IMG/VR virus record: IMGVR_UViG_3300045253_000164 | Span: 26,314 to 90,313 of that record | Origin: a virus | Lineage: Duplodnaviria > Heunggongvirae > Uroviricota > Caudoviricetes | Reading direction: 5' to 3' (one strand) | Length of the DNA: 64,000 nucleotides | Shown: piece after piece, positions 1 through 64,000 of the stretch | Layout: each line of letters starts with the position of its first letter | How positions within the stretch are numbered: position 1 is the first letter of the stretch | Notes under the pieces: generated by a model | Database searches by the model: none | Told to the model about the DNA's origin: nothing | What the model saw: only the letters and a program-made list of their open reading frames with translations | Made by a program: the position numbers and the translations under genes

Positions 1-36
1 TCGGCGGGTAACAGAAAGCCCTGGAAACGCAAGCAC

Positions 37-1908
37 TCACCAGCGGCGTGCGTACTCCGGGAGGTAGGTCGTCGGAGAGGGCGGTGCGTTCGCGCGCGAT
101 ACCGCCGTGACGCTGGTCCGGGCCTTGTGCACGATCGCCAGCCAATAGCCCAGGGCCGACGATCCGTGGGAGCGTGTGAGCCCAGAGCCGTCGTCATCCT
201 CTGTCGTCTGGTTCACGTCGGTCCGATTGCCGTTCCAGACGCCATACTCGAAGTCTTTCCGGAGTTCCTCGGCAGCCGGATTGAGCACCAGAAAATTGTA
301 CTTGAGTGCGTGGTTCACGATTTCCAACCGATGGGCCACCGGCGGATTTTTCGGCGGCACCTTGAGCGTCACGGCGAATCCGTAGCCCGCAAAGGCGTGC
401 TTCATCCCCTGATAAGTCTTGATCCGGTTATGGACCGTCGACTTCTCTTCGGTCGCATCCCCGTAGATGTAGAGCGGCCCGGTGTGGCCGAGTTCCCCGG
501 CAATGCAGGTGCCCTGTCGCCCATACTGATCTTGATAGTTTGCGTCTTGCGCGAAGAGGTCATCAACGACCTTGCGAGAGCCGTAACGCGCCGTGAACTC
601 CAAGATGCCATCATCCACCATGGCGCCCCGCCGGCAGATTTCGTCAATGACCCGGAAGATTGGTTGCACAGGCCAGACCTGCGCGATTTCCCACACCAGT
701 GGATCGAAGTTGAAGTCGCAGCAGAGGACCAAGGGGCGCCGTGGATCGTAGGCCACGGGGGTGCCAATTGGGCATTCCGCGCCCCCCGTCATGTGCCGCT
801 CGTGAGTAAACGGAGAGTAGACCCGGCCACCGATGGAGCCTTCGAAGTTGGTTTCCAGCTCTTGCGCGACTGCCTCAGTGGTCATGGACAGCCGCCGGAC
901 CTCCTGCTCCTTCCACGCCTCATTCCGATGCGGATGGAGGGACCAGTGGATGCGATACCGGGCGTACTGTCCTGGGTATCGGGGTTGATCACCCTGCGGA
1001 AATGCTGCGTAGGCCTCTTGGTGAATACGGTAGAACGCGTTGGCTTTCCCGTGCGGCGTCGAGGTGAGAATCTTGCCGCGAGCGCAGGCTTGGTTGACCG
1101 ATGCCATGACCAGCTCGCTGTTTTCGACCCAAGCAAACTCATCCAGGAACGCCCGCCGATAGCCGCCGCCACGGCCAGGACTGCGGCTCGAACCAAACCC
1201 CAAGAGGCTGGTGCCGCGACTGCGGTTCACCACCCGCAGGTGCTTGAACTCCAGCGGCTGCTGCAGGAAGTCCGGCAGATGATCATGGAGAAAGCGAACC
1301 TTTCCGAACAGCGAATAGCTGGTGGAGTTCTCTCCACCGTCGTCCACGTTGTCCTCGACGCGGGACAGCGCCATCATCGGCCAGATGCGTTCGAACAAGA
1401 GATCATGAAGCGCGATTGCCATCATGATCCATGTGGCCATCATGCGGCGACTCTTCACGATGATCGCATCGTGCGGCGGACACAGGGCTTGCACCAGCAC
1501 CCACACCTGGGGCCAGTTGGGAATCAAGTCCAGCGACGACGGGACGCTCTCCATCGCCTGCTCGTCGTGTAGATTCTCCGCAGCGCAGTAGGTGGTCACG
1601 AAATAGAGGGGATTGGTGGCGCAGCGATACAGTTCGCGTGCCACCCACGCTTCAAGGTGCTCACTGCCTCTGTAATGCCAGTCGCCTGCTTCGAACACGT
1701 ACGCGGGGGGCAACTGATCGCTGGATGGGTCCAGTGACGGCAACTGCGGCAGCGACAGCAGCCGCCGGGCGATGCGGGTTGGCGTGCTCAGTACGGCATC
1801 GTCGTCACCGACGGACCGCAGGCTCGCGCACGCCCGCGCCACGCCTTCGCCAATGACGGCTTCACGGGGGGCGGCCTCGTCGATGAAGTCGCCAAGGGTG
1901 ATGGGCAT
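37..1908 (-). CDS. phage terminase large subunit (TerL)
   Basis: 623 aa. IIVKSRRMMATW resembles the degenerate k-x-R-Q-x-G-x-T ATPase-region motif of TerL proteins. The acidic C-terminal half is nuclease-like. It is the last gene of a packaging-type trio, directly abutting the upstream MTase stop at 1909. Confidence 0.55.
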   Translation of the reverse strand: MPITLGDFIDEAAPREAVIGEGVARACASLRSVGDDDAVLSTPTRIARRLLSLPQLPSLDPSSDQLPPAYVFEAGDWHYRGSEHLEAWVARELYRCATNPLYFVTTYCAAENLHDEQAMESVPSSLDLIPNWPQVWVLVQALCPPHDAIIVKSRRMMATWIMMAIALHDLLFERIWPMMALSRVEDNVDDGGENSTSYSLFGKVRFLHDHLPDFLQQPLEFKHLRVVNRSRGTSLLGFGSSRSPGRGGGYRRAFLDEFAWVENSELVMASVNQACARGKILTSTPHGKANAFYRIHQEAYAAFPQGDQPRYPGQYARYRIHWSLHPHRNEAWKEQEVRRLSMTTEAVAQELETNFEGSIGGRVYSPFTHERHMTGGAECPIGTPVAYDPRRPLVLCCDFNFDPLVWEIAQVWPVQPIFRVIDEICRRGAMVDDGILEFTARYGSRKVVDDLFAQDANYQDQYGRQGTCIAGELGHTGPLYIYGDATEEKSTVHNRIKTYQGMKHAFAGYGFAVTLKVPPKNPPVAHRLEIVNHALKYNFLVLNPAAEELRKDFEYGVWNGNRTDVNQTTEDDDGSGLTRSHGSSALGYWLAIVHKARTSVTAVSRANAPPSPTTYLPEYARRW

Positions 1909-3285
1909 CTAGGGTGGGGGCGGCTCCAGTAGCACGGGTGTCTTCTGGGTGGCGTCTTGGTAGCGCTGGAGAATCATGGCGCAGTAGTCCGGGCTAATCT
2001 CCATCGCCCTCGCCTGACGGTGCGTGTTCTCTGCGGCAATGATCGTGCTGCCCGAGCCGGTGAATGGGTCGTACACGACATCTCCCGCATCCGTAAATGC
2101 GTTGATGAAAAACGACGGCAGGCCCACGGGAAACGCCGCAGCATGCCCAACAGCATCATGCGTCGCCGCCATTGCCGGGATGCGATTGCCCGGATAGGCC
2201 ATCCCTGGTCCGATATACTCACCGGCATCTTTCGATCTGCCTTGGACATCCGACATCAACGCCGATGTTCCATTGCGCCGTTTCTTGGCCGCACCAAATG
2301 AACCGGAAACGCTCTTCGCACCACGTCCGCCCTGCACATCGCGCCAACTCGTCTCGCCACTTCCCGCACCTCCGGCCCGTGGCACATTCTCGCTTGCATG
2401 GCGTACATGATCAGGGCGCATTTTCCATCGCCCGCGAACGAATTGGTAAATGGGCTCGAACTGGTTTTTGAACCGCTGCGTTACCGACTTCGGCACGCCA
2501 TTGCGCTCCCAGCAAAACTCGGTCGCAAAGTGCCATCCCCACGTGCGAACATGGGCAATCACCAAATCCATCACGTAGAGAAACGTATCGAGACCGTCGC
2601 AGGACGGTTTGATGTTTACGAACCACGACCCATCCGGCGCGAGATGCGCGGCCACGTGCGCAGCGACGGGCGCGAACCACTCCACGTACTGATCCGGGGC
2701 GATAGGTTTGAACCCCGACTTCGCATCGTAGTCGCGCTGCTCTGCATAGGGCGGCGACGTGAATGCGATGTTTATTTTCTCGCCGCCCATCAGCCGCGCC
2801 ACGTCCTCCGCCTTCGTGCTGTCGCCACAGAGTAGCCGATGCTCCCCCAGCTGCCAGAGTTGCCCCGTCGCCGTGCGCCACTGCTGCTGTAACTCCGCTG
2901 CGCGATCGATTTGCGGCTCGGCGTCGGCATCGCCGTGGCCCTCATCGCTGGCCGCCGCAATCAATGCCCGCAGCTCCTTGTCGCTCCACATCGCCTTCGT
3001 TGCCTCGGGCATCTCGGTCGCGATCTGCTGGAGGACGGTCGTATCCCATTCAGCGAGCTCAGCGGTACGATTGTCGTACAGCGCGAGCTTCGTTTTCTGC
3101 TCGGGGGTCAAGCCGGTGCGACGCACGGCCACCAGCGTCTCGCCATCGGTATCGACCACTTGCACGCGTTCAATCCCCGCTGCAGCAGCGGCCTCGATCG
3201 TGGCGTTGCCGGCTAGAACCACGCCATCCTCGTCGATGACGATGGGCCGGGCGGCGCCCACGTCCCGCATGGACTGCTCCACCAT
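1909..3285 (-). CDS. ParB-like nuclease domain fused to amino-(N6A/N4C) DNA methyltransferase
   Basis: An N-terminal ParB/Srx-like segment is present (RPIVIDEDGVVLAGNATIEAAAAAGIERVQVVD). MTase motif IV INIAFTSPPY comes first, followed by motif I DPFTGSGST near the C-terminus (beta-class order). The ORF track extends to 3414 with an alternative start; the internal ATGs at 3285 and 3270 avoid overlap with the upstream gene, so the true start is uncertain. Confidence 0.7.
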   Translation of the reverse strand: MVEQSMRDVGAARPIVIDEDGVVLAGNATIEAAAAAGIERVQVVDTDGETLVAVRRTGLTPEQKTKLALYDNRTAELAEWDTTVLQQIATEMPEATKAMWSDKELRALIAAASDEGHGDADAEPQIDRAAELQQQWRTATGQLWQLGEHRLLCGDSTKAEDVARLMGGEKINIAFTSPPYAEQRDYDAKSGFKPIAPDQYVEWFAPVAAHVAAHLAPDGSWFVNIKPSCDGLDTFLYVMDLVIAHVRTWGWHFATEFCWERNGVPKSVTQRFKNQFEPIYQFVRGRWKMRPDHVRHASENVPRAGGAGSGETSWRDVQGGRGAKSVSGSFGAAKKRRNGTSALMSDVQGRSKDAGEYIGPGMAYPGNRIPAMAATHDAVGHAAAFPVGLPSFFINAFTDAGDVVYDPFTGSGSTIIAAENTHRQARAMEISPDYCAMILQRYQDATQKTPVLLEPPPP

Positions 3286-3362
3286 ACCGACATTGCGCGG
3301 AGTATGCCGCCGGGCGTTGCGTGGATCGGGCCGCAAGTCTCGGAGGTGCGTGCTGGGTGTCG

Positions 3363-4064
3363 TCACGCGGCGCCGAGCCGAATTGTGGCCCACCGCTTTT
3401 CGATTCTTTCGCATACTGCCTCGTCCTTCACTTCGTTGCGCACGTCGAGCCCCATCTGCGTCATGATCCGGTAGAAGTCGTGGCGCGACATATTGCCCTT
3501 GATGTCTTCGATGGTTTGTACGACCCGGGCAATGGCCAGGATGGTGTTGCGGGCTTCGGAGATGTCGACGATCTGCCGCGGCTTGCCCTCATCGGCCAGT
3601 GTGGCGTGTTGACTCAGCGTCTCAATGGCGCCGCGAATCTTGTCGGGGTCCTGCGTGCGCAGCGCATACTGAAAAGCTCCCACGGCCTTGGCAAACTCGT
3701 CACGGGTGGATTTCCAGCTCTGATGCCATGTCAAGATGGCGTCTCGCCAGGCGTCGTAGCGCTCGATGAAGTCGACGAGAATCGCCCGGGCGTGGAACAG
3801 CTCGGGCAGGAGGTTCAGGGGGTCCTTGTCCTTGGCGAACTGTGCGGCGAGCTCCTTGAGGCGTTCATGCTGGAGCCCCTCGTACCGTTGGCTGCGCCGC
3901 CCGTGCTTCAACTGCTTCGTGACGTTGCGGCCGCCGTGGTACATACAACGGCCAGATTTTGGGTGATCTGTGCCCGCTCCCGCACTATTTTGACAGAACT
4001 TTCCCGGCTTTTTGGCGAGACGGGAATTACACTTATCGGTCGGGGGTGGGGAGTTGCGCGCCAT
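3363..4064 (-). CDS. putative terminase small subunit / packaging-associated DNA-binding protein
   Basis: 233 aa, basic N-terminus with a Cys/His cluster (CNSRLAKKPGKFCQNSAGAGTDHPKSGRCMYHGG). It sits immediately upstream of the MTase-TerL pair. Assignment rests mainly on position. Confidence 0.3.
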   Translation of the reverse strand: MARNSPPPTDKCNSRLAKKPGKFCQNSAGAGTDHPKSGRCMYHGGRNVTKQLKHGRRSQRYEGLQHERLKELAAQFAKDKDPLNLLPELFHARAILVDFIERYDAWRDAILTWHQSWKSTRDEFAKAVGAFQYALRTQDPDKIRGAIETLSQHATLADEGKPRQIVDISEARNTILAIARVVQTIEDIKGNMSRHDFYRIMTQMGLDVRNEVKDEAVCERIEKRWATIRLGAA

Positions 4065-4144
4065 TCACGGTCACGGCCGCGCCCTCGATACCGGCGGGGC
4101 CTTCAAATTTGGCGGGTAACGCACACCGCGGTGTTGTGCAAGCC

Positions 4145-5902
4145 CTACATCAGCCGTTCCGCCGTCAGGTAGAGGTTGAACACGGGCGCCCCCACTAGCC
4201 CGGTCAGGACCGCGTTGTAACGGATGGCGGCATCTGTGGTCGCCCGTAGAATCGCCTGCCCCTGTCCGAAACTGTCCAGGACTCCGAGGTTGACGTTTGA
4301 CGCAGGTGACGCAGACTGATTTCCCGCATCGTCGGTCCACGTAACCGTGGTCGCCAACGTGCCGGCTGTCGCGCCGCTCGTGGTGAGTTGGTAGACCCCG
4401 ACACGGTACACGCCTGCGGTGGAAGGCAGCAGCAGAACCCCAGAGACCGACGTGGTTTGGTTGCGCAACGACACACTGGCGAGCACTGGCGCGTAGAGCA
4501 GTTCCCCGGAGGTGACGTAGCGCGCCGCGGTGCTTATGGCACCTTGATACATCGGCACCAAAGGCACCACGGCGTCAGCCTGCACATGCGCGGTTTCCAG
4601 ACCGCTAACGCTCAGCAGGATGTCGCTTTGATCGGTGCGCACCGTGAGGGCGGCGCCCACGGCATTCAGCACGGCACGGTCGGGAAAATCGCTGTGCGCA
4701 GATGAGCCAATGCTATGGCCCAGCAAATGGCCAAGATCGTTGATGGACGCAACCACAGCTGCCGCACTCGTGCCGGCGCTCGCGCTCACTACCGCAACGC
4801 CGCTGTCATTGTCCGCTTCGCTATAGACGGTCAAGTCGAGCGCCGGTGTCGTTTTGCCCACTACCACCGGGCCGTTGAACTGCGACGGCGCATCCCCGGC
4901 AGCGAAGAACGCATAGCGACCACCCGCACCAGCGCTGATCGCCGAATACACCCCATAGACGGCGTCGCCGGCACTTTGATCTTCGATGTTGATGCCAATG
5001 TTACGGCCAAGATTTATGGCACCAACACCAACCGTGGTTACGTCGCGGACGTGGAGACCCGTACGGCCGGAGACCGTCACGACTCCCGTGGAAGCTGCGG
5101 GCTCCAACGTCACCCCAATATCAACACCGATGACCTGGTTGACGGTGAGGACGCCGCTACTGAGCGTTTCCACCGTTGGTTGGATATAGAGCCCAATGAT
5201 TTGCTGTTGGGCTACGCTATGGACGCCGTTCGCCAACACACCGGGTGTGTGGGCGTAACTGATAACGTCGGGAAGGTTGACGCCCCAATCGCCCGCTACA
5301 TTGGGCTGGTCCTGCATTCCGTAGAGCGTGCTGCCCGTGGCCGTACGCAGCACCGACAGGGTGGGGTTGATATTGAACCCCCGCAGCACCGTGTTCGTGC
5401 AGATGCCGCTGGCCATAACCAGCGTCGGCTTGTAGAGGCCAAAGTCGAAGCTCACATTATTATTGATGTCGAAGCTCGGCGCGAAGTAGAACGCCTGCCC
5501 GAAGTTCGGTGTGGCTTCGAGGCTACCGGTCAACGTGGAGCTTGCCGTCGATAACCATTGGTCGGGTGGGGTCACGGCTTCACCAGCGCCAGAAACGGTG
5601 ACGGACAACCCCACATCGGGCGTTGCGACGATGAGGAGATCCACGAGGCCGACCACGACGCTGGCATCACCGAGATGCCCGGTGACTTGGATGCGCCGGG
5701 TGGTGGGGAGCTGTGTCGGCGCCGCGCCAATCGCCGCGATTGCAGAGAGCCCATCAGCGGCGACTGTCAGCGTCACACTGGCATTGTTGACGGCACCGTC
5801 CACGACCCGCCACACGGGAATATCGGCGAGGGAGGTGATGTCGATCCCGAGGGCGGCGACCGTCAGATTGATGCTGCTGTTGGCTGCGACGATGTACCCC
5901 AT
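4145..5902 (-). CDS. tail fibre protein (shares a module with the giant fibre)
   Basis: 585 aa, Ala/Gly/Ser/Thr/Val-rich beta-type composition. It contains TDQSDILLSVSGLETAHVQADAVVPLVPMYQ...ARYVTSGEL, near-identical to a segment of the 1966-aa protein. Confidence 0.55.
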   Translation of the reverse strand: MGYIVAANSSINLTVAALGIDITSLADIPVWRVVDGAVNNASVTLTVAADGLSAIAAIGAAPTQLPTTRRIQVTGHLGDASVVVGLVDLLIVATPDVGLSVTVSGAGEAVTPPDQWLSTASSTLTGSLEATPNFGQAFYFAPSFDINNNVSFDFGLYKPTLVMASGICTNTVLRGFNINPTLSVLRTATGSTLYGMQDQPNVAGDWGVNLPDVISYAHTPGVLANGVHSVAQQQIIGLYIQPTVETLSSGVLTVNQVIGVDIGVTLEPAASTGVVTVSGRTGLHVRDVTTVGVGAINLGRNIGINIEDQSAGDAVYGVYSAISAGAGGRYAFFAAGDAPSQFNGPVVVGKTTPALDLTVYSEADNDSGVAVVSASAGTSAAAVVASINDLGHLLGHSIGSSAHSDFPDRAVLNAVGAALTVRTDQSDILLSVSGLETAHVQADAVVPLVPMYQGAISTAARYVTSGELLYAPVLASVSLRNQTTSVSGVLLLPSTAGVYRVGVYQLTTSGATAGTLATTVTWTDDAGNQSASPASNVNLGVLDSFGQGQAILRATTDAAIRYNAVLTGLVGAPVFNLYLTAERLM

Positions 5903-5915
5903 TTAGTCCCCTGTC

Positions 5916-6950
5916 CTAGAACGAGTAGACGCGGACTTCACCGCGGCCACCGCCGCCGCCAGCACCGCCGGTCGTTGTGCCCCCTGCGCCACCGCCGCCC
6001 CCGCCGCCGGCGTTGCCGCCAGCACCGCCAGCACCCCCCGTCGCCGCCAGTGTTCCACCACCCCCACCACCGCCCCATCCGGCGAAGTAGGTGCCATTGG
6101 TACCAGCGCCCCCCGGAGTTCCTGCCGGTCCCCCCGCGCCGCCACCACCACCGCCAATGGTAAAGAATTGGTTCATGCCGCCGTCGCCGCCAGTTTGCGC
6201 GGCGTTCACGGAAGTCACCATGCCACCACCACCACCGCCGCCGCCACCCTTGAGACTGGTTCCGCCGTTCTTGGCCGGACCCGCTCCGGTGGCTGTGCCG
6301 CCACCACTACCGCCGCCATGCTCTGCGGGGCTGCCGGCCGCACCTGAAGCTGACCCTGCGCCGCCGCCGCTGGTACCGTTGACGTTCGCGCTGATCGTCG
6401 GAAGACCCCCAGAGGACGAGGCGGCTTGTGCCCCAGCAGTCCCATCGCCACCGCTGCCACCACCGCCACCGCCAGAAGCGACGCCGGTACCACCCCCGGC
6501 TCCGCCACCGCCACCGCCGGCCTGCACCAGATTCCCGAAGGCTGAGGAGGTGCCGGCAGATCCTCCTGTTCCAACATTGTTGGCACCACCGCTGCCCGCA
6601 TTTCCACCAGTGCCAACGGTGATGGCGATAGTTGACGCAAGGTCCGATGCTTCGAAAATCGCCTCGTTGTACGCACCGCCTCCACCACCACTGCCGCCAT
6701 ATCGATTGGTCGCCGCCGCGCCGCCCTTACCGCCGCCACCGCCCCCACCGCCGCCGATGCAGATGACTTTCACCAGCTTCACGCCCGCGGGCTTGGTCCA
6801 AGTCCCGTTGGCGGAGAATGTCTGTACATCGACGGTCGCGCCACCGCCCGAGAGTTCACCGCTGACCACATACCGCGCGCCGCCGGTCTGCACGCCTTGG
6901 TAGACCGGATTGTAATGCAACGTGACGCCACTGGCCTGCACGTCACCCAG
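5916..6950 (-). repeat. GGC/GCC-rich codon tracts encoding the polyglycine-rich C-terminal domain
   Basis: The plus strand shows runs such as ccgccgccgccagcaccgccgg... and ccaccaccaccgccgccgccaccc, which are the reverse complement of Gly codons. Confidence 0.7.
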
Positions 6951-9900
6951 GAAGGTTGACGTGCCACTGGCGGTAAACGTGGTCGTGCTGCTCAGGACGA
7001 TCTTGCTACCGGTCCAGAATGAATCCTGGTTCATTCGCGCCAGGCGATACTTTCCAAGCTCGCCGGAAGCCATGAGGCGCAGTTGCGGACCGATGGCCCA
7101 TATGCCAGCGCCGTCAGTGTTCAAAAACACCGGAGGTGCCAAGACGACTGACGCAACCCCGAACACCGCCGCCGGTGCGCACAGCACCTGGCCGATCGCG
7201 CCTGTCGTGTCGTACCCGGCGAGCTCGAGCCCGTTGGACGGATTCGACGCCATGATCCCGGGCCGGCTGGCCCCGTAGATCAGCAGCTTGCCATCGACGT
7301 TGCCGCCGCTGATCTGGACGAGCCCCTGAGATGAGATAACCGTGCCGCCCGAGACACTGAAGAACGCATCGCTGTACGTGCGCAGCGATCCTGACACCGT
7401 GAGATCGCGGAGCACCGTGCTGCCGCTGACGCTCAGCGTTGTCGTCGCGCCGAACACCTGCTGCGGGCCGCTGACGTAGTTGGACGAGCCCTTGACGAAG
7501 TCGCCCGTCCCCGCACCGGCTTGCAGCTCGCCCGAGGTCACATACCGATTGCCCCCGGTGACGCTGCCGTTGTAGATCGGGTTGGCGCTAAGCGTGGTGC
7601 CGGCATTCTGAATCGTGAACCGGCTGGAGGAATTGATCAGAAAGTCGAGGTACCCACCGCTCGCGATGTTGTTGAAGCGAAACTCGCCAGTCGATGGTTT
7701 GAATCCGGTGAAGACTCCGGCCGCACCCGTGTTGTCGAGATATTCAACGCCAGCGAAATTCGTCGAGGCTGCGCCTTGTGGACGGAACAACGCATCCCCA
7801 TCCGTGGACTGCAACACGACCATCGTCGCCGCGCCGCTGCCGTAACCAGACTGCGCCGCGCCGCGGATGTGCAGATAGATGTCCGCAGCCCCAGTCCCGA
7901 GGCCAAGGTTGCCGTAGACGCGCTCATTGCCACTAACCTGGAGATCGCCGGCTGCCGTCAGTTTAGTGCTCCCGGTCGACCCAAAGAGCGTCAGGCCGCT
8001 GAACGTGACAACCGCGCCGGGCGCAAAGACGTTGGCGGCTGTCCAGAAGTTCGGGCTCGTCCGCGTGGCGTCCCCGGTTCCCGCTCCGGTGGTCAGCTCT
8101 CCCGAGGTGATGTAGCGCGCGCCGCCGCCGGTACCAAAGCCGTTGAACATCGCGCCGCCGATGACGTTGATCGGCGAGCCGCTGATCATGACGTTGGGAT
8201 CGCCGGTGATCGGACCATAGGCCAGCGTCGTACCGCTCACCTGCAGATCGGTGGTGACGATGGTGCCGGTGTTGCCAATACCCTTGGTTCCGACAGGCGA
8301 CAGGAACGCCAGGTTGTCGCCGCTGTTGCCGGTGGTGAAGATCGCGGTTCCGATCAGCACCATCGATCCCGTGATGCCGCCCGATCCCACCACGGCCCAG
8401 GTGTTGCCGTTCACATCTGCGCGGTTGCCGCCGAAGTACTGATAGGGGCGCCCATCGCCCACCTGGGTGCCGATGGCCACCGAGTCGACGGCATTGCCAT
8501 ACGTTATGAGCGCACCCGAGACGCTGGTGTCGCGAAGCACGGTCACGCCGCTGACGCTCACCGCGGTCGACGGCCCGAAGACGATCGGCGAGCCGGTCAC
8601 ATAATTGGCAGAGCCTTTGACGAAATCACCCGTGCCGGCGCCCAACTCCCCCGACGTTACATAGCGCTGCGAGCCGGTGATCTGGCCGGCATAGAGGCCG
8701 TTATAGACGATCGAGGCGCCACTGATTTGCAGCGGGCTCGAAGCCAGGAACACGATCGGCGAGAAGGCAAAACTCGACGCTTGCGTGCTGCCGACCAGAA
8801 TCAGATTGGCTGAATAGCTGGCCTGCGACTTGAAGAACACGTTGCCACGGTAGGTCGTGGTGCCATAGCTAACCTGGGTACCGGATACCGTGAGGTCATT
8901 GAGGATAGCGGTGCCGCTGATGGTGACTGTCGTTCCGGCGCTGAACACATTCTGCGAACCGGTCCAGAAGTTGTCCGCGGCACGTACTGCATCGCCACTA
9001 CCACTACCCCCAGGTAGTTCACCGCTCGTGACATACCGCTGCGCACCGGCAACACGCTGGTTGTAGAGAGATACGTAGCTAACCACAGGATCGCCGCCGC
9101 TAAGTGTTAGTGCACCAACCGGGGCATGAAAGAGCAATTGGTCTTTAGGGTTGTATGGGTTGAACACCTGCGTGCCGATAAACAGCCCAGATACCGTCGA
9201 TGCCTGCAACGAATAGCCGTTGGTATCGAGCGCTTGAAAGACGAGCGAGACACCACCGCCACCCGGCACGGGCACTGATTCCAACACGCCCGTGAAGTTA
9301 TTGGTGCCGGTGAACGTGTTGTTTCCAGCAAGGACGGCCAACGCAGTGAGCTCCCCACTGATCACAAACCGCGTCGCGGCAAGTGTCCCGAACTTCGAGT
9401 ACATCGGGGCACCAACGACGTGCACCGAGGTAACGCCGCTGATAATCAAGTCGGTCGGGGCCGTCACCGGACCATAAAGCAGGGCAATTCCACTCGCGCT
9501 CACGTCACCACCGAGCACCGTGTTGCCGCCGACCTCGAGACGGGCACTCGGCGACGCGACGTTCACACCTAAGTTGCGGCTGTTGGTAATGAGGAGCGCG
9601 CTGGTGCCCCCGATCAGGAAATTGATCGTGCCGGCGGCGTAGATGTTGTTGAATCGAAACTCTGCGGTGGACTGCTTGAATCCCGTGAAGACCGCGGCGG
9701 TCCCCGTGCTGTCCAGATACTCGACGCCGGCAAAACTTGTCGACGTGCCACCCTGCGGGCGGAAGAGCGCATCGCCGTCGGTTGACTGCAGGATGAGATC
9801 CGTGGCGGGTCCACTCCCGAACCCCGCTTCCGCCGGCGCCTTGATGTGCAGATACCCATCCGGTGCGGCGCTGGTCCCGATCCCGACCTTGCCGTAGACC

Positions 9901-11816
9901 AGCGCATTGCCGCTGACCTGGAGATCCCCAGCTGCTGTCAGTTTGGTGCTCCCCGTTGAGCCGAATTGCGTCAGGCCGCTGAACGTCACCAAGGCCCCAG
10001 GGGCGAAGACGTTGGCGGCGGTCCAGAAATTGGGGCTGGTGCGTGTGGCATCGCCCGTTCCGCCACCGGTGGGGAGCTCGCCAGACGTCACGTAGCGATG
10101 CGGCCCCGTCGCGCTGACGGCGAACAACGGCACGTCGATGAAGACCAACGTGTCGCGGGGCGTCCACTGCCGATAGGTCGCTGCCCCGCGCACGTCCCCG
10201 CTGCCGATCAGCAGATAGGTGAGTGCGGTGGGCTTGTTCTGGCCGTACACGGTCAGCGACGCCCCCGTCGAGTCGCCGATGATCAGGAAGTCGTCGCGCG
10301 AGCCCCAGGTCGTGACGGCCCCGCTGACCGTGAGGTCACTCCCGGTAATGCTGGTGCCACCGGTGGCGCCGAACGTCGTGCGGCGATAGCTGCGCACCAC
10401 ACCGCTCGCCTGAATGTCGCTGGCGCTGTCGAACACCGTTGGGATCGAGGCAAACGCAATCCGGTCTCCCAGCGTCAACTGGCTGAACTGGAAGAAGCCC
10501 GCCATCGATCCGGAGCCGACCAGTGCCAGGTTGTAGCCGGTCGACGCGTTCCCTTCGCCGGTGAACAGCGCATAGCGCGTCGAGCCGACCTGGAAGACAT
10601 CGGCCGCATTTCCCACCGGAGCGAACGCTGCCCCCACGCGCTGAATGGGTTTCGCATAAAGCGCCAGGGTACCGCTGATCTGGGTGTCCCCCGGAACGAA
10701 CAGGCGGCCGCTGATTGTGACGTTGCCGGAGAAGATGTTGGCCGCGCTGAAATAGTTGGGGCTGCTCCGCGTCGCATCCCCAGTCCCGCTGCCCGTCGGC
10801 AATTCACCGGAGGTCACATACCGCGCTCCGCCAGTGATGAAGTTCTGGTAGAGCGGTACCGTCGGGACGACTGCGTCAGCCCGGACGTTCACCGTTTCCA
10901 GGCCACTCACGCTGAGTCGCAAGTTGCTTTGATCAGTCGCCAGGCTCAGGGCTGCGCCGACACCTACTACCGCGGCGCGATCTGCCACCGTTGGGTCGCT
11001 GTTGACTGAGCTGAACATCGCCACGAACAACGAGTGGCCCACGTCGTTCTGGAAGATGTTGAGCGCCGCTGCGTTCGCGGTCGCACTAGCGTTTGCGCAA
11101 AAGATGCCGGCCAGGGCATCCGCATTATCGCGAATCTCCAGGCTGTAAGCGGGAGAGACAACGGTGCCGATACCAACGTTCCCCAGGAACACCCCGTTCC
11201 CGTAGGTGATGGCGCCACCGCTAACTTGCAGTTCACCAGCGGCGCTGACCCGCGTGCCACCGGCGGAGCCGAACCGCGTCAAGCCGCTCAGCGTGACCGT
11301 GGTTCCGGCGCTGAAGACATTCTGGCTGCCGGTCCAAAAGTTGTCGGACCCGCGAAGCGCGTCGCCACTGCCGCCCCCGCCACCGGCAGCAATCTCGCCA
11401 CTGGTGAGGTAGCGCCTGGACCCCGCCAGCGCTCCGTTGAACACCGCGCCGGTAAACAAGGAAATCCCGGGGTTGTCGATCAGCTGCAGTTGGATATGGC
11501 TCTGACCACCCAGGGACAGCGTCCCCGTGCTGTACAACGGCGTTGTGATCGCCCCATTTACGCCGACGTCGCTGTTGAGGTTGATGGCCGCGTTGACCGT
11601 GACCGGCGCCGTGAAGACGTTGGTGCCACGCCAGAGGTTGTTGCCGGCGAGAAACGCGTCGCCGAAGGCCCCTGGTGTGATGAAGAACGTCCGATCCTGA
11701 CTAAGGTCTCCACCGCCTTGCAGTGGCGACGTCGTCGCAATGACACGCGTCTGCGGCACCGGCGTGCTGCCGGCCGCTCCGCCAGAGGGCGTCAGCCCGG
11801 TCTTGAGATTCGGCAT
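5916..11816 (-). CDS. giant tail fibre / minor tail protein with internal repeats and a C-terminal glycine-rich domain
   Basis: 1966 aa with at least 8 copies of a module beginning (Q/A/H/N)RY(V/I/L)TSGEL followed by a Gly-rich turn. The C-terminal ~330 aa are polyglycine-rich (GGGGGGGGGKGG etc.). It lies downstream of TMP and the distal tail genes. Confidence 0.65.
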   Translation of the reverse strand: MPNLKTGLTPSGGAAGSTPVPQTRVIATTSPLQGGGDLSQDRTFFITPGAFGDAFLAGNNLWRGTNVFTAPVTVNAAINLNSDVGVNGAITTPLYSTGTLSLGGQSHIQLQLIDNPGISLFTGAVFNGALAGSRRYLTSGEIAAGGGGGSGDALRGSDNFWTGSQNVFSAGTTVTLSGLTRFGSAGGTRVSAAGELQVSGGAITYGNGVFLGNVGIGTVVSPAYSLEIRDNADALAGIFCANASATANAAALNIFQNDVGHSLFVAMFSSVNSDPTVADRAAVVGVGAALSLATDQSNLRLSVSGLETVNVRADAVVPTVPLYQNFITGGARYVTSGELPTGSGTGDATRSSPNYFSAANIFSGNVTISGRLFVPGDTQISGTLALYAKPIQRVGAAFAPVGNAADVFQVGSTRYALFTGEGNASTGYNLALVGSGSMAGFFQFSQLTLGDRIAFASIPTVFDSASDIQASGVVRSYRRTTFGATGGTSITGSDLTVSGAVTTWGSRDDFLIIGDSTGASLTVYGQNKPTALTYLLIGSGDVRGAATYRQWTPRDTLVFIDVPLFAVSATGPHRYVTSGELPTGGGTGDATRTSPNFWTAANVFAPGALVTFSGLTQFGSTGSTKLTAAGDLQVSGNALVYGKVGIGTSAAPDGYLHIKAPAEAGFGSGPATDLILQSTDGDALFRPQGGTSTSFAGVEYLDSTGTAAVFTGFKQSTAEFRFNNIYAAGTINFLIGGTSALLITNSRNLGVNVASPSARLEVGGNTVLGGDVSASGIALLYGPVTAPTDLIISGVTSVHVVGAPMYSKFGTLAATRFVISGELTALAVLAGNNTFTGTNNFTGVLESVPVPGGGGVSLVFQALDTNGYSLQASTVSGLFIGTQVFNPYNPKDQLLFHAPVGALTLSGGDPVVSYVSLYNQRVAGAQRYVTSGELPGGSGSGDAVRAADNFWTGSQNVFSAGTTVTISGTAILNDLTVSGTQVSYGTTTYRGNVFFKSQASYSANLILVGSTQASSFAFSPIVFLASSPLQISGASIVYNGLYAGQITGSQRYVTSGELGAGTGDFVKGSANYVTGSPIVFGPSTAVSVSGVTVLRDTSVSGALITYGNAVDSVAIGTQVGDGRPYQYFGGNRADVNGNTWAVVGSGGITGSMVLIGTAIFTTGNSGDNLAFLSPVGTKGIGNTGTIVTTDLQVSGTTLAYGPITGDPNVMISGSPINVIGGAMFNGFGTGGGARYITSGELTTGAGTGDATRTSPNFWTAANVFAPGAVVTFSGLTLFGSTGSTKLTAAGDLQVSGNERVYGNLGLGTGAADIYLHIRGAAQSGYGSGAATMVVLQSTDGDALFRPQGAASTNFAGVEYLDNTGAAGVFTGFKPSTGEFRFNNIASGGYLDFLINSSSRFTIQNAGTTLSANPIYNGSVTGGNRYVTSGELQAGAGTGDFVKGSSNYVSGPQQVFGATTTLSVSGSTVLRDLTVSGSLRTYSDAFFSVSGGTVISSQGLVQISGGNVDGKLLIYGASRPGIMASNPSNGLELAGYDTTGAIGQVLCAPAAVFGVASVVLAPPVFLNTDGAGIWAIGPQLRLMASGELGKYRLARMNQDSFWTGSKIVLSSTTTFTASGTSTFLGDVQASGVTLHYNPVYQGVQTGGARYVVSGELSGGGATVDVQTFSANGTWTKPAGVKLVKVICIGGGGGGGGGKGGAAATNRYGGSGGGGGAYNEAIFEASDLASTIAITVGTGGNAGSGGANNVGTGGSAGTSSAFGNLVQAGGGGGGAGGGTGVASGGGGGGSGGDGTAGAQAASSSGGLPTISANVNGTSGGGAGSASGAAGSPAEHGGGSGGGTATGAGPAKNGGTSLKGGGGGGGGGMVTSVNAAQTGGDGGMNQFFTIGGGGGGAGGPAGTPGGAGTNGTYFAGWGGGGGGGTLAATGGAGGAGGNAGGGGGGGAGGTTTGGAGGGGGRGEVRVYSF
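7620..8120 (-). repeat. segmental duplication copy A inside the fibre gene (~0.5 kb)
   Basis: Near-identical antisense ORFs occur at 7927..8115 and 9907..10095 (MPLTWRSPAAVSLVLPV...) and at 7615..7845 versus 9643..9897. DNA alignment by eye gives ~80-85% identity at an offset of ~1980 bp. Boundaries are approximate. Confidence 0.6.
9600..10100 (-). repeat. segmental duplication copy B inside the fibre gene (~0.5 kb)
   Basis: Partner of 7620..8120. It encodes the second copy of ...GTGDATRTSPNFWTAANVFAPGA(L/V)VTFSGLT(Q/L)FGSTGSTKLTAAGDLQVSGN... Confidence 0.6.
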
Positions 11817-11823
11817 TTGACTT

Positions 11824-12888
11824 TTACGTCAACTCGCTGCGCTGCGCTCCCAGAAGCCCCGGACGCGCCGTAAAGCTGACGCCCAACACCCGAAGTCCCG
11901 CGGGCGAACCCGACTCAGAAAGGGCCGATCCAGACACGACCGTGTACGGAAACCGCGGGATGAAGACGCCCAGGCCGTAGCCGATCGCCGTTCGTGTGAC
12001 ACTGACGGCACCGAGGGTGATCGTGGCAAACACATTGGCACCCGGCGAACTCACATCATCCGGGTTCTGCGCGACGACAAGCGGCACGGTCTCCAGCCGG
12101 GTGGTCAGCGGTGTATCGGTCCCTCCGCTACTCACGCTGTTTTCCCCGCGCCACAGGGTGAGCCCAACGGTGACCATCGAGGGAATCGGGACGGTGGTGC
12201 CGTAGACGTTGCGTGTGCCGCTGGAGGCGGCGCCAGACAGGACCACGCTCACGGTGGCGCGCAGCTCGGTGACTTGTCCGGTGATCTGGTTGTCCGTGAG
12301 TTGCAGCCACGCGATTCCGCTGGCGTGCACGCTATCGATCGGACCACTGCCCGCGATCGACGCGATGGAGCCGATGGGCGGTCCCGAGTTCGAGGTGAAG
12401 TCCCCGTCGGTGGTCTGGTACACCAAACGACTGCGGGTAGCGGTGATCGCGACATACTGCCCTCGCGCTTCCTTGCTCGAGTCGTTCCACGGTCCCATGA
12501 GATGGGCGGTGTCGTTTGACGGATTCCCCGTCTGCACCCATCCCAGGTACTCCGCATCCCACCGGGGAGGCTGCGTAGGAGACAGTAACGCCGCCGCACC
12601 AGAGACCAGGAAGGTACCGTCGGAGCGCACGAACACCGAATAGCCGGTCCCGGCCGCCGTGGGGCCAAATGAGATCGACTGCATCCCGCTGGCAAACACG
12701 TAGCCGGGACCGCCGATGCCCACTTGGTTGGCCGGCCCAGACGGGTACCGCAGGCTCCCGGGACTGATGAACAGTCGCACGACCCCGGCTGCATCACCAC
12801 CAGCGGCCACCGTGCCGGAGGCGATCCAGAACGGTTGATTCATCCGCGATCGCGTGCCGCTATCTCCATTTTGCCAGTCGTTTTTCAT
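11824..12888 (-). CDS. minor tail / baseplate-region protein
   Basis: 354 aa, Ser/Gly/Thr-rich, positioned between the distal tail protein and the fibres. Confidence 0.45.
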   Translation of the reverse strand: MKNDWQNGDSGTRSRMNQPFWIASGTVAAGGDAAGVVRLFISPGSLRYPSGPANQVGIGGPGYVFASGMQSISFGPTAAGTGYSVFVRSDGTFLVSGAAALLSPTQPPRWDAEYLGWVQTGNPSNDTAHLMGPWNDSSKEARGQYVAITATRSRLVYQTTDGDFTSNSGPPIGSIASIAGSGPIDSVHASGIAWLQLTDNQITGQVTELRATVSVVLSGAASSGTRNVYGTTVPIPSMVTVGLTLWRGENSVSSGGTDTPLTTRLETVPLVVAQNPDDVSSPGANVFATITLGAVSVTRTAIGYGLGVFIPRFPYTVVSGSALSESGSPAGLRVLGVSFTARPGLLGAQRSELT

Positions 12889-12895
12889 TGTGTCC

Positions 12896-13303
12896 TCAGT
12901 TCACCGTGCCGCTCATCGTTAGCACCAGATCAAGATTGACCGTGCTCGAGGCGTTTTTGCCGTACGGCGAGGGCTCCGCCGCCACCGCAATCAGCGTCCC
13001 GCTGTTGGCCGCGCCGTTGGCGCCACTGCCCCCATACAGCCCGTAGTAACAGACCACCTGGTTCTGGTTGTCCGTGAGGCCCAAGAAGGCGTGGAAGATG
13101 GCCGCGGTGCCCGCTGCGTCCGCACCGACGATCGCGGTCCGGAAGGTTTCAGCCGGCAGTTGCCACCAGAACCGCCCGGGGGCCGGGGGCGAAGGAAGTG
13201 TCCCCGAGGAGACCGCAATCCACATCGGCGGCGTCGGATTCAGCCCGATGGCGAAATCCCGAAAGAACGCCAGCCCTCCACTCGTCAACACTGCATTCGC
13301 CAT
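12896..13303 (-). CDS. small tail-associated hypothetical protein
   Basis: 135 aa beginning MANAVLTSGG... at an internal ATG. The upstream 5' part of tracked ORF 12896..14230 overlaps the 768-aa gene in another frame and is judged artefactual. Confidence 0.4.
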   Translation of the reverse strand: MANAVLTSGGLAFFRDFAIGLNPTPPMWIAVSSGTLPSPPAPGRFWWQLPAETFRTAIVGADAAGTAAIFHAFLGLTDNQNQVVCYYGLYGGSGANGAANSGTLIAVAAEPSPYGKNASSTVNLDLVLTMSGTVN

Positions 13304-13311
13304 AGCGTGCC

Positions 13312-15618
13312 TCAGTACAACGTCGGATCCACCACCCAGTAGCTCGCCACAATGTAGGGCGTCGTGCCGCTGCCCCAATCCGGGGCCACATGGAACGGCG
13401 GCGTGTTCACCGTCGCGGTCACCGAACCCGGCACCACCAGCAACGTCGTGGCGGCGTCGAGCTCGATGAGATTGAGCGCCGCGACCTGGCCCTGCTGCAC
13501 TGCTTGCGCCTGCACGCCCAGCAACATCTGCTGATAGTCCAGAAAGTTGAACCGGGTGGCCTGGCACTGCACGGAGTACCGCGCGCGCTCCGCTCCCACG
13601 AAGCCCACGTCCAGCTCTTGGACCAAGGCCGTTCCGGAGAACGTGAACCCCGTGACCGCCGGCGTCACCACCACCGGCACCGAGTCGCCCACCTTCCACG
13701 TCGGCACCCAGGAGTCGAAGCTGATGACGGTGACCACGTTGCTCCACCGCGCAAGCTCCAGGTCGCCGCGCGCCCGCGCAACCGCAAACGACGTGAGCGA
13801 GGTATCGTTCACGGCATAGTCGCGGACGCCGCCGTACAGCGCCGCATTGTAGTGCTCGGCAATCTGCGTCCCGGACAGCGCGTAGGCATACACCGCCACT
13901 TCGTCCAACGACCCCAGCAACCGGTGGCTGCCGGTGTCGTAGTTGTAGTTGCCGATCTCGATGCCGCTGCCCGGAACCGTGCCGGGGTTGAGGAGTACCG
14001 AGTCCTGCGCGACGAGCGTATTGTTGACGTACAGCGACCGGACCCGCGAGATGCCCACCGTCTGCCAGGTGCCGACCACATGGTCCCAGTTGGTCCCGGT
14101 CGGCTGGCCGCTGGCCGCAAACGCTACCAGTGGCGGATTCGTCGGATAGTTCTGGTCGTAGGCCAACCCATACGTGCCGCCAGAGGTCACCCACAGCGCG
14201 GCGCCGCCGCGAGCAAACGCGGTGTCCCATTGCCCCACAATACCCGCGTCACGATAGGCCGGGCTGCCATCGGGCAACGTGCTGCCAGTCTGGAATGTCG
14301 ACGTCCGGACCCAGGCCTCCAAGCTCCCGTTGCTCGTGGGAATCTTCGCCCCGCTCACCATCAGGATACGACCGCCGGCGAGATCCAGCGCCGTGTCGGT
14401 ATCCGCGTGAATCACCCCAGCGATGCCCAGCGTGGCATTGCCAGTCAGCATTCCCGAGAACGTGACCCCGGTGGCCGCGCTGTTCGCGATGCGGGATCCT
14501 GACGCCTCATCCAAGCGCCAGTAAAAGATTGGAGAGTCGCCCAGGACGACCGTAGAATAGGCGGTGCCATCCAGGGCGGCGACCGCCGCTTGCGACGGTT
14601 GGCTCTCGCGCATCACGGAGATCGGCACCTGCCATTGGTACGAGAACACCACCCGCGAGCCATCGGGAATGGTATCCGTGCCCACCGGGGTCCGGACATG
14701 CGCATTGTTGCCCGGCTCGAGAATGAAGCCGCCGGCGAACGTGCTTTCGTCCACCACCCCAGCCAGACCGACGCGCTGCGCGACGCCGTCGATCGTCATG
14801 AACGGCGACGCGCCGCTGATGGTCAGCGTGGCGACCACGTTATCGTGTGCCAGCGGAAAGACCGTGGTCTGGCCATCGGCGTCCCACTGGTCGATGACAG
14901 GAGTCGAGGATGCCGCACCCCCTTGCACAAAGATGCGGTTGCGCACCTGGTCCAGCTGCGGCTCGATTGACAGATTGTCGTAGTTCTGACTGGTGTTGGT
15001 GACCGACTCCGCCGAGGCCTGCGTCGTTGTACCGGCAGGGTAGAAGTGCAGCACGAGCGTGGCGTCGACGTAAAACTCGTAGGTAACGATCTGCGCGAGC
15101 TGCTGCACGACCGCCAAGGGATAGACAAACGCAAAGCTCACATGATCGAGGATGGTGGCCGTGTCCATCACGTTCGCGTCGATAATGACCTGCGGGGCGT
15201 ACTGGCGCACGACGTCGCGGACGATGTCAGAGACTTCCCAGCCGACGTACGTCTTGTTGACCAGAATCTGCGCCAGGAGGTTGGTGTAGTCGACGCACTG
15301 AATATCCCAGCGGGCCGCGCCTGGGCCCACCTTCACCTGCGTCACGTGACTGATGGATCCGCCAAACCGCGCGACAAACGGCTGGCCCGTACCGTTCTGC
15401 ACCTCGATCAATACCGACTGGCCGACGGTGGGCAGTGATCCCCCTGCCGTCCGCCATGAGCTTGGGGGAAACAGGGAGAACGACGCTGAGTCCACCTGGG
15501 CGCCCAGGATCTGACGGACCTGGATCGTGGAGGCCATCACCTCGCCCGTCGCCGTGCGATCGACGCCCGCGACCCAGACGCGGACGCTTGGCAGCGGCAG
15601 CGGGTAGGTAGTGGCCAT
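13312..15618 (-). CDS. distal tail protein (Dit/Tal-like) with a ConA/LamG-like jelly-roll domain
   Basis: 768 aa, immediately downstream of TMP. The central segment GSLEAWVR...GSLDEVAVYAYALSGTQIAEHY resembles a LamG/ConA-like lectin fold. Confidence 0.5.
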   Translation of the reverse strand: MATTYPLPLPSVRVWVAGVDRTATGEVMASTIQVRQILGAQVDSASFSLFPPSSWRTAGGSLPTVGQSVLIEVQNGTGQPFVARFGGSISHVTQVKVGPGAARWDIQCVDYTNLLAQILVNKTYVGWEVSDIVRDVVRQYAPQVIIDANVMDTATILDHVSFAFVYPLAVVQQLAQIVTYEFYVDATLVLHFYPAGTTTQASAESVTNTSQNYDNLSIEPQLDQVRNRIFVQGGAASSTPVIDQWDADGQTTVFPLAHDNVVATLTISGASPFMTIDGVAQRVGLAGVVDESTFAGGFILEPGNNAHVRTPVGTDTIPDGSRVVFSYQWQVPISVMRESQPSQAAVAALDGTAYSTVVLGDSPIFYWRLDEASGSRIANSAATGVTFSGMLTGNATLGIAGVIHADTDTALDLAGGRILMVSGAKIPTSNGSLEAWVRTSTFQTGSTLPDGSPAYRDAGIVGQWDTAFARGGAALWVTSGGTYGLAYDQNYPTNPPLVAFAASGQPTGTNWDHVVGTWQTVGISRVRSLYVNNTLVAQDSVLLNPGTVPGSGIEIGNYNYDTGSHRLLGSLDEVAVYAYALSGTQIAEHYNAALYGGVRDYAVNDTSLTSFAVARARGDLELARWSNVVTVISFDSWVPTWKVGDSVPVVVTPAVTGFTFSGTALVQELDVGFVGAERARYSVQCQATRFNFLDYQQMLLGVQAQAVQQGQVAALNLIELDAATTLLVVPGSVTATVNTPPFHVAPDWGSGTTPYIVASYWVVDPTLY

Positions 15619-15619
15619 C

Positions 15620-18600
15620 TCAGCTCAGCAGCGCATTGCGCTTGATGTCCCGCATCTGGACGTTGCTGACCAGGCGCGCCAGCCGGTTCGCGCTCGCCTC
15701 GTCAAGAATATAGTTGCCGGTGAAGACGTACTGAACCGTCGGCGCCAGCGCATTGCCTCGGGACAATGGCACCACCGCCTCCGGACCACGCTCGCCCAGG
15801 AGCGCCAACGTAGGCGCGCTGACGATGCCGCCTGCAGCCAGCTTTGGCAGCCCGAGGTTGTTGACGGTCGAGAAGATCGTGGTCAGGCCTGGGGAGCTGA
15901 TAATGCGGTTGATCGTCCCGAGGGCCGTGGAGATGTTCGGGCCGGCAGTGGTCAGCGCCGTATCGAACGCCGCGAAAGCGGCATCGACCTGCGCTTTCGT
16001 GGCGTTCGGATCACTGAGCGTGGTGCTCAACGCCTTGAGCGCCAAAAACATGGGGGCCAGGGCAACCTGAATCACGCCCTGCTTGACCAGCGCGTCCACT
16101 ACGCCACTCAGAATGGCGTCGCGGACTCCCTGCTGGATGGCGGCGCGCATCGACCCCTGTGGTGAGGCCAGGGCATCGGCCGCTGCTTTGTCCGCCAGGC
16201 GCTGCTTCTCGGCGGCCTGTTCCGCCTCGCGCGCATACTCCTCGGAGGCGCGCTGCATCTGGAGCTGCGCTTCTGTGACCGTGTCGCCGAAGAGTCGTGC
16301 CTGCTCGATTTGCAGGCCCAACGTTTTGATGTTGCTCTCGTGGGTCGCCTGACTCAGCGCGTACTGTCGCTCGGCGGCCTGCTCCTGCAGCGTGAGCGCC
16401 GTCTGCTGTTCGGGCGTGAGGCTCAGCGCGGTCGCCAGCGCCTTGATGCTGGCGGTGATCGCTGACGAGGCAAGGTTGTTGAGCCCCGTCGTCAGCGTCT
16501 GAACCGCGGCCGCGAGCTCGTCCACGTTCACGATGGACTTGTCGCCAACCTTCTCCATGTATTGCAGCGCCAACGCGCCCGCGTCGACGCCCTGGGGGAG
16601 GTCCGAGGCGAAAATCTTTACGGTGTCCGCCACCGAGGCGTTGTACTGGTCCTGGGTAATCTTGCTGGTGAGCAGCTGCTTGTTGGCTTCATCGAGCACA
16701 TTGGGCAACGTTGCGCCGATCGACGTGAGAAATCGCGAGAGGTACATGCGCGACTGGTCGATCGAGAGGCCCAGCGCACGGAAGTTGTTGACCATCGTAT
16801 TGGCCCACATGAGGCCGTACTGGGCGTTGCCGCCCTGCAACACCTGCCCGAGGCCAGCCAGGGGATCACGGAGCACCTCGGAGGCAGGGTTGCCCTGTAG
16901 GATCTTTTGGAACTCCGGTTTCCCCGCATCCTTCTGCGCGGCGATCGTCGCCAACGGTCGGTCATACACGGAGTCCTTGAACGACACCGCCTGCGGGATG
17001 TTGGCCTTCGCGAAGGCCTTGTCGAGCGACTTCCCGAACTGGTCTTCCAGTGTCGGCCCGGGCCCGATGATCAGGCTCGCAAGCAAATCAATCGGATTCG
17101 AGAACGCCATCGCCAGCTTGCCGCCCGTGGTGCTTCCACCGCCGAACAGCGAGGACGTCGCCTGTCCGGGCTCAATGGCGTTCACGATGTTCGCGAGCGC
17201 GGCGCTCTTGAACCCGAACGCCCCCAGGAAGCCCTCGCCAAACTGCTCATATGCGATCCGCTGACGTTCCGCAGGAGAGATGTAGTGAAATCCCTGAAAG
17301 ACATTCTTCGTATCGTAGGCATTCGAGAGCCCTTCGCCAGCGTTGATGGCTCCCTGAATGCCCGCAGCAATCAAAGCAGCGTAGCCCGCCACCGCGGCGC
17401 TCCCGCTGGCGGCGGCGGCCCCAGAACTACCCACCTGCTGTCCCTGTGCGGAAAAGTCCTGGCCGCCAGTGGAGGCGCTTTGCCCTCGCGGAAACAGCAG
17501 CGCCGATTCCTGCTGGGTCAAGGCCGTCGCGGAGGTCGCGGTCGTGTATGTTGGCGGACCACCCGTCCAGGACGCCAAGCCACCCGACACAGTCGCGCCG
17601 CGGCCGACTCCTGGGCCTCCGCTCAAAAGATCGAACGCTGCGCTGATATTCTTCACGATGCCGGAGCCACCTTCGGCAGCCATGCCGGGCAGCGTCTCGG
17701 TCATGTTGATGTTGAACTTCTGATCAAACCCGATCTTCTTGATCAGCGCCTCTTCGAATCCCTTGGCGAATTGCTTTCCAATGGACTGCGTGAAGGCCTG
17801 CAGCGCATCGCTACCCTTGCGGGTGCCGTTGATGACGGCGTTGAATGCGTCGTCGCTCGCCTGGGTGAACACCTTCCCGAGATCGATGACGGAGCCCTTT
17901 GCATCAGCCACCATTTGCGCGTACGCCGCATCGACCTCGGCGAGATACTCGAGGTGGCCGGACTTCTTGATTTCCTCAACGAGCTTGTCGTGCGCCTTGG
18001 CGAGCTCGGCGAGCTTGTTCTGCGTCTCGGTGCCGAACGCCTTTGCATAGTAGGCCTGGACGTCGTCGGACAGCTTCTGCTGGGCGGCGCGCTCCTTCTC
18101 CATCGCCTCAATGCGCTTGGTGACTTCCTCGGCATCGCCAATTGTCCGCTGCCGATTCAGTTGCGCGATCTGTTCGTTGATGGCCGCGATCTGACTGGGC
18201 TCCAGCACTGCGACCGCGAGCCAGTCCTGGAGCGCCTTGACGCGGGCATCGAGCTTCTGGTTTTCCAGCGCATGAAGCTGCTCGAGTTCCTGCGCCGCGC
18301 TGATCTGGTGGACGGCGGCCAGTTGCTTCACGCCCTGTTGAGCGATGTCGAGCGTGGCGATCGTCGCCTTCTCGCGCGCGTCGATGGCGGTCTTGGCGAT
18401 GGCCTGGCCTTCGTCAAAGGACAGCTTCTCGCGTTCGTTCTGGGCGGTCTTTTCTGCCGCGAGATCCTTGGCGCGCGCCTCGGCTTTCGCCGCCTCGTAA
18501 TCGTTGTAGGCCTTCCCGCCTTTGTTGAGTGACGAGACATCGCCCTGCTCACGGGCAATGAGCGCGTCACGCTGCATCTCCAGCTCTTTTGCGTTGGCGG

Positions 18601-20299
18601 TTTTCTCGGCCTCCAGCCGCGCATCGATGCCGGCGATCTTTCCCTTCGTGCGCTCGGCTTCACCTGCAGCAAGCTCCCCAGCGGCCTTGTCGGTTGCCTG
18701 GTATGCCTTCAAGACCTTGTCGAGCTGCTGCACGGTTGCGTCCGCGAGCTGTGCGGCTATGTCGGGCGGCAGCATGTCGCGCAGCAACGCTTCGGGCTTG
18801 ATCCGCAGCGTGGTGGCAACCGCGTCGCTCAACGCGTGAGCAGCCTTGAGTAAGTGCTCGGGCATCTGTCCCGTGGTCTCATCAACAGCAACGAGCCACT
18901 GATAGAGCGTCTCCACGGCGCGCCCGAGCCCCGCAGCCGCCTGCTCCATGGTGCTCATGGATTCGGTCGCGGGCTGACTTTGCACAGGCAAAGAATCCAG
19001 CACGGCAGACAGCCGCTGGAACTCTTGTTCTGAGAGCGCGCCGCTGGCTTTTAGCGACTCGAGCTGCGCGCGCGTCTCTGCCATTCCCTGCGCCGATTGA
19101 TGCAGTGCCAGGTACAACCCGGTCGCACCGGCGGCCGCGGCGCCTAGCAGCGCCGGCCAGTTTCCGATCAGCGCGTCGAATATCGCCAGGGAGATCTCCA
19201 GGGCGCCCAACTCCACCCCAAGACCCGTGAGCGCCGCCGAGATGAGCGCGATCCCCTTCACGACAGCCTCCGAGGCGATGAAGACCCCGAGGCCGACCGC
19301 GAGAGACTCCAGCACCTTCGCAACGACCACGATCTCTGCGTGGAAGCTCTGCAGCACCGGCACGACCGCCTTGAGCCCACTGCCCAGCGCCACGACCAGC
19401 GGCTCGAGGGCCTCGGCGAGAAACGCGCCCCAGATGTGCCGCTGCGCATCCATGAGCACGCCGATGGTGGCCCATTCCTCGTGCCACCGATGCCCGGCCT
19501 CCAGCAGCTGGCCATCAAGAATGACGCCCATGGCCTTGAGCTGCCCCACGAACGCCTCGGAGCCACCCGCCATTTGCGCCAGGACGGGCAGCAGCAGTGA
19601 ACCCTGGCGGCCGAACAGCTGAAGCGTCAAGGCCACCTTGGCGGCCCCGTCCTGCATGCCGTTCAGCGCCTGGGCCGTCTCGAACAGCAGCTCCTCCGTC
19701 GGCTTGAGCCTGCCGCCAGAATCGGTGACCTGGACGCCGAGCCGGTTGAACAGCTCGCTGGCCTTCCCGCTGCCCTCTGCCGCGGCTTCGACGGAGCGCG
19801 AGAAAATGCGCATGGCGAAGGAGCCCGTGTCGGCGTCCTGCCCGATCAACGTCAGCCGAATGCGGAACGCCTCAATGAACTCCTGCGACACACCGAGCTG
19901 GAGACTGGCGTTGTGCACCTGGGTCGCAAAGCTGGCGAAGCGCTCCGCCTGCTCGAGGGTGAGGTCGCTCAGCGCCTGAAACGGCACCTCCAGCTCGCGC
20001 ACGGCAAAGCGGACAGCGGTAATGGCGCCGATCGCTTCTTGTAGCCATCCGGGCATCAAGCGGAAGGTCTCGCTGAAGCCCTTCATCACCTGCCCGAAGC
20101 CCCCGAAGCTCTCGGAGGCGTCGTCGACCGTCTTCGTCAGCTGGGTGAAGCCGCTGTTGGCTTGAACCTGGACGTTCAGGATGTTCTGCAGCTGCCCGTG
20201 GATCTGGCCCAGCACCGACATGAGGCCGGAGAGCTCGGAGACGGCCCGGCTCGTGTCGGCCTGGACCTGCAGCAGAAGTTGATTGTCGTCACCGGGCAT
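15620..20299 (-). CDS. tail tape measure protein
   Basis: 1559 aa, long Ala/Gln/Glu/Lys-rich coiled-coil stretches, Gly-rich internal segments. It lies between the chaperone pair and the distal tail genes. Confidence 0.7.
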   Translation of the reverse strand: MPGDDNQLLLQVQADTSRAVSELSGLMSVLGQIHGQLQNILNVQVQANSGFTQLTKTVDDASESFGGFGQVMKGFSETFRLMPGWLQEAIGAITAVRFAVRELEVPFQALSDLTLEQAERFASFATQVHNASLQLGVSQEFIEAFRIRLTLIGQDADTGSFAMRIFSRSVEAAAEGSGKASELFNRLGVQVTDSGGRLKPTEELLFETAQALNGMQDGAAKVALTLQLFGRQGSLLLPVLAQMAGGSEAFVGQLKAMGVILDGQLLEAGHRWHEEWATIGVLMDAQRHIWGAFLAEALEPLVVALGSGLKAVVPVLQSFHAEIVVVAKVLESLAVGLGVFIASEAVVKGIALISAALTGLGVELGALEISLAIFDALIGNWPALLGAAAAGATGLYLALHQSAQGMAETRAQLESLKASGALSEQEFQRLSAVLDSLPVQSQPATESMSTMEQAAAGLGRAVETLYQWLVAVDETTGQMPEHLLKAAHALSDAVATTLRIKPEALLRDMLPPDIAAQLADATVQQLDKVLKAYQATDKAAGELAAGEAERTKGKIAGIDARLEAEKTANAKELEMQRDALIAREQGDVSSLNKGGKAYNDYEAAKAEARAKDLAAEKTAQNEREKLSFDEGQAIAKTAIDAREKATIATLDIAQQGVKQLAAVHQISAAQELEQLHALENQKLDARVKALQDWLAVAVLEPSQIAAINEQIAQLNRQRTIGDAEEVTKRIEAMEKERAAQQKLSDDVQAYYAKAFGTETQNKLAELAKAHDKLVEEIKKSGHLEYLAEVDAAYAQMVADAKGSVIDLGKVFTQASDDAFNAVINGTRKGSDALQAFTQSIGKQFAKGFEEALIKKIGFDQKFNINMTETLPGMAAEGGSGIVKNISAAFDLLSGGPGVGRGATVSGGLASWTGGPPTYTTATSATALTQQESALLFPRGQSASTGGQDFSAQGQQVGSSGAAAASGSAAVAGYAALIAAGIQGAINAGEGLSNAYDTKNVFQGFHYISPAERQRIAYEQFGEGFLGAFGFKSAALANIVNAIEPGQATSSLFGGGSTTGGKLAMAFSNPIDLLASLIIGPGPTLEDQFGKSLDKAFAKANIPQAVSFKDSVYDRPLATIAAQKDAGKPEFQKILQGNPASEVLRDPLAGLGQVLQGGNAQYGLMWANTMVNNFRALGLSIDQSRMYLSRFLTSIGATLPNVLDEANKQLLTSKITQDQYNASVADTVKIFASDLPQGVDAGALALQYMEKVGDKSIVNVDELAAAVQTLTTGLNNLASSAITASIKALATALSLTPEQQTALTLQEQAAERQYALSQATHESNIKTLGLQIEQARLFGDTVTEAQLQMQRASEEYAREAEQAAEKQRLADKAAADALASPQGSMRAAIQQGVRDAILSGVVDALVKQGVIQVALAPMFLALKALSTTLSDPNATKAQVDAAFAAFDTALTTAGPNISTALGTINRIISSPGLTTIFSTVNNLGLPKLAAGGIVSAPTLALLGERGPEAVVPLSRGNALAPTVQYVFTGNYILDEASANRLARLVSNVQMRDIKRNALLS

Positions 20300-20309
20300 G
20301 AGCTATCGG

Positions 20310-20723
20310 TCACTCCACTTCGTGCTCGCGCGCCATGGTGCGCTGACCGTTTGCCCAGGCGAACAGGATCATCTTCGTCGTTTCGTCGATGTCGTCGACA
20401 GACAGGGCGTCATCCCGAGCCTCGCCGGCCGGCGTCACCGGCGGCTCGAGCACCAGATACGGCAACACCGCGTCCATCAGCGGCACCAGCTGGTGCACCT
20501 GAACGACGCCAGACGCGCCGGCCAGGGAGATGAGCGCCTGGGCATCGATGACGCCCAGCCGAGCAAGCTTCGCCCAGTCGGGGCGCTTGACCTTGAGGAC
20601 GAATCCGTTGGGCAGCGTAAGAATAAACGCGGCGCGTGCGCGGCGCCTCCACTCGGCAGGACTGGTGATCGTCGGTGGGGCGTCATTCGGTGGCGGAGCT
20701 GCCTGTACTTCTTCTTCAGGCAT
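20310..20723 (-). CDS. tail assembly chaperone candidate (second of pair)
   Basis: 137 aa, immediately upstream of TMP. It has its own AAGGAG SD and ATG. Confidence 0.35.
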   Translation of the reverse strand: MPEEEVQAAPPPNDAPPTITSPAEWRRRARAAFILTLPNGFVLKVKRPDWAKLARLGVIDAQALISLAGASGVVQVHQLVPLMDAVLPYLVLEPPVTPAGEARDDALSVDDIDETTKMILFAWANGQRTMAREHEVE

Positions 20724-20734
20724 GGTGGGTGGGT

Positions 20735-20740
20735 CTCCTT
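20735..20740 (-). promoter_or_regulatory. Shine-Dalgarno AAGGAG for gene 20310..20723
   Basis: Minus strand reads ...caataa cgtcagacgAAAGGAGacccacccacc ATG; 11-nt spacer. Confidence 0.4.
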
Positions 20741-20750
20741 TCGTCTGACG

Positions 20751-21461
20751 TTATTGGTGAAAGCGCTGCTGCATCCCGATCTGTCCATCTCCTTCCAGGC
20801 CTCCGGCCGACAGCGGCAACATCCGGAGACCGGCACGGGCCGCTCGCTTGGCATACGTATCGGCATGCACGACGCGCGCGTCCCCGGGCACATCGGCCAG
20901 GTACCGGGCCGGCACGCGGTGCGTATCGCCGAACACGTCGGTCACCTCCCGCTCGCCGCCGGCGGCGTCCCGTTCCTGAGACAGCGCGCGATACGCGACG
21001 GCCAGGTCCAGATCGACGGCGGTTGTTGATGCGGGATCGAATCCCAGACACGTCGACGGGCGCACCATGTATCGACGGCACATGGCGTCCAAGAGCAACG
21101 CGCCATCCCCGCGGATGAGCGTCACGCAGTCCGATTCGCGATAGGGGAAGCTCCCACAGGGAACCGCCGGCGCTTCGACCTCCAGCGTCGTGGCCCACTG
21201 GTAGATCGCCATGCGATCCACCAACGGCAACGCGGACACCTCGACGTCGGCGTCCACGATCGCGGCCGCACACGCCGCGTCCAGTTGCGTCAGTGTTTCA
21301 GGGGGAGTGTCGTTTTCCGATTCCTGACATGCAGCGGCCGCCATGAGCAATGGCAGCAGCAAGACCCCGTGCATCAGGAGCGCGCGGTGGTCGAGCTTGC
21401 GGACACGGATAGCGCCCCCGCTCGGAAGCGGGAGCGCATATACCGTATAGGTTGGAGCCAT
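20751..21461 (-). CDS. tail assembly chaperone candidate (first of pair)
   Basis: 236 aa, between the major tail protein and TMP. No slippery overlap with the next gene was seen. Confidence 0.35.
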   Translation of the reverse strand: MAPTYTVYALPLPSGGAIRVRKLDHRALLMHGVLLLPLLMAAAACQESENDTPPETLTQLDAACAAAIVDADVEVSALPLVDRMAIYQWATTLEVEAPAVPCGSFPYRESDCVTLIRGDGALLLDAMCRRYMVRPSTCLGFDPASTTAVDLDLAVAYRALSQERDAAGGEREVTDVFGDTHRVPARYLADVPGDARVVHADTYAKRAARAGLRMLPLSAGGLEGDGQIGMQQRFHQ

Positions 21462-21504
21462 CAGTCCCTCGGCTCATCCTCCGCACGCACCGACACATCA
21501 GCCA

Positions 21505-22188
21505 TCATTGGCGTACTACGAACTGAAAGAGTTGGTCCCCGATCGTCCGTGAGGTGTCGGAGATCATCTCAAAGTCCGTCTTCCACACGGTCTCCTTGCC
21601 GCGGCTGAACGGGGCATCGAAACCGGCGGTGCTGACGGCGTTGTAGCCGCAGAAGACGTATGAGTAGGGACCGGTGGTCCCGATCCGGCGACCGGGCGAG
21701 ATGAAGGCGATGCACTGCGGGGCCACCAGGCGCAAGCCGCCGACGGTGATTGTGTGGCGGGTTTGGCCAGGCATCAACGGATCCGCGCTGGTGCTCAACG
21801 TTGCCACCGGCTGGTTCCAGTAGCTGCCGGGCAGCGACGCCGCTTGGAGAACCTCGGCGGTGAGCTCGGCCAGCGCGAAGGTGCAGTGCGCCTCTTCGGT
21901 GTTCAGCACCTTCTCGACCTTGGCCGTGGACGTCTCGATCATGATGTCGACGAACGTCGGCTTGTAGCTGATGCCGCTGTCGCCGATCGTCGATCCGACA
22001 AAGGTGCCGCTGACCGTGTACAGGGCCGGCCCGTACACGCGCTGGTCCTGCACGCCGGACACATTGCCACTGACGAGCAGCTGCGCCTGGTCGGCCGGCT
22101 TCGTCACGTTCGTGTAGAGCAGCCCCGGTCCGACCTGAATGAGTGTCGGATTGGTCGATGCTGTTTGAATCGTCGGAATATTGCTCAT
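21505..22188 (-). CDS. major tail (tube) protein candidate
   Basis: 227 aa, Ser/Thr/Gly-rich, positioned between the connector genes and the chaperones. Confidence 0.45.
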   Translation of the reverse strand: MSNIPTIQTASTNPTLIQVGPGLLYTNVTKPADQAQLLVSGNVSGVQDQRVYGPALYTVSGTFVGSTIGDSGISYKPTFVDIMIETSTAKVEKVLNTEEAHCTFALAELTAEVLQAASLPGSYWNQPVATLSTSADPLMPGQTRHTITVGGLRLVAPQCIAFISPGRRIGTTGPYSYVFCGYNAVSTAGFDAPFSRGKETVWKTDFEMISDTSRTIGDQLFQFVVRQ

Positions 22189-22206
22189 GACTCTACCCCT
22201 CCCCGC

Positions 22207-22749
22207 TTACGGTATCGGCGTCAGCTGATCGTCGTGACGCACCAGCAGCTGCACCCACACATCCTTGCGAAACACGCGCTGCGGACTGTCCTTCGGCGTG
22301 AACATGGCCCCGTAGTCCACCTTCGTCACAAACACCTTGGTCGCTCGGGTGGTGATCGTCGGTGGCGTGATGTCCTGGTCGTGCACCGTGGCGTCGATCG
22401 CATCCGCCATGCGATAGCAGCACCGCGTCAGCGCCTCTTCGCCCGGCGCCTCCATGAGAATGTCGAGCAGCACCGTATGCTCCTGATGGAGCATCGTCGC
22501 CCATTCCCCCGCGCGACCTTCGTTCGGCCGCACCGTGCTCGGCACGATGAGAAACAGCGCCGGCGCTTGATACGCCCGGTACCGACTCTGCTCGCCGATG
22601 AAGTAACTGGCCGCTCCCGGCACGGCGATGCCGTAGCTCGGACGCCCCACGCTGTTGGCCGCGTTCATCACCGTGGTCAGCGCCGTCGGCAAATGCGCCT
22701 GAAGATAGGCCGACAGATCGTCGACGATGGCCTCGATGTTCAGCGCCAC
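22207..22749 (-). CDS. head-tail connector / tail completion protein candidate
   Basis: 180 aa, in the MCP-to-tail-tube interval; alternative-frame ORF 22193..23218 rejected. Confidence 0.35.
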   Translation of the reverse strand: MALNIEAIVDDLSAYLQAHLPTALTTVMNAANSVGRPSYGIAVPGAASYFIGEQSRYRAYQAPALFLIVPSTVRPNEGRAGEWATMLHQEHTVLLDILMEAPGEEALTRCCYRMADAIDATVHDQDITPPTITTRATKVFVTKVDYGAMFTPKDSPQRVFRKDVWVQLLVRHDDQLTPIP

Positions 22750-22752
22750 GGT

Positions 22753-23262
22753 TCATTCCGACGCCCCTGGGCGACGGCCTCCCACAATCCACGCAAGCAG
22801 CCCATTGACCATGAGCTTCCGGAAACGATCCCGCACCACGATGATCTTGCGCTGCGGCATCCGACCGCGGCCCTGATCGTGCACGGCCATGTAATTGGTC
22901 CGGCCGTCCTCCGCGAGCACTGCCGCGCCGTACCAGGCCTGCTGCGGCTCGATGACCTTGACATGCTCCCCGTTCTCGGTGGTCAACGCCTCGTAGCCAC
23001 GACCGCTCCGGTACAGGATGCCAAACGGCGCCGGCGGTGGCGGTTTGCGCCGGGCGTACTCCGGCGACAAGGCTTCCCACTGTGTCCCACCTTGCAGGTA
23101 GGCCCCTTGCGTCCGGAACTGCTCGGCCATCTCGAGACGGAACCCCTGATCGCCCATTTCGAACACCGGGGTCAGGTCCTGGGCGCGCGCCGCCATGTCT
23201 CCCGTCAGTTGCACCCACGGGATTGGCGTTTCGCTCACCGAGAGCTTCATCAGTTCAGGCAT
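22753..23262 (-). CDS. head-tail connector / tail completion protein candidate
   Basis: 169 aa, tightly packed with its neighbours. Confidence 0.35.
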   Translation of the reverse strand: MPELMKLSVSETPIPWVQLTGDMAARAQDLTPVFEMGDQGFRLEMAEQFRTQGAYLQGGTQWEALSPEYARRKPPPPAPFGILYRSGRGYEALTTENGEHVKVIEPQQAWYGAAVLAEDGRTNYMAVHDQGRGRMPQRKIIVVRDRFRKLMVNGLLAWIVGGRRPGASE

Positions 23263-23265
23263 GGC

Positions 23266-23988
23266 TCACCATTTCGGTGTCCACGGCGATGGGATGCGAT
23301 TCAGCATTCCATAGGCCGGCGCTTTCCCGCGCGACATGCGCAGATCGTAGTACGAGTCGCGCAACGCGAGTCCCGCCGCCATTTTCGAGGCCTCTTCCTG
23401 CTGATGGAACGTGATCCGCGCTTCGGCTTCCTTGCGCGCCGGCTCGTCCTCGAGCAGGAACTGTTCGCTCTTGCGCTGCTGCCACCGAATCGCCAACGCG
23501 CCGTGCGCCATGGATGCCGCAAAGTTCATCGCGGCGAGCTGAAGGCCCGGCAGCACTTGGTCCGGCGTGTCGCTGTTCACCTGGATCGCGGCCTGGTTGA
23601 GAAAGAACGTCAGCTCGCTGTCGAGGTGCTGCTGAAAATGGTACGTGCCCGTGAGCAGTCCATTCCCCGACGCCAGAAACATCGTCTGCACTTCGCCCCG
23701 CACTTGATCGGTGACCAAGACACCCGAGGCCGATAACTCGACACCATTGTCGCCGCCGGTCGCCGACCAGAACAACCGCAGCGGAACGCCGCAGATCGCT
23801 TGGTTGCCCGAGGCCAACAGCCGATCTTCGAACGTCATGAACGTTCGATTCTGCCCGGCCTGCGTGTTGCCGAAGAGCTTCTTGTTCTTGACGAGGTTGT
23901 CGTTCTGGGTGTCCCGCAGGAACGTTCGTAGGTCCGCAATCGGGGAGGCCCAGTTGGCCATGATCACACCGTCGTGCCATACATCCAC
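23266..23988 (-). CDS. head-tail connector region protein
   Basis: 240 aa with normal composition. The overlapping Arg-rich alternative frame 23255..23980 is rejected. The true start may be the internal ATG at 23961. Confidence 0.35.
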   Translation of the reverse strand: MDVWHDGVIMANWASPIADLRTFLRDTQNDNLVKNKKLFGNTQAGQNRTFMTFEDRLLASGNQAICGVPLRLFWSATGGDNGVELSASGVLVTDQVRGEVQTMFLASGNGLLTGTYHFQQHLDSELTFFLNQAAIQVNSDTPDQVLPGLQLAAMNFAASMAHGALAIRWQQRKSEQFLLEDEPARKEAEARITFHQQEEASKMAAGLALRDSYYDLRMSRGKAPAYGMLNRIPSPWTPKW

Positions 23989-24383
23989 CCGGAGACCGTG
24001 ATGGCGGCCGACTGGTTACTGATCGCCACCACGCGCCACCAGCGCGCGCATACGGCCCCCGATCCCGCCAAGCTCTGCGTGCTCACGACCCCCGGAGCCA
24101 GAGACGTCCAGGTCGTCGCGGTGGACTCCCACAGCGCCGGATTTGGTGCCGGCAGCGCTACGCCGGGCGTCGACGAGGTCGTGCCGGCCTCCGAGCCGCC
24201 CTGATCCGGATTGATTTGCAGGACCGCACCGCTGAGCGTCTGCGGCCCCACGTTGAGCAACGTGAACGACTTCCGCGGCACCCGCAACAGATCGAAGGGG
24301 CCGAGCACCACGGCCTGCACACCCGATGCGAGCGTGACGCCCGCCACCGCCGTTCGGACGTCGGGTTGGACGATCATGCTCAT
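23964..24383 (-). CDS. head-tail connector region protein
   Basis: 139 aa; start/stop overlap with neighbours. Confidence 0.35.
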   Translation of the reverse strand: MSMIVQPDVRTAVAGVTLASGVQAVVLGPFDLLRVPRKSFTLLNVGPQTLSGAVLQINPDQGGSEAGTTSSTPGVALPAPNPALWESTATTWTSLAPGVVSTQSLAGSGAVCARWWRVVAISNQSAAITVSGWMYGTTV

Positions 24384-24859
24384 GCAGCCACCTGTGTTGC
24401 GCGGCGCTCATCGGCCAACGTCTTGATGGGCTCACAGCTCCAGATCGGATGGCCATCAGGCCCCGGGACCGTCAACGCGGCCGGCGAAAAGTACATGATC
24501 GCGCGGGGCTCACACCAGGCCTGCTTTGCCAAAACGTCGCCCTCGGCAACAGGCTGCAGGTCCACCGCAATGCCCAAATGCGGGAACCAATATTCGAAGG
24601 TCAGCGTGCGGCCGGCCTCGACACAGGATCCGAACGGGCGCCGGACGCCGCGAGAGAGACCGACCAAGTTACTGGCGTGATGCTCTGCGTAGCGGATGCC
24701 GACCGCTTCGAAGAGCTGCTCACGCTTGGATCGAGGAGCGTGCAGGCCGCCGCGGCTCACGCCGCCACCCACCGTCGCCGCTGCCGCAGCGGTGACTGCA
24801 CGCTCCAGTCCCTGGCTGCTGGCAGCAAAGGACGTTGTCTGATGCGTACCAAGTTTCAC
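24380..24859 (-). CDS. head-tail connector / head completion protein candidate
   Basis: 159 aa, directly downstream of MCP. Confidence 0.35.
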   Translation of the reverse strand: MKLGTHQTTSFAASSQGLERAVTAAAAATVGGGVSRGGLHAPRSKREQLFEAVGIRYAEHHASNLVGLSRGVRRPFGSCVEAGRTLTFEYWFPHLGIAVDLQPVAEGDVLAKQAWCEPRAIMYFSPAALTVPGPDGHPIWSCEPIKTLADERRATQVAA

Positions 24860-24874
24860 GAGGTCTCACGGGGC

Positions 24875-26122
24875 TTACAGCTGTCCGGTCGTGGTCCCAT
24901 CGTTGATCAGGTACCAGAAGCGGCTGCCGCCTCCGATCCAGTCGACTTCGAAGCGCCGCCGCGAGCGGTAGCGCACAACGTCGAAGCTGAACGACATGCC
25001 CGAGTTGGGTCCCTCCTGGATCACCTCGAGCGGATCGCGCTCCTGGAAGACGATGCCGCGGGCCTTCTGACCCAACGCACAGGCCCAGTCGGGCATGTAG
25101 CGCTCGCAGACGTCCTTGATGCCCATGCCGGCCCACGGATTCGGCGACATCACACCACCGGGCATGCCAGCCAGCACGCCTTGGTTGGCGCCTGCCGCAG
25201 ACACCGTACCGCCGGTCACCGGGGCATTCGCTGCCGAGGCAAACGATTGGCCCGGCACCGCCGGGTAGAGGCCCGGTGCCAAGAGCAGCGCCGCGTTGAT
25301 CTTGTCCATCGCGCTGACGAGCAGCGTGTCCGGATTCACGACGATGCGGTTGTTCTGCGGATCGGTCGCAACCAGGAGCGCCTGATAGGCGTTCTTCATT
25401 GCGCCCATGGTGAGCTGGGTGAAGGACGAGGGCCGATTGCCGGTCGTGGCGCTGTACAGCGAGGTGCTGAACGGCGAGGTGATCGATGTGCCGGCCGGGT
25501 TGGTCGTCGAGTAGTTCGACGCCGGGACGGTCAACGGCCCATAGGTCCGGGCGCTCCCCAAGAAGCGATAGATCGCCCAGATGCCCTCGGTCGTGGCCAT
25601 GCCACGGCCCATGCCGCCGGCGCGCTTGGCGATCTGACCGGTCTGGTCGTCGTCGAAGAGTTCGCGCTCGAGCGAGATCATTCGACCGAACTTCCGATTA
25701 CGCAGCGAGCTATCTTCGCCGACGATATTCTGGTCGGAGAACTGTTGCCCCGCGTTCACCGGCAGCGCGATCGCCTCGGTGTAGAGCGGCGCATACCACT
25801 CGGCCACCGCGTTGCTGCTGGCGACATCACAGTACTCGCGCCACTTGACGTCGACGGCGTCATACCAGTCGGTAGCGATCGCCTGCACGCCCTTGCGCAG
25901 AAGGAAGCCCAGGGCGCTCTCGGAATTGGCCTCACGGAGCCGGTTGCAGGCCCCTTCGACCATCTCCATCCAGCGCCGCAGAGATCCACGCCGGCCCGCG
26001 GCTTCCTTGAAGCCCTTGATGGCCGGAATCGCCAGGTCGACGAGCTCGCCGATGCCACGCATGGCCCGCTCGCGCCGCGACAGGCCGCCGATGCTCTTGA
26101 TGTCTGCTTCTGTGAACTTCAT
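24875..26122 (-). CDS. major capsid protein candidate (HK97-fold type)
   Basis: 415 aa, located after the scaffold-like and small decoration-like genes. Composition and size are typical of an MCP. Confidence 0.5.
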   Translation of the reverse strand: MKFTEADIKSIGGLSRRERAMRGIGELVDLAIPAIKGFKEAAGRRGSLRRWMEMVEGACNRLREANSESALGFLLRKGVQAIATDWYDAVDVKWREYCDVASSNAVAEWYAPLYTEAIALPVNAGQQFSDQNIVGEDSSLRNRKFGRMISLERELFDDDQTGQIAKRAGGMGRGMATTEGIWAIYRFLGSARTYGPLTVPASNYSTTNPAGTSITSPFSTSLYSATTGNRPSSFTQLTMGAMKNAYQALLVATDPQNNRIVVNPDTLLVSAMDKINAALLLAPGLYPAVPGQSFASAANAPVTGGTVSAAGANQGVLAGMPGGVMSPNPWAGMGIKDVCERYMPDWACALGQKARGIVFQERDPLEVIQEGPNSGMSFSFDVVRYRSRRRFEVDWIGGGSRFWYLINDGTTTGQL

Positions 26123-26141
26123 GACCTACACCTCCCCCCGC

Positions 26142-26633
26142 TCACGAAATCGCCGACGACGGCAGCAGGCTGTTGTTGGTCAGGTCGCCCATCACATTGA
26201 CGTTGACCGAGGTGCCTGCTGCGCCGGTGACCGAGCTGCCGTCGGGCAGATGGACGCGCCCGATCATGCGCGTCGAGCCGACGGTGCTGATGGTCTGCTG
26301 GTCCGCGCCCTGGTAGACCGGCGTGCGGTGGACATAGGTCTCGCCGCTCGTGGTCTTGAACACGAAGATGCCGCTCGACTTGATCCGCGCCGCGCCGAGC
26401 GTCAGCGGATTGCTGGCCGTGCCGAGGCCCGCCATCGGGTTGCAGTCATCGCTGACGCCCAGGAAGATCGATCCCGAGGCGAGCAGCGCGTTGGTAGCGA
26501 CCCGGGCATTCGGGTCCCACTGCATCATGTCGCCCTGGTTGATGCCGGACGACGTGTAAATCTTGTACGACTCCATCCCGGCCCCCTGGCCGAAGACTTC
26601 GTAGATGAACCGCATCACGTTGCTGTTCGCCAT
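26142..26633 (-). CDS. head decoration-like protein candidate
   Basis: 163 aa, Gly/Ser/Thr-rich, sited between scaffold and MCP as lambda gpD is. Confidence 0.3.
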   Translation of the reverse strand: MANSNVMRFIYEVFGQGAGMESYKIYTSSGINQGDMMQWDPNARVATNALLASGSIFLGVSDDCNPMAGLGTASNPLTLGAARIKSSGIFVFKTTSGETYVHRTPVYQGADQQTISTVGSTRMIGRVHLPDGSSVTGAAGTSVNVNVMGDLTNNSLLPSSAIS

Positions 26634-26645
26634 GGCGTGCCCCCT

Positions 26646-27848
26646 TTACTCGTCGGTCGACGCCGGCGCGCCGCCCCATTCCGACTCGAAGAACTGCCGC
26701 GCCGACTGGCCATTGCCAGCCACCGTGCGACCACCGGCCGGACCACCTTGGGCGACTTCAGTGTTGAACACCGGATGCCGACCCGCGTGCGTCAAGCCCA
26801 GGTTGATGATGCCGGGCCACTGCGACTCGACGAACGCCGGCTTCCCGGGCTCGGTGCCCACCAGGTCATCGACGGTGATGATGCCGTCGGCGCCGCGCTC
26901 CGTGATGAGCTTCTGGGCTGCTTCGCGCTGGGTCCGGAAGCGCTCCGCCGCGCGCAACGCCGTCAGTTCCTCGCGCTCGGCTTCCACCAGCTTCGGCGTC
27001 TCAGCGGGTTTCGCGGCCTCGCGCAGCTGCTGAAGTTCCGCAGCCTGCCGAGCGATCGTGGCTTGCGCCTCGACCAACTCCGGCGACGGTTCCGATTCCT
27101 TTTTCGCTGCCTCTTTCGTTACCTCTGGCATGTGCCCTCCTACACCCCCAGCCGCCCTCGGCAGGGTGAAAGTATTTGCGCCTCCGCAATGTTCGCATTT
27201 CATGAGAATCTGACGTTCCGTCGCGGCAGGATCGGCGTTGCTGGCGTCGTCGTTCTCGTCCGCTTCGTCGGCTTCGATTTCCTGCTCGGCGATCTCGCTA
27301 TCCAGGAACGCCCCGACGGCACCGAGCACCGCAGCGATCTTGATCGGATCACTGGTCGCTGTGATCTCCGTCACCTGATTGCGCAGGTCCTCGACGGTCG
27401 TCAGGTCCTGCTCCTCCGCACCAGCGGCTTGTGCCGCTTCGCGCCACGCCTTCAGGCCGAAAGCGACGTCGGGGAGTTGCGTCGGATCCGTCGTGGCCTC
27501 GGCACAGCGCGCGCGCAGCATGCGCAGCGCCTCGAGCTTCGGCGCCATGCACTCGCACTCGTGCCGGTTGCAGGCCTCGCACAGCGTGTCGGCGTCGGAC
27601 TCCTGCAGCGCCGGCGGCCCGGCCTTGTCGATCTGCTTTTTCCAAGCCGCGACAATGCGCGCCTTGATCGACTTCGCGTCGCCCGCGCTGTACTTGGCGG
27701 CGTTCTTCGAATGATGAATGTAGGACCACGCCGCCTTGATGTGCTCGGCAGTGTCGAGGGGATACTTCTTGTTCGTCGGATCGCCAAAGGTCACATCGCC
27801 GTACTCGGCAACGCCACGCTTCGGATTGACGTCGGTGCGTTTCTTCAT
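26646..27848 (-). CDS. scaffolding-like protein with conserved N-terminal domain
   Basis: Start set at MKKRTDVNPKRG (internal ATG 27848, ATGA overlap with upstream stop). N-terminal ...KKYPLDTAEHIKAAWSYIHHSKN... domain, then an acidic Ala/Glu/Gln-rich coiled-coil region. Confidence 0.45.
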   Translation of the reverse strand: MKKRTDVNPKRGVAEYGDVTFGDPTNKKYPLDTAEHIKAAWSYIHHSKNAAKYSAGDAKSIKARIVAAWKKQIDKAGPPALQESDADTLCEACNRHECECMAPKLEALRMLRARCAEATTDPTQLPDVAFGLKAWREAAQAAGAEEQDLTTVEDLRNQVTEITATSDPIKIAAVLGAVGAFLDSEIAEQEIEADEADENDDASNADPAATERQILMKCEHCGGANTFTLPRAAGGVGGHMPEVTKEAAKKESEPSPELVEAQATIARQAAELQQLREAAKPAETPKLVEAEREELTALRAAERFRTQREAAQKLITERGADGIITVDDLVGTEPGKPAFVESQWPGIINLGLTHAGRHPVFNTEVAQGGPAGGRTVAGNGQSARQFFESEWGGAPASTDE

Positions 27849-28738
27849 GCGGCCCTCAGCATGTTCGTGAACTGCGCGCGCCACACCGCCCGTTCGAACT
27901 GCCCCCGCCAACGGTCGGACTCGACGAGCCGTTGCGCTTCCGTCAGTCCTACAACGCGGCCGCCGCGGGCCGGGAAGGTGACCAGGTCCACTGACATGGC
28001 CGAGGCGATTCCATCCACGACATTCCACGTGTCGCGCAGCGCCAGCGCCGCGGCATACTGCGGGTAGCTCTCGATCAGATCGCCAGCCGTCGCTACGTGC
28101 GAGGGACCCTCAGCGTTGATGGAGAACCCCAGGAGCACCTTGTCGGTGCCGGGATACTGACGCCCGTAGGCAATGGCCGCCTCGACGCACCGCTGCATCT
28201 CGACGGCAGCCTCGGCCAGCTGGCCCTGCAGATCACCCTTGTAGTTGACCAGCGCTGTCACCTCGGTGTTCGGAGAGACCGCCACGCCAGAGAACCAGCC
28301 GGAGATCTCCTGCACCGCGCGCTCGGGACGCTCTTCGTCCTCGCTGCGCGTCGGATGGTTCAGGAAGCACTTGACGCCTTCGAACACGCCGGCATCTCGC
28401 TGGATAACATCGGGGGGATAGAAGTTGCCGTCGCGACGGTTGCCCGGACCAGCGGTAATCAGCACGACTTGCGGCGTGCCGGATTCCGCAGTGGCTGCGG
28501 CTTCGCGGAACGGCGAGAAGCAGCTCAGGTGCGTTGCACGTGGAACACGCGCGGACTCGCGCTGCACGGCACCCAGGGCGCTGGCGCTGTTCGCCTCGGT
28601 CCACCCCTCATGGCACGCGCGGCGATAGAGTGCGGCCGCGTCGTACGGTACGCCGTTTTCCTTGTGCGGCGTGTAGCCCTTGTCGGCCATCCAATTGGCG
28701 AGGGCGTAGGGATTCGAGATGTCGGCGTGGCCCTTCAT
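27845..28738 (-). CDS. head morphogenesis protein (possible prohead protease/maturation protein)
   Basis: The tracked ORF starts with TTG at 28822 inside the terminator T-tract. The first ATG (28738, MKGHADISNPY...) has GAGGA ~12 nt upstream. Function is inferred from position ahead of the scaffold gene. Confidence 0.35.
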   Translation of the reverse strand: MKGHADISNPYALANWMADKGYTPHKENGVPYDAAALYRRACHEGWTEANSASALGAVQRESARVPRATHLSCFSPFREAAATAESGTPQVVLITAGPGNRRDGNFYPPDVIQRDAGVFEGVKCFLNHPTRSEDEERPERAVQEISGWFSGVAVSPNTEVTALVNYKGDLQGQLAEAAVEMQRCVEAAIAYGRQYPGTDKVLLGFSINAEGPSHVATAGDLIESYPQYAAALALRDTWNVVDGIASAMSVDLVTFPARGGRVVGLTEAQRLVESDRWRGQFERAVWRAQFTNMLRAA

Positions 28739-28820
28739 GGCGAGGACGGTGTCCTCCCAGCCGGGCGGGGCCTTCTCAATCTGGTGTGCGTCTGCGCGCT
28801 CTCTCACGTCTCGCGATCCC

Positions 28821-28858
28821 AAAAAGAAAACGGACGACCTCCGTCTGGAGATCGCCCG
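28821..28858 (-). terminator. Rho-independent terminator candidate (minus strand)
   Basis: Minus strand reads CGGGCGATCTCC-AGAC-GGAGGTCGTCCG (12-bp stem, 2 mismatches) followed by TTTTCTTTTT. It separates the upstream accessory genes from the head module. Confidence 0.5.
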
Positions 28859-28982
28859 TTTGAGTTCAGTCCGCCTGCGAGGCTTGCGCCGCCGCAGGGC
28901 GTTATCGTCAAACTGACTTGTTTCGGCGGGTAAAGGAAAGGTCAGCGCATGTCAAGCGGGAAGTTGAAAAAAGTTTGAGGAG

Positions 28983-29294
28983 CTAAGAATCGCCGTCCAC
29001 GATCCACGCAATCTGGTCCACACGCACTTCGAGTCCCCGACCATAACCGCACACTTCAAGCTCACCCGGATCACCTCGCAAAAACCGCACGCCGTTTAGC
29101 CGAACGTAGTAGGGGTTGCTGGGCTCCGCAGATTCAAAGTGAATCACCTCCCCGGAACGCAATCGACAAGCATAATACCACGAGTCTGAGCACGCCTTCC
29201 TCAGTACCCAGGGCCAGTCCTTAGTAACCTCTTCAATCCAAGCCGCTTCTTCGCGCTCATCTTGCGTTCCCGAATCGTCTTCCACTGCGTCCAT
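28983..29294 (-). CDS. hypothetical protein
   Basis: 103 aa, acidic N-terminus. Confidence 0.35.
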   Translation of the reverse strand: MDAVEDDSGTQDEREEAAWIEEVTKDWPWVLRKACSDSWYYACRLRSGEVIHFESAEPSNPYYVRLNGVRFLRGDPGELEVCGYGRGLEVRVDQIAWIVDGDS

Positions 29295-29559
29295 GCTTCC
29301 TCCCTCGCGTTTCAGCCGCGCAGCCGGCGCCCGATCGCACCGTTCAGATCCTTCACGCTCCCGACGTTGGGCCGCACATCGAATTTCGTGGCCGCGCCGT
29401 CGTGGAACTCCACCAGCAACGAACCCGCGCCTTGTTGCTTCACCAACCGATAGCCGGTCAACACGCGCTGCTCATCGGGCGCGAGCTCCCAGAGCAAGAC
29501 GCCGCTGGCCAGGATCGGCTGCACGCCGACAGGGATGCCGATGGTTGCGGTCGCCACAG

Positions 29560-30291
29560 TCAGTCGCCGTATTCGCATTCGCGCAACGTCGACGTGTTGA
29601 ACGCGCGCAGCGGCAGCGGCCGGTGGCAGTGCTGACAGCGAATCGCGCTCCACGCCCGGAGCATCCCGGCATCATTCGCCTGCGTCAGCTCCACGAACTC
29701 GGCGTCGCTGAGCTGCCGTGCCATTGCTTGCACGCGTTCATGCGCCGGCATGTCCGGCGCGAAGTTGCACTGGTAGACCTTGTCCGGCGTCAGCACTTCG
29801 TTGGCCATCGGCTGCCAGCGGAAGTACACCGCCGTCTTGGGAAGGGGCTCCTCCGTCAGTATGAGCAACCGCGCATCCGTGAACGGCGGCAACGACGCAT
29901 GGCCTTCGACGACGAAACTTCCCAGGTCCGGATCGGACACCCCGAGGCTCACCATCTGTTCCTTCGCCGACACGAGCTGAATGGCGCGGAACAGCAGATC
30001 ATTGCGCTCGCTCTGGAAGCGATGGCGCCACGGCTCCACGCAGTGCCAGCTGCAGCGGTACCAATCGAGCACCGCGTCGCGACCCGCCGGTGTGCCGAGG
30101 TCGATGTCGGACATGGTCAGCAGCTCGGCCAGGTCCACGGCGTCGAGGCTCGGTATCGGCTGACCGTCGCGCTTGCAGATCCGGCACTGCCGCGCCGGGC
30201 GGACCTTCAGGCGCAGGCGGTACCCGCGGACACTGTCGTGGCGGCAGTCGTCGTAGCAGCAGTCGAGTCCAAAAACGGCACCAGTGCTCAT
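29560..30291 (-). CDS. hypothetical Cys-rich protein
   Basis: 243 aa with multiple Cys pairs (CCYDDC, CRIC, CQHCH); ATGA overlap with 30288..30668. Confidence 0.4.
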   Translation of the reverse strand: MSTGAVFGLDCCYDDCRHDSVRGYRLRLKVRPARQCRICKRDGQPIPSLDAVDLAELLTMSDIDLGTPAGRDAVLDWYRCSWHCVEPWRHRFQSERNDLLFRAIQLVSAKEQMVSLGVSDPDLGSFVVEGHASLPPFTDARLLILTEEPLPKTAVYFRWQPMANEVLTPDKVYQCNFAPDMPAHERVQAMARQLSDAEFVELTQANDAGMLRAWSAIRCQHCHRPLPLRAFNTSTLRECEYGD

Positions 30292-30668
30292 AATGTCTCC
30301 TTGTCCGCTACGCGACGTACACGAGGGTCGATGTACTCCGTAAATTCCGCACGCCAGATACGATCACCGCCCCACTCACACCAGACCTTGATGGCAGACA
30401 GCAGTGGCTTGCGACCGTCAATAAGAATCTCGCATTTGCCGTTGCGCTCAGCATGGATCGCTAGTGTTCCAACTTCGACGTCCAAACGCGACGGCTGCAC
30501 CACTTGTGTCTCAGCCGCAAGCGGATGAATCGACGAACCGAACCGCTCCATCAATCGCTTCGCCAGCTGGCCACTGTGCATGCCACCGGCAAGCCCTGCC
30601 GCAAGTTCCTGCTCGAGATCATCGCGGGTTGCGCACAGGAGTCGCGCCGACCCTTCGTCTGCTGCCAT
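30288..30668 (-). CDS. hypothetical protein
   Basis: 126 aa; stop abuts the start of GT gene 30672..31718. Confidence 0.35.
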   Translation of the reverse strand: MAADEGSARLLCATRDDLEQELAAGLAGGMHSGQLAKRLMERFGSSIHPLAAETQVVQPSRLDVEVGTLAIHAERNGKCEILIDGRKPLLSAIKVWCEWGGDRIWRAEFTEYIDPRVRRVADKETL

Positions 30669-30671
30669 GCT

Positions 30672-31718
30672 TCACTCCAACCCCAGGCCCTGCAGCACCC
30701 GCGCCGCCAGGTGCTTGTACAACCACTTCTCCATCGTGAGCGCGTAGGCCCGCTGCGTGATGGCGTCGTACTGATCCGGGTTGTCGCGCACCCATTGCGC
30801 GGCGTCTCCCATGCTAACGGCATCGCGGCTGTGCGCCAACCAGATCCCGTCGGGATCCGTCGGTCCCTCGTGTCCGAAGCAGCGCCGCGGCGCGCCGAAC
30901 GCGGACACCATCGACGGGACGTGATCGCTCAGCATCACGCAGCCCATGGCGAACGCCTCGACGATGCGCATGGGCACGAAGTCGACGTTGGAACAGCTGA
31001 GGGCACAGAGCGCCCGGTTGTAGGCGTCGGCCATGCCCTGATAGCTGAACACCTTGCCGAAGATCGTGCTGGCACTCTCACCCAGGTTGGAGCCGTACCA
31101 CTGGGCCGGCATCGCTTCGGCACCATCGAACCGCGCGCGCAGCTGGTTCCAGATGGTCGGGCGGGGTTCGTAGTGGGTGCCGATCTGACAGATCAGCTTG
31201 TCGCGATCGGCGCCGGGTTTGGTCAGCGGATGAATCTCGGGGTCCGCACCGAACACGAACCATTCCGCCGGACGCCCCTGGCGATCGACGGGTAGCGGCA
31301 CTTTGGCCGTGCGGCCGTTGTCGTCATGCTGGATGAAGTAGGCCTCGAAGTCCGCAGCGCGGAGTTGACTGCGGCTGTGCTGCTCGGCGTTAAAATTTTC
31401 GATTGCCAGGTGTCCCCACTTGATGCCCTCCGGCGCGGTGCCCGTGATAACCAAGTGGTCGTATTGATCAACCGTGCAGACCACGTCCGGTGACCATCCC
31501 ATGTCCGTGCGCGCCAGCTCGACGACGGTCCCAATGTCCACCGGCGCGTTGGGCAGCTCGAGATCGTTGCGGCGATACTCCGCCCACTGACTGAAGCCGT
31601 AGACCTCGGGCGAGCTCGGCCCCGCGGTCAACACCTCGTGGCCCAGTTGCTGGAACGCGCGGCGGACGAACAGCCCGACACACATCGGGCGACTCATGTA
31701 CGTACACAACACCCTCAT
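30672..31718 (-). CDS. GT-B fold glycosyltransferase (GT1/GT4-like, CgeB-like)
   Basis: Start at MRVLCTYM (internal ATG 31718, ATGA overlap). The C-terminal domain has DFVPMRIVEAFAMGCVMLSD, resembling the GT1 E-x7-E region. It is paralogous to 38689..39624. Confidence 0.55.
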   Translation of the reverse strand: MRVLCTYMSRPMCVGLFVRRAFQQLGHEVLTAGPSSPEVYGFSQWAEYRRNDLELPNAPVDIGTVVELARTDMGWSPDVVCTVDQYDHLVITGTAPEGIKWGHLAIENFNAEQHSRSQLRAADFEAYFIQHDDNGRTAKVPLPVDRQGRPAEWFVFGADPEIHPLTKPGADRDKLICQIGTHYEPRPTIWNQLRARFDGAEAMPAQWYGSNLGESASTIFGKVFSYQGMADAYNRALCALSCSNVDFVPMRIVEAFAMGCVMLSDHVPSMVSAFGAPRRCFGHEGPTDPDGIWLAHSRDAVSMGDAAQWVRDNPDQYDAITQRAYALTMEKWLYKHLAARVLQGLGLE

Positions 31719-32722
31719 CCCACTGTCCTCCCTGATCCTAACCGCCCCACGATGTCCAACAGGTACCGTGCGCGGGCTTCGCTCGTGTGATGCCGCAGGA
31801 AATGCGCGTGTCCCGCGGCCGCGATCTGCCGCGCCCGGTCCTCGCGATCCATCAACCACAGCGCCACATCTGCCACGCGCTCACTGCGCTGCACGTAGAA
31901 GCAGTGCACGCCATCTTCCGGGGCTTCTGGAATCTGGATGCGTGGCGCTTCGGCGACCTGGCACAACCCGTAGGCGAACTGTTCCCAGAAACGATTGTTA
32001 TCCCACTGCGTCACGTAGGGATGGCCGTTCCAGCTGATGCCGACCAACGCCTCCGCCATCCGGGCGTGATACTCCTCAGGAGACGGCCGTGTGCCTTTCT
32101 CCTGCCCGCGGTACAACCCGCAGTCGAGTTGCTCGCGTGTGATCTCACCGCGCCCTACAGCGGCTTGCAGCCCTTCGACGATCTGCATCCGCGGTCGCCC
32201 AGGGCCGTCGAAGCCGTGCGCGGTCGCGTGATAGAAGACGCGCAGCGCCTTCGAGGGCATCGGCGTCGGAACCCTGGACGCCGGATAGCAGAGTGGCAGC
32301 GGGTAACCCCAGTTGGCGCCAAGCGGCAGCTCCCGCTTGAAATAGGCAGCAAGCGGACGCCCGGCGCAGGCCTCGTAGAGACCCCGCTGATTGCCGACGT
32401 GGTCGCTGTAGTCGACCGCGACGATGGGCGTCGTGTCGTACTTCGGCAGCGCGCGTACGGTGTGCCGCACTTCTGCCGTGTGGATGGCGATCACGACAAG
32501 GTCGTACTCGACGCTCTCGGGCGCGGGTCGCGTCGGATAGAACAGATCCGAGTCGAGGCTGCATGCATCGCGTTCCGCCGGGTCGCCCAGGTGGTACGTG
32601 GGGTTTGCTGGCCAATCGATCACGTTGTGGTAGCCGAGCACGGAGACCAGGCCGTCGAAGAGGAAGGCGTTGCCATAATCGTGGCCATGCAGGCCGGAGC
32701 CGGCGAGGTAGAGGACTCTCAC
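31715..32722 (-). CDS. GT-B-like putative glycosyltransferase paralogue (family of 3)
   Basis: 335 aa, MRVLYLAGSG...AGHAHFLRHHTSEARARYLLD. It shares the N-terminal MR(V/I)L(Y/L)L motif and C-terminal helix with the other island paralogues. The GTG start overlaps the upstream stop. Confidence 0.35.
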   Translation of the reverse strand: MRVLYLAGSGLHGHDYGNAFLFDGLVSVLGYHNVIDWPANPTYHLGDPAERDACSLDSDLFYPTRPAPESVEYDLVVIAIHTAEVRHTVRALPKYDTTPIVAVDYSDHVGNQRGLYEACAGRPLAAYFKRELPLGANWGYPLPLCYPASRVPTPMPSKALRVFYHATAHGFDGPGRPRMQIVEGLQAAVGRGEITREQLDCGLYRGQEKGTRPSPEEYHARMAEALVGISWNGHPYVTQWDNNRFWEQFAYGLCQVAEAPRIQIPEAPEDGVHCFYVQRSERVADVALWLMDREDRARQIAAAGHAHFLRHHTSEARARYLLDIVGRLGSGRTVG

Positions 32723-32895
32723 CGCCGCACTTCCTTCCCCGGCCAGCCGCTGCCCTTCAGCACGAACGTCGTTGCCGACACCAGTCGCGTCACCTTGCCA
32801 CTACACCGCGGACAGCGGCGCAACGCGGGCTCCGTAATGCGCTGCTGGCGCTCGAAGGGGCCACAGCGTGGACAGTGGTACTCATAGGTCGGCAT
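32719..32895 (-). CDS. FmdB-family zinc-ribbon protein
   Basis: MPTYEYHCPRCGPFE...RRCPRCSG matches the FmdB motif MPxYEYxCxxCG plus a second CxxC. Start at internal ATG 32895. Confidence 0.55.
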   Translation of the reverse strand: MPTYEYHCPRCGPFERQQRITEPALRRCPRCSGKVTRLVSATTFVLKGSGWPGKEVRR

Positions 32896-33289
32896 TCGTG
32901 GTGATCTCCGCAGTGACCTCCGCCATTCGACGCCAATGTTCCGCAAGCGCCATCAGCAGCTTTCGCGCAGCAGAGTCACCGCATAGGCCAGCTGCAACGG
33001 CTTCTGCGTCGCTCGCACAGAACCGCAACACCCCCACCTGCACTTGGCAACGGGATGCTTCGTTTGGAGCCTCATTGAGTTGAGACAGAATCCACTCAAC
33101 ATCCGCTTCGTCAACGACGGTATAGATGCCGTTGTAGACGCCGGTGCCACGAACAGTCTGGATAGGGACGCCGCCACTGACCGGTTTCGCGTCCCGGAAG
33201 GGTCCCCCGATCTCCCACCGCGCACCCGGCATAATCTGGCGACACCAAGCAACAGCCTCTTCCTTCTTATTCACCCTCATGCCATCCAC
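32882..33289 (-). CDS. hypothetical protein
   Basis: 135 aa; overlaps its neighbours by a few nt. Confidence 0.35.
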   Translation of the reverse strand: MDGMRVNKKEEAVAWCRQIMPGARWEIGGPFRDAKPVSGGVPIQTVRGTGVYNGIYTVVDEADVEWILSQLNEAPNEASRCQVQVGVLRFCASDAEAVAAGLCGDSAARKLLMALAEHWRRMAEVTAEITTNADL

Positions 33290-33723
33290 TCCATCTGCCG
33301 CGCCCCGAATCCCACCGCCAGGTACAGCGCCGTCGCCGCCGTGTTCTCTGGCTTCAGGTTTACAATCACGCGGGTAATGCCCTGGGTCTTGAGCCAGTCC
33401 AACAGCAACGCAATCGCTTCGCGCATGTAGCCCCTGCGTCGCTGTTCGGGGGCCATCAAGACCTGGCCCAGCTCGATCGACGCGCCGTCGTGGTTGGAGA
33501 CGCCGAGCTGTCCGATGGCCACGCCGTCGTGCTCGACGATGAGCATCGTATCAGTGCCGCTCAAGTACTTCGCAAACCACGCTTCATGCTGTGCCATCGT
33601 CAATTCAGCATTGTGAAAGAACGCCTCACGGCTCGCGTTGCGCCAGACAAGCGTCAGCAGCAAATCGGCCTCGGTGAGGGGGCGCAGCGCGATGCGGGCA
33701 CCGAGAAGCGCGGGCGCTTTCAT
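33277..33723 (-). CDS. GNAT-family N-acetyltransferase
   Basis: IALRPLTEADLL...; motif A QRRRGYMREAI; KPENTAATALYLAVGF tail. Confidence 0.6.
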   Translation of the reverse strand: MKAPALLGARIALRPLTEADLLLTLVWRNASREAFFHNAELTMAQHEAWFAKYLSGTDTMLIVEHDGVAIGQLGVSNHDGASIELGQVLMAPEQRRRGYMREAIALLLDWLKTQGITRVIVNLKPENTAATALYLAVGFGARQMEWMA

Positions 33724-34856
33724 CGCAGCCCCCGCATCACGCGCCCGACGCGCTCCACGTCATCGAACGTCATCCCGACATGCAACGGCAACGACAGCAG
33801 TTCTGCCGCAGCACGCTCCGCACGCGGGCACCGTGCGGCACCGGCATACATCGGGTAGCTCGTGTTGCACTGATAGTGGACGCCGGGGAAAATCCCCTGC
33901 GCGTTTAGCTGTTGCAACAGCTGGTCACGGTTCAGAACGCGCACCTGATAGAGATGCCGCGACGACACACAACCGGGCGCTTGCGGGATTCGCTGCGCCC
34001 ACACCGGCAATACGGCATCGTAGATCTGACTGAGTTCTCGTCGCCGCAAATTGTCGGCCTTCAAATAGCGCAGCGCCACCAAGCCCATCGCCGCCATCAC
34101 CGCGTTGCCGTGATACTTGAAGCCGACGCGCGGCACGTCGTACTGCCAACGGTAGCCGCTCGTCGCCTGAGTCCGGCTGTAGGTGTCCTTGGTGATCCCG
34201 AGCCACGTGAGTTGGCGGCAGAGGTGATCGTGGGTTGGATCACGGAAGCAGACCATCCCACTGTCGGCCGTTGGCAGATTCTTTACCGCATGAAAACTGA
34301 ACACGGTCGCGTCTGCTTCTGACCCCACGTGCCGGCCGTTCCATTCGGTACCCGCCATGTGCGCGGCGTCGAGGATGAGCCGCAGGTTGTAGCGGTGGCA
34401 GATCGCAATGATCTCCGGCAGCTGTCCTGTGTTGCCCCCGATGCCAACGAACATCACGGCCCGGGTCCGCCGCGTGATCCGGGACTCTACCGACTCTGGA
34501 TCGAGGCACAGGTACTCATCAACATCGGCGAACACCGGTCGGAGTCGTTCGTAGAGGATCACATGGTTCGTCGACACAAACGTCAGCGGCGTCGCAATGA
34601 TCTCGTCGCCGTCCTGCCAGCCATCTTCAGACTTCAAGGTGTGCACAGCGAGGTGCAATCCGGCCGTCGCGGAGTTGACGAAGTGCGCGTGCGGCAATCC
34701 CGTGAAGGCTCTCCACGCCGCTTCGAAGCGCTGCGTTGTTTCACCGGGGCCCGTCCAACCGGATTCCAGGCACGGGCGAATGGCGTCCAGCACTTCGTCG
34801 ACGCGGTACATCGGTCGGAATAGATGCAACGGTGTGACCGAACCTGTGACGGTCAT
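33720..34856 (-). CDS. DegT/DnrJ/EryC1/StrS-family PLP-dependent sugar aminotransferase
   Basis: 378 aa; FSFHAVKNL contains the family's Schiff-base Lys motif (SFHxxK). GLHLAVHTL is also present. Confidence 0.75.
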   Translation of the reverse strand: MTVTGSVTPLHLFRPMYRVDEVLDAIRPCLESGWTGPGETTQRFEAAWRAFTGLPHAHFVNSATAGLHLAVHTLKSEDGWQDGDEIIATPLTFVSTNHVILYERLRPVFADVDEYLCLDPESVESRITRRTRAVMFVGIGGNTGQLPEIIAICHRYNLRLILDAAHMAGTEWNGRHVGSEADATVFSFHAVKNLPTADSGMVCFRDPTHDHLCRQLTWLGITKDTYSRTQATSGYRWQYDVPRVGFKYHGNAVMAAMGLVALRYLKADNLRRRELSQIYDAVLPVWAQRIPQAPGCVSSRHLYQVRVLNRDQLLQQLNAQGIFPGVHYQCNTSYPMYAGAARCPRAERAAAELLSLPLHVGMTFDDVERVGRVMRGLR

Positions 34857-35650
34857 GTCAGCACCGCTTGGTGCACGAGCACGTCGGCCATGGTCACGCC
34901 CTTGGGTGCAATCCGGACGGCACGGCCGGCAACGTCGATGTGCTCACCGTCAAGTCTGCGCGCTGGAAGGACCGGCGTAGCTGCGGAGACCTCAGTCTTG
35001 CCCGTCGCGTAGCTTTGGAAGTGCGGATGCCCGTTCGCCCCCAGGCCCAGGACGCGGCGTGTGTTGTCAGGCACCCAGTGATGATCGGAGTTGAGCAGGA
35101 TACTCCAGATGGCATAGCCCTGTTGCAGCGCCCAAATACAGGGCTCCCACGCCCCGTAGCCATAGCCGAAGCGCAACGCCCCAACACAGCCCCGTTCGCG
35201 GAACAGGTCGACACGGAAGCCGAACGAGAAGCTGTCCAACGTGACGCCGAGATGATCAACCGACGGCAGGCTGGGGTTGGCCTGCTCATCCCACACGGAG
35301 TAGGCGCACCAGGTCGCCAGAGCCACGCGCCAGCCGTGTGCCAGCTCCAGCTGATGCTCCCAGCCCGGCTCACGCATCGCAAAATCGTCGTGGACCACCA
35401 TGCACCAGTCCCACTGCTGGGCAACGGCGTAGTCCAGGCACCATTGCCAGAGGTCGCACTCGTCCTCGAAACGGCCGACCTGCTGCACCACCTCGACGCC
35501 CTCAGGAATCGGCGGCAACTCCCCAGCGGTGATCCCGTTCAGCAAAGCAATCACCGGGGTATCGCGTTGAGAGAAGTGCCGACAACTCCACCAGGCACGC
35601 TCCTGCATGGCGTGACGGGTGCAAGTAGGGATGATGAGGCCGACCTTCAT
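34853..35650 (-). CDS. putative GT-A fold glycosyltransferase
   Basis: 265 aa; MKVGLIIPTCTRH resembles the GT2 N-terminus; VHDDFAM is a DxD-like motif. Weak. Confidence 0.3.
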   Translation of the reverse strand: MKVGLIIPTCTRHAMQERAWWSCRHFSQRDTPVIALLNGITAGELPPIPEGVEVVQQVGRFEDECDLWQWCLDYAVAQQWDWCMVVHDDFAMREPGWEHQLELAHGWRVALATWCAYSVWDEQANPSLPSVDHLGVTLDSFSFGFRVDLFRERGCVGALRFGYGYGAWEPCIWALQQGYAIWSILLNSDHHWVPDNTRRVLGLGANGHPHFQSYATGKTEVSAATPVLPARRLDGEHIDVAGRAVRIAPKGVTMADVLVHQAVLT

Positions 35651-37093
35651 CTACCCTTCCACCATACGATCGCCGACCGCCAGCATATCCACGCCCAACT
35701 GCCGCGCCGTACCTTCCGCGTCGGTCACGGTGTTTGCCATCGCCTGCCCGTGCCCGTTGAAGCTGGTGTTGAGCAGCATCGGCACACCCGTTGCGCAACC
35801 GAACGCCGCGAGGATGTGACCGAGCACAGACGACTCGTCGACGAGCTGCACACGCGCCGACCCGTCGGCGTGTACAGCGGCCGGCGCCAGCCGCCGCATC
35901 TCCTCGGTGGCCTGGCAGATCGTGGTCATGAACTCGTAGGCGCCGGGATCGATCAGGTCGAAGTAACGTCGGGCGTGTCGACGCAGCACGACCGGCGCCA
36001 CCGGCCGCCACGGCGCGCGCTGCTTCATCTCGTTCAGCCGGCCCTTGATGGCGAGCGATCGCGGATCCGCCAAAAGCGAGCGATGACCCAGCGCTCTTGG
36101 TCCCGACTCAGCGCGGCCGTTCACCAGCGCGACGATCTGCCCCTCGAGCAGCGCGTCGACGACGCGATCAACATTGGGTGTGCCTTCCAATCCCGGCTCC
36201 GTCCAGCCGGCAAACGCCACCTGCTCCACGGAGTACCGTCGGCGTGGCTCTCCCAGGATCCGATGCAGGACATACAACGCTGCCCCGATGGACAGGCCGC
36301 CATCGTCGCACGCAGGAGGTACCCATGCAGCGGGAACATGACCGGAGCGGAGCAATGCATGCACGGCAATCCCGTTGAGCGCGCAGCCGCCGGCGATCAC
36401 CACCGGACGCCCTGCAGGCACGAGCTCGTGGAACGCGTCGATCGTCTGGGCCTCGAGCGTCGCCACGCGCGATCGGACGGCGGGGTCCATTCCCGTTCGA
36501 GCGGTGAAATCCTCCGCGGGAATACCGAGCAGCGCCATGACGGTGCCTTCTTGAAACTGCCCGCCGCAGATCTGGTGGGAGGCGTCGTTCCAGGCGCCCC
36601 CGATACCAGGGCAGGGATGCCAGCGGATGCCGAAGGTTTCGCCGTTGCCATTGCCCACTGCGCAGGTGATCACCTTGAGCCCTTCGGGCGTCTTGTAGGC
36701 GTCGCCGCCGCCGTCCAGCGCGAGAATCGAAGCCTGGTCGTAAGGACTCGTGTAGTAGGCATACGCGGCGTGGGCCGTGTGATGAGGAATGCCGAAGGCG
36801 CGGCGATCTCCACCGAGCACGCAGCTCGAGCGGTCATCGAACTGCATCAGGTCGTCCCAGCCGTTGCGCGTAATGCCGAACATCCCCGATACGCCGGCCA
36901 TATAGGTGATCTGCTCCCGGGTGATCCCGATCAGTCGGCAGGCGTCGTCGACCTGCTCCATCGGTGCTAGGGTATCGTGCCGGATGCGGGTGAAGCGCTC
37001 GCGCTCGAAGTGGACGATCTTGCCGTCGCCGACAATGGCGAAGCTGCCGTCGTGGCCCTGGTAAGCGCCCAGCACGTAGATGGGGTCAGCCAT
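35651..37093 (-). CDS. NodU/CmcH-family O-carbamoyltransferase
   Basis: 480 aa; IPHHTAHAAYAYYTSPY, ESGPRALGHRSLLADPR and MLLNTSFNGHGQ match the conserved carbamoyltransferase N- and C-domain motifs. Confidence 0.75.
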   Translation of the reverse strand: MADPIYVLGAYQGHDGSFAIVGDGKIVHFERERFTRIRHDTLAPMEQVDDACRLIGITREQITYMAGVSGMFGITRNGWDDLMQFDDRSSCVLGGDRRAFGIPHHTAHAAYAYYTSPYDQASILALDGGGDAYKTPEGLKVITCAVGNGNGETFGIRWHPCPGIGGAWNDASHQICGGQFQEGTVMALLGIPAEDFTARTGMDPAVRSRVATLEAQTIDAFHELVPAGRPVVIAGGCALNGIAVHALLRSGHVPAAWVPPACDDGGLSIGAALYVLHRILGEPRRRYSVEQVAFAGWTEPGLEGTPNVDRVVDALLEGQIVALVNGRAESGPRALGHRSLLADPRSLAIKGRLNEMKQRAPWRPVAPVVLRRHARRYFDLIDPGAYEFMTTICQATEEMRRLAPAAVHADGSARVQLVDESSVLGHILAAFGCATGVPMLLNTSFNGHGQAMANTVTDAEGTARQLGVDMLAVGDRMVEG

Positions 37094-37096
37094 CCG

Positions 37097-37369
37097 CTAG
37101 ACTTCTTCCCATCCGCACAACCACAGTGTGTCGAGATTATCGCTGCGGCCGGCCAGTACCACATCCACCATGACATCAATGTCCCTGATGCGCAGGCCGA
37201 ACAAAACATTTGCCGTCTGAACGCAGAGATGAAGCGCGGCTTCCGCGGATCGCGACAAATTGCCACCGACAGATACCGCTGCCTCAATCAGTGACCACGG
37301 ATTCAACCCTCGATAGGGATTCACGCGGTTGCTCAGTCGGTGATCGATGCGAATCCAATTCTGGTTCAT
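37097..37369 (-). CDS. hypothetical protein
   Basis: 90 aa from internal ATG 37369 (MNQNWIRIDH...), with ATGA overlap to the upstream stop. Confidence 0.35.
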   Translation of the reverse strand: MNQNWIRIDHRLSNRVNPYRGLNPWSLIEAAVSVGGNLSRSAEAALHLCVQTANVLFGLRIRDIDVMVDVVLAGRSDNLDTLWLCGWEEV

Positions 37370-38376
37370 GCCAACAACTCCACCAGCCGCGCCACATACA
37401 GCGCCCTGGCCTCGCTGGTGTGCCACTGCGCAAACCAAGCGTGTCCAGCCTTGGCGATGTCCAACGCCCGCTGCGGCTCGTGAATCAACGATTCCACTGC
37501 GGCGCCCACCGCCTCTGGAGTGAGCGCGTACACACAATGCACGCCGTCCACGAACGGCTTCGGAATCTGGATCCTCGGGGATTCGATCACCTGGCACACA
37601 GCATAGGCAAATTGCTCCCAGACACGATTGCAGTCCCAGTTCTGGACGTAGGGGAAGCCGTTCCACGAAATCCCCACCAGCGCCTCGGTCATCTGGGTGT
37701 GGTAGTCGACCGGCAGCAGGTTGGTGGCGCGGCTCGTGTGGAGACCGACGTTCAACGTGTCGCCGTACGGCATCCTCCGGCGCAGGTCATCGACGATTTG
37801 CCGCCGCACGGCGCCGGCGCCGTCGAGCGTGTCGCCATGGCCGCTCGCATGGTAGAAAACCCGTACTAGCTTGTGCACCGGCGCCTGAGGGATACGACTA
37901 GCCGGATACATCAGCGGCAGCGGCAACGCCCAGGTCGCGCCGATCGGGAGCTCGCGCTTGAAGTGCGCGGTCAGCGGCCGTCCCGCGAGCGAGCGGTACC
38001 AGTCGCCGTTGTTGACACCGAAGGCGTCGCCCAGATCGCAGGCAATCACCGGCTTGGTGCGAGGCCACGCGCGCAGCAACGGCTCATGCGCGCGCATGTG
38101 ATGGTCACCGGGTTGCGTGGCGATGCAGAGCACGTCACAGCCATCCATGACGTCCATCGCCGTATGCCCCTTGCGCGGCCAGTCCTGGTCGGAGTCGTAA
38201 GGGCACTCTCGGCACACCGGACACTCCGCCGTCTCACGTGGTCGGTGCAGGGAATCGGACTCCGGCACCGCAAACACGTTGTCGATGCCGAGCGTGGCGT
38301 AGAAGCCACCCAGCAGGAAGTCCGCGCCCAGGTCGTGAGAGTGGGCGCGCGGGGACATGAGGTAGAGGACGCGCAT
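37366..38376 (-). CDS. GT-B-like putative glycosyltransferase paralogue (family of 3)
   Basis: 336 aa MRVLYLMSPRAHSHDLG...AGHAWFAQWHTSEARALYVARL; paralogue of 31715..32722 and 44661..45644. Confidence 0.35.
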   Translation of the reverse strand: MRVLYLMSPRAHSHDLGADFLLGGFYATLGIDNVFAVPESDSLHRPRETAECPVCRECPYDSDQDWPRKGHTAMDVMDGCDVLCIATQPGDHHMRAHEPLLRAWPRTKPVIACDLGDAFGVNNGDWYRSLAGRPLTAHFKRELPIGATWALPLPLMYPASRIPQAPVHKLVRVFYHASGHGDTLDGAGAVRRQIVDDLRRRMPYGDTLNVGLHTSRATNLLPVDYHTQMTEALVGISWNGFPYVQNWDCNRVWEQFAYAVCQVIESPRIQIPKPFVDGVHCVYALTPEAVGAAVESLIHEPQRALDIAKAGHAWFAQWHTSEARALYVARLVELLA

Positions 38377-38377
38377 T

Positions 38378-38692
38378 CTACTTCGTCAGCTCAGCCAATC
38401 GCTCGCGCAGACCTGGGAGTCGTGCGGCCTGCTTCTCGACAAATTCAATCTGCGCGGTCACTACACACATTTCGCACCAGGCCACTGGACGACACCCATG
38501 AGCAAACTCCAACGCTGACAACTGTTCGCCGCTCCACCACTTTGTGCCTGGTCGCGTCTTGCAATTCCCGCAAAGTGCCTGTCCGTCAGGTTTTCTGAAG
38601 TAGGCCTCCTGGGGAATGTACGACCCCACATCAACCACGTAACCCGCCTGCGCGCCGCTGGCCGTTATCTGCCCCACCGAGTAATCGCTCAC
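38378..38692 (-). CDS. small Cys-containing hypothetical protein
   Basis: ~104 aa from GTG 38692 (GTGA overlap with the upstream stop); CGNC...CEMC. The 5' part of the tracked ORF overlaps the next gene and is rejected. Confidence 0.25.
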   Translation of the reverse strand: MSDYSVGQITASGAQAGYVVDVGSYIPQEAYFRKPDGQALCGNCKTRPGTKWWSGEQLSALEFAHGCRPVAWCEMCVVTAQIEFVEKQAARLPGLRERLAELTK

Positions 38693-39624
38693 CGCAGCCC
38701 CATCCCTTCCAGCACCCGCCGCAACCGATGCTGATACGAGTCGCGCCCGCGCACCAACTCGTACGCCCGCTGCGCCATGCCGCCGTCGCCTTCCCGTCGG
38801 AGTCGACGCACGGTGTCGATGAGCCACTCGGGATCCGGCATCCCTTCGCCGCCTGGTCCTGGGATGGGATCGAAGCCGATGAAGTGCTCGCCATCGTTGA
38901 ACAGCTTCAGCGTCGACGGGTTCCTGTCGGCAATCACCACGCATCCCATGGCCATCGCCTCGAACACCCGCGTCGTCACGAAGTCCAGCGTAGAGCAACA
39001 ATAGGTGGCGAGGCTGTTCTGATAGGCGCAGGCGTACAGCGGTCCCCAGACATCACCGAAGAAGGTATGGATATCGGGGGCGCGCTCACGCACGGTGTGC
39101 CAGATGTGCTGGCGTGCCTCGCGGGCGCTGGCCAGTTGGACCAGGTCGTATTCGCGGGAGGCGCCGGAGAATGACGCGCAGTACGGCGGGATCCAGTGCT
39201 CGTCGGCGTCGAACGCCTTGGGCAGCCACTGCACGCCGGCGTCTGCGCCGTTGCACATGATCTCCGCGTAGCGATGCGGCGTTAGGCCCCGCGACCATTC
39301 CATCGCGGCGCCTTCGGAGTCGATGTGCGCCCAGGGAATGTCGGGCAGGTCCCCGTCGGCCCAGCGCAGGCCTTCGCCGCCACTGGCAATGATCGCGCAG
39401 TCGAGAGGTTCAGTGAAGTTCAGCACCGCAATTGTCTCGCGCCACGGGACCGGCATGCTCGTATTGAGAAACGCCTGCGGCTCGCGCCCCCGCGTCCCCC
39501 ACGGCTCCTGGTCGCGCCACGGGCCAACGGTAACGACCTCATGACCGAGCTGCCGCAGCGCCCGAAGGTAGTAGTATGGCAACCCGCAGCGCCGGTGCCA
39601 CGTGCCGAGGAGCAGGATTCTCAT
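38689..39624 (-). CDS. GT-B fold glycosyltransferase (GT1/GT4-like, CgeB-like)
   Basis: Start at MRILLLGTWHRRCG (ATG 39624). The C-terminal DFVTTRVFEAMAMGCVVIAD parallels that of 30672..31718. Confidence 0.55.
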   Translation of the reverse strand: MRILLLGTWHRRCGLPYYYLRALRQLGHEVVTVGPWRDQEPWGTRGREPQAFLNTSMPVPWRETIAVLNFTEPLDCAIIASGGEGLRWADGDLPDIPWAHIDSEGAAMEWSRGLTPHRYAEIMCNGADAGVQWLPKAFDADEHWIPPYCASFSGASREYDLVQLASAREARQHIWHTVRERAPDIHTFFGDVWGPLYACAYQNSLATYCCSTLDFVTTRVFEAMAMGCVVIADRNPSTLKLFNDGEHFIGFDPIPGPGGEGMPDPEWLIDTVRRLRREGDGGMAQRAYELVRGRDSYQHRLRRVLEGMGLR

Positions 39625-39781
39625 GTCGTTGGATACCTGTGATACATTCGGCACATCATGTGGGCAGGTAATAACCCACTAACGCCGCCCCACATTGGCT
39701 GCCACGGCCACACAAACCAGCCGCACAAATAGCAAACATGGTTGTGGTAATAGTTCGCGCCGTCCGACCATCCCTGCGATC

Positions 39782-40705
39782 TCACTCCCGCACCTCGGCA
39801 CTGCTGATCCCATCGCTGAGCCCGTGGTAGGCCTTGCTGACCGCCCAGCAATCCACGCCAACGAAGTAGTGCGCGCGGGCCAGCATCTCGAAAAACGCCG
39901 CATCGCCCACGCCGTGTCGATTGTCCTCGCCCCAGTACTCGACATTGTTGGGGCCGTGGACGCGGCCATACTCGACCCACACCAAACACGCCCCCAGACA
40001 GTTGACGCGGTGCATCACCTGGTTGTGATCACAGCGTCCATCGACGCCGTAGCGCATCAACCCAGGACGCCAGAAGCCCTCTTCAACCCAGGATGCGTGC
40101 GTGTCGGGATCCACCCCGTCGTCGTACAGCGCGCGAAAACTCGCGCCGCCGTTCAACGCGGCGCGCGGGCCGGTCGGCAGCGGGAAGTCCGCCGTCAGCG
40201 GCTGCGGAGGCCCGCTGTTCTGCCACTGGTTGCGGGAGCCATCGGCGCCAAACTGCACTGATCGCAGCCGCCCGTACACGACGTGTTCTTGAGGGTGCGC
40301 ATCGAGATACTCGGCCCGCAGTCGGACACTGTGCGGGTGCAGGACGTCATCGTCGCAGAGATACGTCAGGTACCGCTCGTCACGCCGCAGATGATTCAGC
40401 CCGATGTTGATGGTCCTCGAGTAGGGGATCGTCGCCTTGCGCTCGGCCATCGTGCGATCCGGTCCCATCCACCAGGTCACGCGATCGGTGCTCACCGCGA
40501 CGCCGCCGGCGACGTGCTGCTCGGAGTCCCACGCGGTGAGGCCCTGGGCGTCACGAATGGCGGCGCGCGCCTCAGGATTGCAACCGTCGTCGAGCACAAG
40601 TAACCGCCAGCGGTCGCAGTCCTGCGCCAGCACCGAGGCGATCGCCGCCGCCACCATGCGCGGCCGGTTGTAGGTGGTCAGCAGCACCAGGGTGTCGCGG
40701 CTCAT
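39782..40705 (-). CDS. family-2 (GT-A) glycosyltransferase
   Basis: LVLLTTYNRPRMVAAAIASVLAQDCDRWRLLVLDDGCNPEA plus YLCDDDVL (DxD). Start at MSRDT (ATG 40705, ATGA overlap). Confidence 0.7.
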   Translation of the reverse strand: MSRDTLVLLTTYNRPRMVAAAIASVLAQDCDRWRLLVLDDGCNPEARAAIRDAQGLTAWDSEQHVAGGVAVSTDRVTWWMGPDRTMAERKATIPYSRTINIGLNHLRRDERYLTYLCDDDVLHPHSVRLRAEYLDAHPQEHVVYGRLRSVQFGADGSRNQWQNSGPPQPLTADFPLPTGPRAALNGGASFRALYDDGVDPDTHASWVEEGFWRPGLMRYGVDGRCDHNQVMHRVNCLGACLVWVEYGRVHGPNNVEYWGEDNRHGVGDAAFFEMLARAHYFVGVDCWAVSKAYHGLSDGISSAEVRE

Positions 40706-41646
40706 TCCAGCCTCCGCACCATCGTCAGCCCGAAACCCCACGGGAGCGTCAGCACCTCGAACTCCGGGCGCTGCCGCAGCTCGTTCACCACGATCGCCAC
40801 GCCAGTGTCGGCGTTCGTGGCCGCGCCGTTCTCAAAATAGTCGTGCAGCAGACAGAGTCCGTTGACGCGAACGCGGGGCAGGTAGCGCTCGACGTCAGCC
40901 CGCACCTGGGCCTCGCTGTGATCACCATCGATCCAGAGCAGATCGAGCGTCTCGGGCGGCTCAAAGTCGTTGGAGTTGATCACATGCAGCGCCCACCATT
41001 GGCTCAGCTTGGCCTGGTCGACGTAGCACGCGGCCTTCTCGGCAGCCTCTGCGTCGCACTCCAGCGAATGCAGGAGTCCACCTGTCTCGCGCATGGCGTA
41101 GAGCAACGGCATCGTCGAGATGCCTTCACGTACGCCGATCTCCAACACCACTGGCGGTCGTACAGGTCCCCGAGATTCGGGGTCGGGCCAGTTGACCCAC
41201 TTCGCAATGCTGTAGAGCACCAGCAAGTGCGGCCGTGAGTCGTAGAAGTCGCCGGCCTCCGTCCACCAGGCAGTGTCCCGGCTCAGCGCCACGAGCTCGG
41301 CGTCGCCGAACGGGCCGCGCCAGGGAGCGTTGACGCCGCCCCCCGATGGTCGCGGACTCCCGGGGCGTATGGCGCGTTGGAGGTCCACGCGTTCCGCCGC
41401 CAGCGAGAAATCCAGACGTCGTGGCGCGGTCAACGGCGGCGGTAGAATCGTTGCCCGCGTCGGTTGCAGCGTCGGCTGCGCCAAGCTCACCGGCGCCGAG
41501 CGTGGCGCAGGTGTCTGGGCAACGCTAGTCGCGAAGCGCAGGAAGAAGCTGAGGCCTGTGCGGGCGATCAGCTCTACCTGGTCCGGTGCGAAGCGATCGG
41601 CGAAGGTCGATCGCATCGCGGATTCGAATTGCTCGGCGGCGCTCAT
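40702..41646 (-). CDS. class I SAM-dependent methyltransferase (TylF/MycF-like, probable O-methyltransferase)
   Basis: LEIGVREGISTMPLL (motif I), LLWIDGDHSEAQV...LLHDYF. Confidence 0.6.
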   Translation of the reverse strand: MSAAEQFESAMRSTFADRFAPDQVELIARTGLSFFLRFATSVAQTPAPRSAPVSLAQPTLQPTRATILPPPLTAPRRLDFSLAAERVDLQRAIRPGSPRPSGGGVNAPWRGPFGDAELVALSRDTAWWTEAGDFYDSRPHLLVLYSIAKWVNWPDPESRGPVRPPVVLEIGVREGISTMPLLYAMRETGGLLHSLECDAEAAEKAACYVDQAKLSQWWALHVINSNDFEPPETLDLLWIDGDHSEAQVRADVERYLPRVRVNGLCLLHDYFENGAATNADTGVAIVVNELRQRPEFEVLTLPWGFGLTMVRRLE

Positions 41647-41873
41647 CGCGGATGTCCAGCGTCACAGGCCCACGACGTGGAGCTGCCGACCTCGAAGGCG
41701 TCGTGGGGCCACCACGAGGCACGAATTGGTACGACGGTGATCGATGTACCGTGCGTCAACTCCCTCGCGAGGAAATAGCGCGCGCGGGACACAACGCAGA
41801 AGTCTGCTCCTGGATGCGCAGCCAGCGCGGCACAGAGCCGTTCGCGGAACACTTCGTCGGTCATCTGGTCCAT
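41643..41873 (-). CDS. hypothetical protein
   Basis: 76 aa, translationally coupled between the two MTase paralogues. Confidence 0.35.
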   Translation of the reverse strand: MDQMTDEVFRERLCAALAAHPGADFCVVSRARYFLARELTHGTSITVVPIRASWWPHDAFEVGSSTSWACDAGHPR

Positions 41874-41876
41874 GGG

Positions 41877-42674
41877 CTACAGCTCCACAATCCGGTCGTC
41901 CGGCTCGAAGGCCGGCGACAACACCCGCACCAACGTCAGGCCGAATGAAAACGGTAGTGTCAAGATCTCATAGCACCCCGTCTGCCGCAGCTGTTCCACG
42001 GCGGCGCTGACGTAGCTCGGGAACGGCGGCTGAATCGGCGGATCGCACGGCCAGGGCTTGGAGTAGTAGTCGTGCAGCGCAATGAGCCCTCCGGGCCGCA
42101 CCTGCGGCACGAAGCGCTCGACGTCCTTGCGCACCTGGTCGAGGCCGTGATCGCCGTCGATCAGCAGGAAGTCCAGCGGCCGCCCCAGCGTTGCGCAGTC
42201 GAAGTCGTCGGAGCGCTGGATGCGCAGGTCCCACCACGGCGTCAGCTGGGCCCGCTCGATGACGTCAGCCGCGGCACGCGCCCAGTCCGGATCACACTCC
42301 AGTGACACCAAGCGCCCATTGGCTTCGCGCATCGCGTGCAGCAGGTTCAACGTGCTGACGCCATGACGCACACCAATCTCCAAGCAGAGCGGTGGTCGTA
42401 GCGGCCGCGGCGCGCGGGGGTCGGGCCAATTGATGTTCCTGGCCAGCGCGTAAAGGATCGGCCCATGCGCACGCACATCGAACCAGTCGTCGACGCTCTT
42501 GCCATCAGGGCCGGTGTTGATGAACGCGCGGGTGTCGCGGCTCAGCGCCAGTAGCATAGCGTCATCCCAGGTGGCGCTGGTGACACTGGCGGACGCAGGG
42601 GGGACCGCTGCGGGCACCGCCACCGATGATGGCGGTGTCCCGCAGCGGAGACGATAGAGGGCGTCGAGGTCCAC
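41877..42674 (-). CDS. class I SAM-dependent methyltransferase (paralogue of 40702..41646)
   Basis: CLEIGVRHGVSTLNLL, FLLIDGDHGLDQV...ALHDYY. Confidence 0.6.
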   Translation of the reverse strand: MDLDALYRLRCGTPPSSVAVPAAVPPASASVTSATWDDAMLLALSRDTRAFINTGPDGKSVDDWFDVRAHGPILYALARNINWPDPRAPRPLRPPLCLEIGVRHGVSTLNLLHAMREANGRLVSLECDPDWARAAADVIERAQLTPWWDLRIQRSDDFDCATLGRPLDFLLIDGDHGLDQVRKDVERFVPQVRPGGLIALHDYYSKPWPCDPPIQPPFPSYVSAAVEQLRQTGCYEILTLPFSFGLTLVRVLSPAFEPDDRIVEL

Positions 42675-42681
42675 GGCTTAT

Positions 42682-43032
42682 TCAGACCGTCCAGATTTCC
42701 ACGTCCACCTGCGTCGCCGCGGTGATGGGTAGCGTGATGATGGACGGGCGCGACGGCGTCGGTCCCTGCTGAGGCACCGGCATTTTGTTCTGTGGGGTCC
42801 ATGTCTTGCCGTCGGGTGTCTTGACGATCACGTTCATTTCGCTCGCGCTGCTGGCCTTGATGACCTGATACTGCGCGACCGCGGACAGCGGGTTCAGCAC
42901 GGCGAGTGTCGTCGTGTCCATCGCTACCCACGAGAACGTCGTGCCCGAAGGGAGATCACGGCGGCTGCCGTCCGACATGACCGCGACCGCGCGGACGCTG
43001 ACGACCTGACCGAGTTGCAAAAGGGTGCTCAT
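42682..43032 (-). CDS. bacterial Ig-like (Big_2-like) domain protein
   Basis: 116 aa; LQLGQVVSVRAVAVMSDGSRRDLPSGTTFSWVAMDTTTLAVLNPLSAVAQYQVIKASSASEMNVIVKTPDGKTW fits the Big_2 pattern. Confidence 0.45.
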   Translation of the reverse strand: MSTLLQLGQVVSVRAVAVMSDGSRRDLPSGTTFSWVAMDTTTLAVLNPLSAVAQYQVIKASSASEMNVIVKTPDGKTWTPQNKMPVPQQGPTPSRPSIITLPITAATQVDVEIWTV

Positions 43033-43035
43033 GAC

Positions 43036-43428
43036 TTACTCCTTCTCCCGCAGCAAGCGGGGCTGTAGTTGCGTGATTCGAGACGCGTGCCATTGACCGC
43101 GGCGCTGACGTTCCGCCATGAAGGCGTCGGCAACGTCGAACGCGGCGATCACGATCAGCTCGCTGGCGCGCTCGGCTCCGACCGCCTGTTTCGCAGCGGT
43201 CGCAAGCTCCGGATCAGTAGCCATGCGTGCCAGCAGCACCATGGCGCACTCGTCGCGGAGCGCAGTGTCGGGGTCGTGGCCGTTGAGAACGGTTCCGGTG
43301 GTAGGGCCTATGCGTTCCATCCTGTCCTTCCTACTCGCGCACCTGCAGGTCGGTCCGATGGCCGTGTGCGTGGTAACAGTCGGAATCGAGCCATCACTCG
43401 CGCCTGCTCGGATCACTTCGGTGTCCAT
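43036..43428 (-). CDS. hypothetical protein
   Basis: Tracked ORF 43036..43542; plausible starts at ATG 43428 or 43320; C-terminal helical region. Confidence 0.3.
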   Translation of the reverse strand: MDTEVIRAGASDGSIPTVTTHTAIGPTCRCASRKDRMERIGPTTGTVLNGHDPDTALRDECAMVLLARMATDPELATAAKQAVGAERASELIVIAAFDVADAFMAERQRRGQWHASRITQLQPRLLREKE

Positions 43429-44338
43429 ACGGATGCCCGTATCGCTTGACCACCACGACGTCCGGGACGCTGTGAAAGGGACCGAGGCCGGCGAGCTCCA
43501 GGCGATAGAACCAGCCAGCGTCAGGACAGTCGAAGCGCTCACCAGGCAACCACGATTCCGAAAACGGCGCGTCGTCTATTTCTTCAAGTTGCCGGATGCG
43601 TCCATGCTCTTCATACCGAAAGATTTCCCGCGTTCGCGTTTCTGGCCATTGCGGAATACTCATCGGCAATCCGGCCAAGCCGCCATAGATGAACCCGTCG
43701 GGACCTGTATGCTCAAGCATGTTCGGTACACGCCGCACCATCGGCATCCCGTGGTCACAGCGGTTGGCGATGCGCGCCACGGGTTCGGCGGAGTAGAAGC
43801 TGTTGCGGTCATGCTTGCACTTGCCAGCGCCCTGAAGGAACGACGGCAAGCTGGGTCGTACCCCAAATTCGCCACAGTCAATCCCCTCAGGCAACGAATG
43901 CAGTCCCATTGCTGGCATGGGCGACTTACAGCTTTCCAGCCGCCCGTAAACCACATTCACCTCGGGATGCTCGATCAAGTACCGCACCCGGACTTCGATG
44001 CTGCCCAGCGTAAGAAAATCATCGTCAGGTAAATAGACCACGAAGTCCCCGTGCACGCACGCCATCGCCGTGTTGATGCAGATGGCGCAGCGCTGACCGT
44101 GCTGGCGCTCCTCCGGCGTCGGCGGCGGTCCAGGCTGGACGCACAACAGGCTGCGACCCTCGGTGAAGCACGAGCCGTACTCGGCGAGCACGTCGTGCAC
44201 AGCGTGATCGCTCCAATCGTCGGCGACAATGACCTCGATGTTCGGCCAGGTCTGCGCGAGGATGCTGTCCAGCGCATCACGGATCAACGTTGGCCGATTG
44301 TACGAGCTGAGTACGACACTGACGAGCGGCTCGTTCAT
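43394..44338 (-). CDS. family-2 (GT-A) glycosyltransferase
   Basis: VSVVLSSYNRPTLIRDALDSILAQTWPNIEVIVADDWSD plus VVYLPDDDFL (DxD). Confidence 0.7.
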   Translation of the reverse strand: MNEPLVSVVLSSYNRPTLIRDALDSILAQTWPNIEVIVADDWSDHAVHDVLAEYGSCFTEGRSLLCVQPGPPPTPEERQHGQRCAICINTAMACVHGDFVVYLPDDDFLTLGSIEVRVRYLIEHPEVNVVYGRLESCKSPMPAMGLHSLPEGIDCGEFGVRPSLPSFLQGAGKCKHDRNSFYSAEPVARIANRCDHGMPMVRRVPNMLEHTGPDGFIYGGLAGLPMSIPQWPETRTREIFRYEEHGRIRQLEEIDDAPFSESWLPGERFDCPDAGWFYRLELAGLGPFHSVPDVVVVKRYGHPYGHRSDPSRRE

Positions 44339-44664
44339 GGCTTCTGCCCGTTCGGCACTTCCCGCACCCAGCCGAGCCCTTGCTGCGCCTGCGTGCGGTA
44401 GAAATCCGCGCGGCCCATGGCGCGAGCGAATTGCTCATCGCTCAGCGGGTAGGGCTGCATCCACTCGCGGCCCTCGGCATCGGCCACCGCTGCCTCGGCC
44501 ACCGCCATGCACCACTGCACCAACTCGCCGGGCTTGGTCGTCAGCGCTGCGGTGTTCGTCGCGGCGGCGCGCAGCAAGTCGAGCACGATACGAAAGCGCA
44601 GGTCGAGCTGGAGGCCCTCGTCGCGGTCGTTGCTGAGGGGACTGCGGAAGTACGGCGTGCTCAT
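44335..44664 (-). CDS. hypothetical protein
   Basis: ~110 aa from internal ATG 44664 (MSTPYF...), ATGA overlap; the upstream part of the tracked ORF is rejected. Confidence 0.35.
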   Translation of the reverse strand: MSTPYFRSPLSNDRDEGLQLDLRFRIVLDLLRAAATNTAALTTKPGELVQWCMAVAEAAVADAEGREWMQPYPLSDEQFARAMGRADFYRTQAQQGLGWVREVPNGQKP

Positions 44665-45644
44665 GCGGCCTCCGGGAGTGTACTGTGAATGGCGCACCAG
44701 ACTGTCTCGGCACGGTGGCGCGTGGTGTGGTGACGGAGCCACCAGGCTTGCGCAACCTCCGCCAAGGCATGGGCGGCTATTGAGTCTGCCAGGAGCTGTT
44801 GCACAATGCGGAGAGCCTTGTCTGCGGTGCGAAACAGCGGAGTGACAATGCCCGACAGGCCCTGAATCCCGCAGGGAGCACCCGCGCGTGGTTGGTGACC
44901 ATCCTCCAACACCGGGCAGCACCCATCCGCGATGATCTCGAGGTGCCGGTTGGTGTGGTAACCAAGCCCCGCCGGCGACACGGCAATCAACGCAGACCGA
45001 TTCGCGGCGTGATTCTCCGCAACGTCCCACCGGGAACCGTCGGGCGGCATGACCACGCCCAGCTCGCGCAACCCTTCGCGCAACTGAGCTCGCGTCGAGT
45101 CCGGCGTGCACCAGTCCCACAGATGGGCTGAGTACACGACAGACGGCTCACGCTCGCCCACGGGCACCTGCCGTGAGGCCGGATAGCCGAAGGGCAGGGA
45201 CGTCGCCCAGTTCGCGCCCACCGGCAGTTCGCGCTTGAAGTACGCCACCGGCGCGGCGCCGAGGCACTCCGTGAACAGCGGCTGCGTGTTGTGCGGGTGG
45301 TCTTCAGCATCGTACGCGACGAGGCGATCGCGGGAGGCGTTCAGCAGCCCGGCACGCGCCCAGCTCCGCAGTTGCGACCGTACCTCGCCACGCACCGTCG
45401 GTACGATCACGGCAGCGAACGTCCCGTCGCGCAGGGCTTGCGCCACACGCTCGGCGCTCCAGTCGTGCTGGGGTCGATGCAGATCGCAGTCGAACGTCGC
45501 CGGAGCACCCTCGGACAGATGCAGCGACGGCTTCGGCGGCCAGTCGATCACGTGACCATCACCGAGCAGCTCGCAGAAGCCGTCGTACAGATAGTCCGGG
45601 CCGTAGTCCGGCGACGGATCGGTAAGAAACAGAATATCAGGCAT
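44661..45644 (-). CDS. GT-B-like putative glycosyltransferase paralogue (family of 3)
   Basis: Start at MPDILFLTDPSPDYG (ATG 45644). It shares the N-terminal and C-terminal (AQAWWLRHHTTRHRAE) signatures with 31715..32722 and 37366..38376. First gene of the island operon. Confidence 0.35.
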   Translation of the reverse strand: MPDILFLTDPSPDYGPDYLYDGFCELLGDGHVIDWPPKPSLHLSEGAPATFDCDLHRPQHDWSAERVAQALRDGTFAAVIVPTVRGEVRSQLRSWARAGLLNASRDRLVAYDAEDHPHNTQPLFTECLGAAPVAYFKRELPVGANWATSLPFGYPASRQVPVGEREPSVVYSAHLWDWCTPDSTRAQLREGLRELGVVMPPDGSRWDVAENHAANRSALIAVSPAGLGYHTNRHLEIIADGCCPVLEDGHQPRAGAPCGIQGLSGIVTPLFRTADKALRIVQQLLADSIAAHALAEVAQAWWLRHHTTRHRAETVWCAIHSTLPEAA

Positions 45645-45882
45645 GGGCGCGCGCCGGGGACCGGCGACCGTGGGTGGGGCCATGTCAAAAGCGCGGGTAA
45701 CGAGAGATGGTTCATGTGTCAAGCGGTTTCCGTGCGATGATCGTAAAGATGGCGCCGTGCAGCGCTGGGAGGACCGGATGCACTTCCCAGATCGACCAAC
45801 CGGCGGACTCCAGGGCGTTCAACTGCTGCTCCAGATAGAGCTGGTCGACGTTGGCTTGGATCTTCCAGGTATACGGCATCGT

Positions 45883-46206
45883 TCACTCCCGCGAGCGCAC
45901 AAAGACGCGGTGCTGGCCCCAGGTCGACGCGGAATCGGTGACCTCGCGAAGTTCGCCAAGTTCAACCATTCGGTCCAACGCGGCCAGCGCGAGCCAGGAG
46001 TCACCGATCATGACGTGGCTCGATTGGAATGCCCCAGCCTTCCCCAACAGGTCCTGGACCTTGTCGCGAATAGCCAGGAAGCTGCGCTGTCCGTCTTCGG
46101 TGAACAGTCGGTCCCGCTGGCCGGCATAGCTGTATCCCGGCCGCTCTGCTTCATGGGCGCGCATGGCGGCAAGCCTCCCTTCTTCTCTGGCAATGGCTTT
46201 GCACAA
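45883..46206 (-). CDS. hypothetical protein upstream of the island
   Basis: 107 aa; its 5' end abuts the GCACAA(A/G)AGC motif cluster. Confidence 0.35.
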   Translation of the reverse strand: MCKAIAREEGRLAAMRAHEAERPGYSYAGQRDRLFTEDGQRSFLAIRDKVQDLLGKAGAFQSSHVMIGDSWLALAALDRMVELGELREVTDSASTWGQHRVFVRSRE

Positions 46207-46259
46207 GAGCTAGCACAATCGCGCCTGCTTTTGTGCAGAAATGGGCGCCGCACAAAAGC
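46197..46259. promoter_or_regulatory. operator-like motif cluster: TTGCACAAGAGC, plus perfect inverted repeat GCTTTTGTGC-N13-GCACAAAAGC
   Basis: Seen directly in sequence; GCTTTTGTGC at 46227-46236 and GCACAAAAGC at 46250-46259. The same GCTTTTGTGCAGA 13-mer recurs at 47968. Confidence 0.45.
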
Positions 46260-46320
46260 TCGGCGTGATCCCCAGCTCGTACATCATATACTAGAAGTAT
46301 AGCCAAGGCAAGGGAAATCT

Positions 46321-46380
46321 ACCGAAAGTTGCGAGTTTTCTTCGTACCGCAGAAACCGCGAGTTGACTTCATACCGTAAC
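46321..46380. repeat. two imperfect ~30-bp direct repeats in the AT-richer divergent intergenic region
   Basis: ACCGaaAGTTGcgagttTTCttcgTACCG versus ACCGcgAGTTGacTTCaTACCG. Confidence 0.4.
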
Positions 46381-46381
46381 T

Positions 46382-46579
46382 GTGAGACAAGGGCGCATGC
46401 CACGGAAAGAGCGCACCGTTACAATCTGGGTGTGCAACCGCTGCGATCACGAGTGGCAGTCGCGCACCGATGAGGAACCGACGGTCTGCGCAAACTGCAA
46501 GAGTCCGTATTGGGACAAGCCGCGCCGCAACGCGGTCCCGAAGAAGACGCACCGAGGTGGAAAGCATGCCGCAGGTTGA
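46382..46579 (+). CDS. zinc-ribbon protein
   Basis: 65 aa, GTG start; CNRCDHEW...CANCKSPYW (two CxxC). It overlaps the start of the downstream MTase. Confidence 0.45.
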   Translation: MRQGRMPRKERTVTIWVCNRCDHEWQSRTDEEPTVCANCKSPYWDKPRRNAVPKKTHRGGKHAAG

Positions 46580-47534
46580 ACTCGCTGATCATGAATTAGG
46601 GCCAGCGGCGGCGCGGATGGACGACGGAGTTGCCTGGAAGGTGCAGAAGGGCGACGCCTACGATCTCCTACAGAAAGTTGCGCCCGCATCCGTCGACTTG
46701 ATTTTAACAAGGCCGCCCTATTGGGGGCATCGCTCATACGGGCAGGATCACAACTGGAACACGCTCCGCGAATGGCTGGCGACTAACAAGGATGCGGTCA
46801 CCATCCCATCCTACGAGTGGTATCGCGCACAAGGCGGCGTGCTTGGGCTGGAACCGCTGCCCGAGTGGTACGTGGCCCACATGGTCGAAATTTTCGAGCA
46901 CGCCCGCACCTGCATGAAGCCCACGGGAAGCATGTGGGTCAACATGGGCGATACGTACTTCGCGCGCTGGGCCAGCATCCGCGAAGGTGGTCGGCAAGGA
47001 CTCGGCGGGAATCCGCGCGCGCGGCGGCGCACGCCAATGGGCGGATACCGCCAGGAAAAACAACTCCTCATGGTGCCGGCGCGCTTCGCAATAGCGATGC
47101 AGGACAGCCGCTGGATACTCCGCAACGACCTGATTTGGTACAAGCCCAATGTTCCACCCCGACCCGAGTCGGATCGCCTACGCTTGGCTCACGAACACTT
47201 CTTTCACTTCGTGAAGCGACCGAAGATCGGGCGGGCCAAATATTACTATGCCATCGACCAAGTTGAACCTGGCACCACTGACGTGGTGACCTGTTACGCC
47301 AGCGCCGGTGGAAACGGCCACAGCGCCACATTTCCAGAGAAGCTGATCCGACCGCGCATCCTGAGTTCCTGCCCGGCAGGTGGCCTCACGATTGATCCCT
47401 TCTGCGGGACGGGCCGCGCGCTAACGGTCGCTGTCGAATCAGGCCGCCGCGCCATTGGCTTCGATTCTTCGGCAATGTATGTACGGGCAACACGTGCTGC
47501 ATTGCAGAAGCTGAATGCCGAAGCGCACAAATAA
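46566..47534 (+). CDS. amino-(N6A/N4C) DNA methyltransferase, beta-class
   Basis: Start at ATG 46566 (MPQVELADHELG). Motif IV DLILTRPPYW comes first; motif I IDPFCGTGRALTVAVESGRRAIGFDSS is near the C-terminus. Confidence 0.7.
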   Translation: MPQVELADHELGPAAARMDDGVAWKVQKGDAYDLLQKVAPASVDLILTRPPYWGHRSYGQDHNWNTLREWLATNKDAVTIPSYEWYRAQGGVLGLEPLPEWYVAHMVEIFEHARTCMKPTGSMWVNMGDTYFARWASIREGGRQGLGGNPRARRRTPMGGYRQEKQLLMVPARFAIAMQDSRWILRNDLIWYKPNVPPRPESDRLRLAHEHFFHFVKRPKIGRAKYYYAIDQVEPGTTDVVTCYASAGGNGHSATFPEKLIRPRILSSCPAGGLTIDPFCGTGRALTVAVESGRRAIGFDSSAMYVRATRAALQKLNAEAHK

Positions 47535-47693
47535 GCCGCGCACTCCTCGCAAGCGTCCCACCGCCGCGAAGAAGCCGCCGCGCGACAAGGGCCAACGAGC
47601 AACTACGATACGCACACCGGTGGAACACCCACCGACGGCGAGCTGTGCAACCAGTGCAAGGGGAAAGAGAAAGACGGGAAGTGCGACTAGCGC

Positions 47694-47954
47694 CTATGCG
47701 TCGATAGCGCGCGCGACTGTCAGCCGCAGAACCGCCTTGTCCCCCGCGAACCACAATTCCCGGATATGCCGGGCGTAAGCGACGTTCCGCTGTCGCGCGA
47801 ACTCATCGAAGCAGAACAGGCAGACGACGCGGTTGAGGAGTCTGGGCGGCACCACCGCCGCCCAGACCTCATCTGGCACGCTGAAATCAAACTTATCCGG
47901 AAACCCGCACATCTTGCAGGTCTGGCGCTGGCGATTGTCCCCAGGTCGCTTCAC
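47694..47954 (-). CDS. hypothetical Cys4 protein
   Basis: 86 aa; CKMCG...CLFC. Confidence 0.35.
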   Translation of the reverse strand: MKRPGDNRQRQTCKMCGFPDKFDFSVPDEVWAAVVPPRLLNRVVCLFCFDEFARQRNVAYARHIRELWFAGDKAVLRLTVARAIDA

Positions 47955-47967
47955 TCAAGCACCTTGA

Positions 47968-48015
47968 GCTTTTGTGCAGACGGCCGAGCTATTGTGCGGG
48001 AGCCAGCTATTGTGC
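47968..48015. promoter_or_regulatory. operator-like motif cluster: GCTTTTGTGCAGA, GCTATTGTGC x2
   Basis: Three spaced copies of the GCT(T/A)TTGTGC motif just upstream of the start of gene 47694..47954. Confidence 0.45.
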
Positions 48016-48261
48016 AAAGCCTCTGGCAATCAGCCTCTTCGTGCTTTCGATTAGGCGATCTGGAATGAAGGCATCACAAATCATCGCGCAGCTCCTTTCG
48101 CGCAACTTTGCATCCACGCCAGAAACGCCCGCCAGCACGCGACGCACAGGTGCATCTTGGTCACGTTCCACGCCTCATTCGTCGGCGGTGAAAAAGCTAA
48201 GCCGCCTGGAGCATCCAATTCCTGAGAGCACCGCGCGCACGTGACCTTGATCATCGCTCCC

Positions 48262-48720
48262 TCACCACGAGTTGATCAGCGCCCGGTGGCTGCGCTGACA
48301 CGTGACACCCGTACCCACCACCAGCGTGCACTTCTGCGCCCGCAGCAGCACGGCGTACGAAGCCACAGGCCGATAGCTCAACGTGGCCACCACGGATACC
48401 AACGGCGCGCCGTTGAGACACAGCACAATCAGCGTGAACCGCAGCCGCGCGCCGGCACGATGTGTGGACGAGGCCACCGCGCACTCGGTGTCGACGTTGG
48501 TGTCCAACAGCTGCAGATCGGCAAATCGATCCGCGGGGTAATCCACCATCAGCTCGTAGGCCAATGCATCACCGGGAAGCACCGGCAAGCCATCGGGCAC
48601 GTCGATGTCCACCGCCGCATCCCCGACGGGCACGATCAGCGCCGGCACGCCCTCGTGGAGCTCGGCGTGTGCGGTCAAGGCCGTGACTAACAGTGTGACA
48701 ACGACAATCGTGCGCATCAT
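48262..48720 (-). CDS. secreted protein (signal peptide)
   Basis: 153 aa from ATG 48720: MMRTIVVVTLLVTALTAHA has a hydrophobic core and an AHA cleavage site. The 5' part of the tracked ORF is rejected. Confidence 0.45.
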   Translation of the reverse strand: MMRTIVVVTLLVTALTAHAELHEGVPALIVPVGDAAVDIDVPDGLPVLPGDALAYELMVDYPADRFADLQLLDTNVDTECAVASSTHRAGARLRFTLIVLCLNGAPLVSVVATLSYRPVASYAVLLRAQKCTLVVGTGVTCQRSHRALINSW

Positions 48721-48986
48721 GCCGCCTTCGTCCGCGATGTCCGCTTCGCGTGCCGTTGCGTTGCGGGGTTCCACAATCGGCCCACGCGGCAGGCGTAACA
48801 ACCAGGACCGCACGGGCAGCGCTCTGTCTCGATGCCCGACGTCGTCACCCGGCGCGCCGCCACTGGCAGTGGTTGGCCGGGATGCCAATCCTTCGTACGC
48901 CGGAGTTGATCGATGGTCCGTGCATCGGCTTCCCGGACCGTACCGAACGCGTGCGTGCCTGGTGACCACGTCGTCGCCATAGTCAT
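48717..48986 (-). CDS. small Cys-rich protein
   Basis: ~89 aa from ATG 48986; CPCGPGCYAC; ATGA overlaps at both ends. Confidence 0.35.
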   Translation of the reverse strand: MTMATTWSPGTHAFGTVREADARTIDQLRRTKDWHPGQPLPVAARRVTTSGIETERCPCGPGCYACRVGRLWNPATQRHAKRTSRTKAA

Positions 48987-49990
48987 CGCCCCATCCCCTC
49001 CTGCACCCAACTCGGCGGCAGCTGTTTCGTGATCTCAATCTGCGCAAAGCGCGTCGGCTCCTGGGGGCCGCGCTGGCGCGCCCAATGCGCCATTTCGGCG
49101 AGACCCAGAGCGAGCGGCGTTGACGGTCGGTCGCCGAACACACGGCGGAGCTTGTCGTGCGTACAGTAGGCGTCCCGCACCTCGACGCGCGCCGGCAGAT
49201 GGACGAACGGCGCCTGGGGCATGCCCATTGCCGCCGCTGTCAGATAGGCAATCTCGTTGATCGTGTATGCGGTGTCGGCGCCGACGTTGAAGACCTCCCC
49301 GCAGACGTCGGGTCGGGTCACCGCTTCCGCGATCAGCGGCGCGACGTCCGCGATGTAGCTGAACGCCCGCGTTTGGTTGCCGTCGCCGAAGATGGTCAGC
49401 GGCTCCCCGCGCAAGAGCTGGTTCATGAAGATACCGATGACGTTCCGGTAGCGGTCGCCGATGTGCTGATGTCCCCCGAATACGTTATGAGGACGGAAGA
49501 TCACCGTCTCCAAGCCGAACAGCCGTGCGGCCGTCGCCAGGTGTTGCTCGACCGCGTACTTCGCGATGCCGTAGGGGTCCTCGGGCTGTGGCTGCGTCTC
49601 CTCGGTCATCGGCACCGGCGCCGCGCCATACACCGCCATGCTTGAGGTGAACACGAAGCGCTGGACCCCATGGTTCACTGCAGCTGCAATCAGGTTGCAC
49701 GAGCCCACCAGGTTGTTCTCGTAGTTGAACCGGGGAATGAAGTGGCTGAGCCCCTCCGCGGCATACGCAGCCAGGTGACACACCGCGTCGAAGCGATGGT
49801 CGGTGAACACGCGATGCACGAAGAACGGGTCCGTGATGCTGCCCTGCCAGAAGCTCGCCGCGGGCGGCACGTTGTCCAGAAAGCCGCCGCTCAGATCGTC
49901 GACCGCGCACACCTGATGGCCGGCCTTCAGCAGCTCGGCGGCGACGTGAGACCCGATGAAGCCTGCGGCCCCGGTGACCAGGACGTTCAT
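48983..49990 (-). CDS. NAD-dependent NDP-sugar epimerase/dehydratase (extended SDR)
   Basis: MNVLVTGAAGFIGSHVA (Rossmann GxxGxxG), YGIAKY (YxxxK). Confidence 0.7.
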   Translation of the reverse strand: MNVLVTGAAGFIGSHVAAELLKAGHQVCAVDDLSGGFLDNVPPAASFWQGSITDPFFVHRVFTDHRFDAVCHLAAYAAEGLSHFIPRFNYENNLVGSCNLIAAAVNHGVQRFVFTSSMAVYGAAPVPMTEETQPQPEDPYGIAKYAVEQHLATAARLFGLETVIFRPHNVFGGHQHIGDRYRNVIGIFMNQLLRGEPLTIFGDGNQTRAFSYIADVAPLIAEAVTRPDVCGEVFNVGADTAYTINEIAYLTAAAMGMPQAPFVHLPARVEVRDAYCTHDKLRRVFGDRPSTPLALGLAEMAHWARQRGPQEPTRFAQIEITKQLPPSWVQEGMGR

Positions 49991-50211
49991 GCGGCCCTCC
50001 GCTGACGACAGTCAGGGCAGCGAGAATGCCCATCGGTCTTGCCGCCACACTGACCGCACAACCCCGCAGCGCGGCGTCGGTGGTAACGGTTCAGCGTACG
50101 GGTCTTGGATTTCGCCGAGCATTGGCGGCACAGCACGCGGTTGGCAGGACGCGGCGCGCCGCACTTCTCGCAGAGTCGGAGTTTGCGCCGGCGGCAGAGG
50201 ATGCAGCTCAT
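49987..50211 (-). CDS. small zinc-ribbon-like Cys-rich protein
   Basis: MSCILCRRRKLRLCEKCGAPRPANRVLCRQCS...CGQCGGKTDGHSRCPDCRQ; the ATG at 50211 overlaps the upstream TGA (verified in sequence). Confidence 0.4.
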   Translation of the reverse strand: MSCILCRRRKLRLCEKCGAPRPANRVLCRQCSAKSKTRTLNRYHRRRAAGLCGQCGGKTDGHSRCPDCRQRRAA

Positions 50212-51179
50212 GCCGCCCTCCGCTTTTCCATTCCCAGCTGCCGCGCCTGGTCGTCCACCACGTCCCGCACGATGTCCTCCCAGCGGTCCACGAAGCTCAG
50301 GCCCGTGAGGCGCTGGAGCTTGGTCGTGTCCGGAACTCGGCATTGCATCCGCTGCCACGCCAAGTCGCCGGTCTCTTCCCAGGGGATGTGGTTGACGCCC
50401 TGCGGCAGCACGCCGTACCGCTCCATCACGTCGAGCTGGATCCGCAGCGCGGCGGAGCGCATCGACAACCGCGGCTCAGTGGCACCGACGTTGACCACCT
50501 GGCCCACGGCCTCGGGGGTCTCGGCGAGCGCCAGCAGTGCCCGCACCGTGTCGCTGACGTGCGTGAAGCAGCGTTCCTGCTGTCCGGTGCCGTGGATCGT
50601 GATCGGCTCGCCCTTCAACGCAGCGCGCGCGAAGATCGGTAGCACGAACGCGTGGCGTTGGCCCGACCCGACGCAGTTGAACAGCCGGGCGATGATCGCT
50701 TGGGCGCCGCCCTCCGCATGACTGGCCAGCGCGACGTGCTCCATCGCCAGTTTGGACACCGCATAGCCCCAGCGCGGATGGCAGGAGGGACCGATCACGG
50801 ACTCGTCGACGTCCTCGCGAAACGGCGGCGACGTGTTGGCGCCGTAGACCTCGGAGCTCGAGGTGAAGACAATGGGGCAGCCGGCATACATCGCTAGGCT
50901 ACACAGGTAAGCCGCATCATCGGCGTGTTCCGTCATCATGCGGAACCGCAGGCGCACCACATCGGCAGGCCCCACTATGGCTGCCAGATGAAAGATGGCG
51001 TCGAGCTTCCCCAGACCGGCTTCCCGAACGTCGCATTGACGAAAGTCGATGGCGGGACTTCCGGGCGGCAACGGGTGGTGATCACAGCCAGCCACGTCCC
51101 ACCCCTCGGCCACCAGATGCCGCGCCAAGTGCTGCCCGATGAATCCCGACACTCCCGTAATCAACGCTCGCGTCATCAC
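50208..51179 (-). CDS. NAD-dependent NDP-sugar epimerase/dehydratase (extended SDR)
   Basis: MMTRALITGVSGFIGQHLA, YAVSK. Confidence 0.7.
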   Translation of the reverse strand: MMTRALITGVSGFIGQHLARHLVAEGWDVAGCDHHPLPPGSPAIDFRQCDVREAGLGKLDAIFHLAAIVGPADVVRLRFRMMTEHADDAAYLCSLAMYAGCPIVFTSSSEVYGANTSPPFREDVDESVIGPSCHPRWGYAVSKLAMEHVALASHAEGGAQAIIARLFNCVGSGQRHAFVLPIFARAALKGEPITIHGTGQQERCFTHVSDTVRALLALAETPEAVGQVVNVGATEPRLSMRSAALRIQLDVMERYGVLPQGVNHIPWEETGDLAWQRMQCRVPDTTKLQRLTGLSFVDRWEDIVRDVVDDQARQLGMEKRRAA

Positions 51180-51206
51180 AACCCCTCCACCACCAGACCA
51201 GCGGCG

Positions 51207-52013
51207 CTACTCAATGCCCTTGATCAGCGGAATACCGTTAGATCCGCTCGGGATGTAAACCGTCGTGTGGTTCTGGGACCGGGACATCTCGAACTGCGCC
51301 TTGATCGCTTCATGCTGGAGATACAGCGGCGTCAGCGTCGTATTGATAATCTTCTGTGACTCAGCGATGCCCTTCGCCTCTTCGATGCGTACCTGCGCAT
51401 CCTGCTTCGCAATGTCGATCTCGAACCGCTTCTGTTCGAGCTGCGTCTCTTTGGTGATCTTCTGTTCCTGGGCTTGCGCGACGAGGCCCGGTAAATTGAT
51501 CACGCCAATTACAACCGACTGAATCTCGAAAGGCATGTTGGCGACGTAGGCCGCCAGTTTCTCGTGAACGACCTTCGACATCTCCTCGCGTCGGGCCTTT
51601 GCTTCTAGCGCGTTCAAGCCAGACACAGCTTCGTACACTGCATTGCGGAACGGCTGTTGAATCACGCGGTCGTACCACCAGCCCCCGCCGTAGAGTTCCA
51701 CAAGCAGTTTGACGCTTCCTGACTTCGGGCGCATGACCACGTGCGCGTGAAACTTCAACGACAGATTGTCTGCGGACATGACATCGAACTCTTCGTTGAT
51801 GGTTCGCCACTGCATGTCGATGTTGTCGACCTCAAGCATCCACCCGATTCCCGTTGACATTGGTCCGGTCTGGGTGCCGTAAAACCGCGCCTGTCCAAAT
51901 AGCGCCCCCTTTTTCACGTACCCTTCCCATCCCGCGCCGGTTTCTGGATTGCTGCACCCAGCGCAGCCAGACAATCCTAACGCCATTACAACCATCGCCA
52001 GCAGCCGCTTCAT
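51207..52013 (-). CDS. SPFH/band-7 (prohibitin/HflK-like) lipoprotein
   Basis: Start at MKRLLAMVVMALGLSGCAGC (lipobox LSGC); an SPFH-like core is followed by a coiled-coil C-terminus (QEQKITKETQLEQKRFEIDIAKQDAQVRIEEAKGIAESQK). Confidence 0.55.
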   Translation of the reverse strand: MKRLLAMVVMALGLSGCAGCSNPETGAGWEGYVKKGALFGQARFYGTQTGPMSTGIGWMLEVDNIDMQWRTINEEFDVMSADNLSLKFHAHVVMRPKSGSVKLLVELYGGGWWYDRVIQQPFRNAVYEAVSGLNALEAKARREEMSKVVHEKLAAYVANMPFEIQSVVIGVINLPGLVAQAQEQKITKETQLEQKRFEIDIAKQDAQVRIEEAKGIAESQKIINTTLTPLYLQHEAIKAQFEMSRSQNHTTVYIPSGSNGIPLIKGIE

Positions 52014-52078
52014 GTTCTCCTCCCACTCAAAAACGTTCGGGCGACACCACCCACGCAACGGCATCGCCAGGTTCACCC

Positions 52079-52621
52079 TCATCCCTCCTTCCGCAACACC
52101 ATCGCGAGGCTCCACTGCGGGCACGCTTCGCTGAACTGCACCAGGCGCGCGTCGCACCACGCCAGCCACGGCCGCGTCGTCTCGGCATCCCACGGCGTTG
52201 GCGATAGACCAAGGACCTCGAGCGCGAGCTCCGGTGGCGACCACTCGTGCCGATGCGGCGTCGCATCGGTGTTCTGCCCCAGCGTGTAGATCGTGTTGGG
52301 AATGACGCAGACCACGCGGCCTCCCGGGCGCACAACCCGCAACCACTCCTGCAACGCGTGGCGCGGCTCGGCCAGGTGCTCGAGCAGGTGCACCGTCAAC
52401 ACGAAGTCGAACGTCGCGTCCACATAGGTCAACGCGCAGGCATTCCCGCACAGCTGGGAGGCGTGAGTCGGCTGCAGGTCGCAGCAGGTGATCTCCGGCC
52501 GCAGCGTGCGACCGCCGGCACCTGGATCGAGACCGTCCCCCTGGCACCAGCGCACCACCGAGGCAATCTCCTGCCGCCACATTGCGTCGGCACAGACCGG
52601 CTGGCCCTCGTAGTACTCCAT
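52079..52621 (-). CDS. class I SAM-dependent methyltransferase (Methyltransf_11-like)
   Basis: Start at MEYYEGQ (ATG 52621; alternative 52651). LDPGAGGRT motif I-like; DFVLTVHLLEHLAEP...VRPGGRVVCVIPN. Confidence 0.55.
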   Translation of the reverse strand: MEYYEGQPVCADAMWRQEIASVVRWCQGDGLDPGAGGRTLRPEITCCDLQPTHASQLCGNACALTYVDATFDFVLTVHLLEHLAEPRHALQEWLRVVRPGGRVVCVIPNTIYTLGQNTDATPHRHEWSPPELALEVLGLSPTPWDAETTRPWLAWCDARLVQFSEACPQWSLAMVLRKEG

Positions 52622-52659
52622 GGGTGTTCGTGCTGACGCGGCTGACTGCATGGGGCGCG

Positions 52660-52947
52660 TCACGGATGCCGCTTCTCCGGGGCGCCATCGGCCGCCGCCC
52701 GCTGTCGCTCCAATCCCTGTGAAGTGGTCAATGGCGGTCGCTTCGGAGGCATCAAACGAGCCCTCCGGCCCGCGCCGCCGATACGAAACGCTCGACGGCC
52801 CCAGCACGATGCGGCCGCCATGAGCTTGGCAGTTTCCGGCGAGCGCCAGGCTTCACCGAGCGTGACTTCGAAGCCCAGGGCGAGCGCCTGGTTGATCAGC
52901 TTGGGCAGCAGGGTGGCAAAGAGGCGTTGCTGTTCGGAGAGGGTCAT
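52660..52947 (-). CDS. hypothetical protein with weak M15/VanY-like peptidase N-terminal resemblance
   Basis: 95 aa; LFATLLPKLINQALALGFEVTLGEAWRSPE loosely resembles the G-x-R-S-x-x-Q region of L-Ala-D-Glu peptidases, with no downstream catalytic motifs; possibly a remnant. Confidence 0.25.
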   Translation of the reverse strand: MTLSEQQRLFATLLPKLINQALALGFEVTLGEAWRSPETAKLMAAASCWGRRAFRIGGAGRRARLMPPKRPPLTTSQGLERQRAAADGAPEKRHP

Positions 52948-53408
52948 GAATCGCGCTCCTGAAGTTGGCGAGCCTGTTCGCGTAGAACCTCGCGTCGTTC
53001 CTCGCGGCGCTGCAGCACGCCAGCGTCTTCGACTTCGGCCGCGGTCACGCTTTCGGCATCAACCTCAAGCACCGGCCGCGCCAAGTGCGCCGCGAGTTGC
53101 CGCACGAGATCTCGAGGGCCGGTGAGCTGCCGCCGTTCCTCCCCGTGCAGCCGCTTCCACTCCGGGCTGCCGATGGTGTGCTCGGCGCTCCACTTGCGCT
53201 CGCCGATAAGCGTCCGCAGACGGCCGATGGACGGGCGTTCGTTGTCGAGCCGCGTGCGGATCAGATCGTGAACGGCGGCAGCCGCTGGATCGTACGGCAA
53301 GTCCAACAGTTCCTGCACGTAGAGCTGGATGGTTTCCCGTGGCCAAGCGGGCGTCGGATAGGCCGCCGAGACCATCGCCACGAGCCGCAAAGATTCTGCG
53401 CCCGTCAT
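52944..53408 (-). CDS. hypothetical replication-module protein
   Basis: 154 aa, ATGA-coupled downstream of the replisome-organizer gene. Confidence 0.35.
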   Translation of the reverse strand: MTGAESLRLVAMVSAAYPTPAWPRETIQLYVQELLDLPYDPAAAAVHDLIRTRLDNERPSIGRLRTLIGERKWSAEHTIGSPEWKRLHGEERRQLTGPRDLVRQLAAHLARPVLEVDAESVTAAEVEDAGVLQRREERREVLREQARQLQERDS

Positions 53409-54247
53409 TTCGCGACCCCCATCTCGCGCGCGACCTGGTGCAGGTTGTCGATAGTCTGCTCACCAGCAGACAGATGGCGGCGCCCGGCCGCCATCGCTGC
53501 GGGGACGCTCACCCACTGCGCCCAGGTGGATGCAAACTTAGGAAGGTCGATGTATCCGGCGCGGGGGCCTTGGTGCAGATCGAGATAGTTGCCGAACGCT
53601 CGCAGGATTTTGCCGTAGTCGGCCGACTCAGGAGGCGCGGTAGCAAACAGCGCCGCAAACACCTTCGCGCAGATACCGGCCGGAAATTGGCCGCCCATCT
53701 TCTCGCTCCAGATTTCGGCTACCGGGGTCAGCCAGGTGACGACGACCGGAGGCTTTTCGCCGCCGATCGGTTCGGCGGAAATCTTTTCTTCCTTTACACT
53801 TCCTTTACTCTTACTTTCCGTATCGCTTCTCCTATTGCGTCTCCCACTAGGTATGGCTATTGGTGACCCAGTAGGTGACCCATTGGGTATTGTATTGGGT
53901 GAGGCATTGGCACCAGTGGATTTACCCCACCGCCGCGCCGCCGCCTCTCGACCATCAACACGCTTCTTTTGCAACTGGGTTTCCTGCGCAACCGGATAGC
54001 CAAACAGGACTAGGTCATCACCGTCCCACACGAACAAACGGCAACCATTTCGCACCTCTCGCGCGGTGACCTTGCAGAGCTGCTGCCACTGTCGATCCTT
54101 CCAACTGTGTGCACCGATGATGTGGCCACCGTTTTCCTGCCCGATGCAGTAGCGCATCAGACAGAGCCAAGTGGCGCGTTCAGTAGGGTCGCTGCCAACG
54201 AACTCTGGTGAGTCGAGCGTTGACACGTGTAGGTTCAGCCACTCCAT
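53405..54247 (-). CDS. replication initiator with replisome-organizer-like N-terminal domain
   Basis: MEWLNLHVSTLDSPEFVGSDPTERATWLCLMRYCIGQENGGHIIG fits the phage replisome organizer N-terminal pattern. It is followed by a low-complexity linker (IPNGSPTGSPIAIPS) and a C-terminal domain. Confidence 0.45.
   Translation of the reverse strand: MEWLNLHVSTLDSPEFVGSDPTERATWLCLMRYCIGQENGGHIIGAHSWKDRQWQQLCKVTAREVRNGCRLFVWDGDDLVLFGYPVAQETQLQKKRVDGREAAARRWGKSTGANASPNTIPNGSPTGSPIAIPSGRRNRRSDTESKSKGSVKEEKISAEPIGGEKPPVVVTWLTPVAEIWSEKMGGQFPAGICAKVFAALFATAPPESADYGKILRAFGNYLDLHQGPRAGYIDLPKFASTWAQWVSVPAAMAAGRRHLSAGEQTIDNLHQVAREMGVAK
53786..53900. repeat. ori-like segment inside the initiator gene: iterons plus an AT-richer tract
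   Basis: TTCCTTTAC x2 (53788, 53799; 11-bp period), GGTGACCCA x2 (53861, 53873), ATTGGGT x2 (53881, 53893), all within a locally AT-rich stretch. Confidence 0.45.
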
Positions 54248-54404
54248 GTCTACTCGCCGTCACTTTTTCTGCGGACAGGTGTCACGAGTGAGTGCCCATG
54301 CGTTACGCGCTCGGAAACGGCTTGGCGGATTGCGCCTAGAACCGACGGCGTGGCATTTCGCAAACGCCGCCCCTGGCGCGCCGATATACTTCCGCTTCGC
54401 CATC

Positions 54405-54599
54405 CTACCCCACCTTCCCGCCGACCAACCGCTGCCGATCGCACTGCTGGCGGTGCTGCTCGAGCGCCCGGGTGCGGGCCATACCTGCCGTAGTGTCAGC
54501 CACGATGTGCTCACAGCCGAGCGCCGGCCCGGTGGCGTGGCGGATGCGCGCTGTGAGCTGGCCGCGGACGCTGAGGATCATCACGCGGTAGCGCCTCAT
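54405..54599 (-). CDS. small hypothetical protein
   Basis: 64 aa from ATG 54599 (MRRYRVMILSVRG...), ATGA overlap with the VRR-NUC stop. Confidence 0.25.
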   Translation of the reverse strand: MRRYRVMILSVRGQLTARIRHATGPALGCEHIVADTTAGMARTRALEQHRQQCDRQRLVGGKVG

Positions 54600-55045
54600 G
54601 CCGCCCTCACTAGTCGCTCGCCGCGCCACTCATGGACACAGCCCGTCAGGTACTCCAGGAGCACCGTGGCCGCGAATTGCCATGAGTAGCAGACCATCAC
54701 GCGGTAGCCGTGCTGCTTCAGCTGCTCATGTCGGGCTGATTGTTCAGGACTGACCCGACCCGTGCCGGCCTTCATCTCGATGCACAGTCCGTGATAGCCG
54801 CTGCGCGGCACTAGCAACAGCAAGTCGGGCTCCCCAGAGCGGACACCTTCACTTTTGAGCCGCTGCACCCGGGCGACATTCGCCTTGAAACCGCCGCTGT
54901 AGCCGCCGGCGTTGGGTACGGCGAAGAGTTCCGCGAGCTCCGGGTAGCGTGGAGACATGCGGGCGCACCAATCGATCAACGCCACCTGCTCGTGGTGCTC
55001 GAGCTGGCGTGGCTTCTGCCGGGTGTGTGACAGCCTGAGCGCCAT
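54596..55045 (-). CDS. VRR-NUC domain nuclease
   Basis: EHHEQVALIDWC...LFAVPNAGG...PDLLLLVPRSGYHGLCIEMK...SPEQ...GYRVMVCYSW matches the VRR-NUC layout (PD-(D/E)xK-type). Confidence 0.65.
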   Translation of the reverse strand: MALRLSHTRQKPRQLEHHEQVALIDWCARMSPRYPELAELFAVPNAGGYSGGFKANVARVQRLKSEGVRSGEPDLLLLVPRSGYHGLCIEMKAGTGRVSPEQSARHEQLKQHGYRVMVCYSWQFAATVLLEYLTGCVHEWRGERLVRAA

Positions 55046-55654
55046 CTACGCCGCCTTCCTGACTGCCACGTCGCGCCACTCCAGGAACGGCCAGCGATGC
55101 CGCGCCAGCCGTGACAAGGTCCGGTACTGCTTGGGGATCTCCGGGCGTACCCGGACATGCAATGTCCGCGATACACCGACCCGAAACGCGACCCGTCGGC
55201 CATCAGGCGTCACCAGGATGTGGATGCAGTGCGGTCTCACCCGGGCGGCCTTGTAGTAGCCTGAGGCGTGGGGATGAATCCGCCACTGGTAGTGGACGAA
55301 ATGCACGCGGATCGGGGTCGTGCCGAGCAGTGCCACGACCCGCTGATGGTCGACGACAACCAGCTTCACCCCAGGTCTGCGGCGCATCAGCTCAGCGACG
55401 ATGCGCCCGGTGGGGCTCTGGCGGTACGCAGTGAGGGCTTGTGCGGTTCGGGCGTGATGCGCAGTAGCTAGCTGACGGCGCCGGCGTTGCTTACGATCGG
55501 TACAGCCGGCCTTCTGTAGCACGAGATGCACGGCTTGGCGGGTGAGGGGAATCCCGGTGCGCGCGGCAATCTCCTGGGCAATGGCGGCCAGGCTCGGCGT
55601 TGTCGGCTGGGCGGCCAGCTCGACGATGAGGGCGTTGCGGGTAGCACGGGTCAT
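55046..55654 (-). CDS. HTH DNA-binding protein
   Basis: 202 aa; N-terminal IAQEIAARTGIPLTRQAVHLVLQKAG helix-turn-helix. Confidence 0.4.
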   Translation of the reverse strand: MTRATRNALIVELAAQPTTPSLAAIAQEIAARTGIPLTRQAVHLVLQKAGCTDRKQRRRRQLATAHHARTAQALTAYRQSPTGRIVAELMRRRPGVKLVVVDHQRVVALLGTTPIRVHFVHYQWRIHPHASGYYKAARVRPHCIHILVTPDGRRVAFRVGVSRTLHVRVRPEIPKQYRTLSRLARHRWPFLEWRDVAVRKAA

Positions 55655-56331
55655 GGACGGACCTCGTTCCCCGCAAAGCTCAACACTTCCTGCGCGCAGC
55701 GCTTGGCGGCGATTTCGCAGTAGCGTTCCTCGATCTCGACGCCGATGGCCTTGCGGCCAAGCGTCTTAGCCGCCTCGAGGGTTGTGCCACTGCCTACAAA
55801 TGCGTCCAGCACTGTTTCACCTTCAAGGGTAGCAAGGGCAACCAACCACAGCATGAAAGCGATAGGCTTCGGGCACGGGTGGCCATTGTATTCTCCGGTG
55901 ACGTGCAGCCCCGGATGGTACATCACCCGCACAGTCGGCTCCTTTGTGGTGCGCGGTGGCAGTCCATAAAAGAGCACGGGATGCAGACAGTTGAATCCCC
56001 ATGCCCCAATGCCGCCGCCGTTTGGGCAAACTATTCCACCTATGTCTCTAGGGCCCGGATACGAATGCAGATTGCGAGAGCCGCAAAATATCGCCCCTCG
56101 CTTCACTCGTAACAGTGCTTCTCTAACTCGGGGAAGCACCTCGAGGCTGAAGGATTCTGCGGTGTCGTGATAGCCGTCCACCTGGTGCTTCGCGTGCTTG
56201 GTGTGAATGCCGGAGAACTCTACGCCATAGGGCGGGTCAGTCACCAATGCATCCGCCTCGAGGGCAGGCAGCACGTCGCGGCAGTCCCCATGGTACAGCG
56301 TCACCGCCGCGTCTTGGTAGTACGGCGTCAT
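55651..56331 (-). CDS. amino-(probably N6A) DNA methyltransferase, beta-class
   Basis: Start at MTPYYQD (ATG 56331). Motif IV LVTDPPYGVEF comes first; motif I LDAFVGSGTTLEAAKTLGRKAIGVEIE is at the C-terminus. Confidence 0.7.
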   Translation of the reverse strand: MTPYYQDAAVTLYHGDCRDVLPALEADALVTDPPYGVEFSGIHTKHAKHQVDGYHDTAESFSLEVLPRVREALLRVKRGAIFCGSRNLHSYPGPRDIGGIVCPNGGGIGAWGFNCLHPVLFYGLPPRTTKEPTVRVMYHPGLHVTGEYNGHPCPKPIAFMLWLVALATLEGETVLDAFVGSGTTLEAAKTLGRKAIGVEIEERYCEIAAKRCAQEVLSFAGNEVRP

Positions 56332-56413
56332 GGACGCCGCCCCCCCCCACGGGTGAACCAGGTGCCTGCAACGAGCAGGCAGAGGGTGAGGAAGACGAGG
56401 CCGGGTGGGTGGA

Positions 56414-56953
56414 TCATGCGGAGGCCTCCGCGGCAGCCGCACCAGGCCGGCGCCATCCAACAATCCCATTGAACGGCAATGGACGCTCGCCGGCCCGGTG
56501 CGAACGCCAGAACTGCTTCTTGCGCCGACTCAAGTGGCACGACACGCACAGCACCAACCGGTTCTCGTCGCGCCAGTCGCAGGCGTCGTTGTTTCGGTGC
56601 GTGTTGCACAGTCGCTCGGTACTGCCGCAGGCTTCACAATGCGTGCGCGGCGCGTGGCGCCACGGGCGTTGATGCGCGCCACCCTTCCAATTCCAGTGAC
56701 GCGGGCCGCCACGGGCAATCCGCTTGCGATGCTGGCGCGAGAGTCGCTTGCCGGTCCAGGGTGCGCAGAGCCGTCCCGCCGCCCGTGCTACGGCGCTCGC
56801 CTCAACGAGTGATCGCCGCGGTTCTCCGTGCCGGCGCAGCAAGGTGAGCACGCTGGCCGCGTGGCAGTGGTACCGCTCGGCAATCTGCCCACTGGACAGA
56901 CCATCACGATAGAGCGCCACGACGTCGGCGACTGGCAGGAGTTGGCGGCTCAT
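56414..56953 (-). CDS. HTH + HNH endonuclease
   Basis: N-terminal LSSGQIAERYHCHAASVLTLL (HTH); C-terminal CEACGS...LCNTHRNNDACDWRDENRLVLCVSCH (HNH with Zn Cys). Confidence 0.6.
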   Translation of the reverse strand: MSRQLLPVADVVALYRDGLSSGQIAERYHCHAASVLTLLRRHGEPRRSLVEASAVARAAGRLCAPWTGKRLSRQHRKRIARGGPRHWNWKGGAHQRPWRHAPRTHCEACGSTERLCNTHRNNDACDWRDENRLVLCVSCHLSRRKKQFWRSHRAGERPLPFNGIVGWRRPGAAAAEASA

Positions 56954-57291
56954 GTGTGATCCTCAGCGAATAGCGTCGCCGGATGGCCACAAGCGTTCGG
57001 TGACACCCACAGCACCTCAGTCCGTTTGCGAGCACCGTCGGCTAGGGCCTGTCGCTCCACGCGATGCCAGTCGGCATACAGCTCGCGGTCATAGAGATCG
57101 CATGCATAGCCAGACAAAATGACCATGCCCGTCACCGAACGGAGGACCTGCGCGAGCGCGCGATGATCCTCATTTCCCATCTCATGGCGATAGCCCTTGT
57201 TGGCCCTGAGCGTGTGCGGGCTGCGCGTAATCCGCATATAGGGCGGATCCACGTAGTGAAGCGTGAGCGGCGAATCATGTTGCAGAATCAC
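56950..57291 (-). pseudogene. C-terminal fragment of a Dam-family (D12-class) N6-adenine MTase
   Basis: LHYVDPPYMRI...GMVILSGYACDLYDRELYADWHRVERQALADGARKRTEVLWVSP parallels the Dam region from DPPY to the C-terminus. Motif IV lies at residue ~14. The ~170-aa SAM-binding N-terminal half is absent; the upstream frames encode unrelated small ORFs. Confidence 0.55.
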
Positions 57292-57718
57292 ATCAACCGC
57301 CGGTCGATTTTCGATTACAACACCAGCGAGCCGACGATCATCAAGGTCACGGCGCTGCTATACGCCGTCGCGGCGACCAGACGCATGGCGGTGATCGCCT
57401 CGCGCTCGTCCTGATCGACGGGGCGGCCGCCACTCGCCGCCTCTGCCTCTAGTTGCGCAAGATCGGCGCACGCGGCCGCGTCGAGCTTCTCCGCCTCATG
57501 CCTCATCTCTTCTGGGGTCATCATCTGCCGTTCTCCCAGGCCCCGAGCCGCATCAAGATGCGGGTGGCCGTGTTTCGCAGTGCCGTGCTCGCGTCCTTGA
57601 TTCCCACGGCGTTGTCCGAATGCGCCGCCCGGTGAAGCTGGAGCGCTTGCTCGCGCGCCAAGCCGGCGTCCTTCACGTTCGCCTTACGGCGCTGGATTGG
57701 CGTAAGAGTTTCAGCCAT

Positions 57719-59242
57719 CTACTTCACCGTCTTGAGCTGCACCTGGAGATCGCCGCTAGTCGCTCTAGTCGTGCTGGCAATCCCCAGCGTACCATCAGCG
57801 GCTCGATCGACCGAGACGCTGGCCGTGTCCAGGATCGATGCGACGTCTGTGAAGGTCGGTAGGACGCCGGGTATGTCGCTGACGGTCGCTTGCCGGAGCA
57901 CAGTGCCGCCGCTGGCGCCGGCCACCGGATAGAACGCGAGCCATGCACTTGGCTTGCGGAGAATCCTCGTCGTGAACCGCAGGCCCGGGCCCAATGAGTC
58001 GGCATCCACCGGCGGCTCGAGTAGAATGGTCTTGACGGCCGCTATGCCACCGGCAGACGGCCGTTGAAATAGCGTCAGCCGCGACTGCGTCAGGCGACCG
58101 CCAGCCGTGCCCTGTCTGTCGAGCCGCTCCGTCCAGAGCGCGGCGAAGTGCCCGGCCCCATCGCCCGCGAGTTGATTGTTCGTCTGCTCGAGAAAGGATC
58201 CGGGAATGATCCGACTCTGCGAGCTCGCAATGTTGGCGCGCTGATTCAGGGAATAGAGCAGGACGCCGCCCCACATGCTCCCGGCGTCGCAAACAACCGT
58301 GGCCAGCCAGCCGCCGGCGGGATTCCAGGCGAACGCCGGATTGACAGAATGCGATCCCATGACCTTGAGTGTGATCTGGATTCCGGGAGTGAACTTCGTC
58401 GCGCCCGTCAGTGAGCACTTGAAGAAGTAGGTGCATTGGTGCATCGGATTCGCTTGCCAATCCGACTCTGCGCCAATCAGCCAGCCATTGCCGTTGGTCT
58501 GCGGAAAGTCGACGTCGTTGGTGACCGGCATCATGTCGCCGATGCCGCCATGGACGCCCAGGAAGTCGAGTAGCGTGGCGAACGTCGACGAGAGGGTACC
58601 GGTGACCGGATCCAGCGTATAGAGCAGCTGATGCGTCGTGCGTGTGAGCGAGCCATCAGGACGCGGGGCCCCGAGCGGGCCGATCATCTCGTTGACGACG
58701 ATGCCAATCACCTTCGCCCCCGGGTGCCAGGCGGCCAGGTAGACCGGCTCCCGATCGTACCGATGGATATCGAGGAGCTTTCGGGCGGTGACCTTCGGCG
58801 TGCCATCGAAGCCATTGAGCGCATACCAGAGTTCCGAGACGGCATGCTGATCTTGAAGTCCAGCATCGACGCGATTCTGAATCCAGAGCATCGCCCAGCC
58901 GACGTCGGTGGCGAAGAGCCGGACGCGGCGAATCGCCTGGACGGCGTCGCTGTGCACAAGCCCCGCCATGTCGGGCTGCGGAGGCACGGCCGCAGGTAAC
59001 TCCTGCAGGAAGGCGCCGGCCGGAAAGGTCGTGATTTGACCAGCGACCGCTTGCGCGATGAGGTGCGCGTCGTTCATCGTCACCTTCCCGTCGTTGTCGA
59101 CATCGGCGCAGCGCTTCTGATCGGCCGTCAGCACCGAGGGCTTGCCAGCGGCGATCGCCTGCAGTTCTTGCTCGACGAGGACGACGTCCTGCATCGAGAG
59201 GGCTGCATTTCCGGAAACGTCACCGAGTAGTAGCTTCGCCAT
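57719..59242 (-). CDS. dockerin-repeat-containing protein
   Basis: 507 aa; N-terminal GDVSGNAALSMQDVVLVEQ and ADVDNDGKVTMNDAHLIAQAV form two dockerin-type Ca-binding repeats. The rest is a Gly/Trp-rich beta-type region. Confidence 0.5.
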   Translation of the reverse strand: MAKLLLGDVSGNAALSMQDVVLVEQELQAIAAGKPSVLTADQKRCADVDNDGKVTMNDAHLIAQAVAGQITTFPAGAFLQELPAAVPPQPDMAGLVHSDAVQAIRRVRLFATDVGWAMLWIQNRVDAGLQDQHAVSELWYALNGFDGTPKVTARKLLDIHRYDREPVYLAAWHPGAKVIGIVVNEMIGPLGAPRPDGSLTRTTHQLLYTLDPVTGTLSSTFATLLDFLGVHGGIGDMMPVTNDVDFPQTNGNGWLIGAESDWQANPMHQCTYFFKCSLTGATKFTPGIQITLKVMGSHSVNPAFAWNPAGGWLATVVCDAGSMWGGVLLYSLNQRANIASSQSRIIPGSFLEQTNNQLAGDGAGHFAALWTERLDRQGTAGGRLTQSRLTLFQRPSAGGIAAVKTILLEPPVDADSLGPGLRFTTRILRKPSAWLAFYPVAGASGGTVLRQATVSDIPGVLPTFTDVASILDTASVSVDRAADGTLGIASTTRATSGDLQVQLKTVK

Positions 59243-59245
59243 AAC

Positions 59246-59464
59246 TCACTTCCTTGCAATGCTGTCGACGCGCAAGCGGATGGCGAGGAGTCGAGTGTGC
59301 CACGCCTCGATCATCGCTATGAATCGTGCATCGTCATCGGAGCGCAAGCGCCCTAAGCCGATGTTGGCTTTCAGCGTCGCGAGCATCTCGCCCGCGAGAG
59401 CGTCCAGGTCCGTAGCCGCACCACCGAAGTCGCGCACCGCAGTGACCAGGGGATCGGCGTTCAT
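59246..59464 (-). CDS. hypothetical protein
   Basis: 72 aa from ATG 59464, ATGA-coupled. Confidence 0.3.
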   Translation of the reverse strand: MNADPLVTAVRDFGGAATDLDALAGEMLATLKANIGLGRLRSDDDARFIAMIEAWHTRLLAIRLRVDSIARK

Positions 59465-59703
59465 GCCCCACCTCGCAGCTTCGCCAGCGCCACGGTGGCG
59501 GCGTCGTGGGCCTGACGGAGCGCCGACATTGCTACGGCTCGGGCTGCCGTGGCCTGTCCAGTCGGCTGAGAAGCCCATGCGACGTAAGCGCGCCGACACT
59601 CCACCTCCGCCTCATGCTCAGCGATCAGCGCCGCGACCATCTGCGTAAGATGTTGTCGAGGGCGATGAAGAACGATGGCATCGCTTGCCGCCCTTGGCAC
59701 CAC
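59461..59703 (-). CDS. hypothetical protein
   Basis: 80 aa helical. Confidence 0.3.
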   Translation of the reverse strand: MVPRAASDAIVLHRPRQHLTQMVAALIAEHEAEVECRRAYVAWASQPTGQATAARAVAMSALRQAHDAATVALAKLRGGA

Positions 59704-59942
59704 GTTTTGATGCGTTCACCGACATTGCGCCACTCCTTTACTTCAGCCCGCGCCGTATCCCGCTCCTCGGTGACGCGGGTCAGGGCGGTGCGGAGGCGGT
59801 CAACTTCACGCCCTAACGGTGTCCGAACTACGGCGTCTGGAGCTACCGTTGCGTCAACGCGCCCTTGTCTATCGTCGCAGTTCGGACAATACGGATTCGC
59901 TATAGAAATTCGCGCTCCGCAAGTGTCGCATTCATTGTACAT
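59625..59942 (-). CDS. zinc-ribbon protein
   Basis: CDTCG...CPNC. Confidence 0.35.
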   Translation of the reverse strand: MYNECDTCGARISIANPYCPNCDDRQGRVDATVAPDAVVRTPLGREVDRLRTALTRVTEERDTARAEVKEWRNVGERIKTWCQGRQAMPSFFIALDNILRRWSRR

Positions 59943-59963
59943 GACGGACTCCTTTTGCGCGGC

Positions 59964-60212
59964 TCATCGCTCGGTGCCCTCCTGTGGGGGCTGCGACGGA
60001 TGAAGATGCTCCCACTTCCACTCGGCTGGTTGCGCGTCGCCAATCGGTCGCGCGGGCACGTAGCAATGCACCGGGTGCCCGAATTTCGGCAGGTAGCACG
60101 CGACGCAGCGCCCCATGCGACTCAAGTAGTCGTACCAACGAAAGCCGCGAAACTCGTGCGGACCAACGGCGTTGGCCTGCTTCTCAGCATCTGTCAGCGG
60201 TTTGATATTCAT
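59964..60212 (-). CDS. hypothetical protein
   Basis: 82 aa. Confidence 0.3.
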   Translation of the reverse strand: MNIKPLTDAEKQANAVGPHEFRGFRWYDYLSRMGRCVACYLPKFGHPVHCYVPARPIGDAQPAEWKWEHLHPSQPPQEGTER

Positions 60213-60697
60213 CGTCCCTCCGGGCCGCTGTCGAGGGCGGCGAGTGCTACGAGCTTAGCGTGTAGATTCTCGTACAAGGCGGTTCGTTGCAGGTAGCCAA
60301 GGGTCATCGGGGCGTCGTCGTATGCCTTCGCCGCCTCCACCACCGCCCGCTCGCGCTCTGCACGCTGGATCAGGGCGGCGGTGTCGGGCGCCGGGGTAAC
60401 GATCAGGGCACCAGCCGCGTGGTACGCACACAGGAAGCCCGACTTGAGCATGTCGCTGTGAGGGATGCATTCGGCGCACGCCCAATCTGAGTTTGGCGCG
60501 CTGTTGAACCAGTAGAGCTTGGAGAGCAGTGATAGTACGGTACCCCGCCCCGCCTCGCTGGCTTGGAGCTGGGCGTTGCGCTCAACAGCGTCGATGCGCA
60601 GGGAGCTGATAATCTCGTCGCGCTCAGCGAGCTGCCCCCGCAGCCAGGCGTTGCACTGCTCGGGGGTGTCGTGGGGCTGAGGGCAGGGGCAGCTCAT
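60209..60697 (-). CDS. hypothetical protein
   Basis: Start at MSCPCPQ (ATG 60697), ATGA-coupled. Confidence 0.35.
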   Translation of the reverse strand: MSCPCPQPHDTPEQCNAWLRGQLAERDEIISSLRIDAVERNAQLQASEAGRGTVLSLLSKLYWFNSAPNSDWACAECIPHSDMLKSGFLCAYHAAGALIVTPAPDTAALIQRAERERAVVEAAKAYDDAPMTLGYLQRTALYENLHAKLVALAALDSGPEGR

Positions 60698-60864
60698 GGA
60701 ATGAACTCCCACCAGAACTCATACGATCCCCACTCCAACTCGCGGCGCGCGAATACCTGCCACGCGAACGTGCCCTTCATGGCGTCGATGTTTTGAAGCA
60801 CCGTATTGAAGCGGGCACGGCCAATGCCGGGCCGTTCAAGGTCTTCGCTGATGTTCGCGCTCAT
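60694..60864 (-). CDS. hypothetical protein
   Basis: Start at ATG 60864, coupled. Confidence 0.25.
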   Translation of the reverse strand: MSANISEDLERPGIGRARFNTVLQNIDAMKGTFAWQVFARRELEWGSYEFWWEFIP

Positions 60865-61118
60865 CGCGGCCCCCGGTCGGGCGGGGTTGGCTCCCAAAAG
60901 CCCGGCGACCATACCTGCGGCAGTTTGGCACCGTCACGGAGTACGCGGATGCAGAAGTGATCCCCCGCCATTCCGCGCATGACCCACGCAACTACCGTTC
61001 CCGTATTGGTCCGTCCGTTTGCGGCGATGCCACGGGCGCTCACGCGCGTGCCCACGGGCAATAGTTCTTCTCGCCGCTTCCCGAGCGCTCGGACTTCGGT
61101 GTCGGATAGGAAGCCCAT
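60861..61118 (-). CDS. hypothetical protein
   Basis: Start at MGFLSDTEV (ATG 61118). Confidence 0.25.
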   Translation of the reverse strand: MGFLSDTEVRALGKRREELLPVGTRVSARGIAANGRTNTGTVVAWVMRGMAGDHFCIRVLRDGAKLPQVWSPGFWEPTPPDRGPR

Positions 61119-61120
61119 GG

Positions 61121-61525
61121 TCACGCCCCCGCTTTCGCTGGTGGCGGTTTCGGTAGGAGCTTCGCAAAGCACCGGCGCCCGACCTTGGTGTCGTCGGTAG
61201 GGTTGCCGTAACAGTCGGTGATGATTGCCCGCCCGTGCTCGGCGAGCGTCTGCAACGCCCACGCATTCGCCGTGAGCGCCATGCTGTCGAGGACGTCGGG
61301 ACGGTTGTCGTCGCCGGCGCAGTGCTGATTCGCCATGTCCGTGAGCACGTCGAGCAGTTCCCGCACCTGCCGCTCCTGCTCCTGCTTCTCCAGCCGCAGC
61401 CGGGCGACTTCGCGCAGGGTGTCGGTAAGGTTATGGATCGTGGCGGGCCGTGCGCCCGTTAGCCACGCCTCCTCCGCACCCGTCAGCATGTCGCGCTCTT
61501 CTGCCGTCAGATCGTCAGTGGCCAT
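61121..61525 (-). CDS. hypothetical protein
   Basis: 134 aa, acidic and helical. Confidence 0.35.
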   Translation of the reverse strand: MATDDLTAEERDMLTGAEEAWLTGARPATIHNLTDTLREVARLRLEKQEQERQVRELLDVLTDMANQHCAGDDNRPDVLDSMALTANAWALQTLAEHGRAIITDCYGNPTDDTKVGRRCFAKLLPKPPPAKAGA

Positions 61526-61940
61526 TGCGCGCCTCCGTTGGGGACTTCACCGCGGCAAGAATACTGTCCGCCTCGATCAGCGCCATGTCGATGGACCCCT
61601 TGTGCCAATCCCGCTGCGGCACTCCGACCTCGACGGCGTCGCGCAATTCCCGCAGCGCCAGGCGGGTGCGGGCCAGGTCGCGCAGGGCGGCGGCGTAGTG
61701 GTTGCGGGCGTGGACGATCAGGGCGGCATCCTCATCGGTGTTGCAGTCCGCCGTTTCGCAGGCCGCTACGATGGAGATCAAGCGGTTCGGCGGTTCCGTG
61801 CGTTCCCATGTCACATAGGGCGGCGAATGCGGTGTGCGAACCTTTAGCGTCCACTCCCCCGGCGTTGCCGCCGCGTCGAGCCGCAGCCCTTCGGCGATGT
61901 CAGCGTCCGTCAGCGCGGCGGGGCTCTCGTCCTGTGCCAT
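61515..61940 (-). CDS. hypothetical protein
   Basis: Start at MAQDESP (ATG 61940, 1-nt TGATG overlap). Confidence 0.35.
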   Translation of the reverse strand: MAQDESPAALTDADIAEGLRLDAAATPGEWTLKVRTPHSPPYVTWERTEPPNRLISIVAACETADCNTDEDAALIVHARNHYAAALRDLARTRLALRELRDAVEVGVPQRDWHKGSIDMALIEADSILAAVKSPTEARNGH

Positions 61941-62119
61941 CAGCCCACCACCGCTGAACAGCCCGCGTAGTGCGGGGTTCCGAGATGCAACATGGCCCGA
62001 CACTCCGGGCACTGCTGGAAGTGCGAGCAGGATTTCAGGTGGACGTTGAAGGTGCAGAAGCACTCCGGGCAGGGTGTGTCGGGCGTGATGATCTCGGTGG
62101 GCATGAGGGTGTCAGACAT
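61940..62119 (-). CDS. small Cys-rich zinc-binding protein
   Basis: 59 aa; CPECFC...CSHFQQCPEC; ATG at 62119 overlaps the upstream TGA (seen in sequence). Confidence 0.35.
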   Translation of the reverse strand: MSDTLMPTEIITPDTPCPECFCTFNVHLKSCSHFQQCPECRAMLHLGTPHYAGCSAVVG

Positions 62120-62670
62120 CACGCGACCTCGCCTGTGCTTGCATCGTGCGCTCGAAACACCTTGTGGCATCCGTGCACGAAGTCGTCGAAGTCAATGGCG
62201 ATAAGATCGAGGATGCGAAAGAGCCGCGCTACTTCCTCACGGGAGAGCGCCAGCATTGCCCCACCAATCGCCACATGCAGCGCCGCCTCTGCAACGAACG
62301 CCCCGGGCGTCATGTGCAACGCGCTAGCCGCCTCAGAGATCGCCGCCAATTCTTCCGCGTCGAATACACTGAGTACTGCATCCATTTCTGGTTCGCCGGT
62401 AATCCGATAAGTATCGACCGTGTCGAACGGAGCCGCCTTGCCACGCGTATGGTTGTGCGTGCTGCACACCGGCTCGACGCGCAACGGCTCCAAGTAACTG
62501 CGATGATCATACTGGCGCGCTGGCGTTCCGTCCCCGCAATCCGTGCACAGCCGCGCAGACGCTGGCGGAAGATGGCCCCGCTGCACTGCTGTCGAAATGA
62601 TCAAGTTAGCGAGGCCGCGCAACGTCCGATGCTTGGCGCGGTTAATCCGCCGATGAGATAGCTTTCCCAT
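62119..62670 (-). CDS. HNH-like zinc-finger domain fused to an RHH domain
   Basis: CTDCGDGTPARQYDHRSYLEPLRVEPVCSTHNH (HNH-like); C-terminal SVFDAEELAAISEAASALHMTPGAFVAEAALHVA is ribbon-helix-helix-like. Confidence 0.4.
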   Translation of the reverse strand: MGKLSHRRINRAKHRTLRGLANLIISTAVQRGHLPPASARLCTDCGDGTPARQYDHRSYLEPLRVEPVCSTHNHTRGKAAPFDTVDTYRITGEPEMDAVLSVFDAEELAAISEAASALHMTPGAFVAEAALHVAIGGAMLALSREEVARLFRILDLIAIDFDDFVHGCHKVFRAHDASTGEVA

Positions 62671-62685
62671 TGTGGGCGGACCCGC

Positions 62686-62862
62686 TTAGGCAGCTTGCAA
62701 CAGATCGTTCAGCGCCTTGCGCACGAACGGGCTCAGCTGATCATACCCGTGCCGTTTGGCGAGCGCTTCGTATCGCGCTCGGAGTTCTGCCGTGCAGCGG
62801 ACCATGATGTAAGCCTGGTCCAGCCGCGCCTTGGGCCGCGTGTTTCGCTTGGGGGTTTTCAT
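62686..62862 (-). CDS. 58-aa ribbon-helix-helix (CopG/Arc-like) protein, absent from the ORF track
   Basis: Translated by hand: MKTPKRNTRPKARLDQAYIMVRCTAELRARYEALAKRHGYDQLSPFVRKALNDLLQAA*. SD AAGGGGA is 4 nt upstream of the ATG. The left arm of the inverted repeat lies in its promoter region. Confidence 0.55.
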   Translation of the reverse strand: MKTPKRNTRPKARLDQAYIMVRCTAELRARYEALAKRHGYDQLSPFVRKALNDLLQAA

Positions 62863-62874
62863 ACGGTCCCCTTT

Positions 62875-62904
62875 TTAATGCGGACCGCAATACAATGTCA
62901 AGCG
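62875..62904. promoter_or_regulatory. left arm of the 30-bp inverted repeat (TTGACA-containing; -35/-10-like on the minus strand)
   Basis: TTAATGCGGACCGCAATACAATGTCAAGCG; its reverse complement is 28/30 identical to 63325..63354. Minus-strand reading gives cgcTTGACA-N17-TTAAAA, then SD-ATG of the 58-aa RHH gene. Confidence 0.5.
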
Positions 62905-62929
62905 AATAGTTAGCGGAGCGGAAACTTTT

Positions 62930-63187
62930 TTAATCGGGGGGCACGAGGCGCCAGCCGCGCACCAGTTTCAGCAGGGCGCTGCGGGCGAAGTTGGCCGTGG
63001 TTTCCTCCGCCGCAATGGCGGCATCATCAATGAGCCGTTTCTGATCTGCGTCAACGCGGATCATGAGGAAGGATTCCTTGCGGGGGCGCTTGGCGACAAT
63101 CCGTCGCGCCGGTGGGGGCTGTTGCCTCGCTCGGGCCATCCATATCACCTTTGAGGGCTTTTCTTCGTCACCGCCGTCGCCCACCAC
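62930..63187 (-). CDS. ribbon-helix-helix (CopG/ParD-like) regulator
   Basis: SFLMIRVDADQKRLIDDAAIAAEETTANFARSALLKLV; probable start at MARARQQ (ATG 63139). Confidence 0.5.
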   Translation of the reverse strand: MVGDGGDEEKPSKVIWMARARQQPPPARRIVAKRPRKESFLMIRVDADQKRLIDDAAIAAEETTANFARSALLKLVRGWRLVPPD

Positions 63188-63324
63188 CGTGTCCCCCGTC
63201 TGCGCATTGTGGCTACACCTTGGTGACTGCCTACCTGATGTACATCCGCATACGGACGTGAATCAACCATCCGACCCGCGATTTTGCGGCGCTTTTCGGA
63301 AATGTGAACGACGCGCAATCTTTC

Positions 63325-63354
63325 CGCTTGACATTGTATTGCGTTCCGCATTAG
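63325..63354. promoter_or_regulatory. right arm of the 30-bp inverted repeat (TTGACA-N17-TTAGAA on the plus strand)
   Basis: CGCTTGACATTGTATTGCGTTCCGCATTAG, followed by AAAAGG and a GTG/ATG at 63364. Confidence 0.5.
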
Positions 63355-63396
63355 AAAAGGCGCGTGATGTTCACGGCGCCCACCCACCCACAGCCC

Positions 63397-63609
63397 TCAC
63401 CGCGGCCACCCCGCCAACGGTGCACGCCCGGCCAGCAGCAGATCGAGCGTGTAGATCACGGCGACCATGGCTGTAGCAATCGCGAGAATGCGGACAATCC
63501 AGTCGGTGTCGGCGCGGGCCATGAGCGCGATCATGCGCGTGAACAGGTAACAGCCCACCATCAACCCTATATCGGGGATCATGCGGCTACTCCCGCAGCG
63601 CGTCAGCAT
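63397..63609 (-). CDS. small membrane protein candidate
   Basis: Two hydrophobic helices (IGLMVGCYLFTRMIALMA; IVRILAIATAMVAVIYTLDLLL). It competes with the antisense plus-strand ORF 63364..63774 (low-complexity Pro/Gln-rich); which one is real is uncertain. Confidence 0.3.
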   Translation of the reverse strand: MLTRCGSSRMIPDIGLMVGCYLFTRMIALMARADTDWIVRILAIATAMVAVIYTLDLLLAGRAPLAGWPR

Positions 63610-63761
63610 GTCTCCCCGCCGCTCAGCCCCAGGGGCGCTGCCGGGCGGGACGTTGCAGCTATTTCGGCTGACTTGTCAAGCGACAACACCGACGACGATT
63701 TCGAGCCCGCCGACGATCCACTGTGGCTGGCGGATTTCGACCTGGGAGAATTGGAGGACGC

Positions 63762-64000
63762 ATGGGAAGGATAGTGGAGGTGCGGACGCAGAAAGAGCTA
63801 GACGCCGCGCTCCAGCAATATAACCAAGGCCGCACCGCGCAAATCGTACTCGTCGGCGACGGTCGGTTTGTGCTCACGACGAGCGGGCACCTTTACGTTA
63901 TGGGGTCCTCGCAGCCGCACGTGGTAGCGTGGGGGTCCTCGCAGCCGTACGTCGAAGCGCGGGAGTCCTCGCAGCCGCACGGGGTAGCGTGGGGGTCCTC
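63762..64000 (+). CDS. partial CDS (runs off the window) with decapeptide repeats
   Basis: GGAGGAcgcATG at 63762; open to the window end. MGRIVEVRTQKELDAALQQYNQGRTAQIVLVGDGRFVLTTSGHLYVMGSSQPHVVAWGSSQPYVEARESSQPHGVAWGSS. Confidence 0.4.
   Translation, partial: MGRIVEVRTQKELDAALQQYNQGRTAQIVLVGDGRFVLTTSGHLYVMGSSQPHVVAWGSSQPYVEARESSQPHGVAWGS
63901..64000 (+). repeat. 30-bp tandem direct repeats (>=3.3 copies, continuing beyond the window)
   Basis: tggggtcctcgcagccgcacgtggtagcg / tgggggtcctcgcagccgtacgtcgaagcg / cgggagtcctcgcagccgcacggggtagcg / tgggggtcctc. Confidence 0.7.

Follow-up and report, generated by a model that had tools for sequence, protein, structure and literature searches.

The window, meaning here the whole stretch of DNA analysed (64,000 nucleotides of a tailed phage of the Caudoviricetes; positions 26,314 to 90,313 of IMG/VR record IMGVR_UViG_3300045253_000164), contains an operon-like cassette of roughly 20 kb (window ~30.6–51.2 kb) in which same-strand genes are tightly packed with overlapping stop and start codons. 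All features with coordinates given below are on the minus strand. Five of the genes encode GT-B glycosyltransferases matching PF13524 and fall into two subtypes, A (A1, 30672..31718, 348 aa; A2, 38689..39624, 311 aa; both with ATG starts) and B (B1, 31715..32722, 335 aa, GTG start; B2, 37366..38376, 336 aa; B3, 44661..45644, 327 aa), each gene representing its own orthologue group (A1-type, B1-type and so on). The five open reading frames are found exactly where the initial annotation had placed them, and all have a coding signature (GC3 0.75–0.82, GC2 0.47–0.54) in a genome of 64% GC. The ATG of A1 overlaps the stop codon of B1 (ATGA).

Gene content of the cassette

The remaining cassette genes include two that encode NAD-dependent sugar SDRs. 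One is an epimerase/4,6-dehydratase (48983..49990; Pfam Epimerase, E 1.5e-55) with NCBIfam matches to GalE, LegB and RmlB that are all below cut-off, and the second (50208..51179; Pfam Epimerase, E 9e-44; PHROG 540, nucleotide-sugar epimerase) resembles UDP-xylose synthase and the ArnA C-terminal domain, its best NCBIfam match also being below cut-off. A DegT/DnrJ/EryC1-type nucleotide-sugar aminotransferase (33720..34856; PF01041, E 3.8e-82) is 61% identical to its counterparts in two related metagenomic contigs, L034 and L035, and its nearest NCBIfam models, PseC and ArnB, both score below their cut-offs. Since none of these sugar enzymes reaches a curated NCBIfam cut-off, no name can be given to the sugar. 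A GNAT N-acetyltransferase gene (33277..33723; Pfam Acetyltransf_3, E 1.8e-18) adjoins the aminotransferase gene here and in both contigs, and a NodU/CmcH-type carbamoyltransferase (35651..37093; Carbam_trans_C, E 6e-49; Carbam_trans_N, E 7.7e-19) is likewise encoded in all three cassettes.

Two family 2 GT-A glycosyltransferases are encoded at 39782..40741 (PF00535, E 6.3e-11; counterparts in L034–L038 are 46–56% identical) and at 43394..44338 (PF00535, E 1.3e-15), the latter directly downstream of B3 in a gene pair that recurs in L037/L038. Two paralogous SAM-dependent methyltransferases of the Methyltransf_24/O-methyltransferase-like type lie between them (40702..41646, PF13578, E 1.5e-17; 41877..42674, PF13578, E 2.1e-20, the second with a 62% identical counterpart in L035). 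A conserved 265-aa protein (34853..35650; 55% identical counterparts in L034 and L035) has no Pfam, PHROG or NCBIfam match, and by eye it looks GT-A-like, with a DDF motif. At the 3′ end of the cassette is a conserved Cys-rich 243-aa protein without a family match (29560..30291), counterparts of which (40–48% identical) follow the A1/B1-type genes in L034, L035, L036 and L043.

One reading of this gene set, which we consider possible though unlikely, is that the transferases, being soluble or peripheral, remodel the host envelope, acting on lipid- or wall-linked host glycans (O-antigen, capsule, teichoic acid or glycolipid precursors) through a host initiating enzyme, flippase and ligase, so that the altered surface would, for example, exclude superinfecting phages or release progeny from receptors. 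No clear transmembrane segment is seen among the cassette enzymes scanned, and no phosphoglycosyltransferase, flippase, ABC transporter, polymerase or ligase family was detected by Pfam in the window proteins scanned; no initiating transferase, GtrA/B-like gene or membrane protein was found in the cassette, although the host could supply these functions. Nor was an integrase seen among the scanned window proteins. Known serotype-conversion modules of phages are small, whereas this cassette spans ~20 kb, and its conserved position beside the head genes (see below) also argues against an envelope target.

Family, fold and ancestry of the five glycosyltransferases

Within subtypes, blastp similarity is far above chance, and the five genes are paralogues in two subtypes, as initially annotated: A1 and A2 share 26% identity over 353 columns (E 7e-21), B1 and B2 44% (E 1e-82), B1 and B3 32% (E 2e-33), and B2 and B3 28% (E 5e-17). 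Between subtypes A and B the blastp similarity is not significant; the two family profiles nevertheless align over their full length (hhalign probability 96.5%, E 1e-9, 275 columns). The motif proposed for subtype A is present (VEAFAMGCV in A1, FEAMAMGCV in A2), and the terminal motifs proposed for subtype B hold for B1 and B2 but not for B3, which starts MPDILFL and ends ...AQAWWLRHHTT.

All five proteins score above the whole-protein PF13524 gathering threshold of 25 bits (A1 38.2, A2 51.2, B1 43.3, B2 25.8 and B3 26.4 bits), B2 and B3 only narrowly, and the match is confined to their C-terminal 80–140 residues. No PHROG family or NCBIfam model was matched by any of the five, querying PDB sequences with the profiles of both families gave nothing meaningful, and a search of the phage literature for PF13524/Glyco_trans_1_2 found nothing. 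Both subtypes nonetheless have the GT-B fold that had been proposed for them, with two Rossmann-like alpha/beta domains, a cleft between them and a C-terminal helical tail, and they can be superposed on GT-B enzymes of solved structure. The five proteins are glycosyltransferases of the GT-B superfamily, their transfer activity being predicted from fold and family.

Residues of the donor site are shared by all five orthologue groups and the N-terminal, acceptor-side loops differ among them. An Arg in the C-terminal domain's first helix (R186 in A1) is conserved throughout the groups, and a C-terminal-domain segment R-x-x-E-x-x-A-x-G (from R251 in A1), which we take to be the hallmark of PF13524, occurs in the consensus of 5/5 groups and in 5/5 window proteins. 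In an E-x7-E motif whose register was set by sequence only, all five proteins keep the second Glu, position -8 is Asp in subtype A and not acidic in subtype B, and B1 and B2 have an Asp at -6 relative to the second Glu. Retention of the Arg and the R-x-x-E-x-x-A-x-G segment bears on the suggestion that A- and B-type proteins pair as heterodimers (B1 with A1, A2 with B2) in which not every member is catalytic, rather than working as five separate enzymes. GtfA/GtfB and Gap/Asp provide precedents in which a GT-B-fold paralogue acts as a substrate-binding chaperone; such an arrangement here would be improbable given the shared donor-site residues, the carbamoyltransferase gene lying between the B1- and A1-type genes of L035, and the recovered stretch of L043, where a B1-type gene occurs and an A1-type gene does not.

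Retaining GT-B enzymes of the GT4 type (BshA, PimA, GlgM, PglH/WlaC) are 10–16% identical to the phage proteins, and where they carry an N-terminal Gly-rich loop, subtype B has H-x-H-D-Y-G and subtype A h-R-R-C; the five genes appear best not filed as GT4. Among viral proteins, B1 is structurally most similar to the CgeB-like proteins of giant viruses, namely Satyrvirus, Yasminevirus, Tupanvirus and Hokovirus (TM ~0.6, identity 9–15%).

The GT-B fold is also common to phage DNA glycosylation enzymes (the T4 alpha- and beta-glucosyltransferases and 5mYOX- or ThyS-linked transferases), and sequential transferases and epimerases are possible in such clusters too. In this reading the phage would evade restriction by building an oligosaccharide on hydroxymethylated pyrimidines in its own DNA. 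This seems very unlikely here: GT4-like enzymes score above DNA glucosyltransferases, the ~40 window proteins scanned with Pfam include no ThyS-like hydroxymethylase, 5-methylpyrimidine dioxygenase (TET/JBP) or C5-methyltransferase, and the methyltransferases there belong to the N6/N4 type. An aminotransferase, a GNAT protein, O-methyltransferases, a carbamoyltransferase and ~8 transferases also far exceed any described DNA sugar pathway, and the cassette adjoins head genes, not replication genes.

The five homologous genes, all within 15 kb of one genome, had suggested repeated duplication inside the phage, with copies perhaps varying under diversifying selection. This is contradicted by their in-genome identities of only 26–44%, by five distinct orthologue clades, one per copy, and by the closer positional orthologues that every copy has in other metagenomic phage contigs. 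Those of A1, for example, are in L035 (49%), L036 (43%) and L034 (37%), B2 groups with P0032, P0034, P0036, P0038 and others, and B3 and its 34 homologues form a separate clade. Because of these clades and positional orthologues the duplications are placed outside this phage, and recent duplication within it is scarcely credible. With respect to copy number in relatives, all five types are found in at least two other long contigs, one of 62.6 kb (P0020, P0034, P0046, P0076 and L035:12408) and one of 53.2 kb (P0009, P0014, P0054, P0094 and L034:10975). The subfamilies are small, with 25–44 proteins each among 5.8e9. The five genes appear to be old, non-redundant CgeB/YkvP-like glycosyltransferases that diverged anciently.

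Sequence searches identified no cultured relative and no host. Neither a nucleotide search with the 30–46 kb region nor tblastn with the capsid protein matched any of 50,697 phage records, and tblastn with A2 and B1 against the same records (E 1e-3) also gave no match, the transferases of Che8-, Corndog- and Myrna-type phages included. The terminase has remote T4-like and cyanophage matches only (26–29% identity), and a tRNA scan found none. A pattern scan of IMG/VR and GTDB genomes for the B family, which used short conserved peptides and can miss relatives, yielded no confirmed relative and hence neither a prophage nor a host. Two matches were set aside: Pseudomonas phage Y5, an unverified record with the best aminotransferase match, is irrelevant because it has only that gene and one SDR in common with the window, and a 575-aa relative (P0042) stands alone in a bacterial contig and is uninformative.

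Candidate acceptors in the head-gene neighbourhood

The cassette lies directly upstream of the protease, scaffold and capsid genes in the window and in L034, L035 and L043. A terminator-like hairpin (28828..28861; 15-bp stem followed by a T-run) is situated where the cassette gives way to the head protease gene. Terminator-like sites are in total no more numerous than in shuffled sequence, and this one is by far the strongest; since it splits the cassette from the head genes, co-transcription with the late genes is not assured.

Two head proteins have features that coincide with the cassette. The first is a 163-aa protein in a decoration-like position of the head module (26142..26633), with a Ser-rich C-terminal tail containing N-x-S; this tail (LTNNSLLPSSAIS) or an equivalent is present in 4/4 cassette-bearing contigs and in 0 of 29 cassette-less relatives. 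The second is the major capsid protein (24875..26122; Pfam Phage_capsid_4), in which a 16-aa insertion (PVTGGTVSAAGANQGV; residues 301–316, window 25175–25222) is again present in 4/4 cassette-bearing contigs and missing from all 33 of 33 capsid relatives that lack the cassette, among them L001 (53% identity). None of the five genes lies within 10 kb of the capsid gene in the 33 IMG/VR capsid relatives, and the capsid C-terminus has no extension specific to cassette-bearing contigs. We infer that the tail of the 163-aa protein is a candidate glycan acceptor and the capsid insertion a second one; the four cassette-bearing contigs may constitute a single clade, so that both correlations could reflect one event.

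Proposed pathway and comparison with known systems

The interpretation we favour, while holding it tentatively and at a little short of an even chance, is of a conserved glycan cassette of five GT-B enzymes and their partners in an uncultivated tailed-phage lineage, with a virion protein as the likeliest acceptor. The two SDRs, the DegT-type aminotransferase and the GNAT protein would convert host nucleotide sugars to an N-acetylated 4-amino-deoxy sugar donor, a chemistry suggested by the enzyme families. The five GT-B and two to three GT-A enzymes would then act in order, each adding one defined residue or linkage, as the five separately conserved groups, with the same donor-site residues and different acceptor-side loops, suggest. 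The two methyltransferases and the NodU-type carbamoyltransferase would probably tailor the glycan. With soluble, cytoplasmic proteins throughout, the glycan would most likely be transferred to a virion protein, at the Ser-rich N-x-S tail of the 163-aa head protein and/or the 16-aa capsid loop, to give a glycan-coated particle; genome position, co-occurrence and analogy point to this last step. A more specific and rather more doubtful proposal is that phages of ~60–90 kb make a complex methylated, carbamoylated amino-sugar oligosaccharide wholly with their own soluble enzymes and attach it to the head, at the conserved C-terminal tail of the decoration-like protein and/or the inserted capsid loop. 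Such a glycan coat would match giant-virus fibril glycans in pathway complexity, would be the first such case outside the actinobacteriophages and would make CgeB-like GT-B enzymes protein glycosyltransferases.

Three systems offer parallels. Bacillus subtilis CgeB is similar in size (317 aa, compared with 311–348 aa here) and has the same GT-B layout of two domains followed by a C-terminal helical tail. It is the name-giving member of PF13524 and a putative O-glycosyltransferase for Thr of CgeA, a self-assembling shell protein (PMC13577073), and this proposed acceptor parallels a capsid. The activity of CgeB itself is weakly documented, however, and the genes described here differ in being carried by phages, with five in each genome, and in making up small subfamilies of their own.

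Virion glycosylation has reportedly been demonstrated by experiment only in some mycobacteriophages, where it is said to shield particles from antibodies, and is reportedly rare elsewhere. Glycans are placed on the C-termini of mycobacteriophage capsid and tail-tube proteins in PMC12619734, which cites Freeman et al. 2023 (Cell Host Microbe). O-glycosylation there and the system proposed here have phage-encoded glycosyltransferases and methyltransferases in common, and the C-terminal glycans have a counterpart in the Ser-rich C-terminal tail; the enzymes have no detectable homology, however, and the cassette here is much larger (~8–9 transferases with donor synthesis and tailoring), with glycosylation as its predicted role.

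The glycan clusters of giant viruses (Mimiviridae and chloroviruses), which serve fibrils and capsids, contain a dehydratase, an aminotransferase, an N-acetyltransferase, several transferases and methyltransferases, and share the principle of a pathway that the virus encodes itself and runs independently of the host, although these viruses infect eukaryotes, the present system belongs to a tailed phage of ~90 kb, and the structural similarity is modest.

If the favoured interpretation is true, an unrelated environmental lineage has a 20-kb pathway with 8–9 transferases beside its head genes and devotes about a fifth of its genome to a self-made glycan, with concrete acceptor candidates open to test. 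Even with the host envelope or DNA as its target, the cassette would rank, to our knowledge, among the largest phage-borne glycan pathways. The five small, well-folding and uncharacterised CgeB-like subfamilies could help to define the function of PF13524.

Five glycosyltransferase genes in a tailed-phage genome

The window is a segment of a tailed-phage genome containing genes for the large terminase (37–1908), tape measure (15620–20299), tail tube (21505–22188), capsid protein (24875–26122), a 163-aa head protein (26142–26633, leftwards), a DUF6582 scaffold-like protein (26646–28028) and a protease (27845–28822). A leftwards gene in the tail region (5916–11816) encodes a 1966-aa protein with long C-terminal poly-Gly/Ala/Ser tracts (e.g. 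GGGGGGAGGG) that is presumably a fibre. There are three N6/N4-type DNA methyltransferase genes (1909–3414 and 55651–56469, leftwards; 46470–47534, rightwards), the first of which appears by eye to be a ParB-like fusion. A 507-aa protein (57719–59242, leftwards) matches dockerin type I at its N-terminus (E = 1.5e-6), which is unusual in a phage.

The five GT-B-like open reading frames recognized in the initial annotation are all present and all lie on the minus strand: A1 (30672–31718; 348 aa) and A2 (38689–39624; 311 aa) of subtype A, and B1 (31715–32722; 335 aa, with a GTG start), B2 (37366–38376; 336 aa) and B3 (44661–45644; 327 aa) of subtype B. Each shows the coding signature typical of this 64% GC sequence (GC3 0.75–0.82). 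The motif EA(F/M)AMGCV ascribed to subtype A is found as described, and the start and end motifs ascribed to subtype B fit B1 and B2; B3 departs from both, beginning MPDILFL and ending ...AQAWWLRHHTT. Pairwise blastp comparison of the five proteins matches A1 with A2 (26% identity, E = 7e-21), B1 with B2 (44%, E = 1e-82), B1 with B3 (32%, E = 2e-33) and B2 with B3 (28%, E = 5e-17), with no significant match between any A and any B protein; the A and B family profiles nonetheless align full-length using hhalign (probability 96.5%, E = 1e-9, 275 columns). All five pass the gathering score of Pfam PF13524 (Glyco_trans_1_2, CgeB/YkvP-like), B2 and B3 by a small margin, and none matches a PHROG or NCBIfam family. 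Comparison of the family profiles with the PDB reveals no sequence-level relative of either subtype. The five genes are new small subfamilies inside this known Pfam family.

With 42 sequences aligned for the B type and 25 for the A type, AlphaFold2 gives confident models of both B1 (pLDDT 95.1, pTM 0.92) and A2 (pLDDT 92.4, pTM 0.90). These confirm the predicted GT-B fold of both subtypes, including subtype B, for which a departure from a glycosyltransferase fold had been named as the point on which the assignment could fail. All five orthologue groups retain two features of the C-terminal domain, an arginine in its first helix and an R-x-x-E-x-x-A-x-G segment, which by position probably correspond to the region where GT4-like enzymes bind the nucleotide sugar. 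The subtypes differ in an N-terminal loop (H-x-H-D-Y-G in B, h-R-R-C in A), which would fit the use of different acceptors. Because A-type and B-type genes are often adjacent, their products could pair as non-catalytic partners in the manner of GtfA/GtfB, but this reading is not favoured, since all five groups retain the same donor-site residues. An arrangement of one enzyme for one linkage is plausible for the five proteins.

Organization and conservation of the sugar cassette

The five genes are contained within a cassette situated immediately upstream of the head module and on the same strand, with tightly packed genes whose stop and start codons overlap. In order of transcription it begins with two NAD-dependent sugar dehydratase/epimerase genes (50208–51179 then 48983–49990), and is broken up by the DNA methyltransferase gene at 46470–47534, the only one transcribed rightwards. 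B3 is followed by a GT2 gene, a 116-aa ORF and two Methyltransf_24 genes; then a GT2 gene, A2, a small Cys-containing ORF and B2; then a NodU-type carbamoyltransferase and a conserved 265-aa protein; then a DegT-type aminotransferase, a GNAT and a 135-aa ORF; and finally B1, A1, a 126-aa ORF and a conserved Cys-rich 243-aa protein. The latter (29560–30291, leftwards) has no family match and is also the last cassette gene in the related contigs L034, L035, L036 and L043. Small Cys-x2-Cys ORFs are interspersed with the GT-B genes, as at 38378–38701 (leftwards) between A2 and B2; contig L035 has a Zn_ribbon_8 ORF of dissimilar sequence (9828–10004) ahead of its B1-type gene. Directly upstream of the sugar-nucleotide genes is an SPFH/Band-7 protein gene (51207–52688, leftwards) with a lipoprotein-like signal (…LGLSGC) and a match to PHROG 200 'lipoprotein'.

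A near-identical gene order adjoining the protease, scaffold and capsid genes is present in L034 and L035/L040 and partially in L043, with variants in L036–L038 and L044. In 33 IMG/VR contigs that encode related capsid proteins, by contrast, all five GT-B genes are missing from the 10 kb around the capsid gene, and A2, B1 and the capsid protein have no homologue detectable by tblastn in cultured phages (50,697 phage records). The cassette is a conserved, self-contained 20-kb glycan gene set in a tailed phage. Between the cassette and the protease gene, directly upstream of the latter, is a very strong terminator-like hairpin (28828–28861, leftwards; 15-bp stem and T-run). It would set the cassette and head transcription units apart, so that co-transcription with the head genes is not assured.

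The enzyme families, folds, conservation and synteny are established; family knowledge further suggests a pathway in which the SDR enzymes, aminotransferase and GNAT would prepare the donor, an N-acetylated 4-amino-deoxy sugar. Sequential attachment of residues would fall to the five GT-B enzymes together with two to three GT-A enzymes, and the methyltransferases and carbamoyltransferase would modify the product. The best NCBIfam models for the sugar enzymes are PseC, ArnB and UDP-xylose-synthase-like, all below cut-off, and the sugar therefore cannot be named. The cassette enzymes scanned contain no convincing transmembrane segment, and among the window proteins scanned with Pfam there is neither an initiating phosphoglycosyltransferase nor a flippase, polymerase or ligase, which points to cytoplasmic assembly on a soluble or host-provided acceptor.

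Age of the gene set and its wider relatives

Searches of 5.8 billion proteins identify 44 B1/B2-type, 25 A2-type and 34 B3-type relatives, all metagenomic, with the same long contigs recurring in the three lists; both the 62.6-kb L035 and the 53.2-kb L034 carry one member of each of the five types. Each window gene is nearer to its positional counterpart on other contigs than to its paralogue: A2 shares 73% identity with L035:4712 and 26% with A1, and B2 shares 48% with L035:5772 and 41.5% with L035:10001. A neighbor-joining tree of 101 sequences splits into five clades, and every clade contains a single window gene. These relationships argue that the expansion is ancient and was passed on as a set, and not, as initially suggested, that it arose by repeated duplication inside this phage; nothing points to the diversifying variation among copies that was also proposed.

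When 1.84 billion cluster representatives are searched with a profile, 1636 relatives score E ≤ 1e-3, of which 179 reach E ≤ 1e-30. Ranking behind the ~320-aa phage-type proteins are many ~600-aa proteins (P0131–P0228) with a C-terminal B-like GT-B module. An N-terminal SAM-methyltransferase domain occurs in some of them and a second GT1 domain in one group; they have no other Pfam annotation. The 575-aa relative P0042 is located on a bacterial-looking contig.

Candidate glycan acceptors

Glycosylation of phage DNA is disfavoured as the role of the cassette: Pfam scans identify no hydroxymethylase, TET-like dioxygenase or C5-methyltransferase among the proteins scanned in the window, which covers 64 kb of a 90,313-bp contig, and the enzyme set is far larger than those of described DNA sugar pathways. 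We favour the hypothesis that virion proteins are the acceptors, because of the conserved position beside the head module, features of two head proteins, and analogy. The capsid protein has a 16-aa Gly/Ser/Ala-rich insertion (PVTGGTVSAAGANQGV; residues 301–316, window 25175–25222). All four contigs that combine the cassette with a capsid gene (the window, L034, L035 and L043) share it, and 33 capsid relatives without the cassette all lack it. One of the latter, L001, is as near to the window (53% identity) as is the cassette-bearing L034. The 163-aa head protein has a Ser/Ala/Pro-rich C-terminal tail of ~13 residues with a conserved N-x-S (C-terminal segment …TNNSLLPSSAIS; tails LTNNSLLPSSAIS, LTNGSNPPSSASSAR, MTNNSTVPSAATAAR and MTNGSAVPSASSAAQ), which is limited to the four cassette-bearing contigs, relatives stopping earlier. 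These associations are correlational and may all stem from one clade, and the virion acceptor is accordingly put forward as a hypothesis.

CgeB, the eponymous PF13524 protein, is proposed to O-glycosylate a threonine of CgeA, a shell-forming spore-crust protein (PMC13577073), and in mycobacteriophages capsid and tail-tube subunits carry glycans at their C-terminal ends, according to work cited in PMC12619734. Among viral structures, B1 is best matched by CgeB-like proteins of giant viruses. The cassette, together with its candidate head-protein acceptors, would be a new variation on virus-encoded glycosylation that merits experimental test.

Follow-up and report, generated by a model that had tools for sequence, protein, structure and literature searches.

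The DNA analyzed here, a stretch of 64 kb referred to below as the window, carries a gene cluster (29560-52807, ~23 kb) which very probably serves an uncultivated tailed phage to build and tailor a glycan. This cluster lies on the minus strand, as do all the features given below by their coordinates, and is split into two blocks by a gap of ~3.3 kb, in which small ORFs and a single DNA methylase gene, on the plus strand, are found. It encodes eight soluble glycosyltransferases, three methyltransferases, one carbamoyltransferase and an amino-sugar module. Neighboring genes between 45683 and 29560 mostly overlap by 4 bp or are separated by 0-3 bp, in an operon-like organization, and ~740 bp separate the end of the lower block from the genes for head protease, scaffold and capsid, which follow downstream. 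The phage context is established by a head protease, a major capsid protein, a tape measure protein and a large terminase found in the window. Since the G+C content is even across the cluster (0.63-0.66), it is not a recent insertion of foreign DNA. At least four related phages, all uncultivated, share this arrangement, and those represented by the window and the loci L035, L038 and L122 are divergent from one another. In these four, the cluster is on the same strand as, and 0.1-0.8 kb upstream of, the protease, scaffold and capsid genes, while its internal gene order is shuffled and protein identities reach only 40-60%. All the ORFs named in an initial annotation of this DNA are present on the minus strand at the coordinates it gave, with family matches far beyond chance. 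Its general reading, a phage gene set for sugar modification, stands, while the 4,6-dideoxyhexose route, the TylF label and the gene-level novelty which it had put forward do not.

The amino-sugar module had been assigned to the canonical route leading to 4-amino-4,6-dideoxyhexoses, with two SDR enzymes as 4,6-dehydratase/epimerase candidates. Both SDR genes indeed exist (48983-49990 and 50208-51179), but the T-D-E (or T-D-K) signature of the dehydratase required by this route is found in neither of them. The first one (Epimerase Pfam, 1.5e-55), which carries YGIAK, is a GalE-like UDP-sugar 4-epimerase, its best PDB match being the UDP-glucose 4-epimerase 4zrm (3.2e-54), and in NCBIfam galE (TIGR01179, 2.6e-46, 158 bits) exceeds the LegB 4,6-dehydratase (1.4e-39, 136 bits). 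The second one (Epimerase Pfam, 9e-44) is an extended SDR resembling the ArnA decarboxylase and UDP-xylose synthases (UXS). Its best curated family in NCBIfam is PRK11908 (UDP-4-keto-pentose/UDP-xylose synthase, 8.8e-29), with ArnA at 7.2e-24, and its PDB matches include MoeE5, TunA, PbgP3, ArnA and UXS. It exhibits the motifs SSEVYG, YAVSK and GPSCHPRW, aligned to TSEVYG and GPVNKPRW of ArnA, and thus possesses S-S-E and the "GP..PRW.Y..SK" stretch of the ArnA decarboxylase domain; R619 of ArnA has no aligned counterpart because the alignment stops at ArnA residue 575.

The adjacency of the DegT and GNAT genes was correctly described, the two overlapping by 4 bp, and the pair is kept in L035, L038 and L123. 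The DegT protein (33720-34856; DegT_DnrJ_EryC1, 3.8e-82), a PLP-dependent nucleotide-sugar 4-aminotransferase whose PLP-lysine motif SFHAVK occupies residues 187-192, is closest to ArnB. Among solved structures, three ArnB entries are nearest (1.9e-51 to 1.3e-49), 17 orders of magnitude in E-value ahead of PseC (8.9e-34), whereas in NCBIfam PseC (5.8e-67, 226 bits) scores slightly above ArnB (8.3e-64, 216 bits). The GNAT N-acetyltransferase (33277-33723; Acetyltransf_3, 1.8e-18) matches PseH (1.1e-4) and WecD (4.3e-4) only weakly in NCBIfam, and no specific family could be assigned; none of the curated NCBIfam equivalog cut-offs for ArnA, ArnB and PseC was reached. A 4-amino-4,6-dideoxyhexose of the bacillosamine, Fuc4NAc or QuiNAc4NAc type, N-acetylated and then methylated and carbamoylated on whichever acceptor, would be consistent with the PseC, PseH, WecD and LegB matches, and its 4-keto-6-deoxy precursor could come from the host. 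Given the missing signature, the better match of the first SDR to GalE and to solved 4-epimerases, the ArnA/UXS-type motifs of the second and the lead of ArnB among DegT structures, we regard this chemistry as unlikely. Collectively, the lack of dehydratase signature, the ArnA/UXS-like SDR and the ArnB-nearest DegT protein fit better with the conversion of UDP-glucuronate into an N-acetylated 4-amino-4-deoxypentose, and we give such an Arn-like pathway an even chance on the basis of sequence. Against this pathway count the unreached equivalog cut-offs, the unaligned R619 position and the absence of a UDP-glucose dehydrogenase gene from the window. Host UDP-glucuronate would undergo oxidative decarboxylation to a UDP-4-keto-pentose by the ArnA/UXS-like SDR, followed by transamination to UDP-4-amino-4-deoxypentose by the ArnB-like enzyme and N-acetylation of the amino sugar by the GNAT protein, while the GalE-like SDR may be the source of a second, C4-epimerized UDP-sugar.

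The eight glycosyltransferases, whose folds and families are evident and whose substrates are predicted, would assemble these sugars into an oligosaccharide on a cytoplasmic acceptor. A conserved pair of GT-B-type enzymes (30672-31718, Pfam 2.4e-9, and 31715-32722, GT4-like) is located at the downstream end, towards the head genes. Other GT-B-type enzymes, matching Glyco_trans_1_2, are encoded at 37366-38376 (1.1e-5; 48% identical to 31715-32722), 38689-39654 (1.8e-13) and 44661-45683 (9.1e-6; a paralogue of 31715-32722 with 33% identity), and GT2 enzymes at 39782-40741 (Pfam 6.3e-11) and 43394-44338 (GT-A; Glycos_transf_2, 1.3e-15). Conservation in L035, L038 and L122 amounts to 37-49% identity for 30672-31718 and 42-51% for 39782-40741, and the L035 homologue of 38689-39654 is 73% identical. 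The remaining gene (34853-35650), which always adjoins the DegT gene, codes for an orphan glycosyltransferase in which an HDD (DxD-like) motif is invariant; a methyltransferase assignment was ruled out for this protein, its fold being GT-A. Three of the glycosyltransferases (37366-38376, 38689-39654 and 39782-40741) are located within the interval of the initial annotation, where they went unmentioned.

Fold matches of these glycosyltransferases include PimA, PimB', WaaB and PglA, while a dozen generic GT4 enzymes match at least as well as T4 AGT does. The latter result bears on the possibility that the sugars are attached to modified bases of the phage DNA for restriction evasion, as in T4. 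With its three N6/N4 DNA methylases, this phage devotes much of its coding capacity to DNA modification, the cluster of the related locus L036 includes a dCMP deaminase, and phages have recently been shown to put multi-sugar glycans on DNA. However, neither a thymidylate-synthase-like hydroxymethylase nor any other base-modifying enzyme is found in the 64-kb window, eight glycosyltransferases and an amino-sugar pathway far exceed any described DNA glycan, and the cluster adjoins the head genes instead of being part of a replication module. DNA hypermodification is thus very unlikely.

Regarding tailoring, the two O-methyltransferase-like proteins encoded at 40702-41646 (Methyltransf_24, 1.5e-17) and 41877-42674 (2.1e-20; an alternative gene call begins at 42557) are true paralogues, as had been noticed, with 47% identity over 215 aa (E=1e-50). 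The label "TylF-like" is appropriate for their broad class I O-methyltransferase fold but not for their family, which is Methyltransf_24, as neither matches TylF (PF05711) at E<=0.01; PDB matches of 41877-42674, to CCoAOMT-like O-methyltransferases and MycE, are weak. Another class I SAM methyltransferase (52079-52807; Methyltransf_11, 4.8e-12) occupies the upstream edge of the cluster, and a 40% identical homologue is found at the corresponding edge of L038. These three enzymes may O-methylate the glycan.

The protein encoded at 35651-37093 is an O-carbamoyltransferase of the NodU/CmcH/TobZ family (Carbam_trans_C, 6e-49; Carbam_trans_N, 7.7e-19) which combines a Kae1-like N-domain and a YrdC-like C-domain. 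The three motifs on which this assignment had been based are real: H104/H105/H108 (HHxxH), G331-S339 (GPRALGxRS) and N442-N446 (NTSxN) are invariant, along with D127 and D264, across 28 aligned subfamily members, and the enzyme looks catalytically complete by its motif content. Like TobZ, it would use carbamoyl phosphate and ATP to O-carbamoylate the glycan via carbamoyl-AMP. The proposed connection to Nod factors finds no support, the NodU equivalog model giving 135.9 bits for a cut-off of 1000. The nearest solved relatives of the carbamoyltransferase include, at equal scores (~3e-38), the sugar-acting TobZ and NovN and the non-sugar enzyme GdmN. These three belong to antibiotic pathways, as do some SDR and DegT matches (MoeE5, TunA, TlmJ), and additional radical-SAM enzymes occur in L123 and pelagiphage Mosig, which would be in line with a diffusible glycosylated small molecule, aminoglycoside-like or nucleoside antibiotic-like, instead of a polymer-bound glycan. 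Such a product is nevertheless highly improbable: PDB coverage is skewed to antibiotic enzymes, the window encodes no exporter and no scaffold-forming enzyme (PKS, NRPS, cyclitol synthase), and eight glycosyltransferases point to an oligosaccharide.

Taken singly, the enzyme types are not new to phage genomes. The carbamoyltransferase falls into PHROG 1601 ("Nol-like carbamoyltransferase", 1.5e-75) and has homologues in 146 deposited phage records, the DegT protein in 32. In pelagiphage Mosig, DegT, carbamoyltransferase, methyltransferase and epimerase genes are found together, and in cyanomyophages both "LPS gene clusters" and genes for carbamoyltransferases have been on record since 2010 (PMC3037559). 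The earlier suggestion that genes for carbamoylated and methylated sugars were unknown in phages is therefore contradicted at the level of genes.

These cyanomyophage genes are usually interpreted as remodeling the host envelope (PMC3037559). Under such a reading, the enzymes would alter a glycan of the host surface (LPS O-antigen or core, capsule, S-layer or cell-wall glycan) while the phage infects or lysogenizes the cell, relying on a host lipid-linked primer and a host flippase or transporter, with superinfection exclusion or blocked re-adsorption of progeny as the outcome. Lipid A modification is the normal role of ArnA/ArnB-like enzymes, and soluble GT4 and GT2 enzymes often work on lipid-linked acceptors at the cytoplasmic membrane face, as the fold matches above recall. 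Moreover, an SPFH lipoprotein and a small signal-peptide protein, the only exported proteins of the cluster, are embedded within it, and a terminator-like hairpin (28828-28861; 15-bp stem and T-run) separates the cluster from the protease gene. Although terminator-like sites in the region are in total not above chance, this stem is the longest by far, so that one cannot take for granted that cluster and head genes are co-transcribed. However, the 23 kb contain no initiating phosphoglycosyl transferase, flippase, polymerase, ArnC/ArnT-like or Gtr-like membrane protein, and none of the cluster proteins has predicted TM segments typical of Wzx, Wzy, phosphoglycosyl transferase or ArnT. Neither integrase nor repressor was seen in the 64-kb window, and adjacency to head genes is kept in the four divergent phages. 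Envelope remodeling consequently appears rather doubtful.

The head module (24875-28822, identified by PHROGs and Pfam), located downstream of the cluster, holds candidate glycan acceptors. It encodes the head protease (27845-28822), a DUF6582 scaffold-like protein (26646-28028), a putative decoration protein of 163 aa (26142-26633), whose L122 orthologue has a faint Phage_cement_2 match, and the major capsid protein (24875-26122). The last gene before this module (29560-30291) encodes a Cys-rich protein of 243 aa without Pfam family, whose homologues in L035, L038 and L122 (42-48% identical) occur only in cluster-bearing relatives, with no match in the cluster-less L120 or L121. A small, conserved Zn-ribbon protein of the cluster (32719-32895; Zn_ribbon_8 in Pfam on the called genes of L001 and L035) is 55% identical in L035. 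L120 and L121 lack the cluster at the equivalent position, and among 33 IMG/VR viral contigs encoding relatives of the capsid protein, many of which include under 10 kb of sequence upstream of its gene, tblastn recovered no cluster genes except a homologue of the GalE-like SDR alone in two loci. In the more distant, carbamoyltransferase-bearing L036 and L040, the cluster does not adjoin recognizable head genes.

The capsid protein itself contains a clade-specific 14-residue Gly/Ser/Thr/Ala-rich loop insertion at about residues 300-318. An insertion in this loop is present in all 41 closest capsid proteins (P0130-P0170, 51-60% identical to that of the window), with the consensus PVLGGTxSAAGANQGVLAG and a size of ~14 residues in most and ~8 in a few, and absent from more distant capsid relatives. 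Eight members of this clade are cluster-bearing, three by locus and five by being on contigs equal in length to a carbamoyltransferase-bearing contig (one of which, L038, was read), while L120 has the short form yet no cluster within 10 kb upstream. Because a single clade underlies it, the association between insertion and cluster is confounded by phylogeny.

Self-glycosylation of the virion is, tentatively, the best reading of these data, the acceptor being the phage's own particle, with the capsid protein, via its surface-loop insertion, and the small putative decoration protein as candidates. It is favored by the lack of membrane machinery, the conserved site upstream of the head genes, the absence of the cluster from other capsid relatives and the capsid insertion in the cluster-bearing clade. 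A precedent exists in mycobacteriophages Che8, Corndog and Myrna, whose own glycosyltransferases are reported to glycosylate capsid and tail-tube proteins (Freeman et al., 2023, as summarized in PMC12363180 and PMC12619734). Against it stand the hairpin, the restriction of the insertion association to one clade, the location of the L036 and L040 clusters away from head genes, and the fact that the glycosyltransferases and methyltransferases share no sequence similarity with any deposited phage, mycobacteriophage systems included. Virion self-glycosylation would parallel that of mycobacteriophages, and what is unusual in this phage is the scale of the cluster, not its single enzyme types.

The genes in the interval 33277-42674 are the core of a sugar cluster that covers ~23 kb, extending on the minus strand from 52807 down to 29560 and organized in two blocks. 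The upper block (52807-48983) encodes a Methyltransf_11 enzyme and two SDRs, and in the lower block (45683-29560) neighbouring genes mostly overlap by 4 bp or lie 0-3 bp apart. Between them, a gap of ~3.3 kb contains small ORFs and a plus-strand DNA methylase gene (46470-47534). This gene, which interrupts the cluster on the opposite strand in a stretch of locally lower G+C (0.604), is one of three N6/N4 DNA methyltransferase genes in the 64 kb, the two others being located at 1909-3414 and 55651-56469, both on the minus strand. Eight glycosyltransferases are encoded by the cluster, namely five of GT-B type (Pfam Glyco_trans_1_2), two GT2 enzymes and an orphan GT-A enzyme; those at 37366-38376, 38689-39654 and 39782-40741 lie inside the core interval and were absent from the initial annotation. 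Other genes code for two Methyltransf_24 paralogues, a carbamoyltransferase, a DegT aminotransferase, a GNAT acetyltransferase, a small Zn-ribbon protein and a Cys-rich 243-aa protein. The GNAT, DegT, carbamoyltransferase and two methyltransferase genes had already been called at these positions, and Pfam bears out each of them.

The Cys-rich protein (29560-30291, minus strand), which contains CCYDDC, CRICK and CQHCH motifs and is without family, is kept only in cluster-bearing relatives (the metagenomic loci L035, L038 and L122), always as the last gene before the head genes. The only exported products of the cluster are an SPFH/Band-7 lipoprotein (51207-52013, minus strand; lipobox LSGC; Pfam Band_7, 4.7e-17) and a small protein with a signal-peptide-like N-terminus (MMRTIVVVTLLVTALTAHA; ~48262-48720, minus strand). 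The genes of these two embedded proteins have a GC3 below that of their neighbours and are moron-like in look.

The two SDRs, the DegT and the GNAT enzymes have been proposed to form a route to a 4-amino-4,6-dideoxyhexose. The SDRs are indeed present outside the core interval, at 48983-49990 and 50208-51179, but their identity as 4,6-dehydratases is not sustained: the T-D-E or T-D-K signature is absent from both and no further SDR was found among the ORFs scanned. This route requires a 4,6-dehydratase and neither SDR resembles one; it could operate if a host-made 4-keto-6-deoxy sugar served as the DegT substrate. The SDR at 48983-49990 best matches solved UDP-glucose and UDP-GlcNAc 4-epimerases (4zrm, 3.2e-54), has GalE as its top curated model and contains the motif SS-MAVYG, with no T-D-E/T-D-K. 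The SDR at 50208-51179 has S-S-E (SSSEVYG) where ArnA and UDP-xylose synthase have their catalytic Thr-Ser-Glu, together with YAVSK, and its stretch IGPSCHPRWGYAVSK aligns to VGPVNKPRWIYSVSK of ArnA, PRW included. Among curated families, it scores best with the bifunctional UDP-4-keto-pentose/UDP-xylose synthase (8.8e-29; 100.6 bits for a cut-off of 294) and next best with ArnA; its alignment to the solved ArnA structure extends to ArnA residue 575, short of R619. The DegT protein (33720-34856), a DegT/DnrJ/EryC1 enzyme by Pfam (3.8e-82, 353 of 360 profile positions) with the PLP-binding lysine motif SFHAVK at residues 187-192, has as its closest solved structures three ArnB enzymes (1.9e-51 to 1.3e-49), PseC scoring 8.9e-34. 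In NCBIfam, PseC (226.2) and ArnB (215.6) are nearly tied, both below their own cut-offs (631 for ArnB). The GNAT acetyltransferase (33277-33723; Pfam, 1.8e-18) received no specific family assignment.

Collectively, SDRs without dehydratase features, an ArnA/UXS-like SDR and an ArnB-like DegT enzyme point to an amino-pentose. Conversion of UDP-GlcA into UDP-4-keto-pentose, UDP-4-amino-4-deoxypentose and finally its N-acetyl derivative would fit the gene content better than a 6-deoxyhexose route, a proposal which we consider evenly poised between right and wrong. No UDP-glucose dehydrogenase was found in the window. The proposed pathway is reminiscent of the Arn (Pmr) pathway to L-Ara4N, as ArnB is the solved structure nearest to the cluster DegT and the 50208-51179 SDR has the S/T-S-E, PRW and YxxxK of ArnA. 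In contrast to the Arn pathway, the cluster is devoid of the ArnA formyltransferase domain (profile searches of the cluster gave no formyltransferase match) and has a GNAT enzyme in its place, which implies an N-acetyl rather than an N-formyl sugar. It is also devoid of ArnC, ArnD, ArnT and ArnE/F, and scores fall below the curated equivalog cut-offs. The product of the module is presumably destined for a glycan, not for lipid A.

The orphan GT-A, DegT and GNAT genes are consecutive in the window and in the related loci L035 and L123, and L038 has the same order with one inserted methyltransferase gene. This conserved linkage suggests that the orphan GT-A enzyme (34853-35650) transfers the amino sugar. 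Its family has nine members among 5.8 billion protein clusters and an invariant HDD motif, and AlphaFold gives a pLDDT of ~90 for residues 1-60 and ~79-89 for residues 61-100. The same protein had been considered as a third methyltransferase paralogue, an assignment rejected in favour of the GT-A fold. In L035 (5829-7229), the orphan GT-A carries at its C-terminus a methyltransferase-like domain (VLELGV...DLVIDDAGH), a fusion which implies that a dedicated partner methylates the transferred sugar. The two Methyltransf_24 genes of the window (40702-41646 and 41877-42674) are, as had been noticed, paralogous (47% identical, E=1e-50). Their description as TylF-like was not reproduced, since Pfam at E<=0.01 gives Methyltransf_24 and, weakly, Methyltransf_3 and returns no match of either paralogue to the TylF profile (PF05711). 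They weakly resemble metal-dependent class I O-methyltransferases, including PDB 7cvu (9.3e-5) and, only marginally, MycE (3.8e-3) and demethylmacrocin O-methyltransferase (0.42).

The carbamoyltransferase (35651-37093) consists of a Carbam_trans_N (Kae1-like) domain (7.7e-19) followed by a Carbam_trans_C (YrdC-like) domain (6e-49), both over the Pfam gathering scores. It matches PHROG 1601, 'Nol-like carbamoyltransferase' (1.5e-75), and the solved TobZ, NovN and GdmN (~3e-38). The HHxAH-type, GPRALGxRS and NTSFN motifs reported by the initial annotation are real: H104, H105 and H108 (HHxxH), D127, D131, D264, GPRALGxRS (331-339) and NTSxN (442-446) do not vary across 28 sequences of the subfamily, and the predicted metal-site and adenylation-site residue set is intact. 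The enzyme shares with TobZ, NodU, CmcH, NovN and GdmN the Kae1-like then YrdC-like order, the metal-site His and Asp residues and the carbamoyl-adenylate motifs. It differs from these enzymes of 570-700 aa in being only 480 aa long, with an N-domain ~75 residues shorter (query residue 232 corresponds to TobZ 308). The subfamily includes ~26 metagenomic proteins (P0002-P0026 and P0028) which are 37-52% identical to it, full-length identity then dropping to 28-36%. The exact protein is recorded on a 90,313-bp JGI contig and on a 20-kb Logan contig, and a peptide-pattern search of IMG/VR for it was negative. Exact DNA patterns likewise gave no hit in viral_contigs or metagenome_contigs to the part of the 90-kb source contig beyond the window. 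Its likeness to NodU does not extend to the Nod-factor enzyme itself: against NF041651 it reaches 135.9 bits for a cut-off of 1000, with the C-terminal half alone aligning, and a NodU orthologue was rejected. As the sugar-acting TobZ and NovN and the macrolactam-acting GdmN, its nearest solved relatives, have equal scores, the substrate is not readable from the family alone; from the gene context, we infer that it is a sugar.

The next question is where this glycan is assembled. A hydropathy scan of the 29.5-52.8 kb region revealed no multi-pass membrane protein and none with flippase, polymerase, phosphoglycosyl transferase or ArnT segments. Similarly, the hallmarks of Wzx/Wzy or ABC-dependent loci (initiating phosphoglycosyl transferase, flippase or transporter, and polymerase) had no Pfam match in the cluster. 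This lack of membrane machinery argues for soluble enzymes that would build the glycan on an acceptor in the cytoplasm. The cluster might alternatively serve to remodel a glycan of the host envelope, with a lipid primer from the host as its foundation, the traditional reading of the cyanophage 'LPS clusters' (PMC3037559); we regard this as unlikely here. Modification of the phage DNA, in which the sugars would serve hypermodification, appears improbable, as the window yielded neither a hydroxymethylase nor any other enzyme of base modification and the fold match to T4 AGT is generic, and a small-molecule product is very improbable.

Virion proteins are the acceptor that we tentatively favour, with a confidence just short of even. 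This reading is supported by the location of the cluster beside head genes in four divergent phages, by the mycobacteriophage precedent and by a distinctive capsid insertion of the clade. Downstream of the cluster in the direction of transcription are encoded the head protease (27845-28822, minus strand), a DUF6582 scaffold-like protein with a small putative decoration protein, and the major capsid protein (24875-26122, minus strand). In L035, L038 and L122, the cluster shares a strand with the protease, scaffold and capsid genes and lies shortly upstream of them, 0.1-0.8 kb from the protease gene, the L122 version being reduced to two methyltransferases, one GT2, two downstream GT-B enzymes and the Cys-rich protein. 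In L120 and L121, which are more distant capsid relatives, a MuF/NUDIX-type giant protein occupies that position and there are no sugar genes. All 41 closest capsid proteins (P0130-P0170) have the capsid insertion (residues ~300-318), which is rich in Gly, Ser, Thr and Ala (PVTGGTVSAAGANQGVLAG) and missing from more distant relatives; it adds ~14 residues in most and ~8 in a few. Eight members of the insertion clade are counted as having the cluster, three by locus and five because their contigs equal a carbamoyltransferase-bearing contig in length, of which one (L038) was read. The insertion broadly co-occurs with the cluster, within a single clade only and with L120 as a borderline exception.

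Several observations count against a virion acceptor. L120 has the short form of the insertion and no cluster within 10 kb, and the insertion represents one clade. In the window, an unusually long terminator-like hairpin (28828-28861, minus strand; 15-bp stem followed by TCTTTTT) just upstream of the protease gene parts the cluster from the head module. Furthermore, in the more distant loci L036 and L040, the latter originating from Hainich groundwater, the cluster is apart from recognisable head genes. In its most specific form, the virion reading holds that an uncultivated high-GC tailed-phage lineage builds a methylated, carbamoylated N-acetyl-aminopentose oligosaccharide on its own capsid or decoration proteins with its own soluble enzymes alone, the capsid-loop insertion being the attachment site. 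We consider this full version doubtful. If it were true, the toolkit of eight glycosyltransferases, at least three methyltransferases, a carbamoyltransferase and an Arn-like module would be the most elaborate bacteriophage self-glycosylation known. It would also bring carbamoylation to the glycan of a virus particle for the first time and put the Ara4N pathway to a non-lipid-A use.

Loci identified through the carbamoyltransferase and the capsid protein show that other phages share this gene set, in rearranged order and with proteins 40-60% identical. Together with the even G+C over the cluster, this shared gene set indicates a long-standing, lineage-specific module just upstream of the head genes. 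Among the 33 IMG/VR loci encoding capsid relatives, many of which extend for under 10 kb on the upstream side of that gene, tblastn detected no cluster gene except a GalE-like SDR homologue in two. Some relatives have additional genes within the cluster: a radical-SAM enzyme is encoded with DegT, carbamoyltransferase and methyltransferase in L123 (1398-2546) and in the pelagiphage Mosig (L039, 10326-11150), and a dCMP deaminase is found inside the L036 cluster (6913-7353).

The virion glycosylation of mycobacteriophages, which has been shown recently, alters antibody recognition and hence has a bearing on phage therapy. Corndog also carries genes for O-methyltransferases within or close to its structural genes. 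The systems concerned are those of Che8 (gp110 and its neighbours), Corndog (gp38 operon) and Myrna (Freeman et al., 2023, as relayed in passages of PMC12363180 and PMC12619734). In these systems, phage glycosyltransferases act on cytoplasmic virion proteins with no membrane export machinery, and the present cluster likewise encodes eight soluble glycosyltransferases and no transmembrane protein. It is nevertheless much larger than its mycobacteriophage counterparts and adds a nucleotide-sugar amination and acetylation module and a carbamoyltransferase. Two of the eight glycosyltransferases (one GT-B and one GT2) had no tblastn match among 50,697 phage records, a collection presumed to include the mycobacteriophages, and one Methyltransf_24 gene had a single match there, covering 18% of it, in an uncultured phage.

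Carbamoyltransferase homologues are found in 146 deposited phage records, mostly of cyanomyophages and pelagiphages, and DegT homologues in 32. With PHROG 1601, the Mosig gene set and the mycobacteriophage glycosyltransferases, these records contradict the earlier suggestion that such chemistry is new to phage genomes. The clusters of P-SSM2, S-SSM7, S-SM2 and Mosig (MT647606, genes 87-96) encode a NodU-type carbamoyltransferase 27-35% identical to that of the window, and in Mosig the gene adjoins those of DegT, methyltransferase and epimerase enzymes. While the present cluster lies beside head genes, those of the cyanophages and pelagiphages, which are low-GC myoviruses, are in hypervariable regions, and the annotated region of Mosig lists no glycosyltransferase. 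Giant viruses offer another parallel. The fibril sugars of Mimivirus (such as viosamine and bacillosamine) are made by viral dehydratase, aminotransferase and acetyltransferase enzymes, and PBCV-1 capsid glycans contain methylated sugars. As in the reading proposed here, their own nucleotide-sugar amination, N-acetylation, methyltransferases and soluble glycosyltransferases decorate virion proteins; however, these viruses infect eukaryotic hosts, their sequences are unrelated, and they use 6-deoxyhexose routes without carbamoylation. Fold matches of the cluster glycosyltransferases include two PBCV-type enzymes and one from Mimivirus.

The phage itself belongs to an uncultivated lineage, as its capsid protein has no tblastn match among the 50,697 deposited phage genomes. 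This protein has 33 relatives on IMG/VR viral contigs (31-50% identity), and a host search for its prophage relatives in 185,579 GTDB species genomes found none. A nucleotide search of the core interval against deposited phages was also without match. The window has a G+C of ~64%, with coding nearly all on the minus strand, and contains zero tRNA genes and zero Rfam families. Tail genes, including those of a 1559-aa tape measure protein and a 1966-aa fibre-like protein, are downstream of the cluster. The large terminase gene (37-1908, minus strand) comes downstream of those for tail and fibre, with a DNA methylase gene immediately before it. Such an order is unusual and suggests that the window shows the genome in permuted form. 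A portal gene was not identified in the window, and no window ORF matches what precedes the protease gene in capsid relatives. The N-terminus of a 507-aa protein (57719-59242, minus strand) resembles Dockerin type I (1.5e-6), and this protein is without PHROG match. A 30-bp tandem repeat at 63902-64000 (consensus GGGGTCCTCGCAGCCGCACGTGGTAGCGTG; 3.3 copies, 84% matches) runs past the window end; iterons, a packaging or origin element and a piece of a longer array are candidate explanations.

The cluster is well-defined, conserved and experimentally approachable, and encodes phage glycan biosynthesis which may serve virion glycosylation. While its individual parts are known from phages, a siphovirus-type genome does not usually combine them on this scale or place them next to head genes. 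At the level of sequence, what appears to be new is the lack of relationship of the tested glycosyltransferases and methyltransferase to deposited phages, the Arn-like look of the amino-sugar module and the orphan GT-A family. Enzymology and glyco-engineering could draw on this family, with its nine known members, and on the compact carbamoyltransferase subfamily. For the marine-phage genes annotated as 'Nol-like carbamoyltransferase', long unexplained, the cluster provides a testable glycan-tailoring context. Should the target be the host envelope or DNA, it would still be among the largest sugar-metabolic cassettes in a siphovirus-sized genome. If this lineage does glycosylate its own particle, self-glycosylation would exist outside actinobacteriophages, with a chemistry far more elaborate than known, combining amino sugar, O-methyl and O-carbamoyl groups, and would have evolved independently from unrelated glycosyltransferase families.

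Follow-up and report, generated by a model that had tools for sequence, protein, structure and literature searches.

Motif clusters around a methyltransferase gene in a phage genome as the probable ends of an IS903-like transposon that lost its transposase

The window, i.e. the whole 64-kb stretch of phage DNA that was analysed, contained two clusters of the motif GCTWTTGTGC on either side of a short plus-strand block, and a minus-strand phage gene lay beyond each cluster. According to gene calls on the identical contig L252, this block held the sole gene on the plus strand between 36.5 and 50 kb. A GC3 check of the whole window for plus-strand blocks was too noisy at 64% GC. The features of the locus are listed below in the terms of the interpretation favoured here, with the transposase-proximal and transposase-distal ends abbreviated as RE and LE and with motif distances counted from the tip of the respective end.

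45883..46164, minus strand: phage gene, 93 aa, outside the element (gene call on L252)
46186..46194, no strand: target-site duplication, left copy TCTGGCAAT, 9 bp, identical to 48022-48030 and abutting the terminal repeat
46195..46210, plus strand: RE terminal inverted repeat GGCTTTGCACAAGAGC, holding motif site R1 (46201-46210)
46213..46222, minus strand: extra RE motif copy GCGATTGTGC, +18 from the tip, one-mismatch match
46227..46236, plus strand: RE motif copy in inverted orientation, +35 from the tip, exact match
46228..46290, minus strand: remnant of the 3' end of a transposase gene, approximately 21 codons long, in overlap with the RE sites (tblastn)
46250..46259, minus strand: RE motif copy, +55 from the tip, exact match
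46398..46579, plus strand: 60-aa CxxC...CxxC zinc-ribbon gene, the first gene of the cargo operon (ORF)
46566..47534, plus strand: orphan N6/N4 DNA methyltransferase gene, 322 aa, cargo (PF01555, phrog_67)
47592..47690, plus strand: pseudogene remnant, C-terminal half of a 54-aa zinc-ribbon gene (tblastn)
47694..47954, minus strand: gene for an 86-aa four-cysteine protein, cargo beside LE, GTG start
47968..47977, plus strand: LE motif copy, +44 from the tip, exact match
47988..47997, plus strand: LE motif copy, +24 from the tip, exact match, position conserved
48006..48021, minus strand: LE terminal inverted repeat, GGCTTTGCACAATAGC on the minus strand, holding motif site L1 (48006-48015)
48022..48030, no strand: target-site duplication, right copy TCTGGCAAT, 9 bp, directly outside LE
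48081..48254, minus strand: phage gene, 57 aa, zinc-ribbon-like, outside the element (gene call on L252)

The methyltransferase matched PF01555 (8.5e-33) and phrog_67 (1.5e-40), with a weak CcrM-like match, and no restriction enzyme gene adjoined it in the window. Searches of Pfam, PHROGs and NCBIfam returned nothing for the 60-aa, 86-aa, 93-aa, 55-aa and 57-aa proteins, and a homologue search with the 57-aa flanking protein found none. For the 86-aa protein, 28 homologues were found. The GTG start of its gene was supported by the invariant residues Q11, C13 and C16, since these precede the ATG chosen by the gene caller. Its AlphaFold2 model (pLDDT 87.7) had no match in a fold search against the PDB (best E-value 2.1). 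The left phage gene most likely starts at the ATG at 46164 rather than at the TTG at 46206, because a GGGAGG ribosome-binding site, an independent 93-aa call and the beginning of the homologues all favour this codon. The initial annotation had placed both motif clusters within 30 bp upstream of gene starts. On the right, the last site was 14 bp from the start codon of the 86-aa gene. With the left gene starting at 46164, the left cluster would lie clear of the start codon, approximately 37-95 bp upstream of it.

A motif scan, which the initial annotation had proposed as a check, showed that the motif was not randomly distributed in the window. Five exact matches to GCTWTTGTGC were present versus 0.22 expected, none of 100 shuffles reached five, and the matches formed two clusters. 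With up to one mismatch the total was seven, which is about what chance predicts for the window (6.6 expected), so that the non-random part is the clustering: 7/7 fell inside the two clusters. The arrangement described in the initial annotation was largely confirmed. The 13-mer GCTTTTGTGCAGA occurred twice (46227-46239 and 47968-47980), the perfect inverted repeat GCTTTTGTGC-N13-GCACAAAAGC spanned 46227-46259, and the right cluster consisted of three direct copies, located at 47968, 47988 and 48006. The third half-site reported on the left, TTGCACAAGAGC, does exist, but it spans 46199-46210 instead of starting at 46197. A fourth left site, at 46213-46222 (GCGATTGTGC on the minus strand), had been overlooked.

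The outermost motif sites belonged to a 16-bp terminal inverted repeat, with 15/16 bases matching between 46195-46210 and the reverse complement of 48006-48021. The termini read GGCTTTGCACAA(G/T)AGC, and the exact 12-mer GGCTTTGCACAA occurred within the window at the two tips only, in inverted orientation. Immediately outside both ends was the 9-bp duplication TCTGGCAAT, which was perfect. The GC content of the enclosed DNA was 60.1%, versus 64-65% in the flanks. We conclude, with a probability of about 0.88, that the motif clusters form both ends of a 1827-bp transposon (46195-48021) of an IS903-like, IS5-family lineage, which inserted between phage genes and has lost its transposase. The ribosome-binding site of the 93-aa gene lies approximately 20 bp from the insertion point. 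A search for the empty site with the reconstructed 20-mer junction (...CCTCCCTTCTTCTCTGGCAATCAGCCTCTTCGTGC...) gave no matches in viral contigs and two unrelated chance matches in the metagenome, and no related phage with an uninterrupted target site was found in either.

What was left of the transposase gene was detected with the transposases of two related elements, L253 and L258, which matched over residues 409-429 and 65-85 at 52% identity; the match is short and its E-values are weak (0.18 and 0.027), but its position is colinear. The remnant DNA (...TCGGCGTGATCCCCAGCTCGTACAT) aligned to the RE of L253 and L266, and the gene remnants in the window were colinear with L253. The 54-aa zinc-ribbon gene is intact in related elements. 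Its remnant matched residues 24-53 of the L253 and L258 proteins at 52-58% identity (E-values 8e-6 and 5e-7), in a frame with no start codon and no ORF of ≥20 aa. Because approximately 21 codons of the transposase gene are left and cargo is retained, the window copy is a non-autonomous derivative, its ends and target-site duplication being intact and its transposase gene absent. No cognate transposase was found within the 64-kb window of this phage genome of approximately 90 kb. The methyltransferase and the 60-aa gene had no relationship to the cargo carried by L253 and L258, and the present cargo may reflect either a swap or a deletion.

Homologous elements were found in other phage contigs, in bacteria and in DPANN archaea, with GGCTTTGC tips and their own perfect 9-bp duplications. 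L253 was bounded by GGCTTTGCACAA(T/C)AAG with the duplication CGGCTGCGG and contained a 432-aa transposase; L258 was flanked by the 9-bp duplication CCTTGCTCA; and L266, L284, L294, L297, L323 and L324 each combined GGCTTTGC tips with a perfect duplication of 9 bp. The relatives measured 2.5-6.8 kb and carried passenger genes, including a methyltransferase gene that adjoined a putative restriction enzyme gene within the same element. Intact members encoded a DDE transposase of 400-430 aa that has an N-terminal SWIM zinc finger, usually together with passenger genes. In L253 this protein matched PF01609 (5.7e-26) besides the SWIM finger, and it matched the NCBIfam IS5-family model NF033579 with 1.9e-37 and 129 bits, which is under the curated cut-off of 140. 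Its best matches among cultured phages were annotated IS903 copies.

Motif offsets from the tip were equal across the elements, with copies at 6/24/44 at one end and at 6/35 (inverted)/55 at the other. This layout was base-pair-exact in over ten elements, which came from hosts of three kinds. The LE positions were kept in L253, L266, L284 and L323, and the RE positions +35 (including its orientation) and +55 were occupied in L253, L258 and L266. The copy at +18 of the window RE had no counterpart in any related element that was compared. The core variant (ACA, CCC or CTC) tended to vary between elements and to recur within one. Loose two-site DNA patterns gave hundreds of chance matches in viral contigs and none with three clustered sites.

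The inverted repeats of IS903B are GGCTTTGTTGAATAAATC, with a direct repeat of 9 bp (PMC10569121). We call the window element IS903-like because GGCTTTG termini and 9-bp duplications are common to it and to IS903 and IS903B; the transposase of the lineage also shares the DDE_Tnp_1 core. A DDE_Tnp_1/IS5 transposase was absent from the window and present in the intact element L253, and the terminal repeats of the window element start with GGC, as in the IS903 group. The differences from IS903 are considerable. The lineage transposase is approximately 25% identical to that of IS903 over the catalytic core and has an additional N-terminal region of approximately 105 aa with the SWIM zinc finger. 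In classical IS903, each end bears one inverted repeat of 18 bp, and the element is compact, with approximately 1 kb, one ORF and no passenger genes, whereas the window element has three or four motif copies per end, as does its lineage, measures 1827 bp with cargo and lacks a transposase. Copies of IS903 occur in the phage genomes HK022 and P7.

Three other systems were compared. An IS5-family element on the Klebsiella pneumoniae plasmid NZ_AP018454.1 (L346) has ends GGCTTTGTTGCACAA..., which have GGCTTTG and the TTGCACAA core in common with the ends in the window, and is flanked by the 9-bp duplication ATATTGAAC. Unlike the window lineage, it is a simple IS of approximately 1.05 kb, with a 315-aa transposase 27% identical to that of L253, no subterminal copies and no cargo. 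A match related to L346 is named ISGNB1-1-like. Tn7 and phage Mu have several transposase-binding repeats per end, whose different number, spacing and orientation give the left and right ends their identity, and the ends of the window lineage may work alike. However, Tn7 and Mu use TnsB and MuA, transposases of the retroviral-integrase type, with 5-bp duplications and accessory ATPases, and neither this transposase branch nor accessory ATPases were found in the window element. MITE-like or Ds-type deletion derivatives resemble the window copy in having intact ends and duplication and a lost transposase gene; typical MITEs differ in that the window copy is larger and keeps functional-looking cargo (the methyltransferase and the 86-aa gene).

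The initial annotation had interpreted the clusters as a common regulator-binding site. That the same DNA-binding protein recognizes both clusters is probably right, but an operator of the two small genes was unsupported. According to such an explanation, both clusters would be targets of a repressor, encoded by the phage or the element, that controls the 93-aa and 86-aa genes together, as OL and OR do on either side of an immunity region. Multiple sites in two clusters approximately 1.7 kb apart bracket an oppositely transcribed block, one perfect palindrome lies within a divergent intergenic region, and the minus strand has a sigma-70-like promoter match at 46311-46283, just upstream of the left cluster, all of which would suit an operator. 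Yet no protein in or beside the block matched an HTH or RHH family. Sites conserved upstream of orthologues, as expected of an operator module, were not found: the motif was absent upstream of the 93-aa homologues in ten diverse phage contigs (L001-L010), and 86-aa homologues occurred without the repeats in L260-L263. The offsets are fixed to the transposon tips and not to the gene starts, the distance from the tip to the start of the 86-aa gene being approximately 118 bp in L253 versus approximately 67 bp in the window. Elements of bacteria, archaea and other phages in which both genes are missing share the layout, and an operator leaves the target-site duplication unexplained. We therefore consider the operator largely refuted and very improbable. 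The bound protein is most likely a transposase and not a phage repressor, because of the fixed tip offsets, the duplication and the layout in elements without both genes; the position upstream of two genes follows from where the element inserted.

It is also very unlikely that the 86-aa four-cysteine protein binds the repeats, as an accessory transposon factor or as an autoregulator. PIF/Harbinger elements, which are related to IS5, have a separate, Myb-like DNA-binding partner protein for their subterminal repeats, which makes such a factor conceivable. In the window, L253 and L258, the three-repeat end is immediately followed on its inner side by the 86-aa gene, whose product is confidently predicted to be a small zinc-binding fold. 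However, the model matched no DNA-binding fold of the PDB. In L260-L263 the gene occurred without the repeats, twice beside IS1-like transposases. Conversely, L345 and all 79 genomic loci had the identical 6/24/44 and 6/35/55 layout without the gene. Since the repeats are present in these elements in its absence, they travel with the transposase.

A still less credible explanation is an invertible segment, in which the inverted repeats would be crossover sites and a site-specific recombinase would flip the methyltransferase block. A 27-nt imperfect inverted repeat does surround the only oppositely oriented block of the region, but no serine or tyrosine recombinase gene was present in 43-51 kb of the window, a direct 9-bp flanking repeat is a signature of transposition and not of inversion, and the homologous elements encode a DDE transposase. 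An OL/OR immunity region like that of lambda, control of a restriction-modification operon by a C-type protein and iterons of a replication origin were also set aside, in view of the terminal inverted repeats, the flanking duplication of 9 bp and the relatives that encode a transposase.

For the transposon, we propose the following sequence of events. The element would have entered the intergenic spacer that separates two phage genes of the same direction, and the target TCTGGCAAT would thereby have been duplicated. Each end has one copy of a 9-10-bp core, TGCACAAWA, at its terminus and two or three more in the subterminal DNA, and their distances from the tip are fixed: +6, +24 and +44, all direct, at the transposase-distal end, and +6, +35 (inverted) and +55 at the transposase-proximal end. 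Judging from their co-occurrence with the transposase and from their position, these repeats are most likely transposase-binding sites. As such they could direct the assembly of an asymmetric synaptic complex, which might then cleave at the GG tips and make a 9-bp staggered cut in the target. The window copy has lost all but approximately 21 codons of the transposase gene and half of the small zinc-ribbon gene. What it would have brought to the phage is an orphan methyltransferase that plausibly helps against restriction by the host, and any renewed movement would presumably require that a cognate transposase be provided in trans.

The finding is ordinary in kind, but the three-site end layout may represent an undescribed IS5 subgroup. 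A literature search found nothing relevant on an IS subgroup combining SWIM and IS5, on GGCTTTGCAC ends or on IS5 subterminal repeats. We tentatively suggest, as a possibility short of even odds, that the lineage is an undescribed, cargo-carrying IS5-family subgroup of bacteria, DPANN archaea and phages. It would be characterized by a SWIM-fused transposase, GGCTTTGC tips, 9-bp duplications and the 6/24/44 versus 6/35 inverted/55 layout, and its phage members by restriction-modification or orphan methyltransferase cassettes and a conserved pair of 86-aa and 54-aa zinc-ribbon genes. For the phage, the annotation of the locus changes from a putative regulatory circuit to a transposon scar. The plus-strand block becomes horizontally acquired cargo, and its orphan methyltransferase probably shields the phage DNA from restriction, which makes the locus a clear case of a transposon by which genes for defence or counter-defence are brought into the genome of a phage. 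For the family, the conserved end layout offers a testable model, in which an IS5-type SWIM-finger transposase would distinguish left from right ends.

The motif GCTWTTGTGC had five exact matches in the window against 0.22 expected, a number that no shuffle got to. With one mismatch allowed there were seven matches; about 6.6 would arise by chance, but those would be scattered, and all seven lay within 46201–46259 and 47968–48015. The clustering reported in the initial annotation was thereby confirmed as far from chance. The 13-mer GCTTTTGTGCAGA (46227 and 47968), the perfect palindrome GCTTTTGTGC-N13-GCACAAAAGC (46227–46259) and three direct copies (47968, 47988 and 48006) were present as described. 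The proposed third half-site also exists, but its position is 46199–46210, and a fourth site of the left cluster (46213–46222) had been overlooked.

These clusters had been interpreted as operators of two minus-strand genes; they instead form both ends of an IS903-like transposon that lacks a transposase and carries an orphan methyltransferase. The outermost site of each cluster belonged to a 16-bp inverted repeat (GGCTTTGCACAAGAGC at 46195–46210, GGCTTTGCACAATAGC on the opposite strand at 48021–48006), and the same 9-mer, TCTGGCAAT, abutted each repeat on the outside (46186–46194 and 48022–48030). This combination of terminal inverted repeats and a direct duplication outside them is the hallmark of transposon insertion, and the clusters were identified as the ends of an inserted transposon. 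Within the window, the exact 12-mer GGCTTTGCACAA occurred at the two tips and nowhere else. The GC content of the enclosed 1827 bp was 60.1%, that of both flanks 64–65%. Two plus-strand genes, one gene fragment and one minus-strand gene lay between the clusters:

between the clusters, plus strand: 60-aa zinc-ribbon gene
between the clusters, plus strand: N6/N4 DNA methyltransferase gene
47592–47690, plus strand: fragment of another small gene (C-terminal half of a 54-aa gene), without start codon
47694–47954, minus strand: 86-aa four-cysteine gene

Related elements were reached via homologues of the 86-aa protein in other phage contigs. In two groundwater phage contigs of 92–103 kb (L253 and L254), the 86-aa gene lay within a 4770-bp element that had GGCTTTGCACAATAAG and CTTGTTGTGCAAAGCC at its boundaries and a copy of the 9-bp duplication CGGCTGCGG on either side. 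This element also encoded a 54-aa zinc-ribbon protein, two unknown proteins, a methyltransferase, a ribbon-helix-helix protein and a 432-aa transposase. In contig L258, an element of this kind had inserted into a lambda-like head module, between the genes for portal and protease (duplication CCTTGCTCA). The transposase had a DDE_Tnp_1 core and an N-terminal SWIM zinc finger, and aligned over the full length of the IS5-family model in NCBIfam (1.9e-37) at 129 bits, under the curated cut-off of 140. At 4872–5634, L258 showed two left ends in succession: an outer one of TGCCCAAAA type (start 4872, partner right end at 7744) and an inner one of TGCCTCAAA type (start 4975). A 19–24-bp duplicate, TTACTCGGGCGTGGTCGG, at 4956 and 5611 bracketed the inner end and a 92-aa/54-aa gene pair, which points to recombination or to an insertion that was nested or one-ended.

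A genome search with the L253-type transposase (one genome per species) yielded 79 loci, in Rokubacteria, Acidobacteria, Planctomycetes, Acidimicrobiales, Hyphomicrobium and DPANN archaea. Where both ends were definable, the tips began with GGCTTTGC and the 9-bp duplications were perfect (L266, L284, L294, L297, L323, L324), with an 8/9 match at L271. The archaeal (DPANN) copy at L324 (1678–6996, Candidatus Woesearchaeota MAG; perfect duplication CCAAACTGG) had the tips GGCTTTGCACAATAAG and core TGCACAAAA of the phage copies, and end specificity is therefore the same across domains. The Planctomycetaceae MAG MFD03399.bin.2.103 contained at least seven nearly identical 3.2-kb copies of the lineage (L301–L305, L311, L315), several of them within another related element (GGCTTTGCACGTTTAT). 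L301 on its left and L302 on its right had equal flanks, and the remaining two flanks corresponded as well, which indicates an IS-mediated inversion.

Relative to L253, the window element kept both ends, the 86-aa gene (59–68% identity), the C-terminal half of the 54-aa gene and approximately the last 21 transposase codons (46290–46228), whose overlap with the transposase-proximal end is exactly that seen in L253, L258 and L266; ends and remnants are homologous to those of transposase-bearing elements. Its methyltransferase and 60-aa genes had no relatives among the cargo genes of L253 and L258, and no transposase gene was found elsewhere in the window. The window copy is a non-autonomous derivative.

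For IS903B, PMC10569121 gives the inverted repeats GGCTTTGTTGAATAAATC and direct repeats of 9 bp. In an annotated IS5-family element of a Klebsiella plasmid, the ends were GGCTTTGTTGCACAA and the duplication was 9 bp long (ATATTGAAC). Among cultured phages, the L253 transposase found its best matches in IS903 copies annotated in HK022 and P7 (25% identity, residues 108–416). With the IS903 group (IS5 family), the lineage therefore has its termini, its duplication length and its catalytic core in common; it is set apart by the SWIM-containing N-terminal extension of its transposase, its multi-site ends and its habitual passenger genes. No paper describing this subgroup was found in the literature.

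The AT-rich, phage-like L345 had the same end (GGGCTTTGCACAA...TTGCACAAAAA...TTGCACAAAAA) and the same transposase without the 86-aa gene, none of the 79 genomic loci encoded 86-aa or 54-aa homologues, and contigs L260–L263 had 86-aa homologues without the repeats. It is therefore the transposase, and not the neighbouring genes, that the repeats accompany. The 86-aa gene and a convergent 54–58-aa zinc-ribbon gene formed a conserved pair in many phage-like contigs (window, 47694–47954, minus, and 47592–47690, plus; L253, 8456–8891; L258, 5066–5510; L260, L261, L263), adjoining methyltransferase or putative restriction genes, or transposases (IS5-like in L253, IS1-like in L261 and L263). For the 86-aa protein, AlphaFold2 gave a confident model (pLDDT 87.7) that matched no PDB fold; the protein fell into no family of Pfam, PHROGs or NCBIfam. 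In related elements, the methyltransferase operon opened with a 48–54-aa ribbon-helix-helix gene preceded by repeated GCTAC...GTAGC palindromes, e.g. ATAGCTACAACGTAGC and GCTACACTGTAGCTAT (L253, 11642–11787; L258, ~7302–7400). This arrangement, absent from the window, looks like a genuine operator of the kind originally envisaged.

The window is a phage genome of 64% GC, read mostly on the minus strand, with a long series of sugar-modifying enzyme genes; Logan contig L252 was identical to it across 36566–50045. Its features included:

37–1908: large terminase
1909–3414, minus strand: 501-aa fusion of ParB-like nuclease domain and DNA methyltransferase, adjoining the terminase; second methyltransferase of this phage
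24875–26122: capsid protein
~33700–51200: sugar-modifying gene block, unusually long (DegT-type aminotransferase, carbamoyltransferase, several GT2 and GT1-like glycosyltransferases, Methyltransf_24 proteins, two NAD-dependent epimerases/dehydratases), with the transposon in its middle
45883–46164, minus strand: 93-aa gene
57719–59242, minus strand: 507-aa protein with N-terminal dockerin type I domain (PF00404, 1.5e-6), unusual for a phage

The 93-aa gene, left of the left cluster, most likely starts at ATG 46164, and the element lies ~20 bp upstream of its ribosome-binding site. Its family (~80 aa, beginning M-x-Y-x-Y; L001–L011) was present in very diverse phages, in contigs spanning 38–69% GC, and had no family annotation. 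In none of ten such phage contigs (L001–L010) was the motif found upstream of the homologue. Present transcription of the gene would either be read-through or start within the element; on the minus strand, 46311–46283 gave a sigma-70-like match.

Measured from the element tip, site positions were conserved to the base. The transposase-distal end had direct cores at +6, +24 and +44 in the window, L253, L266 and L284 (+6, +24 and +45 in L323), and the proximal end had cores at +6, +35 (inverted) and +55 in the window, L253, L258 and L266, with one additional copy at +18 in the window. The distal end thus corresponds to the right cluster and the proximal end to the left one, whose +35/+55 pair is the palindrome noted initially. 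The central bases of the core varied by element (TGCACAA, TGCCCAA, TGCCTCA, TGCACAT) and were mostly common to copies within one element, with mixed variants at some ends (L253 proximal end, +55 = TGCCCAAAA; L323), as co-evolution between the sites and the protein recognizing them would predict. The core copies are most likely sites of transposase binding, with the N-terminal zinc-finger region as their probable reader, and their unequal layouts could give each end its identity within the synaptic complex. Cleavage would occur at the GG tips, with the target cut at a 9-bp stagger, and the methyltransferase may benefit the phage. The most interesting by-product is the three-site end layout, conserved in the wider lineage.
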